A stretch of DNA of 64,000 nucleotides from positions 323,890 through 387,889 of the forward strand of contig MHKS01000005.1 in the NCBI GenBank assembly GCA_001818495.1, given 5' to 3'. How positions within the stretch are numbered: position 1 is the stretch's first letter; each line of letters opens with the position of its first letter. The stretch is from Candidatus Komeilibacteria bacterium RIFOXYD1_FULL_37_29. Lineage in GTDB: Bacteria > Patescibacteriota > Patescibacteriia > UBA1558 > GWA2-36-10. Shown here piece after piece: positions 1-64,000 of this stretch. A model generated the notes under the pieces. It worked only from the letters and a program-made list of their open reading frames with translations. It searched no databases and was not told the DNA's origin. The translations under genes were made by a program, and so were the position numbers.

Positions 1-90
1 GAAGCTTTGGATTATATTGATGAGGTCTCTCAGACCAATCCGGAGTGGGGAGCCAAATTAAAACAATATTGGGGATTAGTAAAAGAGTAG
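1..90 (+). CDS. 3' end of an upstream CDS (partial; ...EALDYIDEVSQTNPEWGAKLKQYWGLVKE*), function unknown
   Basis: Open frame from the window edge to TAG at 88-90; no recognisable family from 29 residues. Confidence 0.3.
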   Translation, partial: EALDYIDEVSQTNPEWGAKLKQYWGLVKE

Positions 91-99
91 TAAATTTTT

Positions 100-2343
100 A
101 TGAATAACAATATAGATCGTTATATAAATAAATTTCTCAAGCTGATTATACCAATTATTTTTTTATTGCCTTTTATAGTAAGTTCAGATTATTATTTTCC
201 TTATATTACACCGAGAAATTTTTTATTTAGAATAATAGTCACTATAATTTTGGCTCTTTATTTATATTTATTTTTTAGAAATAAAGAAAAATATGGTTTT
301 GGAAAAAACAAAGTGATTTTAGCTTATTTCTTCTTGGCGATTATTTTGACGATGGCTAGTATTTTGGGTGGTGATTTTTTGTATAGTTTCTGGAGCAATT
401 ATGAAAGGATGGATGGCTTGGTCACACTTTATTATATTATTGCTTTATTTTTAGTAATTTTGGGTATCTACAGGCACCAGAAAAGCTGGTTGAATTTGTT
501 GAGATTATCCGTCTGGGCAGCTTTTATAATGGGTATTATTGCCCTAGCACAGCATTGGGATATCAATATACTTCTGGAGTCTTCTGGCGGAGATAGAGTG
601 ACTGGTACTTTGGGCAACGCTACTTATTTGGCTGTTTATAGTTTATTTAATTTATTTTTTGCTTTATATCTTTTATTTAAGTATAAAAATCATCGACCGA
701 AATTGGAATTGTGGGCTTTCTATATTTTAGATATTTTTTTAATTATATCAGAAATAGTCAATCCTGGCCGAGGATTTTTGGGGGGTATTTTTTCTGATGT
801 TAGATTGGTCTTATTGTTCATTATTCCGCAAGTATTTATAAATTTGCAGTATTATTTTTATAATATTGGCCAGACTATTCGTTATAGCTGGCCAGCTTAT
901 TTTATCTTGATAATTTTGTTAAATTTTATCGCCTTATTTAATACGCAAACTAGAGGAGTATTGGTTGGTTTGTTTATAGCCGGCGTGGTAGTAGCTATAT
1001 TTTTACTGTTTAGCCACTATGTTAGTAAAAAAGTAAAATACTTTATTGTAGTTGGTTTAACTTTGTTTATTTTATTTACCGGTAGTATTTTTGTTTTTAA
1101 AGATAGCGATTTTATACAAAATAATAGTACCCTGAGGAGAGTGGCAAATATTTCTATAACGGATGCCACTACAGAAACTAGGTTGCTCACTTGGCAGTTG
1201 AGCCTTCGGGGTTTTACGGAAAGACCGATTTTGGGTTGGGGAGTGGAAAATTTTTATTTAGTTTTTAACAAATATTTTCCTAATCAGATTTTTAAAGACG
1301 CTGGTTCAAGAGTATGGTTTGATCGGCCACACAATGTGTTTTTACAATATTTGGTTGATGGCGGTATCTTGGGGCTTTTGGCTTATCTGGCTATATTTAT
1401 TTTTGCTTTACGTAATTTTTGGAAACATTATAAAAAAACTCATGATCCAGTGACTATTAGTATTTTTGGTGGTCTTTTAATTGCTTATTTAGTACAAAAC
1501 TTTTTTGTCTTTGACAGCTTAAATTCCTATATTTTATTAGTAGTATTTTTGGCGGTCAGCATATTTTTGGCTGGCGATTTTGAAACCAATAAAAAATGGC
1601 TGACGTCTAAGTATCTAGCCATACCGTTGGCTTTATTGGTATTGATTTTTGGATTTTATTTAAATATTCCCCAATTGCAAACTAATCGTCAGTTTATTAC
1701 TCGATACACTGATTTACAAAAAGACATTGCTCAGGGTCAATATCGCCGAGCTGATTTGGATAAATTATTGGTGGTGATTGATCAGCAGTATCTTGGTAAA
1801 TTTGAATTGGCGCAGGTTTATTCTGAATTTGTACCAAATTTGGTGCGAGCTCAAATTTTGTCACCGATAGAAACCAAATATTTTATCGACACAGCGGAAG
1901 AAAAAATGCTTCAAAATATCAAAGCCCAGCCGAAAAATGTCCGTCATCATAGTTTTTTGACAAACTTATATTTTAACGCTGCTATGTTAGATCCTGTTTA
2001 TGCTCAAAAGGGCATTGATTTGATAGAAAATCAGGCCTTGGTGCTTAGTCCGACGCGGGTGCAGTTGTATTATGGTTTGGGGCAGTTCTATATAAATTTG
2101 GGAGAAAATGAGCAGGCCATGGCCAATTTTATCAAAGCCAAAGGATTGGCGCCGCGTGTTTTTGACTCCTATTATAATTTAATTATGGCGTCTTTGGCTA
2201 TGGAAGATTTGGATTTGGCCAATGCTTATTTTGAGGAAATGAAACAAAATGTTTCCGTGATAATCAAAGAGAATTATCTGAGCTTATTTATGCTGTACGA
2301 TTATTTTGGCTACAAAGATCAAGCCGCTAAATTACAACAATAA
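100..2343 (+). CDS. Polytopic membrane protein with an O-antigen ligase/Wzy_C-like domain and a C-terminal TPR-like soluble domain
   Basis: More than 10 predicted TM helices; motif GWGVENFYLVFNKYF...RPHNVFLQYLVDGGILGL resembles the O-antigen ligase family signature; C-terminal ~200 aa are helical, repeat-like and TPR-like. Confidence 0.6.
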   Translation: MNNNIDRYINKFLKLIIPIIFLLPFIVSSDYYFPYITPRNFLFRIIVTIILALYLYLFFRNKEKYGFGKNKVILAYFFLAIILTMASILGGDFLYSFWSNYERMDGLVTLYYIIALFLVILGIYRHQKSWLNLLRLSVWAAFIMGIIALAQHWDINILLESSGGDRVTGTLGNATYLAVYSLFNLFFALYLLFKYKNHRPKLELWAFYILDIFLIISEIVNPGRGFLGGIFSDVRLVLLFIIPQVFINLQYYFYNIGQTIRYSWPAYFILIILLNFIALFNTQTRGVLVGLFIAGVVVAIFLLFSHYVSKKVKYFIVVGLTLFILFTGSIFVFKDSDFIQNNSTLRRVANISITDATTETRLLTWQLSLRGFTERPILGWGVENFYLVFNKYFPNQIFKDAGSRVWFDRPHNVFLQYLVDGGILGLLAYLAIFIFALRNFWKHYKKTHDPVTISIFGGLLIAYLVQNFFVFDSLNSYILLVVFLAVSIFLAGDFETNKKWLTSKYLAIPLALLVLIFGFYLNIPQLQTNRQFITRYTDLQKDIAQGQYRRADLDKLLVVIDQQYLGKFELAQVYSEFVPNLVRAQILSPIETKYFIDTAEEKMLQNIKAQPKNVRHHSFLTNLYFNAAMLDPVYAQKGIDLIENQALVLSPTRVQLYYGLGQFYINLGENEQAMANFIKAKGLAPRVFDSYYNLIMASLAMEDLDLANAYFEEMKQNVSVIIKENYLSLFMLYDYFGYKDQAAKLQQ

Positions 2344-2373
2344 AAAAAGACTCTCCTGGCGGAGAGTCTTTTG
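2344..2373. terminator. Bidirectional intrinsic terminator between convergent genes (A-tract, GACTCTCC-TGGC-GGAGAGTC, T-tract)
   Basis: 8-bp perfect stem with a 4-nt loop, flanked by an A-run upstream and TTTTG downstream; lies between the stop of 100..2343 (+) and the stop of 2375..3601 (-). Confidence 0.7.
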
Positions 2374-2374
2374 A

Positions 2375-3601
2375 TTAAAATAATTTTGTATAAAGCTCTT
2401 GGGTTTTTTCTAAGGTATTTTTTAAGTTAAAGTTTTCTTTGATGTTTTGGTAATTTTTTTCTAAAATTTCCGGGTTTATTTCTTTGAAGTTTTTTATAGC
2501 TTTAGCTAAAGCGAGAGCATCGGCTGGGTCAATCAATATCCCAGTCTCATGATCTTTGATGATTTCACCAACACCTCCGACTCGAGTAGCAATAATTGGC
2601 ACCTTGGCTAAGCCGGCTTCTAAAATAGTATAAGGCAGACCTTCTTTGACAGAGGGCAATATAAAAGCTTCAAAAGCGGGTAGGTATTTATAAGCCTCAT
2701 CTTTATCTCCGAGAAAGTGGAAATATTTATCTACCGATGATTCTTTGGCTAAATTTTTTATATTATCCATTTCTGGTCCGTCTCCAATCAGGACAAAATT
2801 ATGGTCTTCTAACAGCGGTGAATTTTCTTGGGCTAGTATTTTTACAGCTTCAATTAAATATGGATAGCCTTTAGTTTTATAAAAGCTGGCAATAGTCCCA
2901 AAGTATTTCTTGCCCTCCGAAGCTTCGGCGTAGGAGGGTTTGCTCAATCCTAGTTTTTCCAAAGCTTCGGCTCGGTCATAAAATTTTATATTATCTATAT
3001 CAATGCCATTGTGGATAGTAAATATTTTTCTAGTCAGAGTTATTTTATTGTCAATGGCACTTTGTTTGTCAGCTTCAGAAACAGTAATTACAGCATTTTG
3101 TATGCTGGTAGAAATTTTTTCAGAAAATTTGTAGAGTTTTTTATTAAACTTTGATAACGGTTCATTAAAAACAAAACCGTGGGCAGTATAGATTAATCTT
3201 AATCGGGTATTCAATAAATTGGCCGAATACATCCGAGCGGCTAGAGATCCCAATAGTCCAGCCTTAGAACTATTGAGGTGTACTAAATCATATTTACCTT
3301 GGTTATAAATTTTTAGTATTTCCATCAGAGTCAGATAGTCTTTTCCCAGATCAATTGACCTGACCAAATATGGTATAGCTATAGCTTTGATCGGGGAATT
3401 TTTTAGCTGATTGGTAAATTTTTCATCTATATCTTTGGCTTCACCATAAGCAATATGGACTTCATTGTCTTTAGAAAAATATTTTGCCAGATCCACTAGG
3501 TATTTTTGAGCCCCACCCCACTTGGTTTGGGTGATAATATAAAGGATTTTCTTGCCTTTTAATTGGTGGATGTTATTATCTTTTTGGCTAATATTAGGCA
3601 T
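2375..3601 (-). CDS. GT4-family glycosyltransferase (GT-B fold)
   Basis: C-terminal motif GDGPEMDN...EGLPYTILEAGLAKVPIIATRVGGVGEIIKDHETGILIDP is typical of GT1/GT4. The ORF track extends to 3703, but the internal Met (MPNISQ..., ATG at ~3601) avoids overlap with the divergent gene and leaves an intergenic promoter region. Confidence 0.75.
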   Translation of the reverse strand: MPNISQKDNNIHQLKGKKILYIITQTKWGGAQKYLVDLAKYFSKDNEVHIAYGEAKDIDEKFTNQLKNSPIKAIAIPYLVRSIDLGKDYLTLMEILKIYNQGKYDLVHLNSSKAGLLGSLAARMYSANLLNTRLRLIYTAHGFVFNEPLSKFNKKLYKFSEKISTSIQNAVITVSEADKQSAIDNKITLTRKIFTIHNGIDIDNIKFYDRAEALEKLGLSKPSYAEASEGKKYFGTIASFYKTKGYPYLIEAVKILAQENSPLLEDHNFVLIGDGPEMDNIKNLAKESSVDKYFHFLGDKDEAYKYLPAFEAFILPSVKEGLPYTILEAGLAKVPIIATRVGGVGEIIKDHETGILIDPADALALAKAIKNFKEINPEILEKNYQNIKENFNLKNTLEKTQELYTKLF

Positions 3602-3609
3602 TTTTAGGA

Positions 3610-3638
3610 TTGATTTATTTGATAAATACTGGTATAAT
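3610..3638 (+). promoter_or_regulatory. Sigma70-like promoter (TTGATT-17-TATAAT) in the divergent intergenic region, driving the + strand GT4 operon
   Basis: Hexamers with a 17-nt spacer read directly; ~50 nt upstream of the ATG at 3690. Confidence 0.4.
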
Positions 3639-3689
3639 TTTATAGTATTTGTAAAGCTAAAGCAAGCTTTTATTAAGCAAATAGCCAAT

Positions 3690-4796
3690 ATGAAGATAGT
3701 CATAGCTCCTGGAGCTTATAAAATTGGTGGACCAGCCACCTATACGCGACTTTTGGTAGAATATCTGCCTTTAAAAAATATTGAAGCGGAAATTTTGAGT
3801 TTTGATCAAGTCAAAGAATTTCCTAAAATAATTAGGCATTTTATTTTTTTTGTTAAAATGTTTATTAAATTATTATCTAGTGATTTAGTATTGGCTCAAG
3901 ATCCAGTTAGTGTCGGGCTCCCTAGCTTAGTAGCTGCTAAGATTCTCAGAAAAAAAATGATTATCCGTTTTGTCGGAGATTATGCCTGGGAGCAGTCTGC
4001 CCAGCGTTTTGGTGTCAAAGATAGTATTGATGTTTTTCAAAATAATAAATATAGTTTTAAAATAGAATTTTTGCGTTGGATTCAGGTTTTTGTTTTAAAT
4101 CATGTGGATAAAATTATTACGCCTAGTATTTATTTTGGTGAACTAGCCAAAAAATTGGTCAATAATAAAGATAAGGTTATAGCTATTTATAACGGTATAG
4201 ATACTAGCTTGCCAGTTTTGGGTCATGAAGAGGCTAGAAAAAAATTGGGTTTAAATAGTGAAGAGATTATTTTATTTTCTGCCGGTCGGCTAGTCAGCTG
4301 GAAGGGCTTTGAATTATTGATAGATCTTTTGCCAGATTTGCTAAAACAAAATAATCGGTATCGATTGATGATAGTCGGCGACGGTCCAGACATGAGTAAA
4401 CTAAGGCAGAAAGTGATGGATCTCAAACTAGAGGGTAAAGTTTATTTAGTGGGGTATTTGGATCGTGAAGATTTATTGGTCAATTTGCAGGCCGCTGATA
4501 TTTTTGTTTTAAATACTGGCTTTGAAAGTTTTTCTTTTCAGGTAGTAGAAGCGATGTATTATAATATTCCGGTTATTACTACCAATGTCTGTAGTTTACC
4601 GGAGGTGATAGCCAATAATAAAGAAGGAATTTTGGTGGATTATAATAATAAAGAACAAATTCGAAAAGCTATAGAAAAATTTTTGGTTGATACTAGTTTT
4701 CGTCAAGAAATAATAAAAAACGCCAAGAAAAAATCAGCGTATTTTTCTATTAAAAAAACGCTGGATAATTTATTTGAGGTATTGAAAAATTTATAA
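3690..4796 (+). CDS. GT4-family glycosyltransferase
   Basis: Start chosen at MKIVIAPG... (the track ORF starts earlier at 3552, overlapping the divergent gene). GDGPDMSKL...EAMYYNIPVITTNVCSLPEVIANNKEGILVD is a GT4 C-terminal signature. Confidence 0.8.
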   Translation: MKIVIAPGAYKIGGPATYTRLLVEYLPLKNIEAEILSFDQVKEFPKIIRHFIFFVKMFIKLLSSDLVLAQDPVSVGLPSLVAAKILRKKMIIRFVGDYAWEQSAQRFGVKDSIDVFQNNKYSFKIEFLRWIQVFVLNHVDKIITPSIYFGELAKKLVNNKDKVIAIYNGIDTSLPVLGHEEARKKLGLNSEEIILFSAGRLVSWKGFELLIDLLPDLLKQNNRYRLMIVGDGPDMSKLRQKVMDLKLEGKVYLVGYLDREDLLVNLQAADIFVLNTGFESFSFQVVEAMYYNIPVITTNVCSLPEVIANNKEGILVDYNNKEQIRKAIEKFLVDTSFRQEIIKNAKKKSAYFSIKKTLDNLFEVLKNL

Positions 4797-4798
4797 TT

Positions 4799-5881
4799 AT
4801 GAAGGTTATAAGTTTAGGTTTGGACCGGACAATATTGAAAGCAGATTCAGCTGTGGCTATAAGGGCTATTTTATTCGGAGAGCTATTGGATAAATATTTT
4901 ATTGTGGTTCCAGCTGAGGAAAAAAGCGTTAAGCTGTCTGATCGAACAGAAGTTTTGGCTGTGGGTGGCTTTAATAAATTTTTTAGCTTATTTAAAATTT
5001 ATCAGTATCTTAAGGCTCATTTAAAAAATAATCATTACCATCTGATGAGTATTCAAGATATTTGTTATTTGGCTTCTGTTGGCATAAATTTGGCACACAA
5101 AGTTGGTTTAAAGGTAGAATTACAGGTTCACGGTCTAGAAAAATTGGCTGGTTTTAGAAAGCTGATAGCTCAGAATAATTTGCGTCAGGCTGATAAAATC
5201 CGTACAGTCAGCGAAAGATTAAAACAAGAGATTATTAGTAAATTTGGAATTGAGCAAGAAAAAATATACATAGTGCCAGTAGCGATTGATAAGGATAAGA
5301 TTTTAAATAGTCAATCGGCTGGCCTAGTCACAGACAAACCAGTAGATAATTTTATATTCTTGACAGTCGCCAGATTGGTGCCAGTCAAAAATATTGCCAT
5401 GCAAATTAGAGCTTTGGCCAGATTAAAAAATAAAAATACGCAATTGATAATAGTTGGTGAAGGAGAGCAGAAAGATGATTTGCTTCACTTAGTTAAGCAG
5501 TTAAAATTATCTGATCGAGTAAATTTTATCGGCTGGTCAGATGATGTTACTTCATATTATCGGAGGGCTGATTGTTTTTTACTTAGTTCAAACAGTGAAG
5601 GATATGGGATGGTTATAGCGGAAGCTGTTTTGTCCGGATTACCGATTATTATGACGGATGTGGGAGTAGCTGGAGAATTGGTTAAAGATAATATAAACGG
5701 TTTAGTAGTCACAGTTGGTGATCAGTCAGCTTTTTCTCAAGCTATGGATAAAATGTCTTCCGAGGATAATTTACGAGAAAAATTTTCCGTTGGCAGTTTA
5801 TCTTTTAAAGATAAGATTTTAGATAAGCCAGAGCTGATTGAGCAGGTAGTTGATAATTGGAGAAAGATATATCATGGCTAA
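4799..5881 (+). CDS. GT4-family glycosyltransferase
   Basis: LIIVGEGEQKDDL...EGYGMVIAEAVLSGLPIIMTDVGVAGELVKDNINGLVV; gap-less operon packing with its neighbours. Confidence 0.75.
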   Translation: MKVISLGLDRTILKADSAVAIRAILFGELLDKYFIVVPAEEKSVKLSDRTEVLAVGGFNKFFSLFKIYQYLKAHLKNNHYHLMSIQDICYLASVGINLAHKVGLKVELQVHGLEKLAGFRKLIAQNNLRQADKIRTVSERLKQEIISKFGIEQEKIYIVPVAIDKDKILNSQSAGLVTDKPVDNFIFLTVARLVPVKNIAMQIRALARLKNKNTQLIIVGEGEQKDDLLHLVKQLKLSDRVNFIGWSDDVTSYYRRADCFLLSSNSEGYGMVIAEAVLSGLPIIMTDVGVAGELVKDNINGLVVTVGDQSAFSQAMDKMSSEDNLREKFSVGSLSFKDKILDKPELIEQVVDNWRKIYHG

Positions 5882-6947
5882 TAATAAAAAACTTTGTTAC
5901 ATCTTGCCGTTTTTTGATCTGGAGACAGACACTCATTATTTTTATTTATATGATTTTATAAAAAGAGTGGCCGATGATTTTGAATTGACTTTGCTGATAG
6001 AAAAAAGTAATTCAGATATAAAGTTTTTTGATAATGTCAAAAATATTAAAGTACAAAAATTTAATAGCGGATTATGGCGAATATTGGAAAATTTTTGGTT
6101 GATATTATTTATTCGCTTGGGTGGTACTAGAGATTTTTATATTCATTATTCACAAATATCAGCTATAAGCGCTTCCCTGATTGCTCGCCTGACTGGTGGA
6201 CGAACTTTTTATTGGAATTGCGGTATGATGTGGCTTTTTGGCGAAAAAAGGCTGTTGGGTCTTATTTTAAAAATGGTCACTTATCTGGTCACGGGAGTTC
6301 AGGCTTTGGTTGACGGCTATAGCCAGCATTATCAGATCACCAAAGATAAAATAAAAATAATGCCCAATTGGGTTGATCTACATAGATTTGAAGATATCCA
6401 AAACGATGAGCTATTGTCCAAATATGCTTTAGAGCCGGGTATTTCTTATGTGCTTTTTGTGCATCGTTTAGCTAAACGCAAAGGAGTACATTATATAGCT
6501 AGTATAGCCAAACAGTTTGCTGGACAGCCGAATATCAAATTTTTGATTGTGGGAGATGGTCCTTATCGTCAGGAGCTGGCACAAGATATCAAAGATTTGA
6601 ATAATGTAATATTATTGGGTAAAATTGCTAATAAGGATATCCCAGGTCTGATGAAAATTTCTAAATTATTTTTTATGCCATCAGAAGAGGAAGGTTTTCC
6701 CAGGGTGCTTTTGGAAGCTATGGCCTCCGGACTGCCTTATGTAGCTTTTGATATTGGTGGAGTACGGGAAATCAGCACCCCAGAACAACAACTATATATT
6801 GTCGATGGTCCAGCTAATATGGCTGTAGCGATTGGTGACATTTTGAAAGATCAGTCAGTATATGATAAGTTACGAGAAGTAAATTTAGTGCAGGTCAGAC
6901 AATTTGATATAATGGTAGTTAAAAATAATTTTAAAGACTTGTTTTAA
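5874..6947 (+). CDS. GT4-family glycosyltransferase
   Basis: Start at MANNKKLCYILPFF; FLIVGDGPYRQEL...EEGFPRVLLEAMASGLPYVAFDIGGVREI. Confidence 0.75.
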   Translation: MANNKKLCYILPFFDLETDTHYFYLYDFIKRVADDFELTLLIEKSNSDIKFFDNVKNIKVQKFNSGLWRILENFWLILFIRLGGTRDFYIHYSQISAISASLIARLTGGRTFYWNCGMMWLFGEKRLLGLILKMVTYLVTGVQALVDGYSQHYQITKDKIKIMPNWVDLHRFEDIQNDELLSKYALEPGISYVLFVHRLAKRKGVHYIASIAKQFAGQPNIKFLIVGDGPYRQELAQDIKDLNNVILLGKIANKDIPGLMKISKLFFMPSEEEGFPRVLLEAMASGLPYVAFDIGGVREISTPEQQLYIVDGPANMAVAIGDILKDQSVYDKLREVNLVQVRQFDIMVVKNNFKDLF

Positions 6948-6952
6948 TAGCT

Positions 6953-8077
6953 ATGGTGGGTAAAAAAATAAAAGTTGTAATTGCCATAAATAATATGATA
7001 ATCGGTGGTGCACAAAAATTGGTTGTTGATCAATTTAAGTGTTTCAATCGGCAGAAATTTGATTATTCTCTTTTGATATTAGAAAAATTTCCTAGTCAGA
7101 AAGATTTTATGGATGAATTGCCCAAAGATATCCCTATTTATCAATTTGATTTTAAAAGTTTCCGAAATTTGGGAGAGTGGTTTAAAATTTTTAAAACTTT
7201 GAGAACTATAAAACCCGATGTGGTCCGCTCTAGTTTGTTTTTGACCAATACGGTGATCAGAGTATTAAAGCCATTTTTGGGTTATCAGGTCATCATTACA
7301 GAAAACAATACTGATGAAAGCAAAGGATTTTTAAAGATTTTGACAGATAAGATATTGTCTTATTGGACTTATAAAATAACCCCGGATTCTCAGACTGTTG
7401 CAGATTTTATTATTAAACAGGAAAATATTAATTATGATAAGTTTTTGACTATCTACAACGGAGTGGATATTAATGAAATAAAAAAGTATTTATCCTCTCT
7501 GCCAAAAAATGATATAAAAAAACACCTTGGTTTGGCCAAAGAAGACAAGGTAGTTTTAAATATCGCTCGGCTGGTTAAACAAAAAAATCATAAGCTACTA
7601 GTAGAAGCATTTGCTGATTTTTCTAAAAAGCATGATGATTATAAATTAGTAATAGTGGGTGACGGGGCGCTACTGCCAGAACTAAAAGAGCAAGCGCAAA
7701 AACAGGGGGTTGGTCATAAGGTATTTTTTCCAGGCGCTACCAAAGATTTGTATCAGTACTATTCTAGCAGTGATTTATTTGTGGTTAGCTCTACTCAAGA
7801 AGGATTTTGTTTGACAGCCGTCATGGCTTTGGCTTTTGGTATACCGGTAGTCGCCACCAAAGTAGCTGGTTTAGTAGAATATATTGAAGACAATTATAAT
7901 GGTCTCCTAACTTCTTATGACTTCAAAGAAATGTCCCAACAGATGTCCAAGCTGGCCAGCTTAGATAATGGAGAGAGGCAAATTTATAAGAAAAATTGCC
8001 AGACGACGGCTGACAATTTTGATATTAAAAAACACGCTCAGGCCTTTGAAGATTTATTTATAGCTAGTTTAAATTAA
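6953..8077 (+). CDS. GT4-family glycosyltransferase
   Basis: N-terminal IGGAQK motif; LVIVGDGALLPELKEQ...EGFCLTAVMALAFGIPVVATKVAGLVEYIEDNYNGLL. Confidence 0.75.
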   Translation: MVGKKIKVVIAINNMIIGGAQKLVVDQFKCFNRQKFDYSLLILEKFPSQKDFMDELPKDIPIYQFDFKSFRNLGEWFKIFKTLRTIKPDVVRSSLFLTNTVIRVLKPFLGYQVIITENNTDESKGFLKILTDKILSYWTYKITPDSQTVADFIIKQENINYDKFLTIYNGVDINEIKKYLSSLPKNDIKKHLGLAKEDKVVLNIARLVKQKNHKLLVEAFADFSKKHDDYKLVIVGDGALLPELKEQAQKQGVGHKVFFPGATKDLYQYYSSSDLFVVSSTQEGFCLTAVMALAFGIPVVATKVAGLVEYIEDNYNGLLTSYDFKEMSQQMSKLASLDNGERQIYKKNCQTTADNFDIKKHAQAFEDLFIASLN

Positions 8078-8080
8078 AAT

Positions 8081-8731
8081 ATGTCAAAAGATTATAATAT
8101 ACAAGTAAAAGCAGATGAGCATTATAAGAGTAAAAAATATGATGATTTAAGTCGTTTTATTTCTTATTATTATCAGATCAATGAAGCTCGTCAGCTAGAG
8201 GTTGAAAATATTTTAGAAATTGGTATCGGTGGCGGTATCGTGGCCGGATATCTAAAAAGCATCGGTAAACAAGTGGTAACTTGTGATTTTGATAAAGATA
8301 CCCAAGCGGATATTATATCAGATGTCAGAAATATAAATGTAGCTGATAAGTCTTTTGATTTAGTCATAGCTTGCCAGATACTGGAGCATATTCCTTTTGT
8401 CGACTTGGCCAAGGGTTTGTCAGAAATCAGACGCGTCAGCAAAAAATACGCGATGATATCACTGCCTTATCGCTCTTCTTATTTTGAAATGGTCATAAAA
8501 TTTCCCTTTAGCCGCACGATATTTAAAAGAGATTTTTTTGATCTAGTGGTTAGAAAATCTGTAAAATTTCCCGGATTTGAAAAATCAGGGCAGCATTATT
8601 GGGAGATAGATCAGAAGAAATATAAATTGGCAGATGTTCGAGCTAAGCTGGAAGATAAATTTAAGATTTTATATGAGTTTAGTCCGGTTTTAAATAAGTA
8701 TCATTATTTTTTTATCCTGGAGGTAAAATAA
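8081..8731 (+). CDS. Class I SAM-dependent methyltransferase
   Basis: Motif I ILEIGIGGGIVAGYL and post-I DLVIACQILEHIP. Confidence 0.6.
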   Translation: MSKDYNIQVKADEHYKSKKYDDLSRFISYYYQINEARQLEVENILEIGIGGGIVAGYLKSIGKQVVTCDFDKDTQADIISDVRNINVADKSFDLVIACQILEHIPFVDLAKGLSEIRRVSKKYAMISLPYRSSYFEMVIKFPFSRTIFKRDFFDLVVRKSVKFPGFEKSGQHYWEIDQKKYKLADVRAKLEDKFKILYEFSPVLNKYHYFFILEVK

Positions 8732-8734
8732 GCC

Positions 8735-9484
8735 ATGTCAGAGAAAAAGTTAGATAATCAATTTGTCAGAGAGACTTATAATAAATTTTTATCCAATTAT
8801 GATAAGGGTTATTCTTATCATCGTTGGTTTAGAGAAGTGATATCCCGCTATCATTATAAGCAAAGTCGTCGCAGTTTTCTTTATGCCTTGCGAGATTCCA
8901 AGTATCAAAAAGCTTTGGAAATAGGTGGAGGAGACGGAGAGTGGACCAAGATTCTTTTAGATTATGCTGAGTCTATAGATTTTTATGATATTTCCGAAGA
9001 AATGATTAAACAAGCTAAAGCTCGCTTGATTGATAAAAAAAATGTCAATTTTATTTTGGGAGATTTTTTGGAAAATAAATTAGCCGATCAGAGTTATGAT
9101 TTTGTCTTGTCTTTTAGATCTTTTGAGTATTTTGATGATCAAGAAAAATTTTTAAAGGAAGTTTACCAACTTTTAAAAAATGGTGGGGAGATGATTCTGG
9201 TGACCAAAAGTCCTCATTATGATTGGACCAAATATTATCAAAGTAAAAAATTGCATTCAGGAATATTGCCCATTAACGATTTAATAGCTTTGTTTAGAAA
9301 ACATGGTTTTGAAATAGAATTGGTCAAACCGGCTATTTTAGGTAAGAAATTGAGCTGGTTAGGGGCTAGGTTTGTTTTTGATATTTTTCATCGTCAGAAT
9401 TATTGGTTTAAATTTAATCTATTGCCTTTGTTTTTACTAAGGTATATAGCGGAAAGTTTTATTATTAAAGTTGTCCGAAAATAA
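8735..9484 (+). CDS. Class I SAM-dependent methyltransferase (Methyltransf_11/12-like)
   Basis: ALEIGGGDGEWTKILL ... DFVLSFRSFEYFDD ... LLKNGGEMIL. Confidence 0.65.
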   Translation: MSEKKLDNQFVRETYNKFLSNYDKGYSYHRWFREVISRYHYKQSRRSFLYALRDSKYQKALEIGGGDGEWTKILLDYAESIDFYDISEEMIKQAKARLIDKKNVNFILGDFLENKLADQSYDFVLSFRSFEYFDDQEKFLKEVYQLLKNGGEMILVTKSPHYDWTKYYQSKKLHSGILPINDLIALFRKHGFEIELVKPAILGKKLSWLGARFVFDIFHRQNYWFKFNLLPLFLLRYIAESFIIKVVRK

Positions 9485-9486
9485 CT

Positions 9487-10101
9487 ATGATTATAGAGCT
9501 CTATGGTTTGTCGGGTAGCGGTAAATCAACACTAGCTAGGCGTTTGGTAGAAATTGACAGTGCAAAATTTGTGCTGGCGGATTTTTCCAATAAATTGGAA
9601 AGATATTTTTATTTGTTACTTTACCTAATAAATAATCCGGTCACTTTTACTAATTGGTTATTATTTTTATGGCAAAATAGAAAATTATTTAGCTATAAGT
9701 TGCATTTGCTATTTTTATCTATGGCCAAGCTACAGAAAGCTGTTTTGATAAAAGATAAAAAAGTTTTGTTAGATGAAGGATTATTACAGCGGGTTTTAAC
9801 TATTGCTGATAGTGAGATTGATAATCGGCTTTTGGATAAATTATTAAAACATCTGAATAAATTGGGACATTTGATTATCATGGAAGGCGGAGATTGGCAG
9901 CGTTTTGTAAAATATAGTAATAAAGAAAATAGCCCCCGAGTAAAAATGGGGCAGGAGTATTTGGAGTCTTGGCAGAATTTACAAAGCAAAAATAATGATA
10001 TTATAAAAAAATATCTGGCCCAAAAGCAGTCATTGAAAAAATATATTTATAATAAAGAAAACATAACGGCAGAAAAAGTGACCCTTGACTTGATTGATTG
10101 A
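9487..10101 (+). CDS. Small P-loop NTPase/kinase-like protein (Walker A GLSGSGKSTLA, identical to the adenylylsulfate-kinase P-loop; remainder unrecognised)
   Basis: Walker A at residues 7-17; no APS-kinase DGDN motif seen, so specific function unknown. Confidence 0.4.
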   Translation: MIIELYGLSGSGKSTLARRLVEIDSAKFVLADFSNKLERYFYLLLYLINNPVTFTNWLLFLWQNRKLFSYKLHLLFLSMAKLQKAVLIKDKKVLLDEGLLQRVLTIADSEIDNRLLDKLLKHLNKLGHLIIMEGGDWQRFVKYSNKENSPRVKMGQEYLESWQNLQSKNNDIIKKYLAQKQSLKKYIYNKENITAEKVTLDLID

Positions 10102-10126
10102 CTTATTTTTTGAAATAAAAAAATTA

Positions 10127-10165
10127 ACTCTCCACCAAACGGTTGTTCAGTGGAGAGTCTTTTTT
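10127..10165 (+). terminator. Intrinsic terminator (ACTCTCCAC-N14-GTGGAGAGT, then TTTTTT)
   Basis: 9-bp stem followed by a U-tract immediately after the stop of 9487..10101. The stem sequence is related to the terminator at 2344..2373. Confidence 0.65.
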
Positions 10166-10177
10166 GTAAGGAGCTTT

Positions 10178-10732
10178 TCATAGATGGTTCTGCAAATCGT
10201 GTAGAAAGTCATTCGCATAGGCTTCTTTGAGAGCATAGAGCTCTTGAGCTTCTGGTAGCAAACAATGGAATTTTCCTAGTACCTGTTCTTGTAGGTACTG
10301 AAGAGATTCTTCCAAGGTTTTACCAATAGCAACACCAGTGCAGAGCGTCTTTACGATGAGGAAGGTTTTACCGCCCTCTAATAGATGTGCATCATGGGCA
10401 ATTTTGCCTTCGATGCTGACAATGGTCTCAGCCGAGGTATTCTTTTCAGAATCCCAAGCTATTCTTATGACCAGATCAATGTTCCGCTTAGACATACCCT
10501 TAGACTGAAGAAAACTTATAATTGACTTTTCGCCGTTTTCCAAATGGATGACCCCATGGAAATATAGTGATAAGTTTATAAGCTTAAGATTAGCTTCCGG
10601 ATAGTTAGCGGCTAGTTCAAGCACTATCTTTTGGACGCGCTTAATGTGACCAAGGTCGTGCATGACATCCTTTATTATGTAATAGGGTCTCACGAAATTA
10701 ATCACAGCTCTTTCGGATGGAAATCTAGCCAC
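10178..10732 (-). CDS. HD-domain phosphohydrolase
   Basis: H...HD...D pattern (MHDLGHIKRVQKIV ... AHDAHLLEGG) typical of HD superfamily metal-dependent phosphohydrolases. It is the only minus-strand gene in this part of the locus. Confidence 0.55.
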   Translation of the reverse strand: MARFPSERAVINFVRPYYIIKDVMHDLGHIKRVQKIVLELAANYPEANLKLINLSLYFHGVIHLENGEKSIISFLQSKGMSKRNIDLVIRIAWDSEKNTSAETIVSIEGKIAHDAHLLEGGKTFLIVKTLCTGVAIGKTLEESLQYLQEQVLGKFHCLLPEAQELYALKEAYANDFLHDLQNHL

Positions 10733-10877
10733 GATTTAACCTTTCTCTGTTTTTAATACTCTAACTTATTTAGGGTATTATATTATAATAACATATTTTA
10801 GTGTTTTTGTCAATATTATTATATCATAATGTATTTGATTTTTGGCTTATGAAATGGTATAGTTTTTTCAGTAATTT

Positions 10878-12116
10878 ATGGAAATTTTACATAATATTAA
10901 GGTAATTGTTCATAGTATATTGGCCTGGTTGGTTTACGGCCTTTCTTTTGTTTTTCCGCGTGATAAAAAGCTCTGGGTGGTGATGGGTTGGCGGATGAGT
11001 AAGCACAGGGAACTATTTGGTGACAATGCTAAGTATTTTTTTCTTTATGTTGCTAATAATTTGCCCAAAGATATTAAAGTAGTTTGGATTGGTCGTGATA
11101 ATGATATTTGCCAAATTCTCAGACAACGCGGTTATCAAGCTTACAATCTTTTCAGTCTAGCTGGCGTTTGGACGTCTTTAAGAGCTGGGTATACTATCGT
11201 TGATGCTAATATTCGTTTGGAAAATTGGCAGTATAGTGGCGGTTCTAGATTGATCCAACTATGGCATGGTAAATCTTTGAAAAAAATGGGGCACAACAGT
11301 CCTTATGCCATGGGGCGGTATAAAAAATTTAGTTCACCAAATTTGTTTAGAAAATTTTATCTTTTAACGGCCGCTTCCAAATTTTTGGGGGATTTCAATG
11401 TTTCTGGATTTAGAATTAATCCTGATGATCTGGTAGTGACTGGATTGCCGCGTTATGATGTGTTGTTTGAATCAGTCAAAGATTCGGATATTGATATTGA
11501 TTTAGGATTAAAAGACAAGCTGGAGCGGTTAAAAAAAGAATATAAGAAAATTGTTTTTTATGCGCCGACTTTTCGTCCGGATGGCAGTAATCCTTTGGTG
11601 GGAGTTGATTTAAATTCTTTAAATAGTGTTTTAGCCGAGGCAAATTATTATTGTTTAATCTCCCTTCATCCAAAATTTGCTAACAAAGATTGGCAGCCCA
11701 AGGAAAAATTTAGCCACCTTGATTTTGTGGAAACTGGATTTGATTTGTATCCTTTGATGAATAAATTTGATTTGTTGATCACTGATTATTCATCGCTAGC
11801 TTTGGATTTTCTATTGGTCAAGGTACCAGCCATTTTATATATTTATGATTTAGAATCTTTTGAAAAGGGCATGGGTATTCATCAGGAAATAGCCGATGCT
11901 CTACCTGGTCCCCGAGTAGAAAATTTTGACAGGCTATTAGAAGTTTTAAAAGGCGATACCTACAACTGGAGCGAGCAGCATGATCAAGCCAGAAATACAT
12001 TTTTTACTTATCAAGATAATAAATCTGCTCAAAGAATAACCAATATCTTGTTGGAAGTGCTCGCTACGCCTGGTCAAACTATAGCCGAAGCCAGAAAATA
12101 TTTGGAGAATAAATAA
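10878..12116 (+). CDS. CDP-glycerol/polyol-phosphate glycerophosphotransferase, TagB/TagF family
   Basis: Family-typical motifs LIQLWHGKSLKKMG, VFYAPTFRPDG and LITDYSSLALDFLL. Confidence 0.7.
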   Translation: MEILHNIKVIVHSILAWLVYGLSFVFPRDKKLWVVMGWRMSKHRELFGDNAKYFFLYVANNLPKDIKVVWIGRDNDICQILRQRGYQAYNLFSLAGVWTSLRAGYTIVDANIRLENWQYSGGSRLIQLWHGKSLKKMGHNSPYAMGRYKKFSSPNLFRKFYLLTAASKFLGDFNVSGFRINPDDLVVTGLPRYDVLFESVKDSDIDIDLGLKDKLERLKKEYKKIVFYAPTFRPDGSNPLVGVDLNSLNSVLAEANYYCLISLHPKFANKDWQPKEKFSHLDFVETGFDLYPLMNKFDLLITDYSSLALDFLLVKVPAILYIYDLESFEKGMGIHQEIADALPGPRVENFDRLLEVLKGDTYNWSEQHDQARNTFFTYQDNKSAQRITNILLEVLATPGQTIAEARKYLENK

Positions 12117-12124
12117 TTAAGTCT

Positions 12125-13126
12125 ATGAAGAAAATAAAAATATTAATTACCGATCCAATAGATACTACTGGCGTTAAAATGTTGGAAGATAATGGATACA
12201 CAATAACTCAAAAATCTGATTTAAACAAAGAGGAGTTATTAAAAATAGCCGGAGATTATGAGGCTATTATTTGTCGTAGCTCTACGCCGATTGACCGGGA
12301 GGTTATGGAGTCAGCCAAAAAATTAAAGTGTATTGCTATTACTTCTACTGGCTGGGATACCATAGATATAAAAACCGCTGATCGTTTGAAGATAGCAGTG
12401 TTTGGTCAGCCGGCTAATTCTAAAGGTGGAGATATCAGTCGAGAAGGTAGTTTTACTCCGACAGCCGAACATACTATTTTGTTTATGTTGGCTTTGGCGG
12501 GAGATTTTTATAATACAGCCAGGGTTATGAAAGAAGGCCGCTGGGAAAAGTTTGGTTTTGCCGGTACGGAATTATTGGATAAAACATTGGGGATTATTGG
12601 TTTTGGTCGTATCGGTCAGTTGGTCTCTCAGCGGGCTCAGGCCTTTGGTATGAAAATAATAGCTTATGATCGGGACGGTAATGATAAGAGTAAAAATTTA
12701 CAGCTGACTTTTCCAGTGGCGTTTGTTGATCTTAAGACACTTTGCCGTCAGGCGGATTTTATAACTATTCATTTGCCTAAGACAGCGGAGACTATTGATA
12801 TGATAGGTGATCGGCAATTAGAGCTAATGAAAAAAGAGGTCATTATTATTAATGCCGCTCGAGGTGGAATTATCAATGAAGAGGCTTTAATCAAAGCCTT
12901 GAAGAATAATAAAATTCGAGCAGCCGGGTTAGATGTTTTTGTCAGTGAAGGCCATGATTTAAATATGGATCTTATATCTTTACCCAATGTGATAGCCACT
13001 CCGCATATTGCCGGAGTCAGTAGCGAAGGTCAAAGAAGAAGATCAGTAGCGACCGCTCAAAATATTATCTCTTTTTTTGAAAAGGGAGACCTAAATAATT
13101 TAGTTAATAATTATAAAAATAGTTAA
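12125..13126 (+). CDS. D-isomer-specific 2-hydroxyacid dehydrogenase (SerA/GyaR/hydroxypyruvate-reductase-like)
   Basis: NAD-binding GIIGFGRIGQLVSQRA; catalytic R/E/H region ...INAARGG... and ...ATPHIAG. Confidence 0.75.
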   Translation: MKKIKILITDPIDTTGVKMLEDNGYTITQKSDLNKEELLKIAGDYEAIICRSSTPIDREVMESAKKLKCIAITSTGWDTIDIKTADRLKIAVFGQPANSKGGDISREGSFTPTAEHTILFMLALAGDFYNTARVMKEGRWEKFGFAGTELLDKTLGIIGFGRIGQLVSQRAQAFGMKIIAYDRDGNDKSKNLQLTFPVAFVDLKTLCRQADFITIHLPKTAETIDMIGDRQLELMKKEVIIINAARGGIINEEALIKALKNNKIRAAGLDVFVSEGHDLNMDLISLPNVIATPHIAGVSSEGQRRRSVATAQNIISFFEKGDLNNLVNNYKNS

Positions 13127-13127
13127 G

Positions 13128-13850
13128 ATGAAAGCAGTCATCATCGCCGGCGGTCAGGGAAAAAGACTCTTACCTTATACTAAAGATATTCCCAAATGTT
13201 TGGTAAAGGTTAATGATAAAGCAATTTTAGATTACCAATTGGAAGCTTTGGATTTTTGTAATATTAAAGATATAGCGATAGTCACCGGTTTTGGCGATAA
13301 ATTTGTCAGGGAGCATTTGAAAGCCAAGGGAATAAAAATTACTGTTATTGAAAATAAAAATTATCAAAATACTAATAATGCTTATGGCATTTGGTTGGCT
13401 CGTGATTATGCGTTAGATAGCCCAGATGGATTTTTATTGATAAATTCTGATTTGATTTTCCCTCCAACAATGTTGAAATTTTTAATAGAGCATTCGGAAA
13501 AAGACGCTATTATTATAGAGCCAACAACTGAGCAGAGTAGTGATATGGTCAAGGTAAAAATGGAAGGAGATAATATAGTGGCCATGAGCAAAGAAATTCC
13601 TCCTCAAGAAACAGCGGCTGAAGCAGTCGGTCCGGTAAAATTTTCTCATGATGGTGGTCAAGCTTTTATGGATTTTATTGGTAGTTTTATTGCTAAGGGA
13701 GAGTTAAATCATTGGTTTTTTTATATGTTAGGCGATTTTGCCAGACAAAGGTGGCTAGCCGGCATAAAAAATCCTGGGTTTGTCTGGACAGAAATTGATA
13801 CACCAGAAGATTTAAAGCAGGCCGAACAGATAGTTAAAAGGCTTAAGTAG
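13128..13850 (+). CDS. LicC-family sugar/head-group phosphate cytidylyltransferase (NTP_transferase fold)
   Basis: MKAVIIAGGQGKRL...PK.LV N-terminus; strong collinear resemblance to pneumococcal LicC, including the ...NYQNTNNAYGIWLARD... block. Confidence 0.6.
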   Translation: MKAVIIAGGQGKRLLPYTKDIPKCLVKVNDKAILDYQLEALDFCNIKDIAIVTGFGDKFVREHLKAKGIKITVIENKNYQNTNNAYGIWLARDYALDSPDGFLLINSDLIFPPTMLKFLIEHSEKDAIIIEPTTEQSSDMVKVKMEGDNIVAMSKEIPPQETAAEAVGPVKFSHDGGQAFMDFIGSFIAKGELNHWFFYMLGDFARQRWLAGIKNPGFVWTEIDTPEDLKQAEQIVKRLK

Positions 13851-13855
13851 CAAGT

Positions 13856-15034
13856 ATGGGTAAAGATCTAATCAGAGAATTGGACAATTTACTGGGTTCA
13901 CAGTTGGAGCCAGTCTTTAAAAGACTGCCAGATTATCAGCCGGCGGTTTTAAATTTTTTACAGAAAAATAAAGAATTATTTGATCAGAAAATAAAACAAC
14001 TAAAAAACGAATATGGTGAAGGCGACTACAAATTATTGCTGGATAAAAAGCTATTAGTGATTGAAGATAAATTGGCCAGTTATTTCAAGGGTCAATCTAT
14101 TTATAATTTGGAAGAGCAACAAGAGATATTAAATTTTATCTTTAGTCGTTGTCCGAAAAATTTAAAATGTGGCTATTTTCTAAAAGAAGAAACTGCCAGA
14201 GATATTTTGACAAAAAATCGGCCATCGACGCTATTAGATTTTTATAAGTGTCAGACCACTCAAGAACTTTTTAAAAAAATATCAGCAATAGAAATTATAA
14301 CAATTTCTCGCTATACAGAATTTCCAATTTGGCAGGAAAATTATAAAAAAATTCTATCAGTTTTAGATAAAAATGACTTTGAAAAAAGAGCCATAGCCTA
14401 TTCATTTTTAGATTATCATAAATATAAAAGTATTTTACGAAATTCTAATCAGCCTGATAAGCCCTGGCGTCTTAGTCACAACAAAGTGACGGGGGCTATT
14501 ATATGTTTTAGTATCAACGATCGGGAAGAATTTAAGACGCCTTTTTTGGAATACTTGGCAGTTTTTATACATTATTATTTTGAAACAGCCTATGCGGGGC
14601 AGTATTATCAGGCCATAGCCTATCACCAAGCAAATCTCGGTCAGGCAGTGTTAGATTCTTTTACTAATCATAATCGTAAATTTGATTTTTTTGGGCCCAA
14701 TGTTTATTCAGAAACGGTTTATTGGCAAGAGGCTATAAATTTGTTGAATCAAGAATTTGATATTCCGGAATTAAAATTTTTTAAGGATACTGTTTATTGC
14801 GGGGCTTTTTCCGGCGTAGAGTTAATTTCTTTGAATTTAGTTGATAAAATTTGGGATGCTAATTTTTCTGGACGACCATTTTTATATCATTTTCAAGAAG
14901 CGGCTTGGAAGGAAATATTTCAAAAAATTGTTAAAATGTCTGATAGAGAGTTTGATCGGGAAATAATGAAAAATCTTAATATGAGGGATTTGGATTTTAC
15001 AGATTATGTAATCAAAAAAAGTTTTAATAAATAA
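13856..15034 (+). CDS. Hypothetical protein (392 aa) embedded in the head-group biosynthesis cassette
   Basis: Uninterrupted ORF with operon packing; no family recognised by eye. Confidence 0.4.
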   Translation: MGKDLIRELDNLLGSQLEPVFKRLPDYQPAVLNFLQKNKELFDQKIKQLKNEYGEGDYKLLLDKKLLVIEDKLASYFKGQSIYNLEEQQEILNFIFSRCPKNLKCGYFLKEETARDILTKNRPSTLLDFYKCQTTQELFKKISAIEIITISRYTEFPIWQENYKKILSVLDKNDFEKRAIAYSFLDYHKYKSILRNSNQPDKPWRLSHNKVTGAIICFSINDREEFKTPFLEYLAVFIHYYFETAYAGQYYQAIAYHQANLGQAVLDSFTNHNRKFDFFGPNVYSETVYWQEAINLLNQEFDIPELKFFKDTVYCGAFSGVELISLNLVDKIWDANFSGRPFLYHFQEAAWKEIFQKIVKMSDREFDREIMKNLNMRDLDFTDYVIKKSFNK

Positions 15035-15036
15035 GC

Positions 15037-17133
15037 ATGCCCAAACCAATTATCATGACCAGCGATTTGTCTATGTTGCCTCCGGCAGTAGCTTTGACCG
15101 TGGCTTCTCAATATGGGCACCATCGGTTTCCTTGGTTTGAAGAAATTTTAAAATATATTAGTGATTATTTTACTAAAGTTTTTGGTAATCAGTATCAGGT
15201 TTTGATATTAACCACTAATTTATCAGGAGCGCGGCAGGCTTTAGATTTTAAAAATTTTAAGGTGCTAGACATCTCTAATTCTTTGGGAGCTGATTACAGC
15301 AGTTTTAAAGACGACGCTATTGATGCCTATCTAATAGCTCCGGAAAGGGTTTTGATGGGGATACCGGGGGCTATCATTGTAGTTTTTAAAAAATCATCAG
15401 TCGCTAAACTAGAAGGTATTTTGGAAAAGCTCACTATCAAGCCATATTCTTTAGATATTTTAAAAGCTTATAATGTTTGGGAGAAGAAACAAAGTACGCC
15501 TTTCTCTCCCAGTATTAGTTCGGTAGTAGGACTGGTGGCAGCCTTAAATTTTATCGAAGCACATGGCGGTTTGTCGGAGCATGTCAAAAGACATCAAGAG
15601 TGGGCGGCTTTTATTCGTAATTATTTGAAAGCTAGCGGCTTAACAGTTATTGATGATAAATCTTTTAGTAATTCTTTTACTGTTTGCCGACTGCCGGTTG
15701 GTATCAAAGCACCGGAGGTAGTGGAAAAATTGGCTAAAGAAAATATTTTTATAGAATTGGGTGACGATCCTAGTAGTATCAAGATTGGCCACTTGGGTTA
15801 TATTACCCAGCAATCCCTGGAAAAATTTATTAAGGAATTTGATAAATTATTCGGTCAGCACAGCGATTTATCATTTGAGGATATCAAAAAATATACTTTC
15901 GATTCGGACGAGAAAGCTTCAGCGTTGGTTTTGAATGCTCTAGATGAAAAATTATTAACACCCGGTCCGACTTTTTTTAATCGGGATGTTTTTAATGTTT
16001 TAGATCAATATACTTATTATAACTCTAAGCAGTTTAGAAAAGATTTTTTCAGCTTGAGTGACAGATTGAGTAATTGGTTAGGAGCTCATAACCAGACACT
16101 CATTTTATCAGCTCCCAGTACTGGGTTTATGGAAGCAGCTATTGTTAGTTTGACAGAGCAAAGTGCTATCGGGTTGGTAGTTTCTCACGGTAAATTTGGT
16201 GATCGTTGGATGGAAATTTGCCAAGCAAAAAATAGAGATTATGTCAGTCTCACTGTAGCCGAAGAAGAATGGGGTAAAGCTTTTTCTCCACTAGAGATAG
16301 AAAATTTTTTAATTAGCCAATCCAAGAAAATTGATTTTATTTGTTTTCAACAAAATGAGACTAGTAGTGGAGTAGCTTATAACCAGCCACAGCTGATAGA
16401 AATTACTAAGGTTGCCAGAAAATATAATCCTGAAATTATAATAATTATGGATTTTGTCAGTGGGTCTTTCGCTCATGATATAAATTTTGACCAAATAGAT
16501 ATTGATGCGGCGGTTATTGGATCACAAAAGGGATTGGGGATATCTTCGGGAATTTCTTTTATGATGGTTAGTGATCGGGTAATCAGTAAATTGTTAAAAT
16601 TAGCGCAGTATCCAAATAATTGGTCAGAATTTTTACAGGAAAAATCCGTTGATAAATATATGGATATTTTTGAAAATAAACAGCAGGCCGGATATTTGAA
16701 TATTTTAAAAATACTTTTTGGGGCAGTTAAAAAGCAAATGATTGATATGCCAAATATTTTTCATGTTTATTCGGCTTTAAAATCTTTGGATTTGATAGAT
16801 AAAATGGGTGGCCAGAAGGTTTTTCTAAAACACCATGAAAATTTAGCTAAACTCACCAGAAAGCATATTAAAGAATTAGGTCTTCAGATATTGGGCGATA
16901 AAGAATATTTATCCAATTCAGTTACTTTAGTCTTGTTTCCTAATAATATTGATGCCAGTCAAATAAAAAAAGCCCTAAAGGATAAATACAGCTTAGCGGT
17001 AGCTGGAGCTCAAGGGGATTATTGGAAATCAAAATTTATTAGGATAGGGCACATGGGTTATCTCAGTAGCCAAGATATAGATAGTTTATTTAAAGCTATT
17101 AAGATTATATTGGAGGGTTATAAAAAAATGTAG
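15037..17133 (+). CDS. Tandem class-V (AGXT/SerC-like) aminotransferase fusion: N-terminal pseudo-domain with the PLP lysine replaced (PERVLMGIPG) and a C-terminal intact domain (SQKGLGISSG)
   Basis: Both halves end with the family motif (K/R)IGH(L/M)GY. The second half starts with LLTPGPT, typical of class-V aminotransferase N-termini. Aligning the two PLP-lysine regions shows a K to R substitution in the first half. Confidence 0.55.
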   Translation: MPKPIIMTSDLSMLPPAVALTVASQYGHHRFPWFEEILKYISDYFTKVFGNQYQVLILTTNLSGARQALDFKNFKVLDISNSLGADYSSFKDDAIDAYLIAPERVLMGIPGAIIVVFKKSSVAKLEGILEKLTIKPYSLDILKAYNVWEKKQSTPFSPSISSVVGLVAALNFIEAHGGLSEHVKRHQEWAAFIRNYLKASGLTVIDDKSFSNSFTVCRLPVGIKAPEVVEKLAKENIFIELGDDPSSIKIGHLGYITQQSLEKFIKEFDKLFGQHSDLSFEDIKKYTFDSDEKASALVLNALDEKLLTPGPTFFNRDVFNVLDQYTYYNSKQFRKDFFSLSDRLSNWLGAHNQTLILSAPSTGFMEAAIVSLTEQSAIGLVVSHGKFGDRWMEICQAKNRDYVSLTVAEEEWGKAFSPLEIENFLISQSKKIDFICFQQNETSSGVAYNQPQLIEITKVARKYNPEIIIIMDFVSGSFAHDINFDQIDIDAAVIGSQKGLGISSGISFMMVSDRVISKLLKLAQYPNNWSEFLQEKSVDKYMDIFENKQQAGYLNILKILFGAVKKQMIDMPNIFHVYSALKSLDLIDKMGGQKVFLKHHENLAKLTRKHIKELGLQILGDKEYLSNSVTLVLFPNNIDASQIKKALKDKYSLAVAGAQGDYWKSKFIRIGHMGYLSSQDIDSLFKAIKIILEGYKKM

Positions 17134-17139
17134 CTACTG

Positions 17140-18399
17140 CTACATTTTTTTATTGACTGCTTTTTTCCAAAGGCAAGTCCTTAATATTATAGATATCAAC
17201 ATGCTGAGCAATTTTGCTATGATGATACCGAAGATACCATAGTAATAACCCAAACAGAACATTAGTACAATGAGTGAGATATTTTGTACCCAGGTGTTTT
17301 TTTGAATAATATCTATCATCTTTTGAGAACGCAAGAGAGAAGCCATAACAGATGAAATAGATTGTAGCAATATCATTATAGAAAATAGTATAGAAAAAGG
17401 CATGGATGATATATACTGCGGAACAAAATATTTAAAAAAGAAGGGGGCGAGTATTATATAAATCGCCATTAGGACTGAGCCCAAAATTGCAGTCATAATC
17501 AGTTTATGGCTTAGACTTTTGTCTAGTTCTTGGGCAGATCTTTGAGATAATTTGGGCAAAGTCAAAGGGACTATATTTTTGACTATTTGTTTTACTTGAT
17601 CAACTGGAGTAATGGCCATAAAATATATAGCCAACTGAACTGGTCCTAGGTATAAGTAGACTAGCAATTTGTCCGCTTGAGCACTAAGAGTATTGACTGA
17701 CTCGGCTATAGTCAGTGCTAGGCCGTATTTTTTTATTGGTTGATTTTTTACATTATCATCAGGAATTTCTTTGGCCGTTAGATATGATACTAAGTAGCGG
17801 GACATCAGAAGACCAACAAAATATATTAGAGTGATAATAAATATATTTTTTGTAACAAAGATAACGCCTAAGATAATTAAAGAATGAAGTATTTTTACTA
17901 TCGAATTTTTCCCAGTAATTTTTTTAAAGAGCTGTCGTCCGTTTAGGGTAGCAGAGTACAAAGTAAAGGCTTCAGCTAATGGTAGAAACATCGCCACAGC
18001 TATAAAAGCCAGAGAAAAATATAAACGGTCGTTTAAAAAATAATATAAGGCTATGCCTAAACTGATTAAGGAGGCGATTAGGCCGTATTTTATTTTATAG
18101 AGCGTTAAGTCTTTGACACTTATTTTTTCCCCTTTAGCTATAGATTGAGTAACGGCTGTATTTATTCCCGGTAGGGTAAAAATACCTATTAAAGCCGCGA
18201 CTGATAATATATATTTGTAGTCGCCATAAGTTTCTTTGGGTAGTAAATTTGCAAAAATTATAGCCAAGACAAAAGATGCGGTGGCTGATATGCCCTGTCC
18301 AACGCTTAACCAAAAACCACCCTTAGCTAGATAGACCATATCTGTTCGGGTGTATTTTTCGCTTCGGCGGAGTAGTTTATATACAAAATCTTTAAGCAT
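17140..18399 (-). CDS. Wzx-type oligosaccharide flippase (MOP/polysaccharide biosynthesis protein family)
   Basis: ~12 TM helices and a length and hydropathy pattern typical of Wzx; glycan-locus context. Confidence 0.6.
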   Translation of the reverse strand: MLKDFVYKLLRRSEKYTRTDMVYLAKGGFWLSVGQGISATASFVLAIIFANLLPKETYGDYKYILSVAALIGIFTLPGINTAVTQSIAKGEKISVKDLTLYKIKYGLIASLISLGIALYYFLNDRLYFSLAFIAVAMFLPLAEAFTLYSATLNGRQLFKKITGKNSIVKILHSLIILGVIFVTKNIFIITLIYFVGLLMSRYLVSYLTAKEIPDDNVKNQPIKKYGLALTIAESVNTLSAQADKLLVYLYLGPVQLAIYFMAITPVDQVKQIVKNIVPLTLPKLSQRSAQELDKSLSHKLIMTAILGSVLMAIYIILAPFFFKYFVPQYISSMPFSILFSIMILLQSISSVMASLLRSQKMIDIIQKNTWVQNISLIVLMFCLGYYYGIFGIIIAKLLSMLISIILRTCLWKKAVNKKM

Positions 18400-19375
18400 T
18401 TTTTTTGTAATACTCTTTGTACCAGTCTGTAAATTTTTTAATCCCTTCTTCTATGGGAGTCTTGGGCGTGAAGCCCAATTTTTTTTGGGAGTTTTTTATA
18501 TCAGCCGCAGTAGATAATATATCTCCCGGTTGCATCGGTAGTAGTTTCTTTTTGGCTTTTTGGCCGATATTTTTTTCTAGCAGAGCTATAAAATATTGCA
18601 AATTAATTGGTCGGTTATTGCCCAGATTAAATATTTCGTAGGGGTAAGAATGGTGGAGGGCTGATAAGACACCGTCGACTATGTCGTCTATGTAAGTAAA
18701 ATCCCTTTTCATTTTTCCATAGTTGAACACTTTTATAACTTGGTTTTGGGATATAGCTTTACTAAAAATTATCGGTGACATGTCTGGGCGGCTATAGGGT
18801 CCATAGACCGTGAAAAATCTAAGTCCTGTGCAGTTTATTCCAAAAAGATGATGATAAGCGTGAGCTATTAGTTCATTAGATTTTTTGGTAGCCGCATAAA
18901 GAGATATCGGCCTATCAACATTGTCTTCTACGGAGAATGGTGTTTTTTTATTTTTGCCATAAACTGAGCTAGAAGAAGCATAAATAAAATCTTTGATCTT
19001 ATGTTTTCGGACTTCTTCTATTAAATGGGAAAAGGCTATTAGATTTGATTGTATATAAGCTTGAGGATTAATTAGACTATATCTGACTCCTGGCTGAGCA
19101 GCCAAATGGCAGACTTTATCTATTTTTTCTGAATTTAAAACTTTTTTTATAAAATTTAGATTGGCCAAATCTCCTTTGCAGAATTTGTAGTTTTTATATT
19201 TTTTTAAAATATTGTTGCGATCTTTTTTAAGGTTGACATCGTAATAATTATTAAGGTTATCGATGCCGATGACTCTTACTCCCATTTCCAATAATTTTTT
19301 GGCTACATGAAAGCCGATAAAGCCGGCTGAGCCGGTAACCAATATGCTCGTGCCTTTTTTAAATTTTATATTCAT
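18392..19375 (-). CDS. NAD-dependent nucleotide-sugar epimerase/dehydratase (UDP-glucuronate 4-epimerase-like SDR)
   Basis: Rossmann motif ILVTGSAGFIGFHV; catalytic YAATKKSNE (YxxxK). Confidence 0.8.
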   Translation of the reverse strand: MNIKFKKGTSILVTGSAGFIGFHVAKKLLEMGVRVIGIDNLNNYYDVNLKKDRNNILKKYKNYKFCKGDLANLNFIKKVLNSEKIDKVCHLAAQPGVRYSLINPQAYIQSNLIAFSHLIEEVRKHKIKDFIYASSSSVYGKNKKTPFSVEDNVDRPISLYAATKKSNELIAHAYHHLFGINCTGLRFFTVYGPYSRPDMSPIIFSKAISQNQVIKVFNYGKMKRDFTYIDDIVDGVLSALHHSYPYEIFNLGNNRPINLQYFIALLEKNIGQKAKKKLLPMQPGDILSTAADIKNSQKKLGFTPKTPIEEGIKKFTDWYKEYYKKNA

Positions 19376-20736
19376 TAGCGTCCCAAAGTTTTATTAAAAA
19401 TAGTGTTGATAGTTTTGAGTATAATAGAAATGTCCAGGGCGATAGAACGATTTTTGATATAAAATAAATCGTATTGTAATTTTTCTTTAGCGTCTTCAAC
19501 ACTGGCTCCGTAGGGAAAATTTATCTGGGCCCAGCCGCTTAGTCCTGGTTTAACTAGGTGTCTTTCATTGTAAAAGGGGATTGATTGTTTGAGGGTATCT
19601 ACAAACTCGGGTCTTTCGGGACGTGGGCCGACAAAACTCATATTACCTTTTAAAATATTGATAAATTGCGGTATTTCATCGATTCTGGTTTTACGTATAA
19701 ATTTTCCAATTTTAGTAACCCGAGAGTCGTTTTCTTTAGCCCACTGGGCGCCGTTGGTTTCAGCATTGGCAGTCATGGAACGGAGTTTGTAAACAGTAAA
19801 TATTTTATTATTTAAACCCACTCTAGTTTGTTTGTAAATAAGTGGTCCTTTTGATTCCAATTTGATGGCCAGGGCTATAAAAGGGAGTATCAGTAAAGAC
19901 AGTAGACCAAAAAATGCCGACAATAATATATCGATAATCCTTTTAGTGACCGCTACCCATTGTTGATTTTTGTGCGTGATATTTTCCAAAAACCAATGGC
20001 GCTCCAAGGAACTGATTGGTACTTTGCCGGTAATTTTTTCGTAAAAATCTGTTAGATTGAAGTATTGAATTTTTAAATCTATGTTTTCAAATAAATAACG
20101 AGCTACCTCGGGGCTGTATTTTGGATCATTGACCGCTACCACAATGTTTATTTTATGCTCCAATATTTTATGGCGCATTTCACTGATATCTCGAGTAATA
20201 TCCAGTGTTTTAAATTTTTCTGGAATATCTGACAAATCAGGATTGATTATTAACTTGAGCTTGTAACCCAATTGTGGTTTGGCCAGTATTTCTTCAGCCA
20301 AAAGTAGCGATTCGCTATTTATGCCGATAATAGATAAACTATCACCCAATCTGTCACTAGAAATAAGTTTGTAGAAAATTTTTCTCCAGAGTAGGAAAAG
20401 AATGGCAAAGACAGCCACTAGTATCAGTAAGATGGTTTGCGGTCTGATGCCGGTCACAGTACCAACCAAATAAAAGAATAATATAGCCAAGAGGCCGTTG
20501 ATAAATAGATTTTGTACCAAGGCACCATAAAATTTAAAGCCTTGTTGGACTTTGTTTATTTCATATAAGCCATTTATAAAGAAAACAATAATCCAAACCG
20601 CAAAGACAATAGAAAATGGACCAAGGTGTTTAAGCCATAGTTCTTGATCAAGATAAGAAAAGCGCAGCCATAGAGTGATAGCTAGCGCACTATAAAGCAA
20701 TAGCAAATCTCCGATTAAAAGGATTATTTTCCGCAT
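19375..20736 (-). CDS. Polyprenyl-phosphate hexose-1-phosphate transferase (WbaP/CpsE-like initiating bacterial sugar transferase)
   Basis: C-terminal catalytic domain KIFTVYKLRSM...RIDEIPQFINILKGNMSFVGPRPERPEF; N-terminal TM helices. Confidence 0.8.
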   Translation of the reverse strand: MRKIILLIGDLLLLYSALAITLWLRFSYLDQELWLKHLGPFSIVFAVWIIVFFINGLYEINKVQQGFKFYGALVQNLFINGLLAILFFYLVGTVTGIRPQTILLILVAVFAILFLLWRKIFYKLISSDRLGDSLSIIGINSESLLLAEEILAKPQLGYKLKLIINPDLSDIPEKFKTLDITRDISEMRHKILEHKINIVVAVNDPKYSPEVARYLFENIDLKIQYFNLTDFYEKITGKVPISSLERHWFLENITHKNQQWVAVTKRIIDILLSAFFGLLSLLILPFIALAIKLESKGPLIYKQTRVGLNNKIFTVYKLRSMTANAETNGAQWAKENDSRVTKIGKFIRKTRIDEIPQFINILKGNMSFVGPRPERPEFVDTLKQSIPFYNERHLVKPGLSGWAQINFPYGASVEDAKEKLQYDLFYIKNRSIALDISIILKTINTIFNKTLGR

Positions 20737-20907
20737 GATATTTTTAAATAATGACTATATTATAATAAGAAATATCAGTTTTTGTCAATAAAATATGTTT
20801 GTAATCCATTATTGATGCGTGGTATAATTTAGCTGATTTTAATGCTTTTTTCTATTAGTCTATTGCTCCATTAATTATTAAAATATGGTTATTCTATAAA
20901 GGTAGCT

Positions 20908-22536
20908 ATGAAAAAAAGATATTTATTAATTTTTTCATTTATTATCGCAATTTTTGGTATTGGTTATGGATTGCCGATGCATTTTATTGGCGATGAAGAA
21001 TCTCTAATTGGTGGTGCTATAAAAATGATGGAGTTAAAAAATCTTTTTCCAGTTTTAGCTCCAGAACAACTTAAACTTTTATATTATCCGCCCATCATAC
21101 CATATTTGTATATCCTAGCATTTTTACCAGTCATTATTTTCAAATTTTTTGTTAGCGGTTTCGATTTGTTGTCTCTCAAAGACTATTTTGTCACGGATTT
21201 AGATTTACTTTGGATTAGCGCCAGATTGACCACGGCAGTTTTTTCTATCGGAATCTTAGTAATAGTCTATCAAATATCTAAAATAGTTTTTTCAAAAAAA
21301 TCTGCTTATTTATCCACGGCTTTACTCGCTTTTAGTTTTTTTCATGTGCTTTTATCTAGTGTGGCTCGTCATTGGATATTTACAGTATTTTTAGTTTACT
21401 TGATTATATTGTTAACTTTATGGTTTGTTCATGGGCATATCAAAAAATATTGGTTGATTGGTCTGGCGGTGGGCGTGGCCATGGGTACCTCTTACGTTAC
21501 ATTTTTGGTTTTACCTTTAGTAGTTTTAATTTTATGGTTTTATCGTCAGCAAATTATAAATCCAATTAAAAAAATATTAATAAATATTTCTTTAGCTTTG
21601 GCCGTTGGAGCTCCTTTGGTTTTTATAAATTTGCCAGATTTACTTCGTTTTAAGTATGGTGGTGATCTTTTGGGTGAGCCTCTTAAAAAGAGTTTTGTTG
21701 GATTTTTGTATCACCTGGTGCAAGTAGTTACTGTTTTGTTTAATCAAGAATTACTGATATTATTTTTGGCAATTTTCGCTTTGTTGTTATGGAAGCGTAA
21801 TATTAAAATTAAAATTTTTATCTCCTTTTTCATTTTTATATATTGTTTTGTTTTATACTATTTTCTTCATTTTGAGGGTAGATATATTTATTTTGTGATG
21901 CCAGCTCTGGCTATTTTGTCAGCAGATTTTTTAGTGTATTTATCTGAAAAAATACCTAATCTCAAAGTATATTATTTTTTGCTTATTTTATTATTTTTAT
22001 GGCCGGCACTGGGGATATTTCATTATAAACGTTTACTTTTGGTTGATGACACCAGAGAATTGGCTGTCCAATATATCGAACAAGAAATTTCCGATAAAGA
22101 ATTTTTGTTGTCGTCACCTCATATACGTTTGCCTAGAAGTTACGATAGTTTGACTTTGGCACAGGAGCAGGGGCATATCAATGCTACCGAAACATATATA
22201 TATAACAATTATGATCGGTTGGCTAATAATTTTGAAAAAAAATATAATTATCAAAATATACATTTTTGGAAAGAGGATTTAAAAAATCAGGCTTCGTTGG
22301 AAGAGTATATTGATAAACACGAAACTGTTTATTTTGTGTTGGAATACTGGAGTGATGATGGTTTAGAAGATTATTATAGTTATTTGCGTAAAAATGCAAA
22401 GTTAGTTAAGATATTTAGGCAATCAAATTTGGGTAGGGATTATAATGTTGCCAATGGCAATTTTTGGGCTTTTAATACAATTTTGTTTAAATTGGACAGA
22501 TTGGGCCCCAGCGTAGAAATATATCAATTAAAATAA
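20908..22536 (+). CDS. GT-C fold membrane glycosyltransferase (ArnT/PMT-like, GT39/GT83-type)
   Basis: ~11 TM N-terminal domain followed by a soluble C-terminal domain; paired with the adjacent polyprenol-phosphate-sugar synthase. Confidence 0.5.
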   Translation: MKKRYLLIFSFIIAIFGIGYGLPMHFIGDEESLIGGAIKMMELKNLFPVLAPEQLKLLYYPPIIPYLYILAFLPVIIFKFFVSGFDLLSLKDYFVTDLDLLWISARLTTAVFSIGILVIVYQISKIVFSKKSAYLSTALLAFSFFHVLLSSVARHWIFTVFLVYLIILLTLWFVHGHIKKYWLIGLAVGVAMGTSYVTFLVLPLVVLILWFYRQQIINPIKKILINISLALAVGAPLVFINLPDLLRFKYGGDLLGEPLKKSFVGFLYHLVQVVTVLFNQELLILFLAIFALLLWKRNIKIKIFISFFIFIYCFVLYYFLHFEGRYIYFVMPALAILSADFLVYLSEKIPNLKVYYFLLILLFLWPALGIFHYKRLLLVDDTRELAVQYIEQEISDKEFLLSSPHIRLPRSYDSLTLAQEQGHINATETYIYNNYDRLANNFEKKYNYQNIHFWKEDLKNQASLEEYIDKHETVYFVLEYWSDDGLEDYYSYLRKNAKLVKIFRQSNLGRDYNVANGNFWAFNTILFKLDRLGPSVEIYQLK

Positions 22537-22540
22537 ATTT

Positions 22541-23488
22541 ATGAAATTATCTATTGTTTTGCCAATTTATAATGAAGAAGAAAACCTCAGATTACTTTAT
22601 GATCAGCTTATTAGCCCTTTAAATAAATTGGGAGAAAAATATGAAATTGTTTGTGTCAATGATGGATCATCTGATAATAGTTGGGGGGTCTTAAAAGATT
22701 TGGCTAGCCAGGATAGTAATGTAAAAGTGGTTAATTTTAAAAATAATTTTGGACAAACCGCCGCTATGTCCGCCGGTATAAAATTTTCTCAGGGAGAAAT
22801 AATTATACCAATGGATGCGGATTTACAAAATGATCCGGCCGATATTTACAAATTTTTAGAAAAAATAAATGAAGGTTTTGATGTGGTGTCTGGCTGGAGA
22901 AAAAATAGACAAGATACTCTCATTAGTCGTAAACTGCCTTCTTGGATTGCCAATTGGATTATTGGTAAGATTACTGGCGTAAAAATTCATGATTACGGCT
23001 GTTCTATGAAAGCTTATAAAAGAGAAATTATAAAAGATGTTAATCTTTATGGTGAAATGCATCGTTTTATACCGGCTTATGCTTCGTGGCAAGGAGCCAA
23101 AGTTACAGAGATAGTTGTAAATCATCATCCTCGCATTCATGGGCAGACCAAATACGGCCTAGGCAGAACTTTTAAAGTCGTTTTAGATTTAATAGTTGTA
23201 AAATTTTTATCGGTTTATATGAACAGGCCGATTCACTTTTTCGGGGGTTTAGGTTTTATGTCCTTGTTTTTAGGAATAGTAATTGGTATTATGGCTGTCT
23301 TGCTTAGAATTTTTGAAATAAAATATATTGTGGAAACTCCCTTACCTACTTTGTCGGCTCTTTTGGTTATTGTCGGTGTTCAACTGATAGCCATGGGCAT
23401 TTTAGCAGAGATGATTATGCGAACTTATTATGAGTCACAGCATAAAGAACCTTATATTATAAAAGACAAAATTAATTTTACTGATTAA
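22541..23488 (+). CDS. GT2 polyprenol-phosphate sugar synthase (ArnC/GtrB/DPM1-like)
   Basis: LSIVLPIYNEEENL...VCVNDGSSDNS...DADLQNDP (DxD) plus two C-terminal TM helices, the typical GtrB/ArnC architecture. Confidence 0.7.
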   Translation: MKLSIVLPIYNEEENLRLLYDQLISPLNKLGEKYEIVCVNDGSSDNSWGVLKDLASQDSNVKVVNFKNNFGQTAAMSAGIKFSQGEIIIPMDADLQNDPADIYKFLEKINEGFDVVSGWRKNRQDTLISRKLPSWIANWIIGKITGVKIHDYGCSMKAYKREIIKDVNLYGEMHRFIPAYASWQGAKVTEIVVNHHPRIHGQTKYGLGRTFKVVLDLIVVKFLSVYMNRPIHFFGGLGFMSLFLGIVIGIMAVLLRIFEIKYIVETPLPTLSALLVIVGVQLIAMGILAEMIMRTYYESQHKEPYIIKDKINFTD

Positions 23489-25353
23489 TGTGTGGTATTG
23501 CCGGTTACCTTGGTTATGGTAATCAAAAAATATTAGAAGAAATGACAAATACTCTTTATCATCGGGGTCCCGATGATAAAGGTTTTTTACTAGACGGAAA
23601 AGTGGGATTAGGACATCGTCGTTTGTCTATTATTGACCTGAGTCACTCTGGTCATCAACCAATGTCCAATGAAGATGGATCAATCCAGATTGTTTTAAAT
23701 GGCGAGATTTATAATTACTTAGATTTAAAGAAACAGTTAAAAAATAAACACCAATTTGTTAGCCAGACTGATACAGAAATTATTATTCATTTATATGAGG
23801 AAGTCGGTGAGCGAGTATTTCAATATCTTAGTGGTATGTTTGCTCTGGCTATTTATGATAAAAACAAGCAGAAATTGATTTTGGCCAGAGACAGAATGGG
23901 TAAAAAACCTTTATATTGGGCCAAATTTGAAGATACACTGATGTTTTCTTCCGAATTAAAATCCTTGATTAAACATCCAAAATTTAAAAAAGAGCTTAAT
24001 TTAGAGGCTTTGAATAAGTATTTGCGTTATGAATATGTGCCCACCCCACATTCCATATTTAAAAATGTCTATAAATTGGAGCCTGGCCATTATTTAGAAT
24101 ATGATGGACAAAATATAAAAAAAGTAAAATTTTGGGATGTTAGTTTTCAGGCAACGGATTTGAGTTTTGATCAGGCTGTCAGTAAACTGGATGAAAAAAT
24201 CAATCAGGCTACAAAAATCAGACTAGTCAGTGATGTACCACTGGGGGTATTTCTAAGTGGTGGTATTGATAGTAGTTTGGTGACTTATTATGCACAAAAA
24301 AATAGTTTACAGAAGATAAAAACATTTTCCATTGGTTTTAAGGAAAAGAGTTTCGACGAATCAGATTATGCTAAGCAGGTAGCCGATTATTTAGGTACCG
24401 ATCATCAGCAAGCTATTTTATCAGCTCAGGATTCCTTGGAATTTATTCCGCAAATTGCCGATTTATTGGACGAACCCATGGCCGATCCGTCCATCGTGCC
24501 CACATATTTATTATCAAAATTTACCAAACAGCAGGTTACTGTAGCCTTAGGTGGAGACGGGGGAGATGAATTATTTTTAGGCTATGACACTTTTGTGGCT
24601 CAGCGTTATGCCGATATTTATGATAAAGCACCGATGTTTTTGAGAAAACTTATAGCCAAAGCTACCAGCGGCCTGCCGAGCTCTTTTAGTAATATTAGTT
24701 TGGATTTTAAAATAAAAAAATTTACCCAGGATTTTGAAGGAAATAGAATGTATCGTCATCATCGTTGGTTGGGCTCTTTTGATTATAATCAGAAAGCGAA
24801 TTTATTCACTGAGGATATTTGGCGCAATCTAAAAAATAACAACGAATTTGATGATCTTGATAATTATTTAAAAATTTTCAAGGAGAATAATTATTATAAA
24901 AAATTAATTTATTTTTATTTTAAAACTTATTTATTAGATGATATTTTAGTAAAAATAGATAGAGCTAGTATGTTTAATGCTTTGGAAGTTCGGGCTCCTT
25001 TATTGGATTATAATGTAGTGGATTTTGCTAATTCTTTGCCACTAGATTATAAATTAAAAGGTACAGAAACAAAATATATCCTTAAAAAATTGATGTCTGG
25101 TAAATTGCCAGATGATATCATTTATCGCAAAAAAAAGGGTTTTGGTATGCCCATTGCTTCTTGGTTAAGCAATGAATTAAAGCCGCTGGTGCAAACATTA
25201 TTAGCTCCAGACAAGATAAAACAAGAGGGTTTGTTTAATTATAAATATATAGAGAAATTATTAAATAATCATTTTGAAAAAAAACAAGATAATCGTAAGT
25301 TGATCTGGACGCTTCTAGTATTTGAAATGTGGAGAGAAAAATGGTTTAATTAA
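23488..25353 (+). CDS. asnB: Asparagine synthetase (glutamine-hydrolysing) family amidotransferase, probably a glycan/uronate amidating enzyme
   Basis: N-terminal MCGIAGY (Cys2 nucleophile); PP-loop SGGIDSS; start overlaps the upstream stop (TAATG) within the glycan operon. Confidence 0.8.
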   Translation: MCGIAGYLGYGNQKILEEMTNTLYHRGPDDKGFLLDGKVGLGHRRLSIIDLSHSGHQPMSNEDGSIQIVLNGEIYNYLDLKKQLKNKHQFVSQTDTEIIIHLYEEVGERVFQYLSGMFALAIYDKNKQKLILARDRMGKKPLYWAKFEDTLMFSSELKSLIKHPKFKKELNLEALNKYLRYEYVPTPHSIFKNVYKLEPGHYLEYDGQNIKKVKFWDVSFQATDLSFDQAVSKLDEKINQATKIRLVSDVPLGVFLSGGIDSSLVTYYAQKNSLQKIKTFSIGFKEKSFDESDYAKQVADYLGTDHQQAILSAQDSLEFIPQIADLLDEPMADPSIVPTYLLSKFTKQQVTVALGGDGGDELFLGYDTFVAQRYADIYDKAPMFLRKLIAKATSGLPSSFSNISLDFKIKKFTQDFEGNRMYRHHRWLGSFDYNQKANLFTEDIWRNLKNNNEFDDLDNYLKIFKENNYYKKLIYFYFKTYLLDDILVKIDRASMFNALEVRAPLLDYNVVDFANSLPLDYKLKGTETKYILKKLMSGKLPDDIIYRKKKGFGMPIASWLSNELKPLVQTLLAPDKIKQEGLFNYKYIEKLLNNHFEKKQDNRKLIWTLLVFEMWREKWFN

Positions 25354-25359
25354 CAGCAT

Positions 25360-25935
25360 ATGAATGATAGCAAAAAGTTAAATTTAGGAGCGGGTGAGGA
25401 TAGGCAAGATGGTTATATTAATATAGATTGGAATGATTTGACCAAGCCTGATATTAAACATAATTTAAATCAATTTCCTTATCCATTCCCCGATAGTCAT
25501 TTTGATGAAATATTAGCTTCACACATTTTAGAACATTTAGATAGACCATTTCAAGTGATGACGGAGTTGCACAGAATTTTAAAACCCAACGGACATTTGA
25601 TAATTAAGGTTCCGCATTTTAGTCGTGGTTTTACTCATGCTGAACATAATCATGGTTTTGATGTGTCTTTCCCCAAATATTTTGATAAGAATTTCACTAA
25701 ATCGGGTTTTTACGGTGTGGAATTTGAGTTACAAGATCTGAAATTACATTGGGCGGCTTTTAGCCATTTGCTTACTTATTATGGCTATGGAAAAGGCCTG
25801 ACGGCAGTGATAAGATTTTTGAGCTTTATATTTTCTTTTTTAGCCAACCTCAGTCCAAATTTTTGTAGCCGAGTTTGGTGTTTTTGGGTGGGAGGATTTG
25901 AAGAAATAAGATTTAAATTTATTTGTAAAAAATAA
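25360..25935 (+). CDS. Class I SAM-dependent methyltransferase (Methyltransf_11)
   Basis: LGAGEDRQDGYINID ... ILASHILEHL ... LKPNGHLIIKVP. Confidence 0.6.
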   Translation: MNDSKKLNLGAGEDRQDGYINIDWNDLTKPDIKHNLNQFPYPFPDSHFDEILASHILEHLDRPFQVMTELHRILKPNGHLIIKVPHFSRGFTHAEHNHGFDVSFPKYFDKNFTKSGFYGVEFELQDLKLHWAAFSHLLTYYGYGKGLTAVIRFLSFIFSFLANLSPNFCSRVWCFWVGGFEEIRFKFICKK

Positions 25936-25936
25936 A

Positions 25937-26701
25937 ATGTCATCTAGTGAACGTTTTGGTTATGAGTGGGATAAGTATAATAAAGTAGATCCTATTTATG
26001 CAGAACAATTTAAAAATTGGGTTTATCCTTTAAATAAGGAATTTTTTAAAGATCAGAAAGTTTTAGATGCCGGTTGTGGTATGGGACGTAATAGTTTATG
26101 GCCACTACAGTGGGGTGCCTCAGAACTTTTGGCTTTTGATTTTGATAAGCGTTCTGTTAAAGCTGCTCAAGAAAATTTAAAGAATTTTCACAACGCTAAA
26201 GTAGTTTATCAGAGTATTTATGATGTAGATTTTAGTGATTATTTTGATATAGTTTTTAGTATTGGAGTTATCCATCATCTTAAAGATCCTAAACAGGCTT
26301 TGAAAAATCTAGTTAAATCTTTGAAGCCCGATGGTACATTGTTGGTTTGGGTGTATAGTTATGAAGGTAACGAATGGCTTGTCAGAATTATTGATCCAAT
26401 TAGGAAAAATATTACCTCCAAGCTTCCTCTCAATTTGGTTCATTTCCTAAGTTATTTTTGTTCTATCCCTCTTTATATTTTTGTAAAAATATTTAAAGGA
26501 CCAAGCGGTTATTTAAAACAAATTTCTAATTTTAATTTTTGGCATATCCATAGTATAGTTTTTGATCAGCTTATTCCGGAGGTGGCTAACTATTGGAAAA
26601 AGTCCGAAGTCAATGATTTGTTTAGTGAGTTAGATTTAAAAGACCTAGATGTGCATCAACCACCGAATAAATCTGGCTGGGTTATTATCGGTAGAAAATA
26701 A
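25937..26701 (+). CDS. Class I SAM-dependent methyltransferase
   Basis: VLDAGCGMGRNS ... DIVFSIGVIHHL ... LKPDGTLLVWVY. Confidence 0.6.
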   Translation: MSSSERFGYEWDKYNKVDPIYAEQFKNWVYPLNKEFFKDQKVLDAGCGMGRNSLWPLQWGASELLAFDFDKRSVKAAQENLKNFHNAKVVYQSIYDVDFSDYFDIVFSIGVIHHLKDPKQALKNLVKSLKPDGTLLVWVYSYEGNEWLVRIIDPIRKNITSKLPLNLVHFLSYFCSIPLYIFVKIFKGPSGYLKQISNFNFWHIHSIVFDQLIPEVANYWKKSEVNDLFSELDLKDLDVHQPPNKSGWVIIGRK

Positions 26702-26757
26702 TATTTTATACTTTTTGAGTGTTGACAGAGAGCTCTGAGTCAAGGGTTCTTTTTATT

Positions 26758-26786
26758 TTGTTGTAAAAGGCAAAATGTGTTATAAT
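26758..26786 (+). promoter_or_regulatory. Sigma70-like promoter with extended -10 (TTGTTG-17-TGT-TATAAT) upstream of the chemosensory/pilus operon
   Basis: Read directly from the sequence; ~55 nt upstream of the GTG start at 26840. Confidence 0.45.
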
Positions 26787-26839
26787 TTATTTGCCTACCT
26801 GTTTATAAATAGGCCGGAAAAACAAAAATAAATTACCCA

Positions 26840-27982
26840 GTGAAAGTATTTGAAACGAAAATTTATCTAAGGTTTTTATCTTGGTTTATTGCCGTAGCTT
26901 TTTGGCCCTTAGCAGCCTTATTTAGTCTCATATATTTTTTTGACCCCATGTTGTTTAGATCGGTATTTTCTGAATCCAGAGATACCGTTTTATTTGTCAT
27001 TTTTGTATCTTTAGCGGTAGTTTTATTACTATCTTTACTAGCTACCAGACTATTATCTCAGTCAATTACTAAACCAATTAAAATATCGGTTTTGGAGTTA
27101 TCTAAAGTAGTGGATAATCTATTCAAAACTATTCAAAATCTCTCTGAGATAACCCAAAATAATAGTAGCCTATCGCAATCTTTATTAGCGAGCAGCCAGA
27201 CGCAACAAGACGGATTAAAGACCGGTAACAAAGCTGTCCTAGATATCGCCAAATCTTTAAACGAAGTAGCTCAAAAAACCAAATCGGCCTCAGTCAAAGC
27301 TCGTAACGTTGATAAATTGGCCGGTGAAAGTGACGAGAAATCAAAAGAAGCTCTGGATAGTTTGGTGGTAGTGAAGCAGCTTTTAACCGAAAATCAAAAA
27401 TTAAGTCAAGCCTTAGATAAATATGCTAGCGATGTCAAAGATGTGGCTGGTCGGGTGGTAGCTTTGGCGGAGACAGTCAAGTTTCTTAGTTTAAATGTTT
27501 CTATTGAAGCCAGCAAAAATTCTTTTAGTGAAGATTTTTCCGAATTGGTTTCTCAAATTAGGGAGTTAAATATTGTCAGTGAACAGGCTGCTAACGCCAT
27601 TGGAGCTTTGGCCTCTAAGATGCAAAAGCAAATTGAGCAATCAAAAGACAGTTCTGATTACCAATGGAAAGAGACCACCAAAACGATTAGTGTGGTCAGT
27701 CAAACTATTATGTTTTTGGGCAAAATTGCTGAAAATATGACCCAAATATCTCAAAATGTCCAAGTAATTGATCAAGAGGCTCAAGAAACCAAAAACGATG
27801 CTCAAGACATTAGTAACATGATCAAGAAATTGAGTTCGGAAGCCAAAGCTCTAGTTGGCAATGTCGATGTAGTGATGCATACGATCAATCGGCAGGTATC
27901 TATTACCAAAGCTTTAAATGTATCTTCATCAGCCCTTAATGCCGTTACTAAAACTCTTAACGATTTAGTAGGAGAAAAATAA
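26840..27982 (+). CDS. Divergent methyl-accepting chemotaxis protein (MCP)-like transducer with two N-terminal TM helices and no periplasmic sensor domain
   Basis: GTG start per the ORF track. Two TMs separated by ~15 aa. A cytoplasmic coiled coil with LSLNVSIEASKNS...FSELVSQIRELN resembles the MCP signalling tip LALNAAIEAAR...FAVVADEVRKLA. Confidence 0.5.
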   Translation: MKVFETKIYLRFLSWFIAVAFWPLAALFSLIYFFDPMLFRSVFSESRDTVLFVIFVSLAVVLLLSLLATRLLSQSITKPIKISVLELSKVVDNLFKTIQNLSEITQNNSSLSQSLLASSQTQQDGLKTGNKAVLDIAKSLNEVAQKTKSASVKARNVDKLAGESDEKSKEALDSLVVVKQLLTENQKLSQALDKYASDVKDVAGRVVALAETVKFLSLNVSIEASKNSFSEDFSELVSQIRELNIVSEQAANAIGALASKMQKQIEQSKDSSDYQWKETTKTISVVSQTIMFLGKIAENMTQISQNVQVIDQEAQETKNDAQDISNMIKKLSSEAKALVGNVDVVMHTINRQVSITKALNVSSSALNAVTKTLNDLVGEK

Positions 27983-27983
27983 T

Positions 27984-28406
27984 ATGGCAGTCAGAACAGA
28001 AAAGTTTATATTATTTTATCTTGGTGGAGAAAAATATGCCTTACCGGCTTTATCGGCTAATCAGTTTATTGAGTTTAGTGATTTAGCTTTGGTGCCCAAG
28101 GCCGATCAGGATATCAGGGGCTTGATTTATCATAACGGCAATATTATTACTATTATTGATTTGAAGAGAGTTTTAAAGATTGTATCACCAAAACGAGAAG
28201 CTTCTCACATGTGTCTTACTTTTGAATACGGTGGGTATTATTATGGTCTATTGGTTGATCAAGGTGATGAGACTTTAGCAGTCAAAAATATTTCCAGTGA
28301 TAGACAAAGGCCAGTGTTTAAAAGATATTTTACAACGCCGGATAAAAAAAGAATTTATATTTTGGATATTGAGGAAGTATTGTCCCAAATAAATATTTAT
28401 GATTAG
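27984..28406 (+). CDS. cheW: CheW-like coupling protein
   Basis: Single CheW domain (FILFYLGGEKYALPALSANQFIEF...IRGLIYHNGNIITIIDLKRVL); good RBS GGAGAAAAA. Confidence 0.7.
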   Translation: MAVRTEKFILFYLGGEKYALPALSANQFIEFSDLALVPKADQDIRGLIYHNGNIITIIDLKRVLKIVSPKREASHMCLTFEYGGYYYGLLVDQGDETLAVKNISSDRQRPVFKRYFTTPDKKRIYILDIEEVLSQINIYD

Positions 28407-29943
28407 TGAAAAATATAAAGATTTATATTTAAGTACGACTAAACAGCAGTTGAAGAAATTGTCGGATCTGTTGTTATATTTGGAGAAAAAGCCTAGCAAT
28501 CAGAATTTGATTGAAAATATTTTTCGTTTAATCCATTCTATGAAGGGAGCGGCGGCTACGATGGGCTATAAAAAAACCGTTGATCTTTTGCATGCTATGG
28601 AATCAGTGGTAGATGGAGCTTATCACAGGGATTTGATTATAGACAGTAAAATATTAAATTTATTTTTTGATACTTTTGGTGTTTTGCAAGAAAATTTTAA
28701 AAGTATTGATAAAAGCAGTCGGGAAATAGTTTTGAATAAACCTATTTTGGCTTTAAAAAATTCATTAGGTCAAAAGCAAAAAAATAAAAAGCCAAACCAG
28801 CCCAGAGAAAAACATATCTTAGGATCTTTGCCTAGCGTAGCTGAGGTCACAATATCGACAGAAAAATTAGATGCCGTCTCTAATTCATTGGATGATCTTT
28901 TGATCAATTTTATGAAAGCGAAAAATAAGGTCAAGGATCTAGGGGATGTGGAATTTTTGAAGATATACGCTGAAAATGATCAGGTTTTGTCCAGTTTGAG
29001 ACGACAGTTGGAAAAAATCAGGATAGTTTCATTAAAAGATGTTTTATCTTCTTTGCCATATTTAGCCAAGGAAATAGCTAGAAATGAAGGGAAAAAAGTA
29101 GAAATAATTATTCGTGATCACGATTTATCTTTGGATAAAGCTATCTTGGATGAGCTCATGGAGATACTTATTCAATTGATAAAAAATGCCGTATCCCATG
29201 GTATTTCTAAGCAGCAAAGCAATGGTAAGGTAGTGATAGATTTTTCATTGTTAGATGACCGGATGCATATTTTAGTTAGTGATAATGGGCAGGGTATTAA
29301 TTGGACGGAGGTGGCTGATTTAGCAGTCAAAAATAAGCTTATCACTCGCCAAAAATTAAAAACCATGTCCCCAGAAGAAAGGAAAAAGGTTATTTTTTAT
29401 GTGGGAGTTTCCAAAGCTCAGACTCTTAGCACAGTTTCTGGAAGGGGTGTGGGTTTGAGTTTAGTCAAGAATAAAATAAGTGAATTAAACGGTTCTATCA
29501 GTGTCAGTAGTTCTTTGGGCAAGGGTACTCAGTTTGCCATTGATTTACCCCAACCCCTATCTGTTTTTCGGGGGATGATTTTTGGAGTTTTGAATTATAA
29601 TTTTGCTTTGCCGTTGGATCACATTGAAAAATTAGTATATTTGGACGAGGTAAAAAATTTTTCTAAAGCCAAGATTTTTACTTATCAGAAAAAAAAGTAT
29701 GAGGTAGTTTCTGTTTTAAATATTTTAAATATCAAAAAATTTGAGCCTCTTTATAAATATGTAGCTTTGATACATTATCAGAATAAAAAATTTGCTTTGC
29801 CAATTTTTCGGCAAGTAGAGGAAGAGGAATTGGTCATGAAAAAAATACCATTGGTTTTAAAAAATAATAAACATATCAAAGGTGTAGCCGTTTCGTCTCA
29901 GGGGCAAGTAATATTAGTTTTAAATATAAGTAGTCTAATCTAA
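28399..29943 (+). CDS. cheA: CheA-like histidine kinase (HPt P1, HATPase_c with N/G1/G2 boxes, C-terminal CheW-like P5; no P2)
   Basis: HPt motif IHSMKGAAATMGY; N-box NAVSHGI; G1 DNGQGI; G2 GRGVGLS; C-terminal CheW-like domain. Confidence 0.75.
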   Translation: MISEKYKDLYLSTTKQQLKKLSDLLLYLEKKPSNQNLIENIFRLIHSMKGAAATMGYKKTVDLLHAMESVVDGAYHRDLIIDSKILNLFFDTFGVLQENFKSIDKSSREIVLNKPILALKNSLGQKQKNKKPNQPREKHILGSLPSVAEVTISTEKLDAVSNSLDDLLINFMKAKNKVKDLGDVEFLKIYAENDQVLSSLRRQLEKIRIVSLKDVLSSLPYLAKEIARNEGKKVEIIIRDHDLSLDKAILDELMEILIQLIKNAVSHGISKQQSNGKVVIDFSLLDDRMHILVSDNGQGINWTEVADLAVKNKLITRQKLKTMSPEERKKVIFYVGVSKAQTLSTVSGRGVGLSLVKNKISELNGSISVSSSLGKGTQFAIDLPQPLSVFRGMIFGVLNYNFALPLDHIEKLVYLDEVKNFSKAKIFTYQKKKYEVVSVLNILNIKKFEPLYKYVALIHYQNKKFALPIFRQVEEEELVMKKIPLVLKNNKHIKGVAVSSQGQVILVLNISSLI

Positions 29944-29948
29944 CAATT

Positions 29949-30428
29949 ATGGGAGATAAAAAAGCAAAAATTTTATTTGTCGACGACGATAATTTTCTCC
30001 GAAAAGTCTATAAAGCAGAACTTAGTGAGCAGGGCTATGATGTTATTTTAGCGGCTGATGGCGAGGAGGGTTTGGAAAAGGCCAAAATAGCTGATCCGGA
30101 TTTAATTATCTTAGATATGATTATGCCAAAAAAGAATGGTTTCGAAGTTTTGACTGAGCTACAAAATGACCACAATACTCAAAACATACCGGTTATTATA
30201 TTATCAAACCTCGGGCAGGAAGATGACATTAAAAAGGGTTTGGATTTGGGAGCGGTTGATTATTTGGTCAAAGACAATATCACCTTAACCACCATTGTAG
30301 AAAAAGTAAGTTTATATTTAAATTCTAAGACCAGATCCAAGGTAGCTAAAATGAAAAATAATCATTCCGAAAAAAAAGAAGACCAACCGGAAGTGAAGGA
30401 TGTGGATAAATCAAACTTAGTCTACTAA
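29949..30428 (+). CDS. cheY: CheY-like single-domain response regulator with a short acidic/basic C-terminal tail
   Basis: KILFVDDDNFLRKV...DLIILDMIMPKKNGFEVL...KGLDLGAVDYLVK: receiver-domain signature residues (DD, D, T, K) all present. Confidence 0.75.
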   Translation: MGDKKAKILFVDDDNFLRKVYKAELSEQGYDVILAADGEEGLEKAKIADPDLIILDMIMPKKNGFEVLTELQNDHNTQNIPVIILSNLGQEDDIKKGLDLGAVDYLVKDNITLTTIVEKVSLYLNSKTRSKVAKMKNNHSEKKEDQPEVKDVDKSNLVY

Positions 30429-30462
30429 TTTTATGTTTTTAAAACGATAAATTTCAAATAGC

Positions 30463-32148
30463 ATGAGTATTATAAGTGATGAGAAAATTTATAAGATTAT
30501 TAGCAAAATCAGTTTGATTGAACCGAGTGTTTTGGATACGGCTTTGCAAACCGCCAAAGAAAAAAATGAAGATTTTGTAGATTTTTTAATAAAACAAGAA
30601 TTGATAAAATCTGATGAAATTGGCCAATTGATAGCCAATGACTTACATCTTAAATATGTTGACTTAAGTAAAGAAAAAATTGATTTGACGACACTTAATA
30701 CTATTCCAGAAATTGTCGCCCGTCGGCAGAAGCTCATAGTTTTTAAAAGAGATGAAGAGGGAGTAAAAGTAGCTATGGCGAATCCTTATGATTACGGCAT
30801 GATCAAAATGATTGAGAAAAAAGTTGGTGATCGGGTCTTCCCTTATTTTTCTACAGAGTATGATATCAACAATGCTTTTTCTTTTTATAGAAAATCAATT
30901 CAGCAAGAATACGCCGTCAATATCCAGAAGCATGCTATCAAGGCCCAGGGCACAAACGTAGAGTCTGTGCCAGTAGTCAAACTGGTTGATGATGTTTTTT
31001 CTTATGCTTATACCAATCATGCCTCCGATATACACATTGAACCAGAGGATAAAGAAATAAAGATTCGTTTTCGAATAGATGGTCTATTATATGATGTTTT
31101 ATCTTTAAATAAAGCCATTTTGGAATTGATAGTGGCTAGAATAAAAATTTTAGCCAAACTCAGAACCGATGAAAGTCGGTCCGCTCAAGATGGTAAAATT
31201 ATTACTAGAGTTGAGGGAGAAAAAGTGGATATTCGTGTTTCTATTGTACCAGTTACGCACGGTGAAAAAATAGTTATGCGTCTTTTATCTTCCAAGGGAC
31301 GACAGTTTAGTTTGGAAGATTTGGGCATGAATGAACGTGATTTAAAAATAGTTAAAAAAGCGTCCAGTCGACCCTATGGTATGATCTTATCCACTGGACC
31401 AACTGGTTCTGGTAAAACTACTACCCTTTATGCTTTGATCAAACTTTTAAATAATCGTAACATAAATATTTGTACTATTGAGGATCCAGTGGAATATGAT
31501 TTGGAAGGAGTAAATCAGATACAAGTAAATACTGCTACCAATCTTACTTTTGCCCAGGGGCTGAGGTCTTTGCTTCGTCAGGATCCGGACATCATCATGG
31601 TCGGAGAAATTAGAGACGAAGAGACCGCTGGCATTGCTGTCAATTCTGCTATGACTGGACATTTGGTATTATCTACTCTACATACCAACGACGCGGCTAC
31701 TTCTTTGCCTCGTCTTTTGGATATGAAAATCGAGCCGTTTCTGGTAGCCTCAACTGTTAATGTAATCATTGCTCAAAGATTATTGCGCAAAATTTGTATG
31801 AAATGTATTGTCTCTTATACTTTGACTGATCGAGAGTTGGAAGATTTAAAAACGGAAGTCGAGATTAGTCAGTTTTTAGATGTGAATAAAATCAGTGATA
31901 TTCGTTTTTATAAAGGTAAGGGTTGTAAATCTTGCAATAATAGCGGCTATAGCGGTCGGGTAGGTATTTTTGAAGTATTGGAAGTGAGTGACGATATAAA
32001 AGAGCTGATTTTGGCCAGAGCCAACAATGAACAGATCAAGAAAAAAGCTATGGCCAGTGGTATGACCAGTATGTTTGAAGATGGCTTTGAAAAAGCTGTC
32101 TCAGGAAAAACAACTTTAGAAGAAATATTTAGAGTTACTAAACAATAA
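30463..32148 (+). CDS. pilB: Type IV pilus assembly ATPase PilB (GspE family)
   Basis: N-terminal GSPII_E_N domain; Walker A GPTGSGKTTT; Asp and His boxes; tetracysteine CMKC...CKSC zinc motif. Confidence 0.85.
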   Translation: MSIISDEKIYKIISKISLIEPSVLDTALQTAKEKNEDFVDFLIKQELIKSDEIGQLIANDLHLKYVDLSKEKIDLTTLNTIPEIVARRQKLIVFKRDEEGVKVAMANPYDYGMIKMIEKKVGDRVFPYFSTEYDINNAFSFYRKSIQQEYAVNIQKHAIKAQGTNVESVPVVKLVDDVFSYAYTNHASDIHIEPEDKEIKIRFRIDGLLYDVLSLNKAILELIVARIKILAKLRTDESRSAQDGKIITRVEGEKVDIRVSIVPVTHGEKIVMRLLSSKGRQFSLEDLGMNERDLKIVKKASSRPYGMILSTGPTGSGKTTTLYALIKLLNNRNINICTIEDPVEYDLEGVNQIQVNTATNLTFAQGLRSLLRQDPDIIMVGEIRDEETAGIAVNSAMTGHLVLSTLHTNDAATSLPRLLDMKIEPFLVASTVNVIIAQRLLRKICMKCIVSYTLTDRELEDLKTEVEISQFLDVNKISDIRFYKGKGCKSCNNSGYSGRVGIFEVLEVSDDIKELILARANNEQIKKKAMASGMTSMFEDGFEKAVSGKTTLEEIFRVTKQ

Positions 32149-32152
32149 AAAT

Positions 32153-33370
32153 ATGTTATTTGCTTATAAAATTTCTGATGCTAAGAATAAAATAACTCAA
32201 GGAACCATTGAGGCGCCCAGTCGTGCCCAAGCCAGAAATCAGCTGATTTTAAAAGATGGAGCTTTAATATCTTTGGAACCAATCAGTCATAGAAAATCAA
32301 ATAATAATTTAGCCGGAAAGCAATTTTCATTGAGTAGAGTCAAGCTTTTAGAAAGAGTGATGTTTGCCAAACATTTGGCGGTCATGATAAAAGCTGGTAT
32401 GTCTATTGATAGTTCCATTGAGACACTAAGCGACAATTCTTCTCCAGCTATGTCTAGAGTTTTATTTGGTATTTTAAATGATGTGCGCACAGGTAATTCT
32501 TTTTCTTCAGCTTTGAGTAAATATAAACGGGATTTTGATTTATTGTTTATCAATATGGTGGCGGCTGGAGAAAAGGGTGGTAATTTAGCAAAAAATCTAA
32601 ATCTTTTAGCTATTCAACAGCAAAAAACTTATGAGCTTCGTAAAAAAATAAAATCAGCCTCTATTTATCCGACAGTTATAGCTTTGGCTATAGTCGGTCT
32701 AACGGCCGTAGTATCAAAATTTGTTTTACCAAAGATTGTGAATTTTTTTAGTAGCTTAAATGTTGAATTACCGTGGAGCACCAGAATATTAATAATGACT
32801 GCTCAGTTTTTTAGTACTTATTGGTTGTGGGTGGTAGTAATAGCGTTGGTTTTAGTAATTATTTGGGTAACCATGCTTAGGTTTACTGCTGGGCGCTTAA
32901 TCATACACGCTTTTATATTAAGATTGCCAATTTTAGGAAAATTGATATCTAATATGAACCTGGCTTTATTTTGTCGGACTTTGGCTAGTCTTTTAAATAG
33001 TGGTATTACCATTGATCAAGGGCTCCAAATTGTTTCCCAAACAATGACCAGTGAGGTTTATAAACAGCAAACTATACAGGTTTATTATCGTGTTTTAAAA
33101 GGAAATTCTTTGGCTAATTCTATTTCCAACAAAAGATATTTTCCCAGCATTGTTTCCCGTATGAGTATGGTGGGTGAAGAATCCGGTAATTTGAGTGAAG
33201 TATTGGATCATTTGGCAGATTTTTATGAACTAGAAGTGGACAATACTACTAAAAATCTTTCTAGTATGTTGGAGCCAGTACTACTAGTAGTTATTGGTTT
33301 GGCGGTTGGTTTTGTGGCTATGTCTATCATCAATCCTATTTATGATCTAACCAGTAAAATTAGTCCTTAG
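32153..33370 (+). CDS. pilC: Type IV pilus inner-membrane platform protein PilC (GspF family)
   Basis: Two T2SSF repeats and 3-4 TM helices; characteristic ...MVAAGEKGGNL... motif. Confidence 0.8.
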   Translation: MLFAYKISDAKNKITQGTIEAPSRAQARNQLILKDGALISLEPISHRKSNNNLAGKQFSLSRVKLLERVMFAKHLAVMIKAGMSIDSSIETLSDNSSPAMSRVLFGILNDVRTGNSFSSALSKYKRDFDLLFINMVAAGEKGGNLAKNLNLLAIQQQKTYELRKKIKSASIYPTVIALAIVGLTAVVSKFVLPKIVNFFSSLNVELPWSTRILIMTAQFFSTYWLWVVVIALVLVIIWVTMLRFTAGRLIIHAFILRLPILGKLISNMNLALFCRTLASLLNSGITIDQGLQIVSQTMTSEVYKQQTIQVYYRVLKGNSLANSISNKRYFPSIVSRMSMVGEESGNLSEVLDHLADFYELEVDNTTKNLSSMLEPVLLVVIGLAVGFVAMSIINPIYDLTSKISP

Positions 33371-34450
33371 ATGATCAGCTATAAAAAACAATTTGGCTTT
33401 ACTTTATTGGAAGTTTTGTTAATGGTCACTATTTTTGCTATTATTTTGTCTTATTCTTTTTCTTTGTCCAATAGCCAGATTTTTGAAGATGATTTGCACG
33501 CTAAGGTATTAGAAGTATCTGATTTGATAGAAAAAGCTAGAAATAATTCAGCCACCGGTTATCGCGGTGATGTCTGGAGCATCAAAGTGTTGGATAGTGA
33601 TGCCTTGTGTGATAATAGTGGTGATTGTATTTTGCTTTTTAAGGGTAATGATTTTAGTGGTCGAGATGCTATCTATGATTATTTTGTCCAATTTGATCAG
33701 AGTATCACTGGAGTTTATATAAATTCTGATCAGGAAAATGAATTTTATTTTGATTATAGTTCTGGTTGGCTGGCCACTACGACCGCATCTTCTTTGGAAC
33801 AACAATATATTATCTTCAATAATAATGCCGGAGATTCACAATCATTAGTAGTTTCTCCCAGCGGTGCAGTAAATACTTTTGTTTGTGGTGAAGATCAGGT
33901 TTTTGATATTAGTGGTCATGGTTATAATACTGTTAAAATCGGTAGTGATTGTTGGATGGCGGAAAATCTTAACACTGGTGAGATGATTGCCAGTGTCAGT
34001 ACCAGTCCCACCAATGATGGTGATATAGAAAAATGGTGTTATGCTGATTCGTCTGCCAATTGCGATATTTATGGTGGTCTCTATGCTTGGGATGAAGCAA
34101 TGAGCTATGTTACTACGGCTGGAGTCCAAGGCATTTGTCCCAATGGCTGGCATATACCCACTACTTCGGAAGTGAATTTGCTGGATAATTTTTATTCAGC
34201 CAATAATTTAAAAATTGGTGGTAACTCTGGTTTTGATCTTATGGCCGCCGGTGTGAGATTGGAATCATCTCCAGATGTCTATGGTAATATAGACGGCACG
34301 AGCGGTGACGGTGGATCTCTGTGGAGCTCCAATCAAAATGGCAGTAGTGAAGCTTATTATTATTGGTCAGAGGAAAATTTGAGTAATCTGGATCAATTTA
34401 GTGTTGATAAAGATTATGGTTTTAGTATTCGTTGCGTAAAAGATTATTAA
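33371..34450 (+). CDS. Prepilin-type protein (G|FTLLEVLL class III signal) with a C-terminal Fibrobacter-succinogenes-major-paralogous (Fib_succ_major, TIGR02145-like) domain
   Basis: N-terminal KKQFGFTLLEVLLMVTIFAIIL with Glu at +5; C-terminal motifs CWMAENLN, YGGLYAWDEA, GICPNGWHIPT and GFSIRCVKD match the Fib_succ_major signature. Confidence 0.6.
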   Translation: MISYKKQFGFTLLEVLLMVTIFAIILSYSFSLSNSQIFEDDLHAKVLEVSDLIEKARNNSATGYRGDVWSIKVLDSDALCDNSGDCILLFKGNDFSGRDAIYDYFVQFDQSITGVYINSDQENEFYFDYSSGWLATTTASSLEQQYIIFNNNAGDSQSLVVSPSGAVNTFVCGEDQVFDISGHGYNTVKIGSDCWMAENLNTGEMIASVSTSPTNDGDIEKWCYADSSANCDIYGGLYAWDEAMSYVTTAGVQGICPNGWHIPTTSEVNLLDNFYSANNLKIGGNSGFDLMAAGVRLESSPDVYGNIDGTSGDGGSLWSSNQNGSSEAYYYWSEENLSNLDQFSVDKDYGFSIRCVKDY

Positions 34451-34451
34451 A

Positions 34452-35369
34452 ATGTTTAAAATAATATTTAATAAAAATGGTTTTTCACTGGTTGAAGTAT
34501 TGGTGGCCTTGGGTATTTTTGCTGTATTAGCGGCCGGAATTTTTAATATTGTGACCAGCTCTTATAAAAATTTTTATGGTAAAGGCGACAAACAATCTTT
34601 GACACAATTTGCTCAGGAGGGCATAGAAGCGGTTCGCTCTATCCGTGATAATTCTTGGCAGGAAATAGAAAGCGTCGCCGGAGCAGGCAATAAAGGTTTG
34701 GTTAAAACCGATGGCTATTGGAGATTTAGCGGTACTAGTAATACTTTGAGTGCTTTGACTAGAGTAGTAGCCATTACCAATGCCCAGCGCAGTAGCGATA
34801 GTCAGATAGTGACTTCTGGTGGTACTACTGATCCCAATACTAAAAAAGTTACAGTCACAGTATCAAGTACCGGTATTGATGATTATGTTTTGGAAACTTA
34901 TTTGACTAACTGGTCTTATAAAACTTGGATACAGACTGATTGGTCGGGAGTGGGGGCTAGAGAATTTTGGTCAAACTCAGCTATGGCTTCTTCTTCTTAT
35001 AGCAATATCGCTACTTCCACTGGGCAGATAACAGTTACAAGCACCGCCAGCGTCTATGAGCCTACGGCCTATATTTATTCTTCTATTTACAGTATAGAGT
35101 CTGATGATCGGGAACTAAGAAGCGTTGAGGTAGAGCAAAATGTACCAGCTGGTTGTAGTCTGCAAATTACCGTTGAAGCTAGTAATACTACAAATATGGC
35201 TAGCGCTAGCAGTCAAGTTTTTAGTGACACTTCAGCTGGGTATTATGTCAGTTCTACTCCCACTAGTTTAAATGGTAAAAAGTTTTTGAGATATAAGCTA
35301 GATTTGACTTCTTGTAGCAGTCAAAGTGAGGCACCTATATTTTATTCTTTAAGTATTAATTATCGATGA
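34452..35369 (+). CDS. Prepilin-type minor pilin (G|FSLVEVLV), Ser/Thr-rich
   Basis: Class III signal peptide and hydrophobic alpha1 helix; globular domain rich in S/T. Confidence 0.55.
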   Translation: MFKIIFNKNGFSLVEVLVALGIFAVLAAGIFNIVTSSYKNFYGKGDKQSLTQFAQEGIEAVRSIRDNSWQEIESVAGAGNKGLVKTDGYWRFSGTSNTLSALTRVVAITNAQRSSDSQIVTSGGTTDPNTKKVTVTVSSTGIDDYVLETYLTNWSYKTWIQTDWSGVGAREFWSNSAMASSSYSNIATSTGQITVTSTASVYEPTAYIYSSIYSIESDDRELRSVEVEQNVPAGCSLQITVEASNTTNMASASSQVFSDTSAGYYVSSTPTSLNGKKFLRYKLDLTSCSSQSEAPIFYSLSINYR

Positions 35370-36652
35370 TGACTTTAAATAAAAAGGGTTTTTCTTTGGT
35401 GGAGGCCATAATCTATTTGGCTATCGTTGGTATTTTACTAACGGCGGTGATCAGTTTGCATTTGACGCTAGGAGGAACGTCTAGCAAGTTGGTCAACAAT
35501 ATTTTAGCTTCCCGCAACAGGCGTGTGTCTATGGGAGCAATGAACTATTTAGTCAAAAATTCTGATGGCTTATTGAAAGATTTGTCTGGTGATTGTTCAT
35601 CATTTGGAGCTACTCCGCCGGTTTTGGCTTTATATTTTGAGGATGATAATCATTTGCCAGGTACTTGCGTCGAAAGTGGCGGTGGAGTCAGGATAGCAGT
35701 GGCGGATAAAAAAATATCTTTAACTTGCTATCCTAATATGTCTGGTAATGGTTATTATCAAAATTGTTCTACCAGTGTTTATCCAGCCGGCAATGTTTAT
35801 TATCTTAGTTCAGACGATGTAGCAGTTTTAAATAATTCACTAGCCTTTTCTACTTCCACTTCTAGTTCTACAGCCAATAATTTTTTGGCCTTGACCACTC
35901 ATTTAAGTGTTGGTACCTTTGCTGGTCAGCAGGCACGTTTGACAGCTACCTCCACGGCTACTTCAACGGTTATTTTGCGTAATGAAGAAGCTAGTGGGCT
36001 GATCAGCTGGTACAAAATGGATGCCAGTCCAGGTTACACAGTAGATTCTAAGGGTCCAAATAACTTACAATGTGCCGGTGGGTCTGGTGTAACTGGTTTA
36101 ATAAATGGTAGTACCAACGCTTTTGATTTTGAAGCCAGCTCCGGTGATCCAGCGTGTTTTGATGTTAGTCCGCAATCATTTTATTTTAATAATGCTTTTA
36201 CTATTACGGCTTGGGTCAAAGAAGAAAGCAGCGGTGTGGATAGGCAAATACTGGGTATCTCAGATTATACTAATCGCGGTTATTCTTTTTATATAGACAA
36301 TGCTTATCCGATGTTGCGTATCGGTGATAGTAGTACTTATACTGATTATAATGGCACTGGTACAGCCATGACCACTGCTACGGTCTATAATGTAGCAGCC
36401 ACCTATGATTTGAATAATAATAAAATAGTCCTTTATGTTTATCAAAACGGAATTGGTGGTGTAGCGACTACCACTTTTACTACGGCTGCTACCCTGACCA
36501 ATTCTTATAGTAGTTTGTTTATTAGTGATGATGCTTCTGAAACAGCTGGCACAGATGAAAATTTTGATGGAGTAATAGATGAAGTAAGGGTTTACAATCG
36601 TGCTCTGACACCTCAGGAAATTTGGGCTATCCAATCGCAGGGTGCTCCTTAG
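35366..36652 (+). CDS. Prepilin-type protein (G|FSLVEAII) with a C-terminal LamG/concanavalin-A-like (Laminin_G_3) lectin-fold domain; candidate pilus-tip adhesin
   Basis: C-terminal ...FDGVIDEVRVYNRALTPQEIWAIQSQ is the hallmark ending of Laminin_G_3 domains; the start overlaps the upstream stop (ATGA). Confidence 0.6.
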   Translation: MMTLNKKGFSLVEAIIYLAIVGILLTAVISLHLTLGGTSSKLVNNILASRNRRVSMGAMNYLVKNSDGLLKDLSGDCSSFGATPPVLALYFEDDNHLPGTCVESGGGVRIAVADKKISLTCYPNMSGNGYYQNCSTSVYPAGNVYYLSSDDVAVLNNSLAFSTSTSSSTANNFLALTTHLSVGTFAGQQARLTATSTATSTVILRNEEASGLISWYKMDASPGYTVDSKGPNNLQCAGGSGVTGLINGSTNAFDFEASSGDPACFDVSPQSFYFNNAFTITAWVKEESSGVDRQILGISDYTNRGYSFYIDNAYPMLRIGDSSTYTDYNGTGTAMTTATVYNVAATYDLNNNKIVLYVYQNGIGGVATTTFTTAATLTNSYSSLFISDDASETAGTDENFDGVIDEVRVYNRALTPQEIWAIQSQGAP

Positions 36653-36656
36653 TTAA

Positions 36657-37538
36657 TTGTTCGTAATTTGCTATAATATAGTTATGCTCATAAAAATCAA
36701 AGAGGCCTTTAATCTTTCTTACCAGCGCTCTAGCAGTGGTGCTGTGGCTTTGATTTTGGTGATTATGATTACGGCTTTGACCATAGTTTCAGCGGTAGTA
36801 ATTTCTATGGTCAATACCTCCAATCTTATGTCTGCTTATTATTTCAGTGAGGATGAAAAAACATCAGTTGATTTGGATGCTTGTTTAGAAGATGCCCTGT
36901 TTCGTTTAGCCTCCAGTACTACTGCTTCTGGTACTTATTATCTAAATGGAGCCGGAGTCAATTGTTATTATCAGATAGCTTCCTCTATTTCTGGTGGTCT
37001 GAAAACAGTTACCTCTACGGCTAGTAGTACTTCGGATATTGGTTATTGGGAAGATACTATTGTTATGCAAATCAATGTTTCTAGTAGTCCAATTAGTGTT
37101 TACTCTTATAAAAATTTTGACATGTCCTATGCTTCGATTGTTGAGGGTGGTAGTTGTACTGCTACCTGTGGTAATGGTGCGGTAGAATGTGATGAAGTTT
37201 GTGATGATAGCAATACGACTACCGAATCTTGTGGAAATGGTAGTACAGATGTAGGTAAATGTAATGCTGATTGTAGTGCAGTAGTACCAGACGAAGTTTG
37301 TGATGATGGCAATACCAACACCGAAGCTTGTGGTGATGGTGTCAAGCAAACTGGCGGGGCTATTTATTGCAACAGTACTTGCACGGCCGTAGTTACTAGA
37401 AACGAAGCTTGTGATTATACCGGTGCTGAAGAGCCAAGTGATCCGGGTTGTTATTATGGAGATGTTGGTTGCACTATTAGATATAATGGTTGTCGGAATA
37501 GTTGTACTGCTTGCGCTATGTGTGCGATTGAACTGTAA
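36657..37538 (+). CDS. PilX_N-like pseudopilin with tandem Myxococcus-type cysteine-rich repeats (C-x-CGNG/CGDG...ECDDGN...)
   Basis: N-terminal QRSSSGAVALILVIMITALTIV resembles PilX N-domains; the C-terminal half has three CG(N/D)G-x-ECD(D/E)(S/G)N repeats and ~20 Cys. The start may instead be the internal Met at ~36684. Confidence 0.5.
   Translation: MFVICYNIVMLIKIKEAFNLSYQRSSSGAVALILVIMITALTIVSAVVISMVNTSNLMSAYYFSEDEKTSVDLDACLEDALFRLASSTTASGTYYLNGAGVNCYYQIASSISGGLKTVTSTASSTSDIGYWEDTIVMQINVSSSPISVYSYKNFDMSYASIVEGGSCTATCGNGAVECDEVCDDSNTTTESCGNGSTDVGKCNADCSAVVPDEVCDDGNTNTEACGDGVKQTGGAIYCNSTCTAVVTRNEACDYTGAEEPSDPGCYYGDVGCTIRYNGCRNSCTACAMCAIEL
37130..37400 (+). repeat. Three imperfect ~54-60 nt tandem direct repeats inside the CDS, encoding the cysteine-rich repeats
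   Basis: gaagtttgtgatgatagcaat...tgtggaaatggt / gaagtttgtgatgatggcaatacc...tgtggtgatggt read directly. Confidence 0.5.
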
Positions 37539-37572
37539 TTTTATATGGTTAATAAATTATATATTATATGCT

Positions 37573-39309
37573 ATGGCAAAAAATATAATTGGTCTGGATA
37601 TTTCCGATTCTTCTATTGAAGCTCTGTCCTTAGAAAAACATCGGGGAAATTTTGTAGTAGAAGCATATTCTCGTTTTCGTTTGTCGCCGGAAATAGTGGC
37701 TAATGGTCGAGTTTTAGATAAGGAAAAACTCAAGGAAGCTATTGTTAAATTGTTTAACAATGCCAAGCCCGTAGCTTTTGACAAATCACGCAAAGTTTTT
37801 TTATCTATTCCGGAGTCACAAACATTTTCTAAAGTTTTATCTATCCCCAGAAATATCAAAAATAAAGATTTAGAAACAGCGGCTTTTACTCAGGCCGAGG
37901 AATTAATCCCAGAAAATATTAATCGGTTGACCGCTATTATAAAGGTTTTATCGGAAAAAAATGATCAAAAACAGGTTTGTTATGTAGCTGCCGAAACCGA
38001 GGTTTTGCAGGAGTTTGTCGATGTTTTCAAGGAATTGGATATTGAGATAGCTGGTATTACTACTGAAACCACCAGCTCTTTCAATGGTTTGAAAAAAGAT
38101 AAAGATAAAAAAAATACTTTACTTTTAGATTTGGGTGCTAGTACTACCATTGCTTCTGTTTTTTCTGAGGAAGGCCTTGGCTCTAGTATAAATATAAATA
38201 TTGGCGGTAATAATATTACCGAAGCGATTGCCCAAAAATTAAATATTACTCATAGTAAAGCGGAGCAGAAAAAAGTTAAAAATGGTTTGACCTCCACTGA
38301 ATCGGGTGAGATTATGTTGATTTCGCAGGGGCAGCTTCAGCCGCTAGTTGATGAATTAAAGATTTTTGTAAATTTTTGGCAGACATCTACTGGTTTGGTT
38401 ATAGAGCGGGTAGTTTTAATCGGAGGATTGTCTCAAATGAAAGGAGCTGATAAATATTTTGGTGACAATTTAAATTTACCGACCAAAATTGGCGAGCCAT
38501 TTATTGATAAAAGTTCTTTGCCGGCCAAATTGGAGTTTAGCAAGTATATAAATGTTTTGGGATTGGCTAGATTGGCCCAACAGGAAGCTGAAGTTGATTT
38601 TTATAAAAAATTACCAAAAGATTTTGGTAAAAAAACAGATCTTGGCCAAACGGTATTGGTTAAAGAAAATGTGTTTAAAAAATTTTTACGGATTATCAAT
38701 CCACTAAATTTATTAGTAGTGTTTAAAAATAAATATTTCGTGGTAGTCTTGGCGCTAGCAGTTTTGGCAGTAGTCGGATTTTTGTTTAAAGATAGGCTGT
38801 GGCCAGAGCCAGGGCCAATCAGCGTCGAGCAGCTTATAATAATTTCTAATGACGAGACAAAAATAGCAGAAAATTTTGTCGGGGGAGAATATTTTGATTT
38901 TCGTGTGTTTAAATTTTATGACACCGCTACTGACAGCGAATTGCCGGCCGACTATGTGGATAATTTTGCCAACACTTTAAAACGTTTGGAGGCCAACGCC
39001 AACGCCAAGGTGGAGTCTTTGATCAAAGAGTATAATCCTGAGGATTTCTATGTCTTACCTAGGGTAATATCTTATGAGATTATAAGCACCAAACCAACGG
39101 CCGAGGATTATCAGCCCGGTCAAGAATTAAAGGCTGATTTCAACTATGTATTTATGATGGTATCCGAAGAAGAAATCAAGAAAATATTGGTAGCCGAATA
39201 CCCAGAATTGACCAACAAGATCAATACTTTAGCTTATGAAGTAGTAGTCTATAGTCATAGTGAGGGAGGCGAGTATTTTGAAGTTTTGGTTTCAGTTAAT
39301 AAGAGATAG
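37573..39309 (+). CDS. pilM: PilM (actin-like ATPase fold) fused to a PilN-like TM segment and a PilO/periplasmic-like C-terminal domain
   Basis: Start at MAKNIIGLDISDSSIEAL (PilM N-terminus); a mid-protein TM YFVVVLALAVLAVVGFLF; ~150 aa C-terminal extracytoplasmic domain. The track ORF starts upstream at 37411 in the overlap. Confidence 0.6.
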   Translation: MAKNIIGLDISDSSIEALSLEKHRGNFVVEAYSRFRLSPEIVANGRVLDKEKLKEAIVKLFNNAKPVAFDKSRKVFLSIPESQTFSKVLSIPRNIKNKDLETAAFTQAEELIPENINRLTAIIKVLSEKNDQKQVCYVAAETEVLQEFVDVFKELDIEIAGITTETTSSFNGLKKDKDKKNTLLLDLGASTTIASVFSEEGLGSSININIGGNNITEAIAQKLNITHSKAEQKKVKNGLTSTESGEIMLISQGQLQPLVDELKIFVNFWQTSTGLVIERVVLIGGLSQMKGADKYFGDNLNLPTKIGEPFIDKSSLPAKLEFSKYINVLGLARLAQQEAEVDFYKKLPKDFGKKTDLGQTVLVKENVFKKFLRIINPLNLLVVFKNKYFVVVLALAVLAVVGFLFKDRLWPEPGPISVEQLIIISNDETKIAENFVGGEYFDFRVFKFYDTATDSELPADYVDNFANTLKRLEANANAKVESLIKEYNPEDFYVLPRVISYEIISTKPTAEDYQPGQELKADFNYVFMMVSEEEIKKILVAEYPELTNKINTLAYEVVVYSHSEGGEYFEVLVSVNKR

Positions 39310-39329
39310 TCGAGGGTATTGGCATTTAT

Positions 39330-39358
39330 TTGAAAAATTGCTATAATGTCTGTATAAT
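39330..39358 (+). promoter_or_regulatory. Sigma70-like promoter (TTGAAA-17-TATAAT) for the major pilin gene, followed by a (TA)7 tract at ~39365-39379
   Basis: Hexamers and spacer read directly; the (TA)n run lies between the -10 element and the RBS. Confidence 0.45.
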
Positions 39359-39399
39359 ATGTTATATATATATATATAATTTTAATAATTTTATAAAGT

Positions 39400-39894
39400 A
39401 TGCAAATTAAACAAAAAGGTTTCACTCTTATTGAGTTGATCATAGTAATAGCTATTATAGCTTTATTAGCGGCTGCCACCTTTGTAGCTGTCAATCCAGC
39501 TAAGCGTATCGGCGATGCCAACAATGCCCAGCGTTGGGCAGATATATCGGCAATTGCTGACGCCTGGCAGACGTATACAGCCGACAATAGTGGTACTACC
39601 GCTACTACAGTTACCAATGGAGTAACTTATTCTATTACTTCATCTACCCCTCCAAGTGGCGCAGCTGTTAATGTTTGTCAGGGTAATACTGGCAATCCTA
39701 CCACCACCTCAGCTTTTGTTAGTTTGGTAGCATTAAGAACAAGCGGTTATATTGGTCAAATACCTTCTGATCCAACTTATGTTGTGGGCGATGGTCGAAA
39801 TACTGGTTATTATTTTTATACTGATTCAACCGGCGCTGTCAAAGTTGGTTCTTGCGAAACCTACAATACTCAAAATGTTGAAGTAGTCCGCTAA
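39400..39894 (+). CDS. pilA: Type IVa major pilin (PilA-like)
   Basis: MQIKQKGFTLIELIIVIAIIALLAAATFVAV: canonical G|FTLIE prepilin signal with Glu5; 164 aa; its own promoter and a strong terminator. Confidence 0.8.
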   Translation: MQIKQKGFTLIELIIVIAIIALLAAATFVAVNPAKRIGDANNAQRWADISAIADAWQTYTADNSGTTATTVTNGVTYSITSSTPPSGAAVNVCQGNTGNPTTTSAFVSLVALRTSGYIGQIPSDPTYVVGDGRNTGYYFYTDSTGAVKVGSCETYNTQNVEVVR

Positions 39895-39910
39895 ATATTT
39901 TAAATTATTA

Positions 39911-39943
39911 TCCAGTCCCTCCTTTGGTGGGGCTGGATTTTTG
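39911..39943 (+). terminator. Intrinsic terminator (TCCAGTCCC...GGGGCTGGA, then TTTTT)
   Basis: 9-bp stem with one G.U pair plus a T-run, 17 nt after the pilA stop. Confidence 0.6.
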
Positions 39944-40035
39944 TTGCCAGAGTAACTTTTATAGTTTATTATAAGATAGTTTGTAAAAATGTTTTGATTT
40001 AAGTATAATACACATACATAATATTAATAAAAGAT

Positions 40036-41697
40036 ATGCTAAACAAGCTAAAAAGTAAGTGGTTTTGGATTATATTGGTTATTATAATCTTGGGGCTGAT
40101 AATTATTTTTCAAGTATTTAAGAAAGAAGAGTCCAATTATATAACCGAAAAAACTACTAGAGCTGATATTATTCAGACCGTAGAAGTAACCGGATCTGTG
40201 GAATCAGCCGAAGAAATAGACCTCAATTTCAATCGAGTAGGCACTTTGCAAAATGTATCTGTCACAGCTGGCCAAGCAGTAAAAAAAGGTGATATTTTAG
40301 CCAAGCTGATAGCTGGCGACGCTGCTTCTCAGGTAGCGGATGCTCGGGCTAGTTTGGAGATTGCTAAATTACAATTAGCTGAGCTGTTGGCCGGAGCCAG
40401 TAAGCAGGATGTGGAAGTAACCAAACAAGAGTTGATTAGCGCTCAAACGACTTATCAAACAGCTTTGGATGATTTATCTTATTTAGAGCAAACCAGAAAT
40501 CAGGAAATTACCAACATCAAAGCGGAGACTATCAATACTTTGAAGGACAAACTTTCTACCGCTCAATACTCCTTGGATTTGATTTTTGATGTGATTGATG
40601 ATCCAGACGCTGACAATTATCTTTATGTTAGTGATATAGTATTGCTCAATAATACTAGATGGAATTATCAGAGCACCAAGAGTGCTTTCGTCTCTTTGAA
40701 GGATCAGATTTTAGTAGCTGAAGTAGCCAATGATCAAACTAGCATTTTGACAGCATCTGATGAACTAGAAGATTATTTAGGTGAAGTTCTAGATATTTTA
40801 AATGATACTTTTGATGTGATGACGGTCACAATAGACAATTCTGTTTATACGGAGGCGGTGATTGCAGCTTTTAAGGCCGATATTAGTGCCAACACTACCA
40901 GTATTAATACAGCCATTTCAGCTGTCCAGACTGATAGTAGCAATTTGCGTACTAGAGATTTGTATTATCAGACTCAAATTACTGCCAAGCAAAATAGCAT
41001 TTCTTCTTATAAAATAGCTATGGATTTGGCACAGGCTCGGTTAGATTTAAAAATTGCTCCACCGAGAGATTTTGAAATTTCTACAGCTCAGGCCAATATC
41101 CAAAGGGCTCAAGCTACTCTTAATCGTTATTTGAGTGATTTGTCGGAGACGGCTATTGTTGCGCCAGTAGACGGTATAATAACCGAGGTCAATTTTGATG
41201 CTGGTGAGCAAACCTCGACTGCTAAACCAGCGATTTCTATGATTGGTATCAGCAACATGCAAATAGAAGTCAATGTTCCAGAATCTGATGTTATCAAGCT
41301 AGCGGTGGGTGATCAGGTAGAAATCACTTTGGACGCTTTTTCATCAGATGATAAATTTATTGGAACAGTTACTTTTATTGATCCAGCAGCCACAGATATT
41401 GATGGAGTCATTTATTATGCTACCAAAGTGTCTTTTAATGAAAAAGATGAACGTATTAAATCTGGTATGACCGCTGATCTAACCATCTCTACAGATAGTC
41501 GAGAGGATGTTTTGGTAGTGCCATCTCGAGCGGTTATTTATCGGGAAGATAAAAAATATGTTCAAGTGTTAAATGGGGAAATATTATCAGAAATAGAAGT
41601 CAGTACTGGTCTAAGAGGCGATGGTGGATTAACAGAGATTTTAAGTGGTTTAACAGAAGGAACGGAAGTAGTTACTTTTATAAAGGCTGAAAAATAA
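40036..41697 (+). CDS. HlyD/MacA/YknX-family periplasmic adaptor (membrane fusion protein)
   Basis: N-terminal TM anchor, long coiled-coil region, lipoyl/beta-barrel C-terminal (...VAPVDGIITEVNFDAGE...). Confidence 0.65.
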   Translation: MLNKLKSKWFWIILVIIILGLIIIFQVFKKEESNYITEKTTRADIIQTVEVTGSVESAEEIDLNFNRVGTLQNVSVTAGQAVKKGDILAKLIAGDAASQVADARASLEIAKLQLAELLAGASKQDVEVTKQELISAQTTYQTALDDLSYLEQTRNQEITNIKAETINTLKDKLSTAQYSLDLIFDVIDDPDADNYLYVSDIVLLNNTRWNYQSTKSAFVSLKDQILVAEVANDQTSILTASDELEDYLGEVLDILNDTFDVMTVTIDNSVYTEAVIAAFKADISANTTSINTAISAVQTDSSNLRTRDLYYQTQITAKQNSISSYKIAMDLAQARLDLKIAPPRDFEISTAQANIQRAQATLNRYLSDLSETAIVAPVDGIITEVNFDAGEQTSTAKPAISMIGISNMQIEVNVPESDVIKLAVGDQVEITLDAFSSDDKFIGTVTFIDPAATDIDGVIYYATKVSFNEKDERIKSGMTADLTISTDSREDVLVVPSRAVIYREDKKYVQVLNGEILSEIEVSTGLRGDGGLTEILSGLTEGTEVVTFIKAEK

Positions 41698-41699
41698 TT

Positions 41700-42410
41700 A
41701 TGATTGAGCTAAAGGATGTCCATAAAGATTTTATCAATGGTGATGTAGTCACCAAGGTGTTGCACGGCGTCAGTTTAAAGATAGGCCGGGGGGAATTTTT
41801 GGCTATCATGGGTCCTTCTGGTTCGGGTAAGTCAACCCTCATGCATATCTTGGGTTTTTTGGATACTCTAAGTAGCGGGCAGTATTTTTTTAATAATAAA
41901 GATGTTTCCAGCTTGGATGATGATACTTTAGCCCAGTATCGAAATAAAAAGGTGGGTTTTGTTTTTCAGAGTTTTAATTTATTGCCCAAAACAACTGTTT
42001 GGGAAAATGTCCGTTTGCCCCTTTTATATAGTAATGAAAAAATGGATTCACGGATTATTGATGAAGCTATTAAAAGTGTCGGTTTAGAGCATCGAAGAGA
42101 TCATCTGTCCAATCAGCTCTCTGGTGGTGAAAAACAACGCGTGGCTATTGCTCGAGCACTGGTTAATAAACCGGATATTATTTTTGCTGACGAGCCGACC
42201 GGTAATCTTGATTCTAAATCAGGCATTGCCATTATGTCTATTTTGGCCGAACTTTCCAAAGTCGGCAAAACTGTAGTTTTGGTTACTCACGAGTCTACCA
42301 CAGCTCGCTATGCCAATCGGATCATTACTATTAGAGATGGCTTGATTGTCGGTGATGATAAAAACACTAGTATTATCCGGACCGAGGAAATAAACGGCCA
42401 ATTAAAATAA
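41700..42410 (+). CDS. ABC transporter ATP-binding protein (MacB/LolD/YknY-like)
   Basis: Walker A GPSGSGKST; signature LSGGEKQRVAIARAL; Walker B IIFADEPTGNLD. Confidence 0.85.
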   Translation: MIELKDVHKDFINGDVVTKVLHGVSLKIGRGEFLAIMGPSGSGKSTLMHILGFLDTLSSGQYFFNNKDVSSLDDDTLAQYRNKKVGFVFQSFNLLPKTTVWENVRLPLLYSNEKMDSRIIDEAIKSVGLEHRRDHLSNQLSGGEKQRVAIARALVNKPDIIFADEPTGNLDSKSGIAIMSILAELSKVGKTVVLVTHESTTARYANRIITIRDGLIVGDDKNTSIIRTEEINGQLK

Positions 42411-42413
42411 TTT

Positions 42414-43655
42414 ATGCATCTCGATTTAAGAACATCGATGGGTGTTGTACAGGCATTGAAGCGTAATAAGATGCGCTCTTTTTTGACTTCCTTGGGGATT
42501 ATTATTGGTATTTCAGCGGTGGTTATTATTATGTCGGTTGGTGCGGGGGCTCACTCTTTGATTGCCAATGAAATCAATAGTATGGGCACTGATTTGATTG
42601 GTATTTTGCCGGGAGCCAGTGATGATGAAGGTCCACCAGCGTCAGTTATGGGCATAAATATTACTACCTTAACTTTGGATGATGCTCAGGCGATTGAAAA
42701 AGAAGTAGAAGAAATATCAGGAGCCACTGCTTATGCTCGGGGAGCTTGTAATATCAGTTGGCAGAATAAGACAGAGGATACTAGTTTTGTCGGCGTGACC
42801 GGCAATTACCCGCAAGTAGAATCAGGGGCAGAAGTGGCTCTTGGTCGTTTTATTAGTGAAGAAGAATCTACCCAGATTTCCAAATCAGTAGTTTTGGGTA
42901 GCAGTGTCTCAGAAGCGCTTTTTGGTACATCTAATCCGATAGACCAACGTGTCAAAATAAATAAAGAATCTTTTCGGGTAGTGGGTGTCATGAAAGAAAG
43001 GGGCTCGGCTGGTTTCCAAGATCAAGATGATCAGGTTTTTATGTCACTAATCACTGCTCAAAAATTAATGCTTGGTATCAGTCATGTTAGTATGATTAGA
43101 GCCAAGGTCATTGGCGATTCAGAGCTGGATTTTGTTGTAGAAAAAATAAAAAATGTTTTACGGGAACAGCATGATATTGATAATCCAGCGGAAGATGATT
43201 TTAGTGTCCGGTCACAGGAGCAGTCACTGGATACTTTGGAGAGTGTCACTGGTGCCTTAAATTATTTTTTAGCCATGGTGGCGGCTATTTCGCTTTTGGT
43301 GGGCGGTATTGGTATTATGAATATTATGTTGGTTTCGGTTTCAGAAAGCACTAAAGAGATTGGTCTAAGGAAAGCCGTGGGGGCTACGGCCAAAGATATT
43401 AGTAATCATTTCTTGATTCAGACAATTATGTTGACTTTTTTGGGGGGCATTGTCGGTATTTTAATTGGTGTTTTTGTGTCTCTGATGATTAGTATAGTAG
43501 TTAATTATTTGGGGTATAACTGGGATTATGTTATATCGTTATCTTCCATTTTAATAGCCGTTATTTTTACTTTATTAGTTGGACTTAGTTTTGGTTGGTA
43601 TCCAGCTAGAAAAGCGGCTCGTCTAGATCCGATTGAAGCTTTGCGTTACGAATAA
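42414..43655 (+). CDS. ABC transporter permease, FtsX/MacB-permease family
   Basis: TM1, a large extracytoplasmic MacB_PCD-like loop, then three C-terminal TMs of the FtsX fold. Confidence 0.75.
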   Translation: MHLDLRTSMGVVQALKRNKMRSFLTSLGIIIGISAVVIIMSVGAGAHSLIANEINSMGTDLIGILPGASDDEGPPASVMGINITTLTLDDAQAIEKEVEEISGATAYARGACNISWQNKTEDTSFVGVTGNYPQVESGAEVALGRFISEEESTQISKSVVLGSSVSEALFGTSNPIDQRVKINKESFRVVGVMKERGSAGFQDQDDQVFMSLITAQKLMLGISHVSMIRAKVIGDSELDFVVEKIKNVLREQHDIDNPAEDDFSVRSQEQSLDTLESVTGALNYFLAMVAAISLLVGGIGIMNIMLVSVSESTKEIGLRKAVGATAKDISNHFLIQTIMLTFLGGIVGILIGVFVSLMISIVVNYLGYNWDYVISLSSILIAVIFTLLVGLSFGWYPARKAARLDPIEALRYE

Positions 43656-43660
43656 TAAAT

Positions 43661-44899
43661 ATGCTGAGATTAATCAATGCGTTTCAAATTGCTATAAAAG
43701 CCCTGACTAAAAATAAGATCAGAACTTTTTTGACTGTTTTGGGAGTTTTGGTAGGTATTTCTTCAGTTACTATTATTATCTCAGCCGGTGATAGTGTCGA
43801 GCAGTTGATATTTAAGCAGGTAGAAAGTTTTGGTTCCAACTATATCCAAACGGAAGTGCGGGTGCCAAAAGGTAGTGGTGGAACTATGTCCCAAGCGCAG
43901 GGGGTAGTTATTAGTACTTTAAAAGAAAAAGATCGTCAGGATTTTTTGGAGCTAGAAAATATAGATAAAGCTTACGGAGCAGTCATGACCCAAGATGTCA
44001 TCAGTTGGCAAGGCGAGCTCAATAAGGTCATGATTTATGGAGTGGGAGCAGATTATATTGATATCGATACTACGGAAGTAGATCAGGGAAGATTTTATAC
44101 CGAAGAAGAAGATAATAGTCTAGCTAGGGTAATAGTTTTGGGTTCCAAGGTCAAAGAGGATCTTTTTGGCGCTAGCGAGGCGATTGGTCAAAATGTTAAA
44201 ATAAATAAAACTAGCTTTAGGGTGGTCGGAGTGGCCAAACCGCGGGGAACAATTTTTACTTTTGATTTGGACGACATAGTTTATGTTCCGGTCCAAACCG
44301 CCCAAAAAGTTTTGATGGGTATTGATTACTTGTCGTCTATTACTTCGCAGATGAATGATTCTAGTCAAGAGGATGAAACAGCCGAACAAATGCGTCAGAT
44401 TTTGAGAGAGAACCATGATATTGATGATCCGACTAAAGATGATTTTGAAGTAATGTCATCGGCCGATGCCAAGGAATTGATGGGTACTATTTTAGGAGGA
44501 GTGACTATTCTTTTGGTGGTCTTGGCTGGCTTATCTTTGATTGTCGGTGGGGTGGGTATTATGAATATTATGTATGCTACAGTAGCAGAAAGAACTTTTG
44601 AAATAGGCCTCAGAAAAGCTGTCGGAGCTAGCCCCCAAAGTATTTTAACGCAGTTTTTGTTAGAGGCTATTACGATTACTTCTTTGGGGGGATTTTTTGG
44701 CATAATTTTAGGCATTATGGTTATTTATTTGGTTTATTTGATAGCCAATTATTATAATATGGATTGGCCTTTTGCTTTGTCCTGGAGCGGTATTTTACTG
44801 GCTATAGGGTTTTCTGTGGCCGTCGGGCTTATTTTTGGTCTTTATCCAGCTAAAAAAGCAGCCAATCTAGACCCCATTACAGCCCTGAGGAAGGAATAA
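43661..44899 (+). CDS. Second ABC transporter permease, FtsX/MacB-permease family (paralogue of the preceding gene)
   Basis: Same architecture; ~35-40% identical blocks (e.g. GIGIMNIM..VS.ER..EIGLRKAVGA). Confidence 0.75.
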   Translation: MLRLINAFQIAIKALTKNKIRTFLTVLGVLVGISSVTIIISAGDSVEQLIFKQVESFGSNYIQTEVRVPKGSGGTMSQAQGVVISTLKEKDRQDFLELENIDKAYGAVMTQDVISWQGELNKVMIYGVGADYIDIDTTEVDQGRFYTEEEDNSLARVIVLGSKVKEDLFGASEAIGQNVKINKTSFRVVGVAKPRGTIFTFDLDDIVYVPVQTAQKVLMGIDYLSSITSQMNDSSQEDETAEQMRQILRENHDIDDPTKDDFEVMSSADAKELMGTILGGVTILLVVLAGLSLIVGGVGIMNIMYATVAERTFEIGLRKAVGASPQSILTQFLLEAITITSLGGFFGIILGIMVIYLVYLIANYYNMDWPFALSWSGILLAIGFSVAVGLIFGLYPAKKAANLDPITALRKE

Positions 44900-44936
44900 A
44901 AGTAGCTCTAAAATTAATTGAAATAACATAGCCAAT

Positions 44937-44963
44937 TAGCACTCCTTGACGTCGAGTGCTAAT
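44937..44963 (+). promoter_or_regulatory. CIRCE operator (TTAGCACTC-N9-GAGTGCTAA), HrcA binding site, followed by -10 TATAAT at ~44968
   Basis: Perfect match to the CIRCE consensus inverted repeat with a 9-nt spacer, directly upstream of the hrcA-grpE-dnaK-dnaJ operon. Confidence 0.85.
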
Positions 44964-44983
44964 TTGTATATAATGGAATATAT

Positions 44984-45055
44984 ACCCCGTTAGAAATTGA
45001 AAGTAATTCATTGGACGGGGTAAAATATGAATAAATAGTATTTCTAACGGGGTAT
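44984..45055 (+). promoter_or_regulatory. 15-nt perfect inverted repeat (TACCCCGTTAGAAAT ... ATTTCTAACGGGGTA) in the hrcA 5'-UTR; the 3' arm overlaps the SD-like GGGG and the ATG. Candidate RNA thermometer or second operator.
   Basis: Arms at ~44984-44998 and ~45041-45055; an extra internal copy of ACGGGGTA at ~45016 could allow alternative pairing. Confidence 0.4.
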
Positions 45056-45713
45056 GGAAGATAGAGGACAAAAATTGTTAAAGGAAATTATTGATATATA
45101 CGTTAAAACCGCTCGACCGGTTGGTTCTTCTAACTTGGCTTTCAGTAAGAAGTTTGATTTATCTCCAGCTACTATCAGAAGTGCCATGGGTGAGTTGGAA
45201 GAACAGGGCTATATCGCCCAGCCGCATACTTCCGCTGGCCGGGTGCCGACCACCTTGGGTTATAAGTTTTATTTGGACAATTTGCTCAGTGTTAAAAATT
45301 TAAATGACAAAGAAAATAAAGAATTGTCTGATGCATATAACAAAGATATGCGCGATTTGGCTAAGCTCTTGGTAGCCAAGACAAATTTAGCGGCCATTGT
45401 CGGATTTTCTCCAAGCGATCTTTATTTTACCGGGTTATTCAATTTATTTTCTCAGCCGGAATTTGAAGATTATAAAATGGTTCTGTCCATGACCAAGGTG
45501 GTTGATTCTTTAGAAAAAGCTATGACCAGTATTTATCCGCAAATTAATAAGCCAATAGTTCTAATCGGTGAGGACAATCCTTTTAGCTCTGATTGTTCGG
45601 TGGCTATTACACCGCTTAAAGATGAAAAAGTTTTGGCAATCTTGGGCCCGATGCGCATGGATTATAATCGAGTCTTAGCTTTACTTGAAGAAACAGTCAG
45701 AATTATTAAATAA
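45054..45713 (+). CDS. hrcA: Heat-inducible transcription repressor HrcA (compact 219-aa form)
   Basis: N-terminal wHTH KLLKEIIDIYVKTARPVGSSNL...LSPATIRSAMGELEEQGYIAQPHTSAGRVPTTLGYKFY is highly HrcA-like; C-terminal ILGPMRMDY motif; CIRCE upstream. Confidence 0.7.
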   Translation: MEDRGQKLLKEIIDIYVKTARPVGSSNLAFSKKFDLSPATIRSAMGELEEQGYIAQPHTSAGRVPTTLGYKFYLDNLLSVKNLNDKENKELSDAYNKDMRDLAKLLVAKTNLAAIVGFSPSDLYFTGLFNLFSQPEFEDYKMVLSMTKVVDSLEKAMTSIYPQINKPIVLIGEDNPFSSDCSVAITPLKDEKVLAILGPMRMDYNRVLALLEETVRIIK

Positions 45714-45742
45714 TTTACTAGTTCACTATAATTTTAAAAATA

Positions 45743-46261
45743 ATGTCAGATAAAGATAAAAAAGATAAAGATAAGAAACATCAGAGCGAAAGTGGTGTTT
45801 CTAAAATTGAGCAAAAAATAGATTTTGCCCAGCAGGCGACAGAAAATTTGGCTGGCTGGCAAAAAGCCCTGGCTGATTATCAGAATTTACAAAAAGAAAT
45901 GGATAAGCGCTTGTCTGGTATGAACGATTTTGTGGCCGCTGGTATTATTTTGGATCTTTTGCCAATTTTTGATAATTATCAGATAGCCATTTCTCATATT
46001 CCCAAAGATCAAAAAAATCATTCTTGGGCTGTTGGTTTAGAGCATATCTTGAAGCTGTGGGCTACATTTTTGGCCGATTACGGAGTAGAAAAAATTCAAA
46101 CAATTGATCAAAAATTTAATCCGCATTTACATGAAACAGTTGGTGAGGTCAATAACCAAAATCAAGAAGATCAAATGATTGTCGAAGAAAAATTAGCTGG
46201 CTATAGCTCTAAAGATAGAGTGATTCGTCCGGCTAAAGTAATCATTAATAATAAAAATTAA
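45743..46261 (+). CDS. grpE: Nucleotide exchange factor GrpE
   Basis: Position in the hrcA-grpE-dnaK operon; coiled-coil N-terminus and C-terminal beta domain (...FNPHLHETVGEV...). Confidence 0.7.
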   Translation: MSDKDKKDKDKKHQSESGVSKIEQKIDFAQQATENLAGWQKALADYQNLQKEMDKRLSGMNDFVAAGIILDLLPIFDNYQIAISHIPKDQKNHSWAVGLEHILKLWATFLADYGVEKIQTIDQKFNPHLHETVGEVNNQNQEDQMIVEEKLAGYSSKDRVIRPAKVIINNKN

Positions 46262-46285
46262 TAATTAAAGAAAGGAGAAAACATT

Positions 46286-46684
46286 ATGTCACTTATACCA
46301 TGGAGTCCACTTTTAGACACCTTTGACTCTTTAGAAAAAGGGTTCAGCAATTTTTTGCCGGCTATGGATGTCTATGAAGAAAATGACAATGTAGTCGTTG
46401 AAGCTACTTTAGCCGGTATCAAGCCGGAAAATGTCAGCATCAATGTCCATGACGATGTTTTAACTTTGGAAGGTAAAAGGGAAACTTCTAGCGAAATAGA
46501 AGAGAAAAATTATTATCGCAAAGAAGTCAGAAGCGGATCATTTCATCGAGCGGTCGTCTTACCAGTAGCCGTCCAAGCTGACAAAGCTCAAGCTGATTTT
46601 GAAAACGGACTGCTTAAAATTATCTTGCCCAAGCAAGAAGAAGCTCGGTCAAAGAGTATTAAGATCAATGTAAATAAAAAATAA
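46286..46684 (+). CDS. Hsp20/alpha-crystallin family small heat-shock protein
   Basis: MDVYEENDNVVVEATLAGIKPENVSINVHDDVLTLEG...GSFHRAVVLP...ENGLLKIILPK is the ACD signature; strong RBS AAAGGAGAAAA. Confidence 0.8.
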   Translation: MSLIPWSPLLDTFDSLEKGFSNFLPAMDVYEENDNVVVEATLAGIKPENVSINVHDDVLTLEGKRETSSEIEEKNYYRKEVRSGSFHRAVVLPVAVQADKAQADFENGLLKIILPKQEEARSKSIKINVNKK

Positions 46685-47020
46685 ATGATAAGTAGTTTTA
46701 ATTCGCCACTTAATTTGCATTTAATCAAAAAATGTCCAATCTGTTCGGCTGATTATCAGCAGTCCAACGTTCAGGTTTTGGATGAAAATGAGCTTGGTAT
46801 TTTGACTTATGCCTCTTGTCTTAGTTGTCGGGCCAATCTTTTGACCAAATTCACCTCACTACCACAAGGGGTGATTGGTAATGCTATACTGACCGATTTG
46901 AGTCCACAGGAAGTTTTGGATTTTGCCAGTCAAAGCCCTATAGAAGCCGATGATGTTTTGGATATACAAACCATGCTGTCTAAAAAAGAGTTGATTAAGA
47001 ATTTTAAAAAATTAATATAA
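46685..47020 (+). CDS. Small hypothetical protein with CxxC...CxxC (zinc-ribbon-like) inside the heat-shock operon
   Basis: [10 protein letters not shown]...CLSCRANLL; its start overlaps the hsp20 stop; no known family recognised. Confidence 0.3.
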
Positions 47021-47030
47021 TTTAAAAAAT

Positions 47031-48929
47031 ATGGGAAAAATTATTGGAATTGACTTGGGCACCACCAACTCGGCTGTAGCGATAGTCGAGGGTGGCAAAC
47101 CAAAAATTTTGGAAAACAAAGAGGGTAATCGTACTACCCCATCAATAGTGGCTATTTCCAAAAACGGAGAGCGTTTGGTTGGCATTCCAGCCAAACGTCA
47201 GGCCGTCACCAATCCAGCCAACACTATTTTTTCAGTCAAAAGATTAATTGGCCGAAAGTATAATGACAGTGCCATTAAAAAGGATATTGAAACCGTACCT
47301 TATAAAATAGTGCAATCAGGAGAGGGTGTTAAAGTAAAAATGGGGGATAAAGAGCACACACCACAAGAGATATCAGCCATGATATTACAAAAAATAAAGG
47401 CTGATGCTGAAGAGAAATTGGGCGAACCAGTGACTGAGGCCGTGATTACTGTACCAGCCTATTTTGACGACAGCCAGCGTCAGGCTACCAAAGATGCCGG
47501 TAAAATTGCTGGTTTGGAAGTCAAGCGTATTATCAATGAGCCGACAGCCGCTGCTTTGGCCTATGGTTTTGATAAGAAAAAAGACCAGCAAGTTGTAGTC
47601 TATGATTTGGGTGGTGGTACTTTTGATGTGTCTATTTTGGATGTGTCAGCCGATACAGTAGAGGTCAAAGCTACCAATGGTGATACTCACTTAGGTGGTG
47701 ATGACTTTGATCAAATAGTAATTCATTGGATTTTGACCGAGTATAAAAAACAAGAAGGGATTGATTTGTCCAAAGATATTTTGGCTATGCAGAGACTCAA
47801 AGAATCGGCTGAAAGAGCCAAGATTGAGCTTTCTTCTTCTATGGAAACAGAAATCAATCAGCCTTTTATTACTACTGACGAATCAGGTCCTAAACACTTG
47901 GTTATGAAAATGACCAGGGCTAAATTGGAAGAACTAGTTGGTGACTTAGTTACCAAAACTTTAGAACCATGTCGCAAAGCTTTAGCTGACGCTAAGGTTA
48001 CTACCAAAGATATTGAAGAAGTGATTATGGTCGGTGGTATGACTAGGATGCCCTTGGTTCAAAAGAAAGTAGAAGAATTTTTTGGCAAAAAACCAAACAT
48101 ATCAGTTAACCCAGACGAAGTAGTAGCTTTGGGCGCCGCTGTTCAGGCCGGAGTACTACAGGGTGATGTCAAAGATGTTTTGCTTTTAGATGTTACTCCT
48201 TTGACCTTGGGTATTGAAACTATGGGCGGTATTCGGACACCATTGATTGAAAGAAATACCACTATTCCTACTTCTAAGTCTCAGATTTTTTCTACCGCCG
48301 CTGATAATCAAAACACCGTAGAAATTCATGTTTTACAAGGCGAGCGTCAAATGGCGGTTGATAACAAAACTCTGGGTCGTTTTACTTTGTCTGGTATTCC
48401 ACCCGCTCCACGCGGTATTCCACAGATTGAGGTCAGCTTTGATATTGATGCCAATGGTATTTTAAATGTGAAAGCCGTAGATAAGGCTACCAACAAAGAA
48501 CAATCCATTACCATCAAATCATCTTCTGGTTTGAGCGAAGCGGAAGTAGAAAAAATGAAAAAAGACGCCGAAGCTCACGCCGAGGAAGATAAAAATAAAA
48601 AAGCTGAAGTGGAAGTTAGAAATAATGCTGAAAATATTATCTTCCAAACCGAAAGATTTATCAAAGACAATAAGGATAAAATCAAAGAGGAAGATAAAAA
48701 GCAAATGGAAGAAAAGATGGAGGCTTTAAAGAAAGTCAAAGACAGTAAAGATTTGGAGATTGTCAAAGCCGCTGTTAAGGAGATGGAAGATGTTGTCCAA
48801 AAAATTGGTGCAGCTATGTATCAGCAACAGTCCCAAGCTCAATCAGATGCCGCTGGAGCAGCTGGTCCAAAAGACGACAAAGGTCCAGTGGAAGGAGATT
48901 TTGAAGAAGTAAAAGAAGACAAAAAATAA
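47031..48929 (+). CDS. dnaK: Molecular chaperone DnaK (Hsp70)
   Basis: [18 protein letters not shown] and the full Hsp70 length with its signatures. Confidence 0.95.
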
Positions 48930-48985
48930 TTAATATTTGATGAGTCTAACCCCTCGGCTTTGCTCGGGGGGTTACTCTAGTAACC

Positions 48986-50092
48986 ATGGCCAAAGATTAT
49001 TATAAAACATTAGGCGTTGATAAGACAGCTAGCGAAGCTGAGATTAAAAAAGCTTTTCGTAAACTGGCGCACCAGCATCATCCTGACAAAGCCAACGGCA
49101 ATGCCGATAAGTTTAAAGAAATAAATGAAGCTTATCAGGTTTTGTCCAACAAAGAAAAACGTCAAAACTATGATCAATTTGGTCAGGCTTTTGATGGTGC
49201 CTCCGGCGGTAATCCTTTTGGTTATGGCAGTCCCTTTGGTCAGGGCAATATGGGGGGCTTCGATTTTTCTGGTCAGAATATGGATTTTGATTTGGGGGAT
49301 TTATTTGGTCAATTTTTTGGCGGTGGAGCCCCTGGTGGCCGTTCTAGAAGCCAGAAAGGTGCTGATATCCAGGTTGATCTAGAAATAAGCCTTAAAGAGG
49401 CAGTTTTTGGCAAAACAGAGGTATTCTCTTTGCGTAAGCAAGTGGCTTGCCAGCCCTGTCACGGTACAGGGGCTGATAAAGGCACAGCCTATGAAAAGTG
49501 TTCTACTTGTGGCGGTAGTGGTAAAATTGCTACTACTGTCCTAGGTACTTTTCGTACCCAGACTATTTGTCCAGAGTGTCAGGGTAAAGGCAAAAGTATT
49601 AAAGAAAAATGTCGGGCTTGTTCGGGTAATGGTTTTAATGAAGAGCAAACTGATATCAGAGTGGAAATTCCCGCTGGTATTAATGACGGTCAAGCCGTGC
49701 GCTTGTCTGGTCAAGGCCATGCCGGAAAACATGGTGCTTCCGCCGGTGATTTGTATGTGACAGTCCGTGTCAAAGAAGAGCCAGGTTTTGTCCGTGAAGA
49801 CAACGACCTGATTAGTGAATATGATATTCCTTTTACTATGGCTACACTAGGAGGAGAAATGGAAATAAAAACTATTGATGGTCGAGTTAAGCTCAAGATT
49901 CCAGCTGGCACACCTAGTGGCAAGCAATTTGTCTTACGGGACAAAGGGGTTACTAATTTGCGTGGTAGAAGCAGGGGAGATCAGATTGTGATAGTCAATG
50001 TGGAGGTACCCAAGAAACTCAGTAAAAAACAAAGAGAATTATTGGAACAATTGGATCGGGAGTTTGATAGCAAGAAAAAGTCTTGGTTTTAG
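48986..50092 (+). CDS. dnaJ: Molecular chaperone DnaJ (type I: J-domain, G/F-rich region, four CxxCxGxG zinc repeats)
   Basis: HPD motif in the J domain (HQHHPDKA); G/F region; CQPCHGTG, CSTCGGSG, CPECQGKG and CRACSGNG. Confidence 0.9.
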   Translation: MAKDYYKTLGVDKTASEAEIKKAFRKLAHQHHPDKANGNADKFKEINEAYQVLSNKEKRQNYDQFGQAFDGASGGNPFGYGSPFGQGNMGGFDFSGQNMDFDLGDLFGQFFGGGAPGGRSRSQKGADIQVDLEISLKEAVFGKTEVFSLRKQVACQPCHGTGADKGTAYEKCSTCGGSGKIATTVLGTFRTQTICPECQGKGKSIKEKCRACSGNGFNEEQTDIRVEIPAGINDGQAVRLSGQGHAGKHGASAGDLYVTVRVKEEPGFVREDNDLISEYDIPFTMATLGGEMEIKTIDGRVKLKIPAGTPSGKQFVLRDKGVTNLRGRSRGDQIVIVNVEVPKKLSKKQRELLEQLDREFDSKKKSWF

Positions 50093-50211
50093 GCTCCTTG
50101 GTCGTAGACTGACTACGGACTACACTTGACTTTTTTTATATTTTTCTTTATAATTTAATCCGTTATTTATATATTGTTTAGCAGTTTGGCTGTTTTACCA
50201 ATATAAAGTGC

Positions 50212-50287
50212 CGAGATAGCTCAGCTGGTAGAGCAACGGTTTTGTAAACCGTCGGTCGCTGGTTCGAATCCAGTTCTCGGCTCCATC
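50212..50287 (+). tRNA. tRNA-Thr (anticodon TGT)
   Basis: Cloverleaf folded by hand: acceptor GCCGAGA/TCTCGGC, anticodon stem ACGGT/ACCGT with loop TTTGTAA, T-loop TTCGAAT, encoded CCA. Confidence 0.8.
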
Positions 50288-50311
50288 GATTATTTATTAA
50301 AATAACTTAAT

Positions 50312-50467
50312 ATGTCACAAGACAATTTAGCTAAATTAGAATGCACCCAGTGTCATACTATCAATTACCATGATCACCGTAATAAAAAAACGGTTAAGAC
50401 CAGGTTGGAAATGAAAAAGCATTGTAAGAGATGTAAGAAACACACTTTGCATAAAGAAACTAAATAA
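50312..50467 (+). CDS. rpmG: 50S ribosomal protein L33 (51 aa)
   Basis: [51 protein letters not shown]: CxxC...CxxC zinc ribbon and the C-terminal HTLHKE typical of L33. Too short for the ORF track. Confidence 0.7.
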
Positions 50468-50504
50468 ATAATCCCAGCCCATTTTGGGAGGGGTTATTTT
50501 TTAA

Positions 50505-50578
50505 GGGGGCGTAGTATAGTGGTAGTACAGGGGTCTCCAAAACCTCTAGCGTGGGTTCGATTCCTACCGCCCCTGCCA
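50505..50578 (+). tRNA. tRNA-Trp (anticodon CCA)
   Basis: Acceptor GGGGGCG/CGCCCCT(G.U), anticodon loop CTCCAAA, T-loop TTCGATT, encoded CCA. Classical tRNA-Thr...rpmG-tRNA-Trp arrangement. Confidence 0.75.
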
Positions 50579-50609
50579 AAAAGCAAGATATTAATTATCT
50601 TGTTTTTTT
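50574..50609 (+). terminator. Copy 1 of a ~35-nt motif: tRNA-Trp 3' end (TGCCAAAA) plus hairpin GCAAGATA-TTAAT-TATCTTG plus T7; tRNA terminator
   Basis: 7-8 bp stem, 5-nt loop and a T-run immediately after the tRNA CCA end. Confidence 0.55.
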
Positions 50610-50702
50610 GTATAGAGAAAAGCGGTCATTTTTATATAACCGCTAATTTTTTGAAGCCTGATGGCTGTTTATTTTTCAAGGAAGAAATTTCTTCCAGTAG
50701 AA

Positions 50703-51005
50703 TTAGGCTTTTTTTACTGGGAGTACTTTTATCCCTCCATTTTTTCTACACGCATCCATTTTAGAAGGCCAATTAAAAGAATCAACCCTTTCTTTACCGT
50801 TACCAAATCTTTTTGTATCAATTACTTCATACCATATTGGGCCGTAGTCTTTACCAAATAAAGGCTTAACCAGCCATGGTTGTGCTATAAAACGTGGTTC
50901 TGGTTTTTTGTGCTCATTCTTCTTTTTATCTTCTTTCTTTGCAAGATAACAAAGTAGTCGAAAGAATAGAGCGATAGCTATTGCTATGAGTATTAAGGTT
51001 GTCAT
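50703..51005 (-). CDS. Small N-terminally anchored hypothetical protein (100 aa)
   Basis: Good SD (AAGGGGG, 5 nt before the ATG on the minus strand); N-terminal TM LILIAIAIALFF, then a soluble Lys/Trp-rich domain; no family recognised. Confidence 0.35.
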   Translation of the reverse strand: MTTLILIAIAIALFFRLLCYLAKKEDKKKNEHKKPEPRFIAQPWLVKPLFGKDYGPIWYEVIDTKRFGNGKERVDSFNWPSKMDACRKNGGIKVLPVKKA

Positions 51006-51103
51006 TTTGACCCCCTTTCAAGAGGTTGTTGGTTAGAACAATTAGTAATATTTCAATGTGTCATAAAATAATTGTTTTGTCAACTGTTATATATCCTAAT
51101 CTA

Positions 51104-51140
51104 TGCCAAAAGAGCAAGATATTAATTATCTTGCTTTTTT
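51104..51140 (+). repeat. Copy 2 of the tRNA-Trp-3'-end/terminator motif (TGCCAAAAGAGCAAGATATTAATTATCTTGCTTTTTT). No upstream + strand gene to terminate.
   Basis: Near-identical to copy 1 (one indel) ~530 bp downstream in direct orientation. Confidence 0.5.
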
Positions 51141-51201
51141 GTATAAATTATTTAGTAAAATTATATTTTTGGGTAAATATATGTTATAATATAAAATATT
51201 A

Positions 51202-52050
51202 TTGTTTATGCTTATTAAAAGAAAAAAGGGTTTATTAATAGGCTTACCAGATGGAGGACATATTAGAGAGGCTACTTATGAGATTTTAAGGAAGTCTGGT
51301 TTTATGATTATAGATTACGGTGATACAAAGAGCAGAAAATATACAGCAAATTTGACTCTCCCTTCGGGAATAATTAGTGAAATTATTATAGATAAACCTA
51401 GAGATTTATTATATTCTTTGGCATTGGGTAAGGTTGATATGATAATAACTGGCAGTGATTATGTAAATGATTTTTGTTTATTCCATAATACTCTACAAAA
51501 AACTATTTTTAGTTCCGGGTGCAAATTAATTGAATCTGCTCATATTAATTTAGAACATCTCGGTTATCCAGGAGCACAATTAGGATTTATGGTCAGAAGA
51601 GATAATATGTATAATGATTTAGATGATCTTATACGGAAGGAAGATAAAATTATTTGTTATACGGAGTTTCCCATGATGGCTGCTCAATATTTATCACAAT
51701 TTAGCGCTTATCAAAAGCGATTTGGAAATATTTTACCATATGTAGTATCAAATTTTTCTGTCAATGGCTCAAACTCAGATATTACAATCATTTATTCCCA
51801 TGGAGCCACTGAGTCAAAAGCGGTTCTTGACAATTCATCTCTTATTTTTGAGCTTATATTAAGTGGGCGTACATTTAGGGATAATAAATTAAAATTGTTG
51901 TGTAATGTAGGAGGACCAATTTTTAATCTTATATATAAAAGAAATGATTCAGTCAATCAGCAGGGGATAGAAGAATTTGTAAAATTATTAGAGTCTACAG
52001 TACAGAGATATTCTGATTTATATATGATATCAAAAAAACATAATAAATAA
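51202..52050 (+). CDS. Hypothetical protein with weak resemblance to the ATP phosphoribosyltransferase (HisG)/type-II periplasmic-binding fold
   Basis: KKGLLIGLPDGGHIREATYEILRKSGF and LGKVDMIITGSDYV recall the HisG LxIALPKG and VDLGITGxD motifs. Sits in a very AT-rich context; low confidence. Confidence 0.3.
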   Translation: MFMLIKRKKGLLIGLPDGGHIREATYEILRKSGFMIIDYGDTKSRKYTANLTLPSGIISEIIIDKPRDLLYSLALGKVDMIITGSDYVNDFCLFHNTLQKTIFSSGCKLIESAHINLEHLGYPGAQLGFMVRRDNMYNDLDDLIRKEDKIICYTEFPMMAAQYLSQFSAYQKRFGNILPYVVSNFSVNGSNSDITIIYSHGATESKAVLDNSSLIFELILSGRTFRDNKLKLLCNVGGPIFNLIYKRNDSVNQQGIEEFVKLLESTVQRYSDLYMISKKHNK

Positions 52051-52129
52051 TTTATATTTTATTATAAAATATAAATTATCTTATTTTTTTGATACAATTA
52101 TATTAGTAATAATTAACATACATTTATTT

Positions 52130-52984
52130 ATGTTTAAATATAAAAAGATAGTTGAGGTTTTGAATGCAAGAACTACATTGGAAGGGGCTGGCGTTCACTT
52201 GCATCGTGGCTTTGGACAACCACAAATACCAAAATTTGACCCATTTCTTTTATTTGATGACTTTAGTGCTCAAGAACCAGCAGATTACTTAGCAGGTTTT
52301 CCTTGGCATCCTCATCGTGGGATTGAAACAGTAACGTATGTTCTGAAAGGCAAAGTAAATCATAAAGATTCTATTGGAAATTCGGGCCAGATTGCAGTTG
52401 GTGATGTACAATGGATGTCCGCTGGCTCAGGTATATTGCACGAAGAAATGCCCCAAGGGACAAGTGGTATGGTGGGATTCCAGTTGTGGGTAAATTTGCC
52501 AAAAAATAAAAAAATGTCAAAGCCAAATTATCAGGACATAAAGAAAAAAGATATTAGCGAAGTCTCACTTGGTAGCTATGCCACAGTAAGAACAATTGCT
52601 GGTAATTTTGGTGATATTAATGGGCCGGTTAAAGATATCGCAGCAGCCCCAATGTATTTGGATATAGAACTGGTGAATGGAAAGGATGTCATAATACCAA
52701 TTCCATCAACATACAACAGTTTTGTTTATATTATAGATGGTAATTTGGGCTTAGGATTTGATGAAGAAATTGTTTATCAAAAGGGAAATATTTTACATTT
52801 TGATAAGTCTGACGGCGATATATTTTTGAAAGCTGGCTCGACAGGGGCAAGGTTTTTATTAGCTTCTGGAAAACCACTCAATGAAACAATTGCTTGGAAG
52901 GGACCAATAGTCATGAATACCGAAGAAGAGCTAAATCGTGCTTGGCAGGATTTAGAAGATAACACGTTTATAAAAAACAAATAA
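52130..52984 (+). CDS. Pirin-family cupin protein
   Basis: HPHRGIETVTYVLKGKVNHKDSIGN...GDVQWMSAGSGILHEE matches the pirin N-terminal cupin metal site (HxH...H...E). Confidence 0.8.
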   Translation: MFKYKKIVEVLNARTTLEGAGVHLHRGFGQPQIPKFDPFLLFDDFSAQEPADYLAGFPWHPHRGIETVTYVLKGKVNHKDSIGNSGQIAVGDVQWMSAGSGILHEEMPQGTSGMVGFQLWVNLPKNKKMSKPNYQDIKKKDISEVSLGSYATVRTIAGNFGDINGPVKDIAAAPMYLDIELVNGKDVIIPIPSTYNSFVYIIDGNLGLGFDEEIVYQKGNILHFDKSDGDIFLKAGSTGARFLLASGKPLNETIAWKGPIVMNTEEELNRAWQDLEDNTFIKNK

Positions 52985-52990
52985 AAAATT

Positions 52991-53305
52991 ATGAAAACAT
53001 GTATGGCCTGTAGTATGCCTTTGGAAAAGGTAGAAGATATTGGTCTTGAAAATGAGAGTGGTATTTTTTGTAAATATTGCGTCAGTGATGACGGTAGCGT
53101 CAAAAGCTGTCAGAAAATATTTTTTGGTGGCGTACAGTTTTTTATGGGTGCTGTGCCAGGCACAGAACGGGCTTTGGCTGAGCGTTTGACTCGCAAAAAT
53201 ATGAAAGCTTTGTCTTATTGGCAAACTCATGAACATGAATGTTTAAATGGTTCAGAAGCTAGCGCAGAAGAGTATGACGAAGCGATGTCAAAGCTAGCAC
53301 AGTAG
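52991..53305 (+). CDS. Zinc-ribbon-containing hypothetical protein
   Basis: CMACSMP...CKYCVSDDGS: two CxxC pairs; no family recognised. Confidence 0.35.
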   Translation: MKTCMACSMPLEKVEDIGLENESGIFCKYCVSDDGSVKSCQKIFFGGVQFFMGAVPGTERALAERLTRKNMKALSYWQTHEHECLNGSEASAEEYDEAMSKLAQ

Positions 53306-53327
53306 TTGATTTTTTGTTGTTTTATTA

Positions 53328-53356
53328 TTGACATTTATAAATTTTTCTGGTATAAT
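53328..53356 (+). promoter_or_regulatory. Consensus sigma70 promoter TTGACA-17-TATAAT driving the cold-shock-protein gene through a ~155-nt 5'-UTR
   Basis: Perfect -35 and -10 hexamers with a 17-nt spacer read directly. Confidence 0.55.
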
Positions 53357-53515
53357 TAAGTAGCTTCTTAAGAGGTTTAAATAGTTTATTTTTCTTAAGG
53401 TTTTGGAGCTTATAGGAGGTAATTTCTATAAATGCTACAAAGTATAGTTGGTTTGAAATGTAGTCGGATTTCTAATTGCTATTGCAAATTAATTCATTAT
53501 ATTTACAAAACAATT

Positions 53516-53716
53516 ATGCAAGGAATTATAAAAAAAATCGTTGCTGATAAAAAAATTGGTTTTATCAGCCAAAAAGATGTCGAAAAGGACACTTTTTTTA
53601 GTAGCGAAAAACTTGATGGAGTAAAGTTTGAAGACCTTAAAGAAGGCGACACAGTTACTTTTGAAATTGAAGAAGGTGCCAAAGGTCCAGTGGCTGTTAA
53701 AGTTAAAAAAGCTTAA
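53516..53716 (+). CDS. Cold-shock-domain (CspA-like OB fold) protein, 66 aa
   Basis: Start at MQGIIKK (the track ORF starts at 53432). GIIKKIVADKKIGFISQ...DTFF....L.....LKEGDTVTFEIEEGAKGPVAVKV parallels CspA G.VKWFN..KGFGFI...DVF.H.....L.EGQ.V.F.IE.G.KGP.A.NV. Confidence 0.6.
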   Translation: MQGIIKKIVADKKIGFISQKDVEKDTFFSSEKLDGVKFEDLKEGDTVTFEIEEGAKGPVAVKVKKA

Positions 53717-53740
53717 ATAGTCTATTACATATTCTTTGAA

Positions 53741-53778
53741 AAATCGTTTGATAACGATTTTTCAAAGAATTGTAGGTT
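53741..53778 (+). terminator. 17-bp perfect hairpin (TTCTTTGAAAAATCGTT-TGAT-AACGATTTTTCAAAGAA) 25 nt after the csp stop; terminator or stabilising 3' stem-loop (no clean U-tract)
   Basis: Perfect inverted repeat read directly. Confidence 0.45.
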
Positions 53779-54083
53779 AGTAATTTTAATATCAAAAATA
53801 TCAAAAAAGATAAATTACATAAATTTGTAACTGGCGAGTCCAGATATTGTCAAAATTGCGGGCAAGAACCCAGTGAGCTATTTGAGGTTACACACAATAT
53901 TCAAAAAATACAGCAATTACAATATTGTAACAAATGTAAACTAGAGTATAAGGTAAAAGCTAAAGCAGGTTAAAATATTATTTTTAGTTAAAAAGGTTAT
54001 AAAATTGTCCCACAGTAACTACCAAAAAAGCATGATATATGTCATGTTTTTTTAGTAAGTTTAAATTATTAAGTATGAAGTGT

Positions 54084-54902
54084 TTAGGATTTTTTTGTAC
54101 AGACTGCCAATATATCCAAAGATTCATCAGTGTTTGGGCTGATATAAAAATCATCTACATTTAGGCTCTTAGTATAGTCAATTTTTTCCGGAGTATGTTT
54201 TTGAGTAATCAGACGCATTAAAAGGACTAGTTTTTGTTTCCATGATTCTGGCAATAGCAATCTTATTCCCAGCGGATCTAGACGTAATAATTTTTGTATT
54301 TTAGCTATTCTTTGTGTTTCTATTTTTTGTATACTTGGTGATCCGTAAATACCATAAATTTCAATTTTAGAAAATATTTGTTCAAGTGTTTGTCTTAATT
54401 CAAGACCATTATATTCTCGGACATGGAAATGGTTCCACGGTTTTTGTTGCGATTTAAGACGCATTTTTTTATTTGGGGTAGTAAAAATGCATATCCCATT
54501 TTTTTTGAGAACCCTAGATATTTCCTCTAAATATTTTTGGGCATTTTTAATATGTTCAATGACCTGTAATGAAATAACTATATCGAATGTTTCTGTAGCA
54601 AAAGGGATGTCTGTTCCGTTGTATATTTGAAATACACAGTTATTGGAGCCGTATTTTTTAGCTGCCCTGATTATAACTTCCTGTTCAACGTCAAGGCCGA
54701 TGGCACTATCTGAAACAGAGGATATGATATGCGTGCCATATCCTTCACCACAGCCAACATCTAAGACAGCGGCTTTTGGTGGTATGCGCTGGGAGCAAAA
54801 ATTATAAGCGAATACATGTCTTATGTACATTATATATTCATCAATAGACTTAAAGCTCTCTGGTATCATGCGCTCTCCTGTTTTGGAGATATTAGGTGTC
54901 AT
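54084..54902 (-). CDS. Class I SAM-dependent methyltransferase (Methyltransf_11/23)
   Basis: VLDVGCGEGYGTHII ... FDIVISLQVIEHI ... LKKNGICIFTTPN. Confidence 0.65.
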   Translation of the reverse strand: MTPNISKTGERMIPESFKSIDEYIMYIRHVFAYNFCSQRIPPKAAVLDVGCGEGYGTHIISSVSDSAIGLDVEQEVIIRAAKKYGSNNCVFQIYNGTDIPFATETFDIVISLQVIEHIKNAQKYLEEISRVLKKNGICIFTTPNKKMRLKSQQKPWNHFHVREYNGLELRQTLEQIFSKIEIYGIYGSPSIQKIETQRIAKIQKLLRLDPLGIRLLLPESWKQKLVLLMRLITQKHTPEKIDYTKSLNVDDFYISPNTDESLDILAVCTKKS

Positions 54903-54920
54903 AGTTTTTTGTTTACAATA

Positions 54921-56453
54921 TTATTTAAAATATTTTTGTAGAATTTGATTGTCCAAGGTATTTGGTGCTACATCTTCTATTGAAGCCAATGATTCAAGTA
55001 GTTTCTCCGCGTTGCCTTTAGTATCAATAGTTTTGACATCCAACTCTCCATCGGAGGCTAAAAATAAATAAACATAATTTGGTTCTTCAAATTCAGCAAA
55101 AACTACATTGTCAAAAACTGCCTTAAAAGTATTGACCAAACTTTTTAAATATCTGGGGTCAGATGACATATAACCCCACAGAGCTACCCGGCCGTCGGTT
55201 TTTAAGTGTTCTTTAGCGTAGCGAAAATATTCTATGGTATAAAGTGGTGAAGAATGAGCAATCATCGGATGTTCAATATCTATGACAATCACGTCGTATT
55301 TTTCTTGACTGGTCCGCAAAAATTCAGCGCCATCTTTGATGATAATATTAACTTTTGGGTCATCAATAGCATTGTTGGTATATTCTTTAAAAAATTGAGC
55401 CGCTTCGTAAATAACGGGATTTATTTCAGCCACTGTGACCTGATGAGGGTTATTATTTAACACTGAAGCCAAAGTAAAACCACAACCCAATCCGATATTT
55501 AAGACATCGGCCTCTGGCTTACCACCGAGCGCTCCGTCGGCGATTAAACTTTCTGACTGATGACTTAGGACAGAGCATTGCCCCCAATTATCAATATTTA
55601 GTATTTTGTCTAGACCTAGTTCAGTTTCTTCTTCAGTTACAGTTATTACTCCCCAAGGCGATGCCTTTTCCCAAAGTATGTCTTTTTGTCCTATAATGTC
55701 AATATTTTTGGATTGGCGATAAGGGTCTTTTATTGTAGCTAGATTTTTGGGTATAACATACATTTTTTGATTTCGGATAGCCAGTCCGGCGACTATAGTA
55801 AAAAGTAATATAAAGATTAGCCAAGCTAAGCGCAATTTTTTGCCAGCCGGAAAAACTATTAGCGCGGCTAAAATATTTAAGCTACCAGCCAGGACAATAG
55901 TAGCAGTATGGCCATAATTAGGCATAATAAAAAATCCGGCTAAAGCTGCTCCAGTGACTGATCCCAAAACATCCAAAGTATAGAGCCAGCCGATTCGACT
56001 GCTGATCTGATCATTTGGACCATCAATAATCATGGCAATGGCCAGAGGAAAAATAGCGCCCAAGAGCACTGTCGGGATTAATATAAAAATAGCCCCGCCG
56101 GTAAATTGTAATAGTAATGGCGAACTGATTAATTTGGCTAAGGCATCAAATAATTTTGGTAAATTAATAAATTGGCTTAATATCAGGATGCCGTAGAAAG
56201 CAATTGTTAATTGCAAGATACTAAAAACAAGACCGGTGGAGCTTATTCTTTTTTTAAAAATAGTCATCAGCGCCGCTCCTAATGACAGGCCACCTAAGAA
56301 AATTATTAAGACAATGGTGAGTGATGTTAGAGCGCTCCCGAAAAATAACAGCAAAATGCGAGAAGTAATCAGTTCATAGATCAAAGCACTGGCTCCGGAA
56401 AAAGCCGTCGCCAAAATTACCAAGCGCCAATTGTACAAATTTTGTTGTAGCAT
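54921..56453 (-). CDS. Fusion protein: N-terminal polytopic membrane domain (~8 TM) plus C-terminal spermidine/spermine-synthase-like (aminopropyltransferase fold) domain
   Basis: C-terminal VLNIGLGCGFTLASVL...VTVAEINPVIYEAAQ...YDVIVIDIEHP is a SpeE-like Rossmann signature; the N-terminus is hydrophobic and MFS-like. Confidence 0.6.
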   Translation of the reverse strand: MLQQNLYNWRLVILATAFSGASALIYELITSRILLLFFGSALTSLTIVLIIFLGGLSLGAALMTIFKKRISSTGLVFSILQLTIAFYGILILSQFINLPKLFDALAKLISSPLLLQFTGGAIFILIPTVLLGAIFPLAIAMIIDGPNDQISSRIGWLYTLDVLGSVTGAALAGFFIMPNYGHTATIVLAGSLNILAALIVFPAGKKLRLAWLIFILLFTIVAGLAIRNQKMYVIPKNLATIKDPYRQSKNIDIIGQKDILWEKASPWGVITVTEEETELGLDKILNIDNWGQCSVLSHQSESLIADGALGGKPEADVLNIGLGCGFTLASVLNNNPHQVTVAEINPVIYEAAQFFKEYTNNAIDDPKVNIIIKDGAEFLRTSQEKYDVIVIDIEHPMIAHSSPLYTIEYFRYAKEHLKTDGRVALWGYMSSDPRYLKSLVNTFKAVFDNVVFAEFEEPNYVYLFLASDGELDVKTIDTKGNAEKLLESLASIEDVAPNTLDNQILQKYFK

Positions 56454-56509
56454 ATTATAAATAGTATAGCATAAATTATGTTATTTTTGCAGATAAGTTT
56501 AGGTAAAAT

Positions 56510-56538
56510 ATTGACTATTATCCTAAATAGTTTATAAT
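56510..56538 (+). promoter_or_regulatory. Sigma70 promoter TTGACT-17-TATAAT for the small basic protein gene
   Basis: Read directly from the sequence. Confidence 0.5.
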
Positions 56539-56566
56539 TATTAAATAAATAATATATATAATATCT

Positions 56567-56686
56567 ATGGCAAAAAGAAGACATGCTTTCGGCCGTCAGC
56601 AAAAATCCAGTTCTCGTAAGACCAAGAAAAGACTGGAAACAAAAAAACAAATGCTGGAAGCCAAAGCCAAAAAGAAACACAAATAA
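56567..56686 (+). CDS. Small, highly basic 39-aa protein (MAKRRHAFGRQQKSSSRKTKKRLETKKQMLEAKAKKKHK), possibly ribosome- or nucleic-acid-associated
   Basis: Near-consensus promoter upstream and a hairpin terminator (copy 3 of the motif) downstream; too short for the ORF track; family not recognised. Confidence 0.35.
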   Translation: MAKRRHAFGRQQKSSSRKTKKRLETKKQMLEAKAKKKHK

Positions 56687-56712
56687 CACCTAATTTTCCA
56701 GCAATCTAGTTT

Positions 56713-56746
56713 TCAAAACAACAAGATGCTAATTATCTTGTTTTTT
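56713..56746 (+). terminator. Copy 3 of the hairpin/terminator motif (TCAAAACAACAAGATGCTAATTATCTTGTTTTTT)
   Basis: Variant of copies 1 and 2 (~80% identical over ~34 nt), with the same stem CAAGAT/ATCTTG and a T-run. Confidence 0.5.
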
Positions 56747-56782
56747 GATATACTATAGAAATAAAAATTAATTTTAAAAAAT

Positions 56783-57523
56783 ATGTCATTAGAAAATAAA
56801 ATAGCCATTGTTACGGGCGCCGCCATGGGTATTGGTTTGGGTATTGCCAAAGCTTTGGCTAAACAAAAATGCCAAGTAGTAGTGGCTGATATCAATTTGG
56901 CCGAGTGTCAAAAAGCGGCCAAAGAGCTGGAAGCTTTGGGAGCTAAAGTCTTCGCGGTTAAGTGTGATGTTAGTAAAAAATCAGATGTCACTAAGTTGTT
57001 TGAACAAACGATTAAAAAATTTGGTAAAGTGGATGTTTTGGTCAACAATGCCGGTATTTATCCTTTTGTCTCTTTGGAGAAAATGACCGAAGCAGACTGG
57101 GACAAGGTCATGGCAGTCAATCTTAAGAGTATTTTCTTGACTTGCAAAGAAGCATTGCGTCTCATGTCCTCTGGCGGAAGAATTGTTAATATTTCTTCCA
57201 TTGCTTCGCTGGTTGGTTTTGAAGGGTTAACTCATTATTGTGCTTCTAAGGGTGCTATAAATGGTTTTACCAGGGCTTTGGCTTTGGAGGCAGCTCACAA
57301 AAACATTTTGGTCAATGTGGTAGCTCCGGGGGCTATTGAAACACCAGGCGTTAGTCAAGGTATGAGCGCTGATCTTAAAAAACAGACAACAGCCGCTATC
57401 CCACTAGCTAGGATGGGTCAGCCGGCGGACATTGCTGGAGCCGTAGTATTTTTGGCTTCTGATGATTCTGCCTATATTACTGGTCAGGTGATAGTAGTAG
57501 ATGGTGGTTGGACTTTACGTTAA
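56783..57523 (+). CDS. SDR-family oxidoreductase (FabG-like 3-oxoacyl-ACP reductase fold)
   Basis: TGAAMGIGLGIA (TGxxxGxG); NNAG; catalytic S...YCASKGA (YxxxK). Confidence 0.85.
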   Translation: MSLENKIAIVTGAAMGIGLGIAKALAKQKCQVVVADINLAECQKAAKELEALGAKVFAVKCDVSKKSDVTKLFEQTIKKFGKVDVLVNNAGIYPFVSLEKMTEADWDKVMAVNLKSIFLTCKEALRLMSSGGRIVNISSIASLVGFEGLTHYCASKGAINGFTRALALEAAHKNILVNVVAPGAIETPGVSQGMSADLKKQTTAAIPLARMGQPADIAGAVVFLASDDSAYITGQVIVVDGGWTLR

Positions 57524-57562
57524 AGATAAAATTTTATTTATATATTTATCTCGGATTATTTT

Positions 57563-58222
57563 ATGAAGAATATCATAATTTTAAGCTTGGCTTTTTTTCT
57601 AACCAGCGCTTGTATTTTACCGTCTGATAATTCCACTAATATTTTAAATACTAATATTCAGTTGCCGACAGAAAATCGAGAAGCCGAAGTAGCCGATATC
57701 CCTGTAACAGTAGAGGATAGGGCAGTGATTGAACCAATAGCCGAGTTTTCAGAGCGGATTACCAAAAAGCCCTTTGGTATTTATATTACTAGAGAGACAT
57801 CGCCTGTTCAGCCAGAAAAATTTACCGGTTATCATACGGGTGTTGATGTGGAATATGGTGATAAGCCGGAGGAAGAAATAAAAGTTTTAGCTATCGCTGA
57901 TGGAGTAGTAGTCAGGTCGGGTTGGGTCAGTGGTTATGGTGGGATGCTGGCTATTCGACATAGTATCGATAAAGAGGAGTATGTAGTAATTTATGGGCAT
58001 TTAGCACCCAATTCTTTGCCTGAACTAAATCAAAAAGTATCCCAGGGGGATACTGTCGGTGTGTTAGGTGATGCTTATAGCAACGAGACAGCTGGTGAGC
58101 GTAAGCATTTGCATTTGGCTATTTACACAGGCACTGATATAAATGTCCGAGGATATGTGTCTAAACAGTCCGATTTGGTCAAATGGCTTGATCCATTAGA
58201 GTTTTTTACCCAAGCTGATTAA
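57563..58222 (+). CDS. M23-family (LytM/lysostaphin-like) metallopeptidase, lipoprotein
   Basis: Lipobox LTSAC; HTGVDVEYG (HxxxD); GHLAP...HLHLAIY (HxH). Confidence 0.7.
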   Translation: MKNIIILSLAFFLTSACILPSDNSTNILNTNIQLPTENREAEVADIPVTVEDRAVIEPIAEFSERITKKPFGIYITRETSPVQPEKFTGYHTGVDVEYGDKPEEEIKVLAIADGVVVRSGWVSGYGGMLAIRHSIDKEEYVVIYGHLAPNSLPELNQKVSQGDTVGVLGDAYSNETAGERKHLHLAIYTGTDINVRGYVSKQSDLVKWLDPLEFFTQAD

Positions 58223-58495
58223 AGCCGGCATCAACTTTAAGAAGCTTTTACCCAAAGCAGTCAGCGAATAAACTACTTTTGGAGGAATTTGATTGTAGTT
58301 TTTTCTTTTAACAATTTTAAATTTTTCCAGATTTTTTAGATTTTGGATAAGCATTTTTTCGCTGATGTCGGGGATAGAAACTTTTAGTCCACTATACCTT
58401 TGGGGTTTGGCTAGATAATAGACTATCAACATGGACCATTTTCCGCCAATTATTTTGAGTACTTTGCGAACCGGACATTTGGTATTTTTTAGCAT
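58196..58495 (-). CDS. HxlR/MarR-type winged-helix transcriptional regulator
   Basis: CPVRKVLKIIGGKWSMLIVYYL is the HxlR family signature. Confidence 0.7.
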   Translation of the reverse strand: MLKNTKCPVRKVLKIIGGKWSMLIVYYLAKPQRYSGLKVSIPDISEKMLIQNLKNLEKFKIVKRKNYNQIPPKVVYSLTALGKSFLKLMPALISLGKKL

Positions 58496-58583
58496 AATTA
58501 CTTACTAATTAGTTAGTACTTGACTATAATATAGTCTAAATATATAATTATGTAAAGTTTTAATTATTAATTTATAAAATATA

Positions 58584-59069
58584 ATGCAAAAGTTTAAAAT
58601 AGTAATGAGCTTTTTCGCGGTAGTAGTACTAGCCGGCGTATTGTCTGGTTGTATTCTTACCCAAACAAAAGATCAAGCGATTGTCGTTGAGGAAAATCCT
58701 CAGGGGACAGAAGAGCAGGTTACTGAAGAAGTAGCTAAAGAAAATAACGAAGTTGATGAGTCCAATTCTGCTGTTCAGGAATTTGAGATGGAATCATTTA
58801 CTGAGATTATTGATGGTCAATATTTCCCCCAATTTTCTAAGAAGGAAATAACGGTCAATAAGGGTGATAAAGTTAGATTGAAAATAAATGCTACCAGTGG
58901 TATGCATAACATTAAAATAGATGAATTTAATGTTTTGGCAGAGACGCCGATTGGTGAAGTAACGGTAGTAGAATTTGTGGCTAATCAGGCCGGAGAATTT
59001 GTCTACTATTGTGCCAAACCAGGTCACCGCGCCTTAGGTCAGTGGGGCACCTTAAAAGTCATAGAATAA
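58584..59069 (+). CDS. Cupredoxin-fold (type-1 copper, azurin/plastocyanin-like) lipoprotein
   Basis: Lipobox LSGC; C-terminal YYCAKPGHRALGQWG corresponds to the Cys-x-x-Pro-Gly-His ligand loop, with Gly/Gln where the axial Met is expected; upstream His in SGMHNIKI. Confidence 0.55.
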   Translation: MQKFKIVMSFFAVVVLAGVLSGCILTQTKDQAIVVEENPQGTEEQVTEEVAKENNEVDESNSAVQEFEMESFTEIIDGQYFPQFSKKEITVNKGDKVRLKINATSGMHNIKIDEFNVLAETPIGEVTVVEFVANQAGEFVYYCAKPGHRALGQWGTLKVIE

Positions 59070-59090
59070 TAGTTTTTAAATCTTTTGAAA

Positions 59091-59125
59091 AACCCTCCTA
59101 CGCTAAAGCTTTGGAGGGTTTTTTG
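59091..59125 (+). terminator. Intrinsic terminator (AACCCTCC-N14-GGAGGGTT, then TTTTTT)
   Basis: 8-bp GC-rich stem plus a U-tract 22 nt after the cupredoxin stop. Confidence 0.6.
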
Positions 59126-59161
59126 ATTTACAGCTCTTTGTTGGCTTGCTATAATTTAGTC

Positions 59162-59758
59162 ATGGATTTTAAATTAATTTTTGGTTTATTAGCCACCATT
59201 TTGTCTATTTTTGCTTTTCTGCCTTATATCAGAGATATTTTTAAAAATAAGACTAAACCCCACCTGTATTCTTGGCTAGTCTGGAGCATTATCCAAAGTG
59301 TTGGTGTTTTAGCTATGATCAAAGGCGGTGCTGAGTTTGGATCATGGGGATTGGCTATTGGTTGTTTATTTTGTATTTTGATATTTTTTCTTTCTTTTAA
59401 ATACGGCACCAAAAATATTACTAAAATAGATACAATTTTACTGCTAGCGACCTTAATCACCATTGTTATTTGGTTAAGAGAGGAAGATCCGTTGTGGTCA
59501 GTAATTTTAATAACCATTATTGATTTATTGGGTTTTATACCGACTTATCGCAAGACCTATTTGGCACCAGATACCGAAACTCTAGATATCTATGTTTTAG
59601 ATGTTTTTTCTTACGGAGCGGCTATTGTGGCTATAGCCAGCTATTCGCTAGCTACTACTTTATATGTTGGTAGTTTGGTTCTGACCAACCTTGTTATGGT
59701 TATTATTGTCTTGAGACGTCGCAGCCAGTCTTTAATTCAGAAAAAATATGAAGGTTAA
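59162..59758 (+). CDS. Polytopic membrane protein (~6 TM), function unknown
   Basis: Start at MDFKLIFGLL (the track ORF starts at 59009, before the terminator, which is implausible); purely hydrophobic repeat-like halves. Confidence 0.45.
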   Translation: MDFKLIFGLLATILSIFAFLPYIRDIFKNKTKPHLYSWLVWSIIQSVGVLAMIKGGAEFGSWGLAIGCLFCILIFFLSFKYGTKNITKIDTILLLATLITIVIWLREEDPLWSVILITIIDLLGFIPTYRKTYLAPDTETLDIYVLDVFSYGAAIVAIASYSLATTLYVGSLVLTNLVMVIIVLRRRSQSLIQKKYEG

Positions 59759-60548
59759 ATTTTTGTGTCTCAATTTATGGCAGGGTGGTAATTTGATGGA
59801 TGATATTTTGGCTTTTATAAAAAAAGAAGATCCAGATATTTTGGTTTTACAAGAAGTTTATGATGGCCACAATCCCAGCTGGGACAGACAATATCGTTCT
59901 ATGGATGTTTTGAGAAAAGAGCTAAATTATCAGTATTCGCATTTTGCTAAGTCTTATTTGGATAATCGTGATATTGGTAAAGTAGACTATGGCAATGCCG
60001 TATTTTCCAAATTTCCTATCAAAGACAGTAATTTTATTTTTTATGATATTCCTTACCGCGATGATTATGTAGAGAGTTTTGAAAACTTTCCTCTGGCTTC
60101 TCGCAATTTACAACAAGTAACACTGGATGTCTCTGGTAAAGAACTGAGTATTTTTAATACTCAGGGTATTTGGGGAAAAGATGGTGATGATAATGAGCGG
60201 CGTTTTCAGATGATAGAAACTATAATTTCTCAAATTAAAGGTAAAAAAAATGTTATTGTAGCTGGTGATTTTAATTTTAAAGATACTACGCAGGCCATTG
60301 CCAATTTGGAAAAATATTTGGTCAATATTTTTAAAGGAGAAGCTCAAACTAGTTTTAATATTAAAAGAAAGATAAATGCTGGTGTAGCTTCTTTTGCCGC
60401 TTTTGCCAGACCCCAGGAAGTAACTGGCTATGCTCAAGCTGTAGTAGATATGGTCTTTGTTAGTCGTAATATAAAAGTACTTGAGCATAGGTATGTTCAA
60501 GTGGATATTTCGGATCATTTGCCACTTTTGGCTGTTTTAGAAATTTAG
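59748..60548 (+). CDS. Endonuclease/exonuclease/phosphatase (EEP) family protein
   Basis: EEP catalytic motifs DILVLQEV, VIVAGDFNF and SDHLPLLAVLEI. Confidence 0.7.
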   Translation: MKVKFLCLNLWQGGNLMDDILAFIKKEDPDILVLQEVYDGHNPSWDRQYRSMDVLRKELNYQYSHFAKSYLDNRDIGKVDYGNAVFSKFPIKDSNFIFYDIPYRDDYVESFENFPLASRNLQQVTLDVSGKELSIFNTQGIWGKDGDDNERRFQMIETIISQIKGKKNVIVAGDFNFKDTTQAIANLEKYLVNIFKGEAQTSFNIKRKINAGVASFAAFARPQEVTGYAQAVVDMVFVSRNIKVLEHRYVQVDISDHLPLLAVLEI

Positions 60549-60561
60549 CTAAAATAAAACC

Positions 60562-60633
60562 GGGACGCAGAGGCTGATAGTAGCGTGCGTCCCAGCAGGG
60601 GGAGGTGATGGCAGCTCTGAAGAGCTGTTTTTT
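60562..60633 (+). terminator. Two consecutive hairpins after the EEP gene: GGGACGCA-N16-TGCGTCCC (no U-tract) then CAGCTC-TGAA-GAGCTG-TTTTTT (intrinsic terminator)
   Basis: Read directly. The second hairpin, with a T6 tract, is the likely terminator; it could also serve the convergent small minus-strand ORF. Confidence 0.5.
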
Positions 60634-60646
60634 AAAATTCTATGAT

Positions 60647-60781
60647 TTAATAGTACTCCAGATTGGATGCACCACAGTCCGAAAACAGCGTCCCAGGATT
60701 GAGTTTGATGGCCACAATTATTACCAGAATAAGTAATATGATAATTCCAATTACGATAAAAACATGAGTTCTGGGTTTCAT
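60647..60781 (-). CDS. Possible 44-aa single-TM micro-protein (MKPRTHVFIVIGIIILLILVIIVAIKLNPGTLFSDCGASNLEYY)
   Basis: ATG preceded by GGAAAGGAAAG (SD-like), a hydrophobic core, and ends at the bidirectional hairpin; very short, so low confidence. Confidence 0.25.
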   Translation of the reverse strand: MKPRTHVFIVIGIIILLILVIIVAIKLNPGTLFSDCGASNLEYY

Positions 60782-60963
60782 AAAATTTCTTTCCTTTCCA
60801 AGGCATGTTTGAGTTGTTAGGAACAAAGTTAATTATATATATTAGCATTTTTTTGGTAATTTGTCAATGTATATAAGTTAATTTTGTTAAATAAAATGAG
60901 CCTAGAGGCTTGCTTTTTTAGTCAAATAATGAGATGATGGGAGAGTTTTAATAATAATTTAAA

Positions 60964-61962
60964 ATGAATTTAGAAAAAATATACAAAATTTTAGAAGATC
61001 AACCCAAATATAGGATTCAACAGGTCAAAGACGCTATCTTTAAAACATTAGCTAGCAATTGGTCAGATGTTTCCAATATTTCTAAAGAGTTAAAAGCCAA
61101 ATTAAACAAAGAATGTCCCTTAGAAATTAATGGACAGATTTTTAGTTCTAAAAGTACTAGAACTATTAAAGCGTTGATTACTTTGGCTGACGGTTTGCAG
61201 ATTGAGACTGTTCTTTTGTCTCACAAAGATGGTCGGCATACAGTTTGCGTCTCCACTCAGGTCGGTTGTCCCTTGCGTTGTAAATTTTGTGCCACTGGTA
61301 AGCTAGGGCTAAAAAGAAATTTGGAAGTAGGAGAAATGTTGGAGCAAGTTTTATTTTTTTCTAGGCTTTTGAAACAAGAAAACATGCGCGTGTCCAATGT
61401 AGTTTTTATGGGCATGGGAGAACCATTTTTAAATTATAGTAAGACTATTAAAGCTATTCATTATCTCAATGAAGATTTACTGATTGGTGCTCGGCATATT
61501 TCTGTTTCCACCAGCGGTCTAATACCAGGTATAGAAAAATTGTCTAGAGAAAAAATGCAGATAAATTTAGCCGTGTCTTTGCACGCGCCCAATCAAAAAT
61601 TACGTAGCGATCTGATGCCAATTAGCAAACGTTTCCCTTTGGACAGTTTGTTGAAAGCCGTTGATAAATATATTGGTAAAACCGGTCGTCGAGTCATGTT
61701 TGAGTATTTGATGATTAAAGGTGTAAATGATAGTCCAGAGTTGGCTAGAGAACTAGCTGGGTTAATGAACAAACCTTTATATGTGGTTAATCTAATAGCC
61801 TATAATCCAACGGATGTTTTCCGACCCTCTGATAAAAGAACCATTGAAAATTTTCGAGGTATCTTGGAGAAAGAAGGCGTAGCAGTAACTCAGCGTTATA
61901 GTTTTGGTCAAGATATTGATGCGGCTTGTGGGCAGTTGGCCAATAAAGGCCAGTGTCGTTAA
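60964..61962 (+). CDS. rlmN: Radical-SAM 23S rRNA/tRNA (adenine-C2)-methyltransferase RlmN/Cfr family
   Basis: CVSTQVGCPLRCKFCATG (CxxxCxxC) and the conserved downstream ...MGMGEPFLNY... and C-terminal Cys. Confidence 0.85.
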   Translation: MNLEKIYKILEDQPKYRIQQVKDAIFKTLASNWSDVSNISKELKAKLNKECPLEINGQIFSSKSTRTIKALITLADGLQIETVLLSHKDGRHTVCVSTQVGCPLRCKFCATGKLGLKRNLEVGEMLEQVLFFSRLLKQENMRVSNVVFMGMGEPFLNYSKTIKAIHYLNEDLLIGARHISVSTSGLIPGIEKLSREKMQINLAVSLHAPNQKLRSDLMPISKRFPLDSLLKAVDKYIGKTGRRVMFEYLMIKGVNDSPELARELAGLMNKPLYVVNLIAYNPTDVFRPSDKRTIENFRGILEKEGVAVTQRYSFGQDIDAACGQLANKGQCR

Positions 61963-62072
61963 TTTTTTAAAAAGCTTTATTAAAAGCCTCTTGGAGGGGT
62001 TTTTGTTTTTGTGGTTGATGTTTTACATTATCCCTAAAATATGGTATAAAAAACTTTACTGATTTTATATTT

Positions 62073-63965
62073 ATGAACGATAAAATATTTAAAATTAAAG
62101 CCAATTTTGAGCCAGCTGGTGATCAGCCGCAAGCCATAGTCAAACTAAACAAAGGTTTGAAAAGTGGTTACGAGCACCAGACTCTTTTGGGTGTGACCGG
62201 CTCTGGTAAGACCTATACCATGGCCAATATAATTGCTGATTATAATAAGCCGACCCTAGTCATTGCTCCCAACAAGGCCTTAGCGGCCCAACTTTATCGT
62301 GAATATAAAAATTTTTTTCCACAAAATTCCGTAAATTATTTTGTTTCTTATTACGATTATTATCAGCCGGAAGCCTATATGCCGATTTCCGATACTTATA
62401 TTGAGAAAGAGGCCATGATCAACGATGAGATAGATAGACTGCGTCATCGGGCTACCAGCGCTCTTTTGACCAGACGGGATGTAATTATTGTGGCTTCGGT
62501 TTCTTGTATCTATAATCTAGGTATTCCGCTAAATTATCTGGAGCATTCGCTTCGCTTGGCTATAACCCAGCCGATTGTCAGAGGAGACCTGATCAAACAA
62601 TTGGTTAAAATCCAGTTTGATCGTACGCCAGGTGAACTAAAAAGGGGTTTATTTAGAGTGCGAGGGGATGTCTTTGAGATTATGCCAGCGGCTGAAGATT
62701 TGGTTTACCGCATAGAGCTAGCTGAACAAAAAATTAGTTCAATATCAGTAGTAGATAAGCTGACTCGTAAAGTCAAAGAAGAGCTCAAAGAAACTTTGAT
62801 TTTTCCACCCAAACATTTTGTCTCTTCCCAGCCAGAAATTGTCAGAGCCATCAAAGATATTAAAGCTGAACTTAAAGAACGCTTGGGTTTTTTTGAAAAA
62901 CATAAACTTTATTTGGAATATGAAAGACTAGCCAGACGGACTCGTTTTGATATGGAAATGATGAGATCATTGGGGTATTGTCATGGTATTGAAAATTATT
63001 CTCGTCATTTAACTGGCAAACTATCGGGCCAGGCACCTGATACACTCTTGGCTTATTTTCCAGTCAAAGATGGTCGACCAGATTTTTTGACTATTGTTGA
63101 TGAATCTCATATTGGTTTGCCACAGATTCGAGGTATGTATGCTGGTGATAAAAGCCGTAAAGAAACTTTGGTTAAATATGGTTGGCGTTTGCCGTCAGCT
63201 TTGGATAATCGGCCACTACGTTTTGAAGAATTTGAACAAAGGGTTGGGCAGATGATCTTTACTACGGCTACGCCAGGTGATTGGGAAATGAAATATTCCC
63301 AGCAGATAGTCGAGCAAGTAATCAGACCAACCGGACTGATAGATCCATCAATTGATGTGCGACCAGTTTTTGATAAACGCACCAAGCGCAGTCAGATTGA
63401 TGATATCGTGTCCGAAATAGAAATACTAGCCAAAAAAGGTCAGAGAGTGATAGTCAATACTTTGACCAAGCGTCAGGCCGAAGATTTGCATAGCTATTTA
63501 AAGAATAAAAAGATAAAATCAAATTATATTCATTCGGATATCAAAACTATTGAGCGAACGGAGATTTTGATGAATTTTCGACAGGGTAAATTTGATGTTT
63601 TGGTGGGTGTCAATTTACTGCGAGAAGGTTTGGATTTACCAGAAGTGGGATTGGTGGCCATCTTGGATGCTGATCGGGAAGGATTTTTAAGAAGCGAAAC
63701 TTCACTGATTCAGATTATGGGGCGAGCGGCCAGAAATCTTCGTGGCACGGTTATTCTTTATGCTGATAAAACCACTGGTTCTATCAAAAGAGCCATGGCC
63801 GAGGTCAATAGACGTCGCATTATTCAGTCGGCTTACAATAAAAAACACAATATTAAACCACAAACAATTGTTAAAAAAATTGAGCAGTTTTTGGATATTG
63901 ACCCAGCCTCTCCTGCCTACCGCAGGCCGGCGCGAGAAGTTGGATTAAAGAAAAAAGGAAAATAA
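62073..63965 (+). CDS. uvrB: Excinuclease ABC subunit B (UvrB)
   Basis: FEPAGDQPQAI...GVTGSGKTYTMANII (helicase motif I); beta-hairpin YYDYYQPEAY; DESH box; helicase motifs V and VI. Confidence 0.9.
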   Translation: MNDKIFKIKANFEPAGDQPQAIVKLNKGLKSGYEHQTLLGVTGSGKTYTMANIIADYNKPTLVIAPNKALAAQLYREYKNFFPQNSVNYFVSYYDYYQPEAYMPISDTYIEKEAMINDEIDRLRHRATSALLTRRDVIIVASVSCIYNLGIPLNYLEHSLRLAITQPIVRGDLIKQLVKIQFDRTPGELKRGLFRVRGDVFEIMPAAEDLVYRIELAEQKISSISVVDKLTRKVKEELKETLIFPPKHFVSSQPEIVRAIKDIKAELKERLGFFEKHKLYLEYERLARRTRFDMEMMRSLGYCHGIENYSRHLTGKLSGQAPDTLLAYFPVKDGRPDFLTIVDESHIGLPQIRGMYAGDKSRKETLVKYGWRLPSALDNRPLRFEEFEQRVGQMIFTTATPGDWEMKYSQQIVEQVIRPTGLIDPSIDVRPVFDKRTKRSQIDDIVSEIEILAKKGQRVIVNTLTKRQAEDLHSYLKNKKIKSNYIHSDIKTIERTEILMNFRQGKFDVLVGVNLLREGLDLPEVGLVAILDADREGFLRSETSLIQIMGRAARNLRGTVILYADKTTGSIKRAMAEVNRRRIIQSAYNKKHNIKPQTIVKKIEQFLDIDPASPAYRRPAREVGLKKKGK

Positions 63966-63969
63966 AATT

Positions 63970-64000
63970 ATGGAGGAGAATATAATTATCAAAGGTGCCC
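63970..64000 (+). CDS. 5' end of the next gene (MEENIIIKGA...), plausibly uvrA (partial)
   Basis: RBS AAAGGAAAA then ATG; IIIKGA resembles the UvrA N-terminus (I.V.GAR); only 10 codons visible. Confidence 0.3.
   Translation, partial: MEENIIIKGA

Follow-up and report, generated by a model that had tools for sequence, protein, structure and literature searches.

Pilins that carry an extra domain have been catalogued by Raynaud et al. 2021, who searched InterPro for N_methyl pilins with additional domains and recorded 264 architectures (PMC8179133). The most frequent modular architecture, IPR012902-PF13385, accounts for 229 proteins (PMC8179133), and IPR012902-IPR011871 is the fifth most frequent with 40 proteins (PMC8179133, Dataset S1), its module being grouped under 'no clear function' (PMC8179133). 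Adhesion or glycan binding has been shown experimentally for two modular minor pilins of Streptococcus sanguinis, PilB with a vWA module and PilC with a ConA-like lectin module (PMC8179133, PMC9934059). Within the Patescibacteria, TM7x cells deleted for the minor pilin PilX2 bound their host less well, and PilX1 and PilX2 both end in a lectin-like domain, which resembles an L-type lectin in the former and is a beta-propeller in the latter (PMC11623550).

The gene described here, from an ultrasmall bacterium of the Patescibacteria, encodes a protein of 359 aa (positions 33371-34450, + strand, from translation of the open reading frame) within the window, by which we mean the whole 64-kb stretch of DNA that was analysed. 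It is a modular pilin sensu Raynaud et al. 2021 and, like the modular pilins collected there, joins a pilin module bearing a class III signal to a grafted, independently defined domain, in this case FISUMP (Fib_succ_major). A second modular pilin of the same cluster, the third pilin with its LamG module, belongs to the IPR012902-PF13385 architecture. Like PilB and PilC of S. sanguinis, the FISUMP pilin joins a small pilin module through a short linker to a putative binding module; unlike it, PilB and PilC carry vWA or ConA-like modules, come from Firmicutes and have host proteins and glycans as ligands. The resemblance to PilX1 and PilX2 of TM7x is that of a minor type IV pilin from Patescibacteria with a lectin-like C-terminal domain, whereas the module folds, the carrier (PilX-like there, FimU/GspH-like here) and the lineage (Saccharibacteria there, Parcubacteria-type here) all differ.

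Since the N_methyl-IPR011871 architecture had already been catalogued (PMC8179133), the idea of a modular pilin is not new, and the FISUMP pilin is a true and well-conserved case of a catalogued but uncharacterised architecture. Beyond that listing, the carrier can now be placed in the FimU/GspH class and the module modelled with a C-type-lectin-like fold, and the module is seen to be present, absent or replaced (bare, FISUMP or DUF2341-LamG) in syntenic operons.

The pilin and its type IV pilus cluster

The FISUMP pilin sits in a compact, same-strand pil cluster consisting of pilB-pilC, four pilin-like genes, pilM and a probable major pilin, in a window with a G+C content of 31-42%, and is the first of the four pilin-like genes directly 3' of pilB-pilC (Table 1). 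The stop codon of pilC directly abuts its ATG (tagATG), and a single base separates its own stop from the start of the second pilin gene.

Table 1 Features of the FISUMP pilin and of the surrounding pil cluster, in window coordinates
Feature	Position	Strand	Evidence or remark
MCP-CheW-CheA-response regulator module	26840..30428	+	directly upstream of pilB; arrangement kept in L001, L003
PilB-type assembly ATPase	30463..32148	+	PF00437 E 7.9e-132, MshEN domain
PilC platform protein	32153..33370	+	PF00482, two copies, E 1.6e-55
Class III (prepilin) leader peptide, aa 1-9 MISYKKQFG	33371..33397	+	predicted cleavage after G9; PF07963 and TIGR02532
Mature N-terminus F1-T-L-L-E5 and long alpha1 helix, aa 10-62	33398..33556	+	AF2 helix 12-62
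Globular pilin module, aa 63-167, FimU/GspH class, conserved C80-C86 pair	33557..33871	+	
FISUMP / Fib_succ_major module, aa 168-359, predicted C-type-lectin-like fold, six invariant cysteines	33872..34447	+	
Most variable stretch among orthologues, aa 291-349	34241..34417	+	column entropy
Second pilin-like gene, 305 aa	34452..35369	+	N_methyl E 1e-07
Third pilin, modular, LamG/ConA-like lectin module	35366..36652	+	N_methyl; PF13385 E 6e-20
Fourth pilin-like ORF, hydrophobic N-terminus without Glu+5, cysteine-rich C-terminal repeat region	36657..37538	+	translation
PilM-like protein	37411..39309	+	PF11104 E 1.2e-31
Probable major pilin, 164 aa	39400..39894	+	N_methyl E 2.7e-09

The protein begins MISYKKQFG|FTLLEVLLMV, a short basic leader with Gly at -1, Phe at +1 and Glu at +5, so that the canonical class III leader (G|FTLLE, Glu+5) claimed in the earlier note is indeed there. 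Judged against the curated cut-offs, which serve as reference values for all four profiles used on this protein (PF07963, TIGR02532, PF09603 and TIGR02145), the prepilin models are passed narrowly, with 22.1 against 21.2 for PF07963 and 16.7 against 16.3 for TIGR02532. This narrow pass is corroborated by the conservation of G9 and E14, by the helix at residues 12-62, by a FimU/GspH-like fold and by the pil operon itself. The AlphaFold2 model of the full protein, built on the family alignment (mean pLDDT 81.6), has a long N-terminal alpha helix packed onto a beta-sheet globular domain, and fold comparison of the model places FimU, EpsH, GspH and FimT nearest to the pilin module; a profile search of the PDB with the same family alignment matched pilin N-terminal helices only. 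The alpha1 helix (aa 10-62) is the pilin polymerisation interface. Since scores against the NCBIfam equivalogs of the GspH/FimU sequence families are below their cut-offs (PRK10506, 17.5 against 158; ComGD, 19.3 against 70), we call the protein FimU/GspH-like in fold and position, not a member of those families. Known FimU, GspH (EpsH) and FimT proteins are also single-module pilins of about 140-170 aa, whereas the FISUMP pilin is bimodular. In signal, fold and gene setting it passes as a type IV pilin, with leader cleavage predicted.

An alternative is that the pilus serves mainly in DNA uptake (competence) and that the H-class FISUMP pilin is its DNA receptor, as the minor pilin FimT is in Legionella. 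We consider this highly unlikely. In the FISUMP module 27 D/E stand against 7 K/R (49 against 14 in the whole mature pilin), a strongly acidic character that is the opposite of a DNA-binding surface, and it is on charge that we reject a FimT-like receptor. The ComGD score given above and that for ComGE (28.1 against 49) are likewise far under their cut-offs, and the chemosensory module upstream of pilB fits regulated pilus dynamics better than it fits a Com pilus.

The remaining pilin-like genes are less readily classified. Matches of the second pilin to ComGE and GspI in NCBIfam are weak and all under cut-off, and the fourth pilin-like ORF has no Pfam or NCBIfam match. An assignment of pilins 2-4 as GspI/J/K-like by HMM was dropped, as the matches cover the N-terminal helix only and lie under the cut-offs; gene order suggests such identities, and the fourth ORF would be GspK/PilX-like by position only. 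Relatives hold a pilin of similar size (420-444 aa) at the third position, with LamG recorded for L001 and L003, and syntenic ORFs of 276-332 aa at the fourth. For the PilM-like protein the start codon is uncertain, as an ORF beginning at the listed GTG would overlap the one upstream. The 164-aa pilin is probably the major subunit, and a pilin of similar size is kept at its position in L001, L003, L008 and others. Among the scanned ORFs of the 64-kb window, nearly all of at least 100 aa, we found no gene for a prepilin peptidase (PilD-like) or for PilT. Upstream of the cluster lies a large surface-glycan biosynthesis cluster, and downstream an HlyD/MacB-type transporter and the hrcA-grpE-dnaK-dnaJ genes.

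Of the 559 proteins with FISUMP that were matched in a search of 5.8 billion, at least 25 (P0002-P0026) are full-length orthologues of 356-378 aa and 45-71% identity from Patescibacteria/Parcubacteria MAGs, and a 26th, P0001, is a 99% identical but C-terminally truncated copy. Their genomes are labelled Patescibacteria, Parcubacteria or Komeilibacteria, and the proteins carry the public names 'FISUMP domain-containing protein' or 'prepilin-type N-terminal cleavage/methylation domain-containing protein'. In the conservation alignment of 27 sequences (26 of the FISUMP pilin family and the separate fusion P0032), G9 (G-1) is invariant, F+1 and E14 (E+5) are at least 90% conserved, and the C80-C86 pair of the pilin module is nearly invariant. 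The pil operon is syntenic in every relative examined. In the window, as in L001, L003 and another 8 species-level genomes, the FISUMP pilin heads the pilins that follow pilB-pilC. The conservation of the orthologues, together with synteny throughout, shows that the fusion is a conserved gene and not an assembly or frameshift artefact.

Fold and variability of the FISUMP module

The C-terminal domain is identified with confidence. PF09603 matches residues 188-357 with E 1.5e-21 and 78 bits (gathering score 33.9), its profile being covered in full (positions 1-187 of 187), and TIGR02145, to which the InterPro entry IPR011871 corresponds, matches with E 1.3e-29 and 104.1 bits (cut-off 41.65). 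The TIGR02145-type/PF09603 identity proposed in the earlier note thus holds, as do the motifs quoted for it, which we locate at residues 194-201 (CWMAENLN), 234-243 (YGGLYAWDEA), 256-264 (CPNGWHIPT) and 350-358 (GFSIRCVKD); the size given there, ~170 aa, has to be corrected to about 190 aa (residues 168-359). Six cysteines, C172, C194, C223, C231, C256 and C355, are invariant in the 27 aligned sequences, consistent with extracellular disulfides.

Structure prediction and a fold search of this domain, which the earlier note had suggested, point to a C-type-lectin-like fold with adhesin tips among the structural neighbours. AlphaFold2 modelled the module with a pLDDT of 88.6 and a pTM of 0.87 when a broader FISUMP alignment was supplied. 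Its structural neighbours include Treponema TvpA (9.1), the C-terminal domain of Legionella Lcl (8.9) and the fibre tip of Bdellovibrio Bd2740 (8.8), then enzymes of the FGE family (7-8), phage Mtd (6.9), invasin (6.6) and intimin (6.2), with dozens of animal C-type-lectin domains at 5.4-6.9; TaqVP is also among the neighbours, and InvE among the closest ligand-binding C-type-lectin-like tips. The module is accordingly modelled as the C-type-lectin-like fold that is common to bacterial and phage adhesin tips. Despite this similarity in fold, the tips of Yersinia InvE and invasin D5, intimin, Lcl, Bd2740, Bordetella phage Mtd and TvpA have no detectable sequence relation to it. A profile search of PDB sequences with the broader FISUMP alignment gave no match at E <= 10, and no solved structure is therefore a sequence relative of FISUMP; Lcl_C (PF07603, formerly DUF1566) scores 18.8 bits against the module, under its gathering score of 34.9. 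The module sequence contains none of the EPN, QPD and WND motifs and is not a canonical calcium-dependent carbohydrate-recognition domain, resembling instead those bacterial and phage proteins of this fold that do not depend on calcium.

The superfold also includes the enzymes FGE, EgtB and OvoA, which counts against an adhesin reading. Could the module be an enzyme carried on the pilus, with an FGE/EgtB-like oxidative or other catalytic activity? The FGE-family neighbours are large proteins, 270-700 residues long, to which about 125-138 residues of the much smaller module align, and the closest matches among small domains are adhesin tips. Pfam returns no match to FGE-sulfatase or to any enzyme family at E <= 0.01, and the invariant positions are largely occupied by Cys, Gly, Trp and Pro, suggesting a structural role. 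We judge a catalytic module to be very improbable.

Variation within the module is unevenly distributed. Column entropy among orthologues is 1.6-2.4 bits at aa 291-349 and about 1.0 elsewhere in the module, while the GFSxRC C-terminus that flanks this stretch is conserved. Residues 291-349 are candidate ligand-contact loops and would match the region that varies in C-type-lectin proteins diversified by diversity-generating retroelements (DGRs). Such elements are common in CPR bacteria, and the FISUMP pilin might be the target of one, with its C-terminal lectin-like region hypermutated to alter ligand specificity as in the Mtd, TvpA and Legionella LdtA class. Such a reading could draw on TvpA, Mtd and TaqVP being among the structural neighbours, on the position of the most variable part of the family near the C-terminus, and on the fact that Fib_succ_major/DUF1566-type domains are one class of DGR variable regions (PMC5758913). 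The last point also qualifies the earlier note's statement that the domain has no established function, which is only partly accurate, since FISUMP-type domains are known as C-type-lectin-type variable domains in some of the proteins that DGRs target (PMC5758913).

However, a blastn comparison of the whole gene (word size 7) and an adenine-tolerant ungapped scan of its 3' half found no template-repeat-like copy in the 64-kb window, and Pfam found no reverse transcriptase domain in the scanned window ORFs, nearly all of at least 100 aa. The last 330 nt of the gene have no repeat within ~10 kb in 10 orthologous loci, save two short chance-level matches, and the 99%-identical P0001 differs from the FISUMP pilin at three N-terminal residues only. 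The absence of a template repeat and of a reverse transcriptase from the window largely refutes a local DGR; a remote one keeps low weight, and diversification by either route seems to us scarcely probable.

Gain, loss and replacement of modules on one scaffold

To compare the gene among relatives, 20 loci were retrieved via PilC from GTDB species representatives, and the first gene 3' of pilC was examined with one HMM per module. Nine of these loci (L004-L011 and L017), in addition to L003 from an earlier look-up and the window, have a FISUMP-bearing orthologous pilin, with E-values of 1e-65 to 1e-88 for the pilin-module HMM. In five others (L012, L013, L014, L015 and L018) the orthologous pilin is bare, 159-176 aa long (E 1e-45 to 1e-60), and in L016 a pilin of 511 aa has a DUF2341 and LamG_3 extension in place of FISUMP. 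Module gain, loss and swap thus occur on one pilin scaffold in syntenic operons, and the earlier note's suspicion that orthologous pilin operons might carry different C-terminal modules is borne out. In the neighbour-joining tree of PilC, which carries no support values, the bare forms are basal and one bare pair is nested among the FISUMP forms, which hints at a gain of the module followed by loss. The second pilin also varies, being 305-313 aa long in three operons, the window included, and 643-1076 aa in the others; five of the long forms were run against Pfam, and two of these have DUF2341 and/or LamG.

FISUMP is found on another carrier too. In P0032 and P0079 its carrier is a pilin of another, PulG-like scaffold, which the N-module of the FISUMP pilin family matches over the hydrophobic helix only, and a LamG pilin follows P0032 as well. 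The graft onto PulG-like pilins is an independent fusion.

These comparisons bear on whether the module has a ligand at all; it might be structural, serving priming or stability, or ward off phages or antibodies as a shield or decoy. A bare pilin occupies the same operon in five related genomes, and since those genomes run the operon with it, the FISUMP module is dispensable for assembly. Most single minor-pilin deletions in TM7x are without phenotype (PMC11623550), a result that favours a module without a ligand and counts against an adhesin. Yet the 190-aa module is strongly conserved, its six cysteines being invariant among proteins of 45-71% identity. Two different pilin scaffolds have received it by grafting, and a lectin-type module can take its place (L016). 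Because it is conserved, repeatedly grafted and replaceable by a lectin, we argue for a selected surface function, and regard a module without a ligand as unlikely.

A proposed role at the pilus tip

We propose that the FISUMP pilin is a bimodular minor type IV pilin whose tip-proximal FISUMP module is an adhesin gripping a ligand on the host surface, a role that we consider reasonably probable. The earlier note's picture of a minor pilin displaying a putative binding module is strengthened by the FimU/GspH-class scaffold and the predicted C-type-lectin-like fold, through which binding is inferred. The LamG lectin module of the neighbouring third pilin supports an adhesin as well.

The following mechanism brings together its putative processing, tip location, ligand binding and biological role. 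A prepilin peptidase would first cleave off the 9-residue leader. The FimU/GspH-class module (aa 10-167) would then enter the pilus via its hydrophobic alpha1 helix, the FISUMP pilin and the three neighbouring pilin-like proteins forming a priming complex. GspH and FimU link the minor-pilin priming complex to the major pilin in the T2SS and T4aP, and by analogy the pilin module would lie at the base of the tip complex, joining the tip to the major pilin and placing the FISUMP pilin at or just under the tip. The disulfide-stabilised FISUMP module, lacking calcium motifs, would be exposed at or just below the pilus tip in about one copy per filament; it may project sideways and not apically, the base of the tip complex being where pilins of the GspH class are located. 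There it could bind a ligand on another cell, most likely a cell-wall glycan or a surface protein of a host bacterium, with the variable loops (aa 291-349) setting specificity, and pilus dynamics would turn this contact into attachment.

Among other members of the fold, Bd2740 and Mtd likewise have no calcium site and bind the partner cell with their distal face (PMC10769870), and Lcl binds glycosaminoglycans (PMC11162425). Several of the C-type-lectin-like binding tips work as trimers; a pilin, by contrast, joins the filament as one subunit. The glycosaminoglycan binding of Lcl is charge-based, a mechanism that seems unlikely for the FISUMP module because the latter is acidic. The ligand may be a glycan or a protein, the canonical sugar-binding motifs EPN, QPD and WND being absent from the module.

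More speculatively, the pilin at the FimU/GspH position in this Patescibacteria clade could be a swappable 'adaptor slot' (bare, FISUMP or DUF2341+LamG) in a multi-lectin tip that sets the host bacterium, an idea that we hold tentatively and think more doubtful than the adhesin role itself. If it is true, the tip would combine this slot with the second pilin, variable in size, and the third, with its LamG module; the module content of the tip together with the loops at aa 291-349 would decide which host the episymbiont attaches to. The host range of uncultured Parcubacteria-type bacteria would then be partly predictable from their pilin module repertoires.

On host recognition and attachment by uncultured Patescibacteria, the functional pilin evidence that we found comes from Saccharibacteria alone (PMC11623550), and the present locus adds a clear, conserved example from a Parcubacteria-type lineage. 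It reveals no new principle, since modular pilins and the FISUMP architecture had already been catalogued, and will be unsurprising to a pilus specialist, but it provides a useful experimental handle on host recognition. Residues 168-359 are a concrete protein for binding assays, the bare and module-swapped orthologues in otherwise identical operons are natural controls, and together they give a comparative frame linking pilin modules to host range.

Genes flanking the pilus cluster

The pilus genes of the window are bordered on both sides by clusters of other predicted function (see table). Immediately upstream lies a large gene cluster for the synthesis of a surface glycan or teichoic-acid-like polymer. 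Between this and pilB sits a chemosensory module that is conserved in L001 and L003, two syntenic loci of related genomes, and looks like a Chp-like input to a Patescibacteria type IV pilus. The order of the transporter genes that follow the major pilin gene is also syntenic in these two loci, and these genes may therefore be functionally tied to the pilus cluster. Three further contigs compared with the window (L012, L018 and L021) carry a Patescibacteria-type operon, with a PilC 50-60% identical to that of the window; the title of each record, 'uncultured Gammaproteobacteria bacterium', is probably a taxonomic mislabel or binning error.

Features of the pilus region and of related loci (window positions unless a locus is named)
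Feature	Position	Details
Glycan cluster	100-26700	Includes Wzy_C, five GT4 glycosyltransferases, CDP-glycerol glycerophosphotransferase, Bac_transf, flippase, epimerase, AsnB, several methyltransferases
MCP-CheW-CheA(Hpt/HATPase/CheW)-response regulator	26840-30428	Same strand as pilB, immediately 5' of it
YRGDVW motif of FISUMP pilin	33560-33577	aa 64-69
Second pilin	34452-35369	305 aa
Long counterparts of second pilin	L003:11079-14159; L005:11291-14458; L017:5822-9052	
Third pilin	35366-36652	Modular; LamG/ConA-like lectin module (PF13385, E 6e-20)
Fourth pilin-like ORF	36657-37538	
PilM-like ORF	37411-39309	632 aa; PilM_2 match to residues 61-366 only
HlyD-like adaptor, ABC ATPase, two MacB/FtsX permeases	40036-44899	After major pilin gene

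The fourth pilin-like and PilM-like ORFs

The N terminus of the fourth pilin-like ORF is hydrophobic and lacks Glu+5; the ORF gave no match in Pfam or NCBIfam. Its C-terminal ~130 residues are cysteine-rich, with recurring CGNG, (E)VCDD and CGDG motifs, and presumably resemble Myxococcus-type cysteine-rich repeats. The PilM-like ORF probably starts downstream of its listed GTG, since a start there would place its first 128 nt inside the preceding ORF, and the C-terminal ~270 residues beyond the PilM_2 match may represent a fused PilN/PilO-like part.

Pilins of the predicted tip complex

The pilin module of the FISUMP pilin, which carries the Fib_succ_major domain, contains a conserved motif, YRGDVW, that includes an RGD tripeptide. 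Because G63, D67, V68 and W69 in and around it are nearly invariant, the motif probably plays a structural role. The operon position of the second pilin shows large size polymorphism, the short form in the window standing against counterparts of 643-1076 residues in most related operons; DUF2341 and/or LamG matches were found in two of the five long forms scanned. With the lectin module of the third pilin, the predicted tip complex of the window would carry at least two lectin-type modules. In locus L024, the FISUMP pilin P0032, an independent fusion to a different, PulG-like scaffold, is also followed by a LamG pilin.

Follow-up and report, generated by a model that had tools for sequence, protein, structure and literature searches.

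A minor pilin with a C-terminal LamG module in a conserved H-I-J-K-like cassette of Patescibacteria: a candidate type IV pilus tip adhesin

Patescibacteria are mostly uncultivated, and the cultivated ones live attached to other microbes. The organelles with the best support for a part in attachment and host recognition are their type IV pili, and a 2024 preprint on the Saccharibacterium TM7x implicates lectin-like minor pilins in host binding; PilX1 of this organism (Nanosynbacter lyticus, T4P-1), the largest minor pilin of its locus, has a C-terminal beta-jelly-roll like those of L-type lectins and CBMs, and the authors propose that it is a tip protein (PMC11623550). Raynaud et al. (2021; bioRxiv 10.1101/2021.01.27.428410 / PMC8179133) described modular pilins, in which an IPR012902 pilin moiety is joined by a short linker to an extra non-T4P domain; PF13385 and other carbohydrate-binding modules are among their fifteen commonest modular-pilin architectures, several candidate-phyla representatives are included, and IPR011871 is also on the list. 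Two such proteins are known from Streptococcus sanguinis: PilC (PDB 7OA7/7OA8), whose lectin module binds glycans and which has been modelled in a tip complex with the GspI-like PilA (Shahin et al. 2023, PMC9934059), and PilB (PDB 7B7P), which carries a grafted, protein-binding vWA module with a MIDAS site. The design of a pilin with a grafted lectin module is already established, the architecture having been catalogued in 2021 and sugar binding having been shown in Streptococcus, and the gain reported here is incremental. What is new is the assignment of one such pilin to the J class, the conservation of an H-I-J-K-like cassette around it in these Patescibacteria, and the contrast between its fixed LamG module and its variable neighbors.

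The window (the whole 64-kb stretch of DNA that was analysed) comes from Candidatus Komeilibacteria, an ultrasmall groundwater bacterium of the Patescibacteria. The gene of interest, which we call the LamG pilin, lies in a pilus operon with the following features, all on the forward strand:

26840..30428, +, MCP-CheW-CheA-CheY chemosensory genes, directly upstream of pilB (Pfam and synteny)
30463-32148, +, assembly ATPase PilB (T2SSE 439.8 bits, with MshEN)
32153-33370, +, platform protein PilC (T2SSF 186.8 bits)
33371..34450, +, minor pilin 1 (H position), prepilin N-terminus and C-terminal FISUMP/Fib_succ_major domain
34452..35369, +, minor pilin 2 (I position), prepilin N-terminus, then about 200 aa of conserved core and a C-terminal extension (N_methyl 31.7 bits)
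35366..36652, +, the LamG pilin, modular minor pilin, 428 aa with its 8-aa leader (stop codon 36650-36652)
35366..35389, +, its leader peptide MMTLNKKG, ending in Gly(-1) (N_methyl PF07963 and homologue conservation)
35390..35989, +, its pilin module, residues 9-208 (GspJ/PilW-class fold)
35990..36649, +, its LamG/concanavalin-A-like jelly-roll module, residues 209-428
36167-36622, +, Pfam Laminin_G_3 core within the LamG module
36684..37538, +, ORF4 (K position), pilin-like N-terminus SSG/AVALILVIMIT without Glu5, core of about 135 aa and Cys-rich tail
37573..39309, +, PilM-like actin-fold protein with C-terminal extension (PilM_2 110.3 bits)
39400..39894, +, putative major pilin, 164 aa (N_methyl 36.6 bits)

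The LamG pilin begins MMTLNKKG/FSLVEAIIYLAIVGILL, where the slash, here and elsewhere, follows the Gly at which prepilin peptidase is expected to act; cleavage is predicted before Phe9. The N-terminus has the form of the class III signal of type IV pilins (PF07963, TIGR02532), with the charged leader MMTLNKKG, Gly(-1), Phe(+1) and Glu at +5 (MMTLNKKG/FSLVE), and scores 26.9 bits against Pfam N_methyl (cutoff 21.2). In an alignment of 68 homologues the motif is conserved throughout the family: E13 (+5) is invariant, and G8 (-1) and F9 (+1) are at least 90% conserved. At the other end of the protein, residues 268-419 match Pfam Laminin_G_3 (PF13385) with 72.4 bits (E 6e-20; gathering threshold 27.6), over positions 10-150 of the 151 in the HMM. 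A first-pass annotation of this DNA had proposed both the prepilin N-terminus and the LamG domain, the latter from a C-terminal string that does occur in the protein and corresponds in alignment to the last part of the Laminin_G_3 model; both proposals are borne out by the profile scores and, for LamG, by the modelled fold described below. The ATG of the gene overlaps the stop codon of pilin 2 (ATGA), which suggests that the two genes are expressed together.

An AlphaFold2 model built from the family alignment (mean pLDDT 88.9, pTM 0.76) consists of a long alpha-1 helix with the hydrophobic N-terminal half typical of type IV pilins (residues 11-65), a beta-sheet head extending to residue 208 (strands 86-208; pLDDT mostly 85-95), a beta sandwich (212-410), and a terminal helix (416-426). 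The sandwich is a two-sheet jelly-roll joined directly after the last strand of the pilin head, and Foldseek agrees with this domain assignment. By fold comparison the pilin module of about 200 aa, with four invariant cysteines and two S/T-alternating strands in its head, belongs to the GspJ/PilW class. The curated J models (TIGR01711 gspJ and Pfam T2SSJ) gave no match, either to the protein in NCBIfam at E <= 0.01 or to its pilin module in Pfam at E <= 10, and a 20-sequence profile matched only N-terminal helices when run against PDB sequences. On its modelled fold and gene position we file the protein as J-like, outside the GspJ sequence family. It differs from GspJ, XcpW, EpsJ and TTHA1219, the J subunits of H-I-J-K tip complexes, in having no sequence-family match to them and in carrying LamG, since a lectin graft is foreign to canonical J subunits.

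When a profile of the pilin module was searched against 1.84 billion representative proteins, the 18 strong matches comprised 15 full-length proteins of 422-447 aa together with fragments. Second-tier matches were of two kinds, P0099 (212 aa) and P0101 (209 aa) having the pilin module alone, and P0100 and P0103 having the pilin module followed by a Cys-rich tail; LamG is absent from all four. Because the bare relatives P0099 and P0101 stop exactly where LamG starts in the Komeilibacteria protein, the LamG module looks as if it had been grafted onto a pilin moiety of the J type.

The comparison with described modular pilins can be stated as follows: i) the LamG pilin falls within the definition of Raynaud et al. 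(2021), with the same class III signal, pilin moiety and PF13385 architecture, but their catalogue gives domain composition only, without a J-class moiety, a four-gene cassette, or a contrast between a fixed LamG and swappable neighbors; ii) it has no detectable sequence homology to S. sanguinis PilC and is not its ortholog, and whereas in PilC the pilin moiety is unusually short and unstable and is separated from the lectin by an Ig-like module, the head of the LamG pilin is of full J-class size, about 200 aa, and is fused directly to LamG; iii) S. sanguinis PilB carries vWA where the LamG pilin carries LamG; and iv) TM7x PilX1 is likewise a minor pilin of Patescibacteria, but no PilD signal was reported to be recognisable in it, and NCBI conserved-domain search missed its jelly roll (PMC11623550), whereas in the LamG pilin the signal is canonical and the Pfam match to LamG clear. 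The first-pass annotation had appealed to large minor pilins with lectin-fold domains acting at the tip of other type IV filaments, and for this S. sanguinis PilC, with its glycan binding and modelled place in a tip complex, is a real precedent (PMC9934059).

A scan of the genome collection and two exact-protein look-ups yielded 36 loci, and in essentially all that are sufficiently long the cassette keeps its order; the cassette is syntenic in about 30 species-level genomes. In the window this order is MCP-CheW-CheA-CheY, PilB, PilC, pilin 1, pilin 2, the LamG pilin, ORF4, PilM-like, and major pilin; all related loci that reach far enough have CheA upstream of pilB, and the putative major pilin is present in 1-3 tandem copies in related loci. 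Across the loci pilin 1, pilin 2 and the LamG pilin keep the G/F..xE signal, whereas ORF4 reads G/A(I/V)ALILVIMIT and Glu5 is absent in 27 of 27 orthologues. Three Glu5 subunits followed by a Glu5-less one, with the protein of J fold in third place, make the cassette H-I-J-K-like, the pattern of the GspH-I-J-K and PilH-I-J-K tip-priming complexes. The K identity of ORF4 is inferred from its place in the gene order and its lack of Glu5. ORF4 had no significant match in Pfam, NCBIfam or PDB sequences, and GspK or PilX as its identity by sequence did not hold up: a PDB profile search returned chance-level matches only (SRP72, E 0.03), and the NCBIfam GspK model matched 1 of 19 members (E 0.036).

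Pilin 1 scores 78 bits with Pfam PF09603, 104 bits with TIGR02145 and 22.1 bits with N_methyl, and its Fib_succ_major domain is, we assume, IPR011871. The C-terminal extension of pilin 2 (about 140 aa) has no assigned domain. With the Cys-rich tail of ORF4, each neighbor in the cassette is in some way decorated, much as had been claimed for the two neighboring pilins in the first-pass annotation. The tip position proposed there is likewise supported, by the GspJ-class fold and by third place in an H-I-J-K-like cassette with a Glu5-less fourth member.

The LamG pilin is the architecturally fixed member of this cassette, and its three neighbors swap modules. Orthologue lengths are as follows: i) 421-466 aa for the LamG pilin, with a coefficient of variation (CV) of 0.02 among 28 full-length orthologues (about 28 species); ii) 159-511 aa for pilin 1 (CV 0.43), with or without a FISUMP module; iii) 306-1232 aa for pilin 2 (CV 0.35), with DUF2341 and/or Laminin_G_3; and iv) 136-604 aa for ORF4 (CV 0.39). 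Conservation of pilin 1, pilin 2 and ORF4 is confined to the N-terminal 130-200 residues, and the variable parts include, according to species, FISUMP, DUF2341, further Laminin_G_3 domains and DUF4215-like Cys repeats. Median identity of the LamG pilin orthologues to the window protein, 45%, is ordinary for the operon (PilB 71, PilC 56, major pilin 52, ORF4 47, pilin 1 44, PilM 40).

The window protein matches P0001, annotated as hypothetical in Candidatus Komeilibacteria bacterium RIFOXYC1_FULL_37_11, with 100% identity, and has about 73 full-length homologues of equal length and with the same domain pair, 40-67% identical, in Komeilibacteria, Parcubacteria, Nomurabacteria and unclassified Patescibacteria. 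Six cysteines are invariant in the family; the pilin half has those at 77, 101, 121 and 134, and the LamG half those at 236 and 264, which are likely to form a disulfide. The two halves differ in conservation, with mean pairwise identities of 58% for the pilin half and 41% for the LamG half, and entropy is greatest at residues 286-345, the central jelly-roll strands and loops. Only 3 sequences, on 2 contigs, are at least 90% identical, and the next relative is 65-67% identical; variability was assessed between species and per domain. At that level the hypervariability that the first-pass annotation had associated with adhesins is not seen: the architecture is fixed and overall divergence ordinary, although LamG varies more than the pilin module does. 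Most of the positions conserved in LamG look like parts of the framework and the aromatic core, and they identify no candidate binding site in the module.

We consider the most probable reading, at roughly 60%, to be that the gene encodes a modular minor pilin belonging to a type IV pilus of monoderm type, with LamG as a tip-displayed glycan- or receptor-binding module. Prepilin peptidase would cut off the 8-residue leader; the mature protein would join pilin 1, pilin 2 and ORF4, in the H, I and K positions, to form a priming complex that starts assembly on PilB, PilC and PilM; and since the four minor pilins that prime assembly would remain as the pilus cap, by analogy with GspHIJK, PilHIJK and PilABC, LamG would be displayed at the tip. 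There it may act, by analogy with its closest structural relatives, as a lectin or receptor-binding module on a surface glycan, the probable target being the envelope of a microbial host or partner or a polysaccharide in the environment, and the swappable modules of the other three subunits may add or tune specificity. The protein is thus supported as a candidate adhesin, its adhesin or lectin activity being suggested by these analogies. Several observations count against this reading: no binding site stands out among the conserved LamG residues, no Peptidase_A24 prepilin peptidase (PilD) and no PilT were found among the scanned ORFs of the window, the J-class head has no GspJ or T2SSJ match, and ORF4 as a K-type subunit is without sequence or fold support.

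The structural relatives of the LamG module favor binding. Top matches include the Hc domains of tetanus and botulinum toxins, CBM40 sialic-acid modules, a phage tailspike, and S. sanguinis PilC, and such best matches bind glycans or receptors. AbnA domain 4 (5HON), also among the relatives, is an experimentally verified carbohydrate-binding module that takes arabinan chains in an aromatic, Trp-lined concave cleft with a Kd of 1.4-11 uM (PMC9110388). Yet many relatives of the LamG fold (neurexin, laminin LG, pentraxins, NTNH) act through protein-protein contacts, and the main rival to a tip-displayed lectin is that LamG serves the structure or assembly of the tip complex, making protein contacts that stabilise or cap it, or docking the bulky modules of its neighbors, while ligands are bound by pilins 1 and 2 and ORF4. 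The fixed architecture of the LamG pilin, amid neighbors that swap modules, fits such a role equally well; the linker between pilin and LamG modules, RNE(Q/E)xxGL, is short and conserved; and the C-terminal helix EIWA(L/I)QSQG is highly conserved, with EIWALQSQG almost invariant, as expected of an interaction motif. There is also a precedent in T4aP, where PilK gains stability by strand augmentation from a short motif at the C-terminus of PilY1 (bioRxiv 10.64898/2026.09.18.752573). Against this, the greater variability of the LamG half, and above all of the strands and loops at 286-345, suits an outward-facing surface, and the existence of distant relatives with a bare J-type pilin implies that LamG is dispensable for the core fold. 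On balance we think a purely structural role possible but doubtful, and prefer to regard LamG as a tip-displayed binding module.

A J-class fold is common to T2SS pseudopilins, and this raises the question of whether the operon might instead encode a short pseudopilus that serves DNA uptake (Com-like) or protein secretion (T2SS-like), in which the LamG pilin would be the GspJ or ComGF equivalent and LamG would engage DNA-associated or cell-wall material. PilT, the retraction ATPase, is absent from the window, as such a pseudopilus might lead one to expect, and there are weak matches of pilins 1 and 2 to ComGD, ComGE and GspI and of the major pilin to GspG (32.1 bits, under the curated cutoff). 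However, the Com and Gsp matches are all far under curated cut-offs and driven by the N-terminal helix (as are the ComGE and GspI matches of pilin 2), no T2SS secretin, ComEA or ComEC was seen in the window, and the system is not a T2SS. Furthermore, the syntenic PilM-type protein and the MCP-CheW-CheA-CheY genes resemble those of chemosensory-controlled pili, four subunits with bulky extracellular modules are ill-suited to a pseudopilus confined to the periplasm or wall, and the comparable pili of TM7x serve host binding and twitching rather than competence (PMC11623550). We consider a pseudopilus improbable, and less likely than a structural role for LamG in a pilus tip.

Less likely than the structural role too, and in our view very improbable indeed, is that the concanavalin-A-like module works as a GH16-type glucanase or a lyase and cuts host or matrix polysaccharide from the pilus, since the protein has no ExDxxE-type catalytic motif and no conserved acidic pair outside the framework strand FDGxIDE, Pfam gives Laminin_G_3 and no GH family, and the modules that match best in structure bind without being catalytic.

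One may speculate further. Across Komeili-, Parcu- and Nomurabacteria-type genomes the cassette could be a four-subunit tip toolkit, in which the fixed J-type LamG is the primary lectin for a widespread envelope glycan of host or partner cells, or a tip hub, and the H, I and K subunits set host range by exchanging FISUMP, DUF2341, extra LamG and Cys-rich modules from species to species. We hold this only tentatively and think it rather unlikely as a whole, but were it true the partner specificity of uncultivated episymbionts could be predicted by reading this cassette in their genomes. The contrast between one fixed and three swapping subunits may in any case help to prioritise partner-specificity genes, and the LamG module, as a soluble unit of about 220 aa, offers a concrete reagent from a conserved, confidently modelled putative tip subunit.

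The LamG region also drew an NCBIfam match to TafC, a haloarchaeal Tat-fimbria subunit (NF052521), which we rejected: the score was 19.5 bits against a cutoff of 410, confined to the LamG region, and tafi are archaeal Tat-dependent fimbriae. Two gene starts appear to need revision. ORF4 was listed from a TTG at 36657 and likely begins with the ATG at 36684; the PilM-like gene was listed from 37411 and likely begins with the ATG at 37573, its orthologues being 556-614 aa long. Downstream of the major pilin lie a gene for YknX and then one for a MacB-type ABC transporter.

The sequence E-IWA-(L/I)-QSQG (residues 418-426, window 36617-36643) is near-invariant at the extreme C-terminus of the target, the 428-aa minor pilin encoded at 35366-36652 (+), in all homologues, and is far more strongly conserved there than the remainder of the LamG module; an interaction motif is one possible explanation, on the model of the PilY1 C-terminal plug. 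The pilin head of the target also contains two beta strands of alternating Ser and Thr which are nearly invariant throughout the family; a comparable strand, KTVTSTAxSTSD, is found within the core of ORF4 (window ~36990-37030), the gene that follows the target, and FATTT and TASTT are retained in bare J-type relatives, the distant relatives that have the pilin module alone. The Ser/Thr strands of the target head might form a sheet interface between subunits or serve as sites of O-glycosylation. These strands and the surrounding features are as follows:

26840-30428, MCP, CheW, CheA (Hpt-HATPase-CheW), and CheY-like genes, directly 5′ of pilB
33371-34450, pilin 1, with a Fibrobacter succinogenes major paralogous (FISUMP) domain (PF09603, 78 bits; TIGR02145, 104 bits)
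35849-35875, Ser/Thr strand 1, target residues 162-170, STSTSSSTA
35942-35968, Ser/Thr strand 2, target residues 193-201, TATSTATST
~37150-37538, Cys-rich C-terminal region of ORF4 (36684-37538), a fourth, Glu5-less pilin-like protein, with CGNG..C..CDDGN-type repeats
40036-44899, YknX-like periplasmic adaptor, ABC ATPase, and two MacB/FtsX permeases, 3′ of the major pilin gene

The other minor pilins vary in their C-terminal modules. Orthologues of pilin 1 either lack FISUMP (~170 aa) or carry DUF2341 and LamG in its place (511 aa); the ORF4 tail matches DUF4215 weakly (E 0.066), its orthologue in related locus L016 matches at E 1.6e-4, and in still other species DUF2341 and Laminin_G_3 take the place of the tail, or the tail is missing. 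Comparison of related loci, L011 (14123-15659) among them, shows that the gene content of the cassette is plastic as well: i) pilin 2 is duplicated as two tandem paralogues in L008 (4855-9963); ii) an additional 364-aa pilin lies between ORF4 and pilM in L023 (12185-13279); and iii) the single major-pilin gene of the window corresponds to one to three tandem copies in relatives. Ten of these loci (L008, L012, L014, L016-L019, L024, L025, and L027) come from third-party-annotated MAG records titled "uncultured Gammaproteobacteria bacterium" which carry a Patescibacteria-type operon; the titles are probably a taxonomic mislabel.

For the PilM-like gene, the mechanically called ORF includes an additional 5′ stretch (window 37411-37572) that begins with GTG at 37411 and overlaps ORF4; the Pfam match and the lengths of orthologues indicate ATG 37573 (MAKNIIGLDISD) as the predicted true start.

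In all related loci reaching far enough, CheA lies 5′ of pilB, which suggests that the pilus is under the control of a dedicated chemosensory system. On the other side, YknX lies 3′ of the major pilin in almost all loci reaching that far, followed by the ABC ATPase and permeases in both loci with called genes (n = 2). Window 100-26701 is a large region for surface-glycan biosynthesis, encoding a Wzy_C/O-antigen-ligase-like protein, five GT4 glycosyltransferases and one GT2, a PMT_2-like mannosyltransferase, several methyltransferases, a CDP-glycerol glycerophosphotransferase, a flippase, an initiating sugar transferase, and an asparagine synthase.

Follow-up and report, generated by a model that had tools for sequence, protein, structure and literature searches.

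Probable MITE-type palindromic insertion at the start codon of hrcA, a CIRCE-controlled and ancestrally leaderless gene, in a Komeilibacteria genome

The long hairpin preceding hrcA in the window (i.e., the whole 64,000-nucleotide stretch of DNA from Candidatus Komeilibacteria bacterium RIFOXYD1_FULL_37_29 analysed herein) is probably a palindromic insertion of MITE type, placed at the start codon of a CIRCE-controlled gene that used to be leaderless. The 16-bp inverted repeat of this hairpin would represent the terminal repeats of a 68-nt non-coding element that inserted in the start codon of an ancestrally leaderless hrcA, and the duplication of the 4-bp target (TATG) upon insertion would have rebuilt the ATG at the 3' end of the element. 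The translational RNA thermometer, which a first-pass annotation of this DNA had seen in the same hairpin, is thereby replaced by a testable reading, that of an insertion element at a start codon.

On the plus strand, hrcA follows genes encoding an HlyD-like protein, an ABC ATPase, permease 1, and permease 2, in this order, and it is linked to grpE, dnaK, and dnaJ as in the HrcA/CIRCE regulon. The operon and its control region contain the following features.

44936-44962, plus strand: CIRCE operator TTAGCACTC-CTTGACGTC-GAGTGCTAA, putative HrcA binding site, 0 mismatches
44946-44951, plus strand: -35 hexamer TTGACG, within the CIRCE spacer
44969-44974, plus strand: -10 hexamer TATAAT, 17 nt from the -35 hexamer and kept in 24 related loci
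45054-45713, plus strand: hrcA, 219 aa, Pfam HrcA match
45743-50092, plus strand: remainder of the operon after hrcA, grpE to dnaJ
45743-46261, plus strand: grpE, operon gene
46286-46684, plus strand: hsp20, operon gene
46685-47020, plus strand: orf111 (111-aa ORF), operon gene
47031-48929, plus strand: dnaK, operon gene
48986-50092, plus strand: dnaJ, operon gene

The CIRCE operator was perfect as previously annotated, but it starts at 44936, one base to the left of the position given at that time; the -10 box assigned in front of the operon was likewise found, at 44969-44974. The pattern TTAGCACTC-N9-GAGTGCTAA had its sole match in the window here, with 0 expected from shuffled sequences, and its arms reach 11 nt when extended (44934-44964). 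The two hexamers constitute a TTGACG-17 nt-TATAAT promoter agreeing with the consensus at 11 of 12 positions, and the TTGAC within the CIRCE spacer was common to all relatives compared.

A survey of 68 metagenomic loci carrying close relatives of this HrcA yielded 21 distinct upstream regions. In 15 of them, the CIRCE operator with TTGAC in its spacer is followed by TATAAT, 6-7 nt, and the ATG, which is a leaderless geometry; three carry unrelated leaders of 17-23 nt, and a leader of approximately 80 nt was present only in the window and in the loci L094 and L096. The same arrangement extended to more distant loci: in Saccharibacteria and others, the CIRCE spacer holds the -35 hexamer and TATAAT precedes the ATG by 6 nt, and several Microgenomates-type loci have the -10 hexamer inside the CIRCE spacer with the right CIRCE arm adjoining the ATG. 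As far as promoter geometry can tell, leaderless CIRCE promoters are general in the phylum Patescibacteria, where hrcA would normally be leaderless with its promoter built into the CIRCE operator. The present system thus differs from the HrcA-CIRCE circuit of the Bacillus subtilis type by a -35 hexamer placed within the CIRCE spacer and by an mRNA that was presumably leaderless in the ancestor.

The nearest relatives of the window (81-84% protein identity) have exactly the same flanks. The empty site of L085, 'tataatggaataTATGgaag', reads tataat-ggaata-TATG-gaag, whereas the window reads tataat-ggaata-TATA-[68 nt]-TATG-gaag, and these shared flanks define the hairpin as a 68-nt insertion bounded by a 4-bp duplication. 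At the level of sequence, the comparison of filled and empty sites thus showed the insertion itself. Its parts are listed below.

44981-44984, plus strand: left target duplication TATA (ancestral TATG, as in the empty site of L085)
44982, plus strand: inferred transcription start, homologous to the A of the ATG in leaderless relatives
44985-45052, plus strand: inserted palindromic MITE-like element, 68 nt, 64.4 bits with a covariance model
44985-44997, plus strand: 5' terminal inverted repeat CCCCGTTAGAAAT, an arm found also in relatives and phage contigs
44997-45026, plus strand: promoter-like match TTGAAA-18 nt-TAAAAT inside the element, 10/12, geometry not conserved in other copies
45015-45022, plus strand: internal third copy ACGGGGTA, pairing with the 5' arm in an alternative hairpin
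45027-45038, plus strand: loop mini-ORF ATG AAT AAA TAG, of putative function
45040-45052, plus strand: 3' terminal inverted repeat ATTTCTAACGGGG
45053-45056, plus strand: right target duplication TATG, holding the working hrcA start codon (45054-45056)

The terminal repeats (arms of 13-16 nt) enclose a short non-coding core, and the whole element measures 68 nt. In the left duplication a G-to-A change has removed the former 5'-terminal ATG. The transcription start assigned by homology, 44982, is the eighth base after the -10 hexamer and the first base of the 16-bp stem, and hence the 5' arm should be transcribed; a start downstream of this arm, which would have left the hairpin out of the mRNA, was not indicated. 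A different start codon for hrcA, the TTG at 45075 behind AGAGGA, was rejected, because no family member varies at R4 and the N-terminus agrees with those of the relatives. The element also accounts for an annotation error, namely a 230-aa HrcA called from inside it. Among nine independent assemblies with an identical HrcA protein, the 161-nt upstream region was identical and no insertion polymorphism was seen, and the insertion is fixed in this population. The HrcA was also 100% identical to the protein of Candidatus Komeilibacteria bacterium RIFOXYC1_FULL_37_11, which belongs to Patescibacteria/CPR, and in a neighbour-joining tree of HrcA the window was nested among leaderless genomes on a branch that was not elongated.

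The inverted repeat, formerly taken as 15 bp, was indeed perfect but proved to be 16 nt long (44982-44997 and 45040-45055, 100% complementary, 42 nt between), and its 3' arm overlaps the hrcA start codon as proposed, its last two bases being the A and T of the ATG at 45054. For the RNA spanning 44980-45080, a folding energy of -28.3 kcal/mol was predicted (z = -5.1), which none of 200 shuffled sequences equalled. The third ACGGGGTA copy suggested as an alternative pairing partner is present at 45015-45022, and the hairpin that it forms with the 5' arm was predicted at -15.5 to -16.6 kcal/mol; an equivalent G-run was seen in eight of nine copies tested. The mini-ORF in the loop starts 4 nt past this internal copy and 6 nt past its G-run, and stops 1 nt ahead of the 3' arm in frame with hrcA.

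The first-pass annotation had proposed that the stem masks the start when cool and melts on heat shock, so that a translational RNA thermometer would lie atop the HrcA/CIRCE control. Thermometers such as ROSE and fourU likewise place a 5'-UTR helix over the start region of a heat-shock gene, and such a reading agreed with the complete pairing of the AUG and the adjacent G-run in the predicted structure, with the presence of a competing pairing partner, and with related hairpins at hrcA in two other lineages and at grpE in three. Thermometers, however, are short, imperfect helices melting at 30-45 °C, and the helix found here is perfect, 16-17 bp long, and of about -28 kcal/mol, and is not conserved at orthologous sites. 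In partition-function folding at 20-85 °C with the transcription start set at 44979, 44981, or 44983, the predicted stem was shown to stay closed throughout for all three settings: at 45 °C, the A and U of the hrcA AUG had a probability of being unpaired no higher than 0.06, and at 85 °C that of the G-run was still below 0.05. The folding check envisaged in that annotation accordingly predicted occlusion but no melting up to 85 °C. When the 3' arm was forced open, the hairpin of the 5' arm and the internal copy reached -16.6 kcal/mol as against -28.5 kcal/mol for the full stem at 37 °C, the competing fold with the third copy being about 12 kcal/mol weaker. The occluded G-run had been regarded as a Shine-Dalgarno (SD)-like motif; its pairing was supported, but it ends 1 nt before the hrcA ATG and is therefore not at a working SD distance, and SD use is rare in this genome, an SD-like motif preceding just 3 of the 43 genes in the window.

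Comparison with relatives, the other check envisaged, told against conservation: a hairpin-type element was present in only three of the distinct hrcA upstream regions and missing from 18 of the 21. The element moreover precedes ABC permease and radical-SAM genes, its copies differ inconsistently in stem stability, and an Rfam scan of 44850-45150 at E values up to 10 gave only chance-level matches (miRNA and sxy models) far below the gathering scores. The predicted stability, the absence from most orthologous leaders, and the sites outside heat-shock genes together led us to reject the thermometer, which we consider highly improbable.

To characterize the element as a family, a covariance model was built from nine copies found via the arm sequence in related loci. 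This model scored the window copy at 64.4 bits, with the next-best site in the window at 20 bits, and recovered 11 copies from related loci with scores of 47-76 bits, as against 0 matches in 470 kb of loci from distant Patescibacteria and elsewhere. It also found no copy in 65 kb of the uvrB neighbourhoods of three relatives and a single one in the 64 kb of the window, which suggests that each genome carries few copies. Locally, in contrast, two to three copies occur within 3.5 kb in L161 and L162. The Komeilibacteria-type copies all lie within approximately 4 kb around hrcA, with none in approximately 158 kb of further sequence from these genomes or their sisters, and they cluster at four adjacent gene starts in the ABC-transporter/hrcA/grpE stretch.

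Before permease 1: L161, L162
Before permease 2: L081, L094/L162
Before hrcA: window, L094/L162, L096/L161
Before grpE: L084/L168, L114, and a decayed copy in L161

Besides the TATA/TATG of the window, clean 4-bp duplications were found at six other sites, and empty sites are known at the hrcA, grpE, permease 1, and permease 2 junctions in related genomes.

TGAA: permease 2 of L081, clean, with an empty site in relatives
TGAA: grpE of L084, with an empty site in L085 and L086 that is the overlapping TAATG
TGCG: permease 1 of L161 and L162, the site being empty in the window
TTAG: just upstream of the CIRCE of L126, clean
TCAA: divergent promoter region of L130, clean

These data showed that the hairpin belongs to a repeat family with target duplications at other sites. 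In all ten copies from Komeilibacteria-like operons, the element supplies, as its final base, the A of the ATG that follows, the gene is co-oriented, and the N-termini of the genes behind the elements match those of orthologues without the element. Over all copies, the downstream gene was co-oriented with the element in 14 of 15, although both termini are symmetric. The siting at start codons would follow from a preference for T-first tetranucleotide targets (often TGAA), with the terminal A rebuilding the ATG, and from strong purging of all other insertions; 11 of the 43 window genes begin with ATGAA.

Viral contigs were further scanned exactly for both 12-nt arms, and five loci with both arms were found in phage contigs of 42-49% GC, three of the copies lying in one 30-kb contig. 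The ORFs on these contigs match Mu transposase, Mu F-like, and portal protein families. One phage copy, in L178, is flanked on one side by the stop codon of a Cys-rich 72-aa ORF and on the other by the ATG of a 430-aa radical-SAM-type gene, with the junctions ...TAAAATGAA|TCCCGTTAGAAAT...ATTTCTAACGGGA|TGAAACC, and its docking (ATGAA|element|TGAA) is identical in geometry to that of the CPR copies. The copies in L126, L130, L175, and L177, the latter two from phages, do not adjoin a start codon. A Mu-type transposase is encoded on the phage contig, and its kinship with the element is putative at most.

The insertion reading is favoured by the 4-bp duplications with matching empty sites and by the phage-borne copies. 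Against it count the four copies with the left end ACGTG or ACTTG, which lack a clean duplication, and the outcome of pattern scans spanning at most 600 nt, in which no transposase with matching ends was found. Copies at the same site in L161 and L162 (two sites) are 71-73% identical with intact arms, even though identity at 4-fold degenerate sites between these loci is 30-42% versus 32% by chance. Such arm conservation at saturated divergence, together with the orientation bias, is not predicted by a passive, decaying MITE, which likewise leaves the clustering around hrcA and the well-paired stem unexplained; palindrome self-correction, repeated site-specific insertion, or selection for RNA function could each explain these features.

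The features that a passive MITE leaves unexplained kept a functional reading as the main rival, in which the element is a selected cis-acting RNA device, a portable translational switch or coupler docking on start codons. The AUG would be covered by the long stem and released either through pairing of the 5' arm with the internal G-run or by an upstream ribosome (on the preceding gene, the displaced old ATG, or the loop mini-ORF) that melts the 5' arm, and translation of the downstream gene would in this way be coupled or tuned. In line with this are the exact, co-oriented docking of the ten Komeilibacteria-like copies, the clustering at four adjacent gene starts, and the retention of elements despite saturation at neutral sites. 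Across copies, 93% of the stem is paired with double changes at 8 of 16 pairs, a level reached by 0 of 500 shuffles, and the alternative 5' hairpin (-12 to -15.7 kcal/mol) occurs in eight of nine copies, three of which have it as their MFE fold. In four copies, the original ATG, now displaced, opens uORFs of 8-16 codons across the 5' arm, and loop ORFs of 10 codons stop 4 nt before the main ATG in two; these uORFs, however, are not conserved as peptides. The pairing itself showed no sense-strand wobble bias (approximately 6 G.U versus 4 C.A mismatches), the predicted stem strength ranged widely among copies from -8 to -30 kcal/mol, and palindrome arms can be homogenised without any RNA function. 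The clean duplications, empty sites, and phage copies, which show mobility, and the four copies that do not abut a start codon argue in the same direction. We therefore rate a selected device of this kind as rather unlikely, and hold at the same low level the broader proposition that a previously undescribed, start-codon-docking palindromic family (A|TGNN), common to CPR bacteria and Mu-like phages, is kept because its two alternative hairpins serve as a portable coupler or switch. If the element is under selection, it would be mobile DNA spreading a translational control module; if it acts as a coupler, it would be a mobile post-transcriptional control cassette, layered here on a leaderless HrcA/CIRCE circuit.

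A further possibility concerns the promoter-like match at 44997-45026, from which a mobile, outward-facing promoter within the element might give a CIRCE-independent, unstructured hrcA transcript without the 5' arm. The match is 10/12, a transcript from near 45033 was predicted to fold weakly (-3.6 kcal/mol), and most copies have a TATAAA-like box after their internal G-run. Correia repeats are a precedent for repeat-borne promoters. REP2 repeats provide another (PMC3184786). Such matches, however, are at background in AT-rich DNA (5 found versus 4.2 expected), and the -35-like/-10-like spacing varies from 13 to 21 nt in other copies; as the box geometry is not conserved among copies, the internal promoter was rejected as improbable. 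Still more doubtful, to the point of being scarcely credible, is the idea that the inverted repeat serves as a DNA operator of a second regulator. While the arm sequence itself is conserved among copies beyond complementarity, the arm spacing varies from 3 to 121 nt, which does not suit a dimeric DNA-binding site and on which ground this candidate was discarded, and most copies lie inside operons rather than at promoters. An integron attC site, which calls for R'' (RYYYAAC) at its 5' end, R' (GTTRRRY) at its 3' end, and an integrase in the vicinity, was also dismissed: the order of the core sites is reversed, with GTTAGAA at the 5' end and TTCTAAC at the 3' end, and no integrase was present among the neighbouring genes.

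For the MITE-type insertion at hrcA, the predicted consequence is a constant rather than a thermal effect. The mRNA would now begin at the first base of the stem with a 72-nt leader, and leaderless initiation was presumably lost because the old 5' ATG now reads ATA. The hrcA AUG would be locked in a very stable, temperature-insensitive helix, and since SD-independent initiation needs an open start region, HrcA translation would be constantly reduced. Residual translation might proceed through transient opening of the stem, through the 5' arm pairing with the internal ACGGGGTA copy during transcription, or through ribosomes on the loop mini-ORF that halt 1 nt before the 3' arm; RNase III cleavage is a speculative further way of opening the stem. 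As HrcA represses its own operon, less HrcA would give more operon transcription, and this negative autoregulation would partly offset the lower translation and make the insertion tolerable. On the folding predictions, the most likely outcome is that the hrcA AUG is masked constantly, whatever the temperature, with HrcA autoregulation acting as a buffer. In addition, the operon mRNA might gain stability from the blunt stem at its 5' terminus.

Among known repeats, the closest likeness is with MITEs and small palindromes such as Correia/CREE, ERIC, and RUP. TA is the typical duplication of Correia, ERIC, and RUP, in contrast to the 4 bp (often TGAA) seen here. Bacterial MITEs are defined by terminal inverted repeats, target duplication, the lack of a transposase, and a long RNA stem-loop (PMC3184786), and the present element resembles these palindromes in being shorter than 200 bp with terminal inverted repeats, target duplication, and no ORF, and in forming long RNA stem-loops co-transcribed with neighbour genes (PMC3184786). 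It differs from them in its apparently low copy number, strong orientation bias, and lack of a known partner transposase, and in inserting at A|TGNN of start codons, where its terminal A restores the ATG. The REP2 repeats of Neisseria and the IR-A/IR-B repeats of Borrelia similarly lie immediately upstream of genes, supply the ATG, and have internal stem-loops near their own 5' end (PMC3184786), but those repeats bring along both a promoter and a ribosome-binding site; in the present element an SD at a working distance is missing, a promoter is doubtful, and the target duplications point to transposition. In these genomes, intergenic gaps are typically just 0-5 nt, and our observations suggest that a small element family can occupy start codons in genomes with almost no intergenic DNA while leaving the gene intact. 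A literature search returned nothing relevant on HrcA in CPR, leaderless Patescibacteria genes, or MITEs in CPR.

The HrcA encoded behind the element is itself compact. Its identity, its winged helix, and its GPMRMDY end were all supported as first assigned: the N-terminal winged helix has the ATIRN...PHTSAGRIPT motif and matched residues 16-128 of 1STZ in phmmer (E = 2.7e-15), and the GAF-like C-terminal domain of Pfam PF01628 is present. Alignment with ten canonical HrcAs (336-350 aa), as had been recommended for mapping the deletion, revealed a single contiguous gap of approximately 100 aa between residues 118 and 119, with the winged helix and the GAF-like domain kept in the 219 aa. We take the missing block to be the inserted dimerisation domain of HrcA, a domain that Liu et al. 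reportedly named in 2005 in the Thermotoga maritima structure 1STZ. The absence of this inserted domain of approximately 100 aa is a second difference from the HrcA-CIRCE systems of B. subtilis type and T. maritima, and a repressor without the canonical dimerising domain raises the question of how compact HrcA binds an inverted repeat.

The protein had been described as a minimal HrcA variant, and while the compact form was borne out, it is not peculiar to this genome but is the standard form in Patescibacteria. Homologues of 216-250 aa from Saccharibacteria, Microgenomates, Peregrinibacteria, Kazan, and others dominated the matches, and judging from these sequences, a compact HrcA without the inserted dimerisation domain is the rule throughout Patescibacteria. 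A profile search of genome contigs with the HrcA alignment retrieved only relatives of at most 43% identity, which were informative on HrcA and on leaderless promoters but not on the hairpin. Against TIGR00331 the protein scored 166.2 bits, with the match in two stretches, and this score under the equivalog cut-off of 197.2 explains the 'hypothetical' and 'DeoR' annotations.

In the Patescibacteria, hrcA appears to be leaderless phylum-wide, with its CIRCE operator incorporating the promoter. In one layout, the -35 element TTGAC lies within the CIRCE spacer and the TATAAT-to-ATG distance is mostly 6 nt (9 nt at maximum), and in the other the spacer contains the -10 element and the right CIRCE arm adjoins the ATG.

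Apparently leaderless CIRCE-promoter set (L-numbers denote the compared loci)
Some 20 nt before the start of hrcA: L003, L006, L008, L010, L013-L020, L022, L023, L026
CIRCE end 0-1 nt from the hrcA ATG: L038, L043, L078

When all gene starts in the window were considered, an SD-like motif was found at only 3 of the 43 long ORFs, including hsp20 with a clear AAAGGAGA. The sequence 5' of most starts is A/T-rich, and the intergenic gaps are frequently just 0-5 nt.

The hrcA promoter/leader seems to be a site prone to palindromic insertions. The distance from CIRCE to the hrcA ATG is 109 nt in L127, as compared with 22-23 nt in L126 and L129; the palindromic L127 insertion (approximately 86 nt, gggaaaagtaatcc...ggattacttttcc) is found in another lineage and is unrelated to the 68-nt palindromic element at the window hrcA ATG. 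Further inserts were observed within the heat-shock operon, namely a second palindromic family of the TGTCATTC...GAATGACA type, unrelated to that of the 68-nt element, which relatives carry in the intergenic spaces separating hsp20, orf111 and dnaK, and a third type starting CCCTTCGAC...GCTCAGGG, which fills the hrcA-grpE junction in three lineages.

Inserts in the heat-shock operon of relatives
Second palindromic family: L162 8297-8400 and 8737-8853
Second palindromic family: L161 12023-12122
Second palindromic family: L168 1755-1846
Third type, hrcA-grpE spacer: L081 2158-2208
Third type, hrcA-grpE spacer: L089 1181-1252
Third type, hrcA-grpE spacer: L094 2158-2210

At the hsp20/orf111/dnaK junctions, where relatives carry the second family, the genes of the window are only 0-10 nt apart, and the hrcA-grpE junction in other lineages is empty or overlapping (TAATG).

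As for the element itself, an eroded copy was located 5' of grpE in L161 (10661-10741), in which the 5' arm is gone and the 3' end (TCTAACGGG followed by ATG) is the sole remnant; copies are thus able to decay with the start codon retained. Alignment placed the true start of the L094/L162 HrcA (P0022) at a length of 219 aa, and the database length of 230 aa arose because the gene caller chose an in-frame codon within the element. In the phage-classified contig L178, the element separates two minus-strand genes, which look like a peptide-modification pair.

Gene pair in L178
10223-10441, minus strand: 72-aa ORF with a C-terminal tail of Cys-rich CxC repeats
8882-10174, minus strand: 430-aa radical-SAM-like gene, following the 72-aa ORF

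Between hsp20 and dnaK, the window encodes a 111-aa ORF with CxxC...CxxC motifs (orf111, 46685-47020, plus strand), which had no match in Pfam or NCBIfam and keeps its position in all examined relatives. Between dnaK and dnaJ lies a GC-rich hairpin (48947-48974; TAACCCCTCG / CGGGGGGTTA) with the dnaJ ATG 11 nt downstream, and different GC-rich palindromes occupy this junction in L162 (10771-10843) and L168 (4107-4172).

Follow-up and report, generated by a model that had tools for sequence, protein, structure and literature searches.

It is proposed that the junction of the tRNA-Trp CCA end, spacer and terminator is a recurrent insertion hot spot across a Komeilibacteria-like CPR clade, and that a second copy of this junction downstream is an att-like relic; we hold this to be the probable reading because of the native terminator, the distal copies of the tRNA end and the integrase found in relatives. 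The repeat is confined to this locus and has a tRNA-derived 5' end, the locus varies across the clade, and a relative carries an integrase-bearing occupant at the same site. On this view nothing novel in kind is at work: the locus would be an ordinary insertion hot spot linked to a tRNA gene, and several related species show it too.

The window, that is, the whole 64-kb stretch of DNA analysed, comes from a member of the Komeilibacteria (CPR), whose genome is tiny. The left part of the locus reads as follows.

50210..50285, + strand: tRNA-Thr(UGU), opening the conserved tRNA-Thr/rpmG/tRNA-Trp unit (ARAGORN; Rfam tRNA, 72.8 bits)
50312..50467, + strand: rpmG, ribosomal protein L33 (Pfam PF00471, 2.7e-15)
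50505..50578, + strand: tRNA-Trp(CCA), intact, CCA end encoded (ARAGORN; Rfam, 63.1 bits)
50574..50614, + strand: copy 1, TGCCA (tRNA 3' end), AAAAAG, hairpin 50584-50602, T7, GTATA
50621..50644, - strand: intrinsic terminator of ORF100, convergent with copy 1 (terminator scan; 9-bp stem, 4 GC pairs)
50703..51005, - strand: ORF100, an ORFan and the sole gene between copies 1 and 2
51104..51145, + strand: copy 2, TGCCA, AAAGAG, hairpin 51115-51133, CT6, GTATA

The order tRNA-Thr, rpmG, tRNA-Trp is as the first-pass annotation, made from the letters alone, had described it. Gene rpmG has its own hairpin terminator (about 50469-50500; terminator-like site 50472-50489 in the terminator scan), which by sequence reading is kept in the relatives L049, L060, L063 and L134. 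The annotation had also noted that secE-nusG do not follow tRNA-Trp. They are indeed absent, tblastn finding no secE, nusG, rplK, rplA or tuf in the 64-kb window, but they are likewise missing after tRNA-Trp in all eight relatives whose locus reaches past that gene; the absence is therefore not caused by insertion.

Copies 1 and 2 form a 41/42-nt direct repeat with 39 of 42 aligned positions identical and a spacing of 530-531 bp, in agreement with the near-identical element reported earlier, and the repeat unit is composed of the tRNA-Trp 3' end TGCCA, an A-rich spacer, the hairpin, a T-run and GTATA. The 19-nt hairpin CAAGATATTAATTATCTTG is exact at 50584-50602 and 51115-51133, and a variant with two loop mismatches at 56722-56740 (copy 3) corresponds to the variant copy previously placed at 56713. 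There are no hairpin copies beyond these three in the window, and all of them fall inside 6.2 kb of its 64 kb (about 60 genes). The chance expectation at three or fewer mismatches is 0.12 matches per window; five were observed, a count reached in 0 of 100 shuffles. All copies fold as A-tract/stem/T-tract terminators, with RNA folds of -13.6 kcal/mol (z -7.1) for copy 1, -18.6 kcal/mol for copy 2 and -11.8 kcal/mol for copy 3. Copy 1, whose A-tract, stem and T-tract give it a bidirectional shape, serves the tRNA operon as its working terminator. Copy 2 is placed between divergent genes with nothing there to terminate, as the annotation had correctly said of its position, and its spacer AAAGAG matches the spacer adjoining tRNA-Trp in relatives. 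The tRNA part unambiguously duplicated in the window is 5 nt only, the resemblance upstream of it (ATCCTAATCTA to TTCCTACCGCCCC) being weak. These data support a duplication, in the manner of an att site, of the tRNA-Trp 3' end together with its terminator, copy 2 probably being the non-functional, attR-equivalent relic.

A single favoured hairpin re-used as a generic terminator, in three independent instances, would also explain why every copy folds as a terminator and why copy 3, the ordinary terminator of an unrelated conserved gene, is nonetheless identical to copies 1 and 2 at 17 of 19 positions. This explanation is largely refuted and very improbable, given that the copies are so few and so clustered, that the terminator scan of 46-64 kb shows unrelated stems at the remaining terminator-like sites, and that copy 2 bears the TGCCA and spacer of tRNA-adjacent copies elsewhere with nothing to terminate. 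Moreover, both in L049, a relative with a genome in GTDB, and in a metagenome with three further relatives (L093, L095 and L102), the motif was found at the tRNA-Trp locus only, supporting the view that it does not represent a genome-wide terminator family; the motif search thus argues against the generic family that the annotation had weighed.

The 490-bp module between copies 1 and 2 holds ORF100 and the terminator belonging to it. ORF100 has a hydrophobic anchor at its N-terminus and a GGGGG-type ribosome-binding site; it belongs to no Pfam, PHROG, NCBIfam or PADLOC family, and a comparison with 5.8 billion proteins returned its self-match only. With no homologue of ORF100 anywhere, a donor cannot be shown. 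The features to the right of copy 2 are as follows.

51208..52050, + strand: divergent HisG-like gene, inserted block (Pfam HisG, 1e-13; under the NCBIfam cut-off)
52130..52984, + strand: pirin, inserted block (Pfam Pirin and Pirin_C)
52991..53305, + strand: Zn_ribbon_2 protein, final gene of the inserted block (Pfam PF12674, 5.4e-7)
53306..53515, + strand: ancestral right flank of the tRNA-Trp terminator, with a T-rich stretch, the csp promoter and a long 5' UTR
53516..53716, + strand: csp, cold-shock domain protein (Pfam CSD), 91% identical in L060 (cross-BLAST)
54084..54902, - strand: SAM-dependent methyltransferase (Pfam Methyltransf_11, 1.6e-21)
54921..56453, - strand: membrane/spermidine-synthase-domain fusion (Pfam Spermine_synth)
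56568..56687, + strand: gene for a 39-aa very basic protein (from sequence), kept in L060 (alignment)
56713..56750, + strand: copy 3, hairpin 56722-56740 (CAAGATGCTAATTATCTTG) and T6
56783..57523, + strand: SDR, short-chain dehydrogenase (Pfam adh_short_C2, 1.4e-74)

All the cargo genes named by the first-pass annotation were found, although the island does not extend to about 56700 as it had proposed. The insert has its right edge near 53305, by the csp promoter of the ancestral sequence (TTGACA-17-TATAAT, 53328-53356; 12/12 in the promoter scan), since from 53306 onward the window turns collinear with sequence that in L134 lies directly 3' of the tRNA-Trp terminator (alignment with L060 and L134). 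The succession of tRNA-Trp, terminator and csp promoter in L134 can accordingly be read as an empty-site-like arrangement, so that the comparison suggested by the annotation does yield such a site, but not the one expected, secE-nusG being found there in none of the eight relatives. Gene csp is common to a relative and is no cargo, and the spermidine-synthase fusion also occurs in L060 and L102 at about 60% identity in a different arrangement (cross-BLAST). The L060 orthologue of copy 3 shows a compensatory stem change (CAAGGT...ACCTTG; alignment), and the right flank of copy 3, GATATACTATAGAAATAA, is the conserved SDR promoter region. Copy 3 is thus the native, conserved terminator of the small basic-protein gene and not an insert boundary; of the att duplication first proposed for three copies, copies 1 and 2 stand. 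The SDR gene (69-74% identity to relatives) is conserved and anchors the variable region on its right side in L049, L060 and L102 as it does in the window.

The composition of the cargo is host-like apart from the HisG-like gene, the most AT-rich gene in the window (GC 0.298; GC3 0.203, z -2.6), which has only 10 homologues, placed in other genomic contexts in other genomes. Except for the short csp gene, whose GC3 is also low, the remaining genes of the locus lie within 1.5 sd of the window mean, and the 1-kb GC of the locus (0.29-0.38 vs 0.30-0.44 for the window) does not bear out the conspicuous AT-richness once claimed for it. No phage or plasmid source was found for the insert.

Comparison with relatives whose DnaJ is 68-82% identical places the hairpin directly 3' of tRNA-Trp in L060, L102 and L095, and after a 105-nt MITE-like insertion in L049, marking it as the terminator native to the tRNA-Thr/rpmG/tRNA-Trp unit. 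The gene content from tRNA-Trp to SDR is different in every species (cross-BLAST), and distal copies in relatives come with (C)TGCCA-AAAGAG, with different cargo or with decayed tRNA-Trp 3' ends. In L102, copy 2 (cgtcccacaatctCTGCCA-AAAGAG-hairpin) lies 923 bp from copy 1, the two enclosing a gene for a CsaA-type tRNA-binding protein (NCBIfam, 1e-51); in L049 an EamA-like gene is enclosed by two copies at a distance of 954 bp; L122 carries CCCTGCCA-AAAGAG-hairpin; and in L061 ggttcgaacatcgtcccatagCCCCTGCCA is followed by an L134-type terminator and a csp-type promoter, which may be described as P arm, core and native B'. A 481-aa large serine recombinase begins at the tRNA-Trp CCA in L063 and L064 (Pfam Resolvase, Recombinase and Zn_ribbon_recom; phrog_95 integrase, 3.7e-80), with a phage-type HNH gene downstream and, in L063, an unusual 80-nt perfect inverted repeat flanking the integrase. 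The presence of this phage-type enzyme exactly at the CCA shows that a genuine integrative element makes use of the site. The repeated capture at tRNA-Trp that the annotation had raised is supported by duplications of the same kind around different cargo, decayed 3' remnants and a serine-integrase prophage-like element.

Local tandem duplication requires no incoming att site: tRNA-Trp and its terminator would have been doubled through unequal crossing-over or slippage, after which the second tRNA decayed to TCCTAATCTA-TGCCA and ORF100 arose or was inserted in between. In relatives the locus often has tRNA-Trp duplicated, in part or completely (L049, L095, L102 and L133); loop and right-flank variants are common to the copies of one genome (GTATA to copies 1 and 2 of the window, GATATACTAAA to the L102 pair and GTATAAAA to the L049 pair); and the missing donor for ORF100 fits as well. 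We regard this course of events as unlikely. The tRNA-like part of copy 2 is near-erased, yet the next 37 nt on its right match copy 1 at 95% identity, which makes a simultaneous duplication of both hard to explain; in L102 the two hairpins have identical stems and flanks but disagree at 4 of 5 loop positions, suggesting separate origins or long-term selection; and in the L061 remnant a pseudo-tRNA end is followed by another terminator, of the L134 type. The similarity of copies within one genome could also stem from gene conversion, a point against the hot-spot proposal.

Still less likely is that the window bears the scar of a homing endonuclease, in which a GIY-YIG gene that moves together with a tRNA-Trp copy of its own cut or converted the resident region, repair and co-conversion left partial duplications and captured foreign DNA, and the module was then lost. 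L049, L095 and L133 have a conserved module of this type, in which a 5' pseudo-half of tRNA-Trp bearing covarying hairpins is combined with a GIY-YIG ORF (Pfam, 1.4e-13) and one complete tRNA-Trp; native tRNA-Trp 3' halves are kept in L102 and L133. Neither the GIY-YIG gene nor the hairpins of the module occur anywhere in the window, whose duplications lie 3' of the tRNA whereas the module lies 5' of an intact one. The ORF, of 78-81 aa, amounts to the catalytic domain alone and could be a YhbQ-like housekeeping nuclease. A precedent is provided by SegB, a GIY-YIG endonuclease of phage T4 encoded in a tRNA gene cluster, which drives that region's preferred inheritance (PMC2330249).

Under the hot-spot proposal, the hairpin would serve the clade's conserved tRNA-Thr/rpmG/tRNA-Trp unit as an intrinsic terminator of bidirectional type, and about 2.7 kb (50579-53305) would have been built up in the window lineage between tRNA-Trp and the ancestral csp promoter. 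In the latest step, the self-contained ORF100 module with its own terminator would have been set beside the tRNA, duplicating about 42 nt (the last 5 tRNA nt, spacer, hairpin, T-run and GTATA). Incoming DNA with a tRNA-3'/terminator-like site may have recombined with the chromosomal site to give this duplication, either by site-specific recombination with an integrase since lost or acting in trans, or by Campbell-type homologous recombination of a circular fragment. Copy 1 would now end the tRNA operon, copy 2 would be the equivalent of attR, and copy 3 an ordinary terminator unrelated by position. It counts against this proposal that a Pfam domain search found no integrase or recombinase from 50.5 to 57 kb, that only 5 tRNA nt are unambiguously duplicated, that the cargo other than the HisG-like gene is host-like, that no phage or plasmid source was found, and that no ORF100-free allele was seen in the 23 contigs read that carry an identical HisG-like protein. 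Large serine integrases, the sole integrase type at the site, have 2-bp crossover sites and normally leave no 40-nt direct repeats.

Among known systems, T4 SegB, a free-standing GIY-YIG gene amid tRNA sequence, is the nearest analogue of the GIY-YIG and tRNA-Trp module (PMC2330249); that module, however, lies on the chromosome of CPR bacteria and not in a phage, has a pseudo-tRNA 5' half with covarying hairpins and a putative nuclease, and the window is without it. Prophages and integrative elements with large serine recombinases of the phiC31/Bxb1 type are represented by the phage-type recombinase at the tRNA-Trp CCA in L063 and L064 and are absent from the window. The inverted repeat around the L063 integrase is a further difference. 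Integron cassettes and CALIN arrays resemble the window in having single-gene units bounded by a hairpin repeat near a fixed chromosomal site with no integrase nearby. Unlike attC, the window hairpin has a perfect stem of 7-8 bp and a T-run, as is typical of a terminator; there is no R''/L''-L'/R' architecture, GTTRRRY core or IntI in the window, and the cargo is bounded by two copies only. Genomic islands and islets of the P4 type, which are tRNA-linked and carry tyrosine integrases, duplicate the tRNA 3' end as att sites. The window differs from them in that the islet is without an integrase, the cargo of its youngest unit is one 100-aa ORFan (0.5 kb), the repeat spans about 5 nt of tRNA and mainly the downstream terminator, and the composition is host-like. 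It resembles them in that the insertion adjoins the 3' side of an intact tRNA gene, the direct repeat at the distal end begins with the tRNA 3'-terminal nucleotides, there is tandem accumulation beside the tRNA, and related species carry different cargo at the same tRNA site.

A 19-nt hairpin (CAAGATATTAATTATCTTG) occurs exactly at 50584 (copy 1) and 51115 (copy 2) and with two loop mismatches at 56722 (copy 3), all at the tRNA-Trp locus; no further copy exists in the 64-kb window, and the chance expectation is 0.12 per window at ≤3 mismatches. The first-pass annotation was largely right in what it observed here: its tRNA-Thr, rpmG and tRNA-Trp genes, hairpin copies and flanks were confirmed by ARAGORN, Rfam, Pfam and a motif scan, and its gene list proved correct by Pfam. 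The features on which the argument turns are:

50210-50285, tRNA-Thr (ARAGORN and Rfam)
50312-50467, rpmG (Pfam)
50505-50578, tRNA-Trp, intact (ARAGORN and Rfam)
50574-50614, copy 1: TGCCA, A-rich spacer, hairpin, T-run and GTATA
50703-51005, minus strand, ORF100, an ORFan gene
51104-51145, copy 2: TGCCA, A-rich spacer, hairpin, T-run and GTATA

Copies 1 and 2 are identical at 39 of 42 aligned positions. The TGCCA of copy 1 is the 3' end of tRNA-Trp, and these 5 nt are the only tRNA part clearly kept in copy 2. The spacer is AAAAAG in copy 1 and AAAGAG in copy 2; the latter matches the tRNA-adjacent copies of two relatives (L060 and L102), so copy 2 does derive from a tRNA-Trp 3' junction. The identity, the TGCCA ends and the shared spacer speak for the att-like duplication originally suggested, as far as these two copies are concerned. 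All three copies fold into an A-tract/stem/T-tract structure (-11.8 to -18.6 kcal/mol, z -4.8 to -8.3), which by prediction is the shape of bidirectional intrinsic terminators. Taking a stable stem-loop plus T-run where a transcription unit ends as the mark of an intrinsic terminator, copy 1 stands after tRNA-Trp and copy 3 after a small basic gene; copy 2 has the terminator structure but no co-oriented gene upstream, and sits between divergent genes. The one gene between copies 1 and 2, ORF100, comes with a terminator of its own (50644-50621) and a good ribosome-binding site. We propose that incoming DNA with a tRNA-3'/terminator-like site recombined with the chromosomal tRNA-Trp/terminator junction, which would make copy 2 a relic and keep copy 1 in use as the terminator; this is the most likely reading, and we hold it with moderate confidence. 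The recombinase could be either a site-specific integrase that was later lost or was supplied in trans, or else RecA, with a circular fragment as its substrate. A plain tandem duplication followed by decay is a rival that we regard as possible though unlikely.

Loci of relatives were gathered by DnaJ and motif anchors, giving nine informative relatives whose DnaJ is 68-82% identical to that of the window; the contigs of the two closest by DnaJ (P0002 and P0007) stop short of tRNA-Trp. The tRNA-Thr/rpmG/tRNA-Trp order is kept in all nine. The hairpin lies directly 3' of tRNA-Trp in L060, L102 and L095, after the spacer AAAGAG (AAAGCA in L095), and is therefore this unit's native terminator among the closer relatives; loops differ among relatives (TTCAG, TTACT), the stem is invariant, and other hairpins follow tRNA-Trp in the more distant L133 and L134. 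The rpmG terminator is at least equally widely conserved, so that conservation of the hairpin needs no special explanation. The genes 3' of tRNA-Trp are unlike in every species, with an SDR gene (56783 in the window) as the common right-hand anchor. In L102, codon 6 of rpmG (5778-5626, minus strand) is TGA, compared with TTA (Leu) in the other species, which may point to a sequencing error, to recoding or to a pseudogene.

The cargo had been thought to occupy the place of secE-nusG. No secE, nusG, rplK, rplA or tuf gene is present in the whole window, nor after tRNA-Trp in the eight relatives whose locus passes the tRNA; because of this absence in all eight, the uncoupling of rpmG/tRNA-Trp from secE-nusG is a trait of the clade rather than an effect of the insertion, and displacement by the insert falls away. 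The expected empty site, tRNA-Trp followed by secE-nusG, is thus found in 0 of 8 relatives, but an uninterrupted junction does exist, only in the distant L134 (DnaJ 68%). Within the species of the window, which has been retrieved repeatedly from the Rifle aquifer and other samples, an identical HisG-like protein was read in 23 contigs and ORF100 is present in 23 of 23, leaving no empty site among the contigs read.

The L134 junction sets the extent of the insert. Its tRNA-Trp, terminator and csp promoter are contiguous: the terminator is followed by a T-rich stretch, TTGACA-17-TAT(G/A)AT and then TAATTAGCTTCTTAAG, which aligns with L060 and with the window from 53306 onward (the csp promoter). 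The csp genes of the window and L060 share 91% identity, and the SpeE fusion, a membrane/spermidine-synthase-domain protein, is common to the window, L060 and L102. Relative to the L134 arrangement, the DNA predicted by this alignment to be inserted is 50579-53305, comprising copy 1, ORF100, copy 2 and the HisG-like, pirin and Zn_ribbon_2 genes. The cargo therefore stops well short of copy 3, contrary to what had been assumed; the L134/L060 alignment puts its right edge at ~53305. Copy 3 belongs to the gene for a 39-aa basic protein, which together with its terminator is orthologous in L060; the L060 hairpin, CAAGGT...ACCTTG, carries a compensatory double change compared with CAAGAT...ATCTTG in the window, and copy 3 is bordered on its right by the conserved promoter region of the SDR gene. 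For these reasons copy 3 is an ordinary, vertically inherited terminator, and the L060 alignment and the conserved flank rule it out as the outer att boundary it had been taken for. Its 17/19 likeness to copies 1 and 2 may reflect either old paralogy or gene conversion.

The 39-aa protein itself (MAKRRHAFGRQQKSSSRKTKKRLETKKQMLEAKAKKKHK, 56568-56687) is extremely basic, has its own strong promoter (56511-56538) and matches no family in Pfam or NCBIfam; its position relative to the SpeE fusion differs between L060 and the window. Downstream of csp, at 53790-53973, there is a conserved small reading frame with a CxxC...CxxC pattern (...SRYCQNCGQEPSELFEV...YCNKCK...) and no ATG, GTG or TTG start, homologues of which follow csp in L060 and a csp-type promoter in L134.

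A search of 5.8 billion proteins returned ORF100 alone, and none of Pfam, PHROGs, NCBIfam and PADLOC assigns it to a family. The HisG-like protein (51208-52050) has about ten homologues, all in CPR-like contigs, and the two inspected lie in unrelated contexts, one beside prfB/ftsEX and the other beside an NYN-domain gene; with 54.6 bits against the NCBIfam hisG cut-off of 75.75, it is probably not a canonical ATP phosphoribosyltransferase. AT-richness or codon bias did not hold up as a mark of foreign origin: GC in 1-kb steps is 0.29-0.38 at the locus and 0.30-0.44 elsewhere in the window, GC3 is low only in the HisG-like gene (z -2.6) and the short csp, and ORF100, pirin, Zn_ribbon_2, the methyltransferase and the SpeE fusion lie ≤1.5 sd from the window mean. 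No integrase or recombinase was detected by Pfam among the genes of 50.5-57.5 kb; at the same site in relatives, one is present in L063 and L064 only. The search for a phage source of the inserted block gave no match, and the plasmid search gave only the conserved pirin core. Viral-contig matches to the motif or the inserted block were dismissed as chance matches within coding sequence. The SAM-binding domain of the methyltransferase (54084-54902) matches PADLOC mad2 (mads_2) at 4e-17, probably through generic domain similarity, as no other defence components are nearby.

Could the hairpin simply be a stereotyped terminator re-used by the organism? Two scans for the hairpin bear on this. The exact-pattern scan of 185,579 species genomes (GTDB representatives, the source species not among them) returned 44 matching stretches, with one relative (L049) carrying the motif at its tRNA-Trp locus and the remaining matches in unrelated genomes. 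The loop-tolerant scan of metagenome contigs returned 68 stretches; five matches have family flanks, all at tRNA-Trp loci of relatives (L093, the L049 contig, with two copies; L095; L102, with two copies; and L122), and the remaining roughly 60 are from unrelated organisms and lack such flanks. With three copies in 64 kb and the family-type matches in relatives confined to tRNA-Trp loci, the search for further copies came out in favor of the duplication. The confinement of the motif to this locus in the window and both scans, together with the unrelated stems at other terminator-like sites in the window, makes re-use of a stereotyped terminator extremely improbable. A dispersed palindrome family of the REP/MITE or stereotyped-terminator kind, for which many scattered copies are expected, was likewise rejected, the window holding three at one locus. 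Apart from the tRNAs, Rfam gave no known RNA family for the motif or the locus.

Second copies with remnants of tRNA-Trp are found in relatives as well. The second copy of L102 lies 923 bp downstream and has cgtcccacaatctCTGCCA-AAAGAG before the hairpin, in which cgtcccacaatctCTGCCA is a decayed T-arm/acceptor end of tRNA-Trp; the two copies enclose a CsaA-type tRNA-binding protein gene. L122 has CCCTGCCA-AAAGAG-hairpin, and in L049 a pair of copies, 954 bp apart, encloses an EamA-like gene. In L061, ggttcgaacatcgtcccatagCCCCTGCCA is followed by an L134-type terminator and a csp-type promoter; here a pseudo-tRNA end adjoins the native downstream flank, as expected of an attR. The same remnant, further decayed, is present in L060.

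The site has other occupants. The CCA of tRNA-Trp is directly adjoined, in L063 and L064, by the gene of a phage-type large serine integrase (481 aa), with unknown genes and an HNH endonuclease behind it; this serine recombinase is the sole integrase seen at the site, and it alone would not account for a 42-nt direct repeat. Foreign DNA of 50-58% GC starts a few bases past the hairpin in L049, L095, L122 and L061, whose genomes are otherwise 30-38% GC. The integrase and the GC-rich DNA at the same site indicate that tRNA-Trp is a clade-wide insertion hot spot, in agreement with the earlier suggestion of repeated capture and with the differing occupants across relatives.

The integrase gene (L063 8697-10263, L064 2448-4014) is flanked by an 80-nt inverted repeat, 99-100% identical, that includes the tRNA CTGCCA and is present in two independent assemblies; the arrangement may represent an integrase cassette able to invert, or else an unusual att layout. 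The GC-rich DNA (L049 5215-6730; L095 ~820-590, minus strand; L122 1617-1712; L061 ~7925-8040) contains small ORFs on the minus strand that match no family of Pfam, PHROGs, NCBIfam or PADLOC; one ORF family is common to L049 and L061 (41-43% identity). A MITE-like element of ~100-125 nt with ends TTCGACTCC... / ...GGAGTCGAA(TG) lies directly after the tRNA CCA at two tRNA genes in two species (L049 4119-4215, after tRNA-Trp; L095 ~1795-1680, minus strand, after tRNA-Thr).

The most unusual feature is a module that combines GIY-YIG with tRNA-Trp and has structured hairpins in its pseudo-tRNA, found in relatives (L049 3646-4118; L095 ~1305-868, minus strand; L133 ~18050-17565, minus strand) and absent from the window. 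It starts with a 5' pseudo-half of tRNA-Trp broken by two 24-25-nt GC-rich hairpins with TCGCGA loops, one after GGTAGTACA and the other after the anticodon CTCCA, each with a flanking 3-nt repeat (ACA or CCA); the stems covary (CCAGCCCC/GGGGCTGG versus CCCGCTCC/GGAGCGGG), and ~35 nt further on are a 78-81-aa GIY-YIG ORF and a complete tRNA-Trp. In L102 (5538-5365, minus strand) and L133 (17640-17460, minus strand) the native 3' part of tRNA-Trp, GGTCTCCA-hairpin-CCAAAACC...CCA, stands behind a complete variant tRNA-Trp and has the same GC-rich hairpin in the anticodon loop, so that an incoming copy seems to have split the resident tRNA-Trp or taken its place. Rfam detects no group I intron in these modules, and a study of tRNA introns in Patescibacteria (PMC13011429) mentions neither Trp nor GIY-YIG. 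Homing-endonuclease-driven conversion of the window locus, an explanation tied to this module of the relatives, is quite unlikely.

The remnants also raise the idea, to which we give very little credence, that a pseudo-tRNA-Trp 3' end plus AAAGAG plus hairpin is the recombination site of a clade-specific cassette capture, with insertion by a trans-acting recombinase or directed by the terminator/hairpin, and possibly coupled to the GIY-YIG/tRNA-Trp module. If true, one- or two-gene cassettes, each ending in a hairpin unit, would be inserted beside tRNA-Trp.

The comparison of ten loci shows that the reduced genomes of CPR/Patescibacteria, a little-studied phylum, keep a classical tRNA-linked plasticity hot spot at tRNA-Trp, with gain and loss of ORFans, of foreign genes both AT-rich and GC-rich, of small repeat elements and of a prophage-like element with a serine integrase. 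The site is a place to study gene gain in very small genomes, and its repeats are of use in MAG annotation for spotting relic terminators and att-like scars. No new mechanism is revealed. The proposed cassette capture would be an analogue of integron attC/attI with no relation to it; the window elements were rejected as an integron cassette or attC, since the stem is perfect and 7-8 bp long, the loop has 5 nt, a T-run follows, and there is no GTTRRRY, no R''-L''...L'-R' layout and no IntI. The locus lacks the integrase and the atypical composition of a tRNA-linked genomic islet but shares with it the insertion at a tRNA 3' end and the distal repeat with the tRNA end, and the locus mostly fits a decayed islet of this kind.
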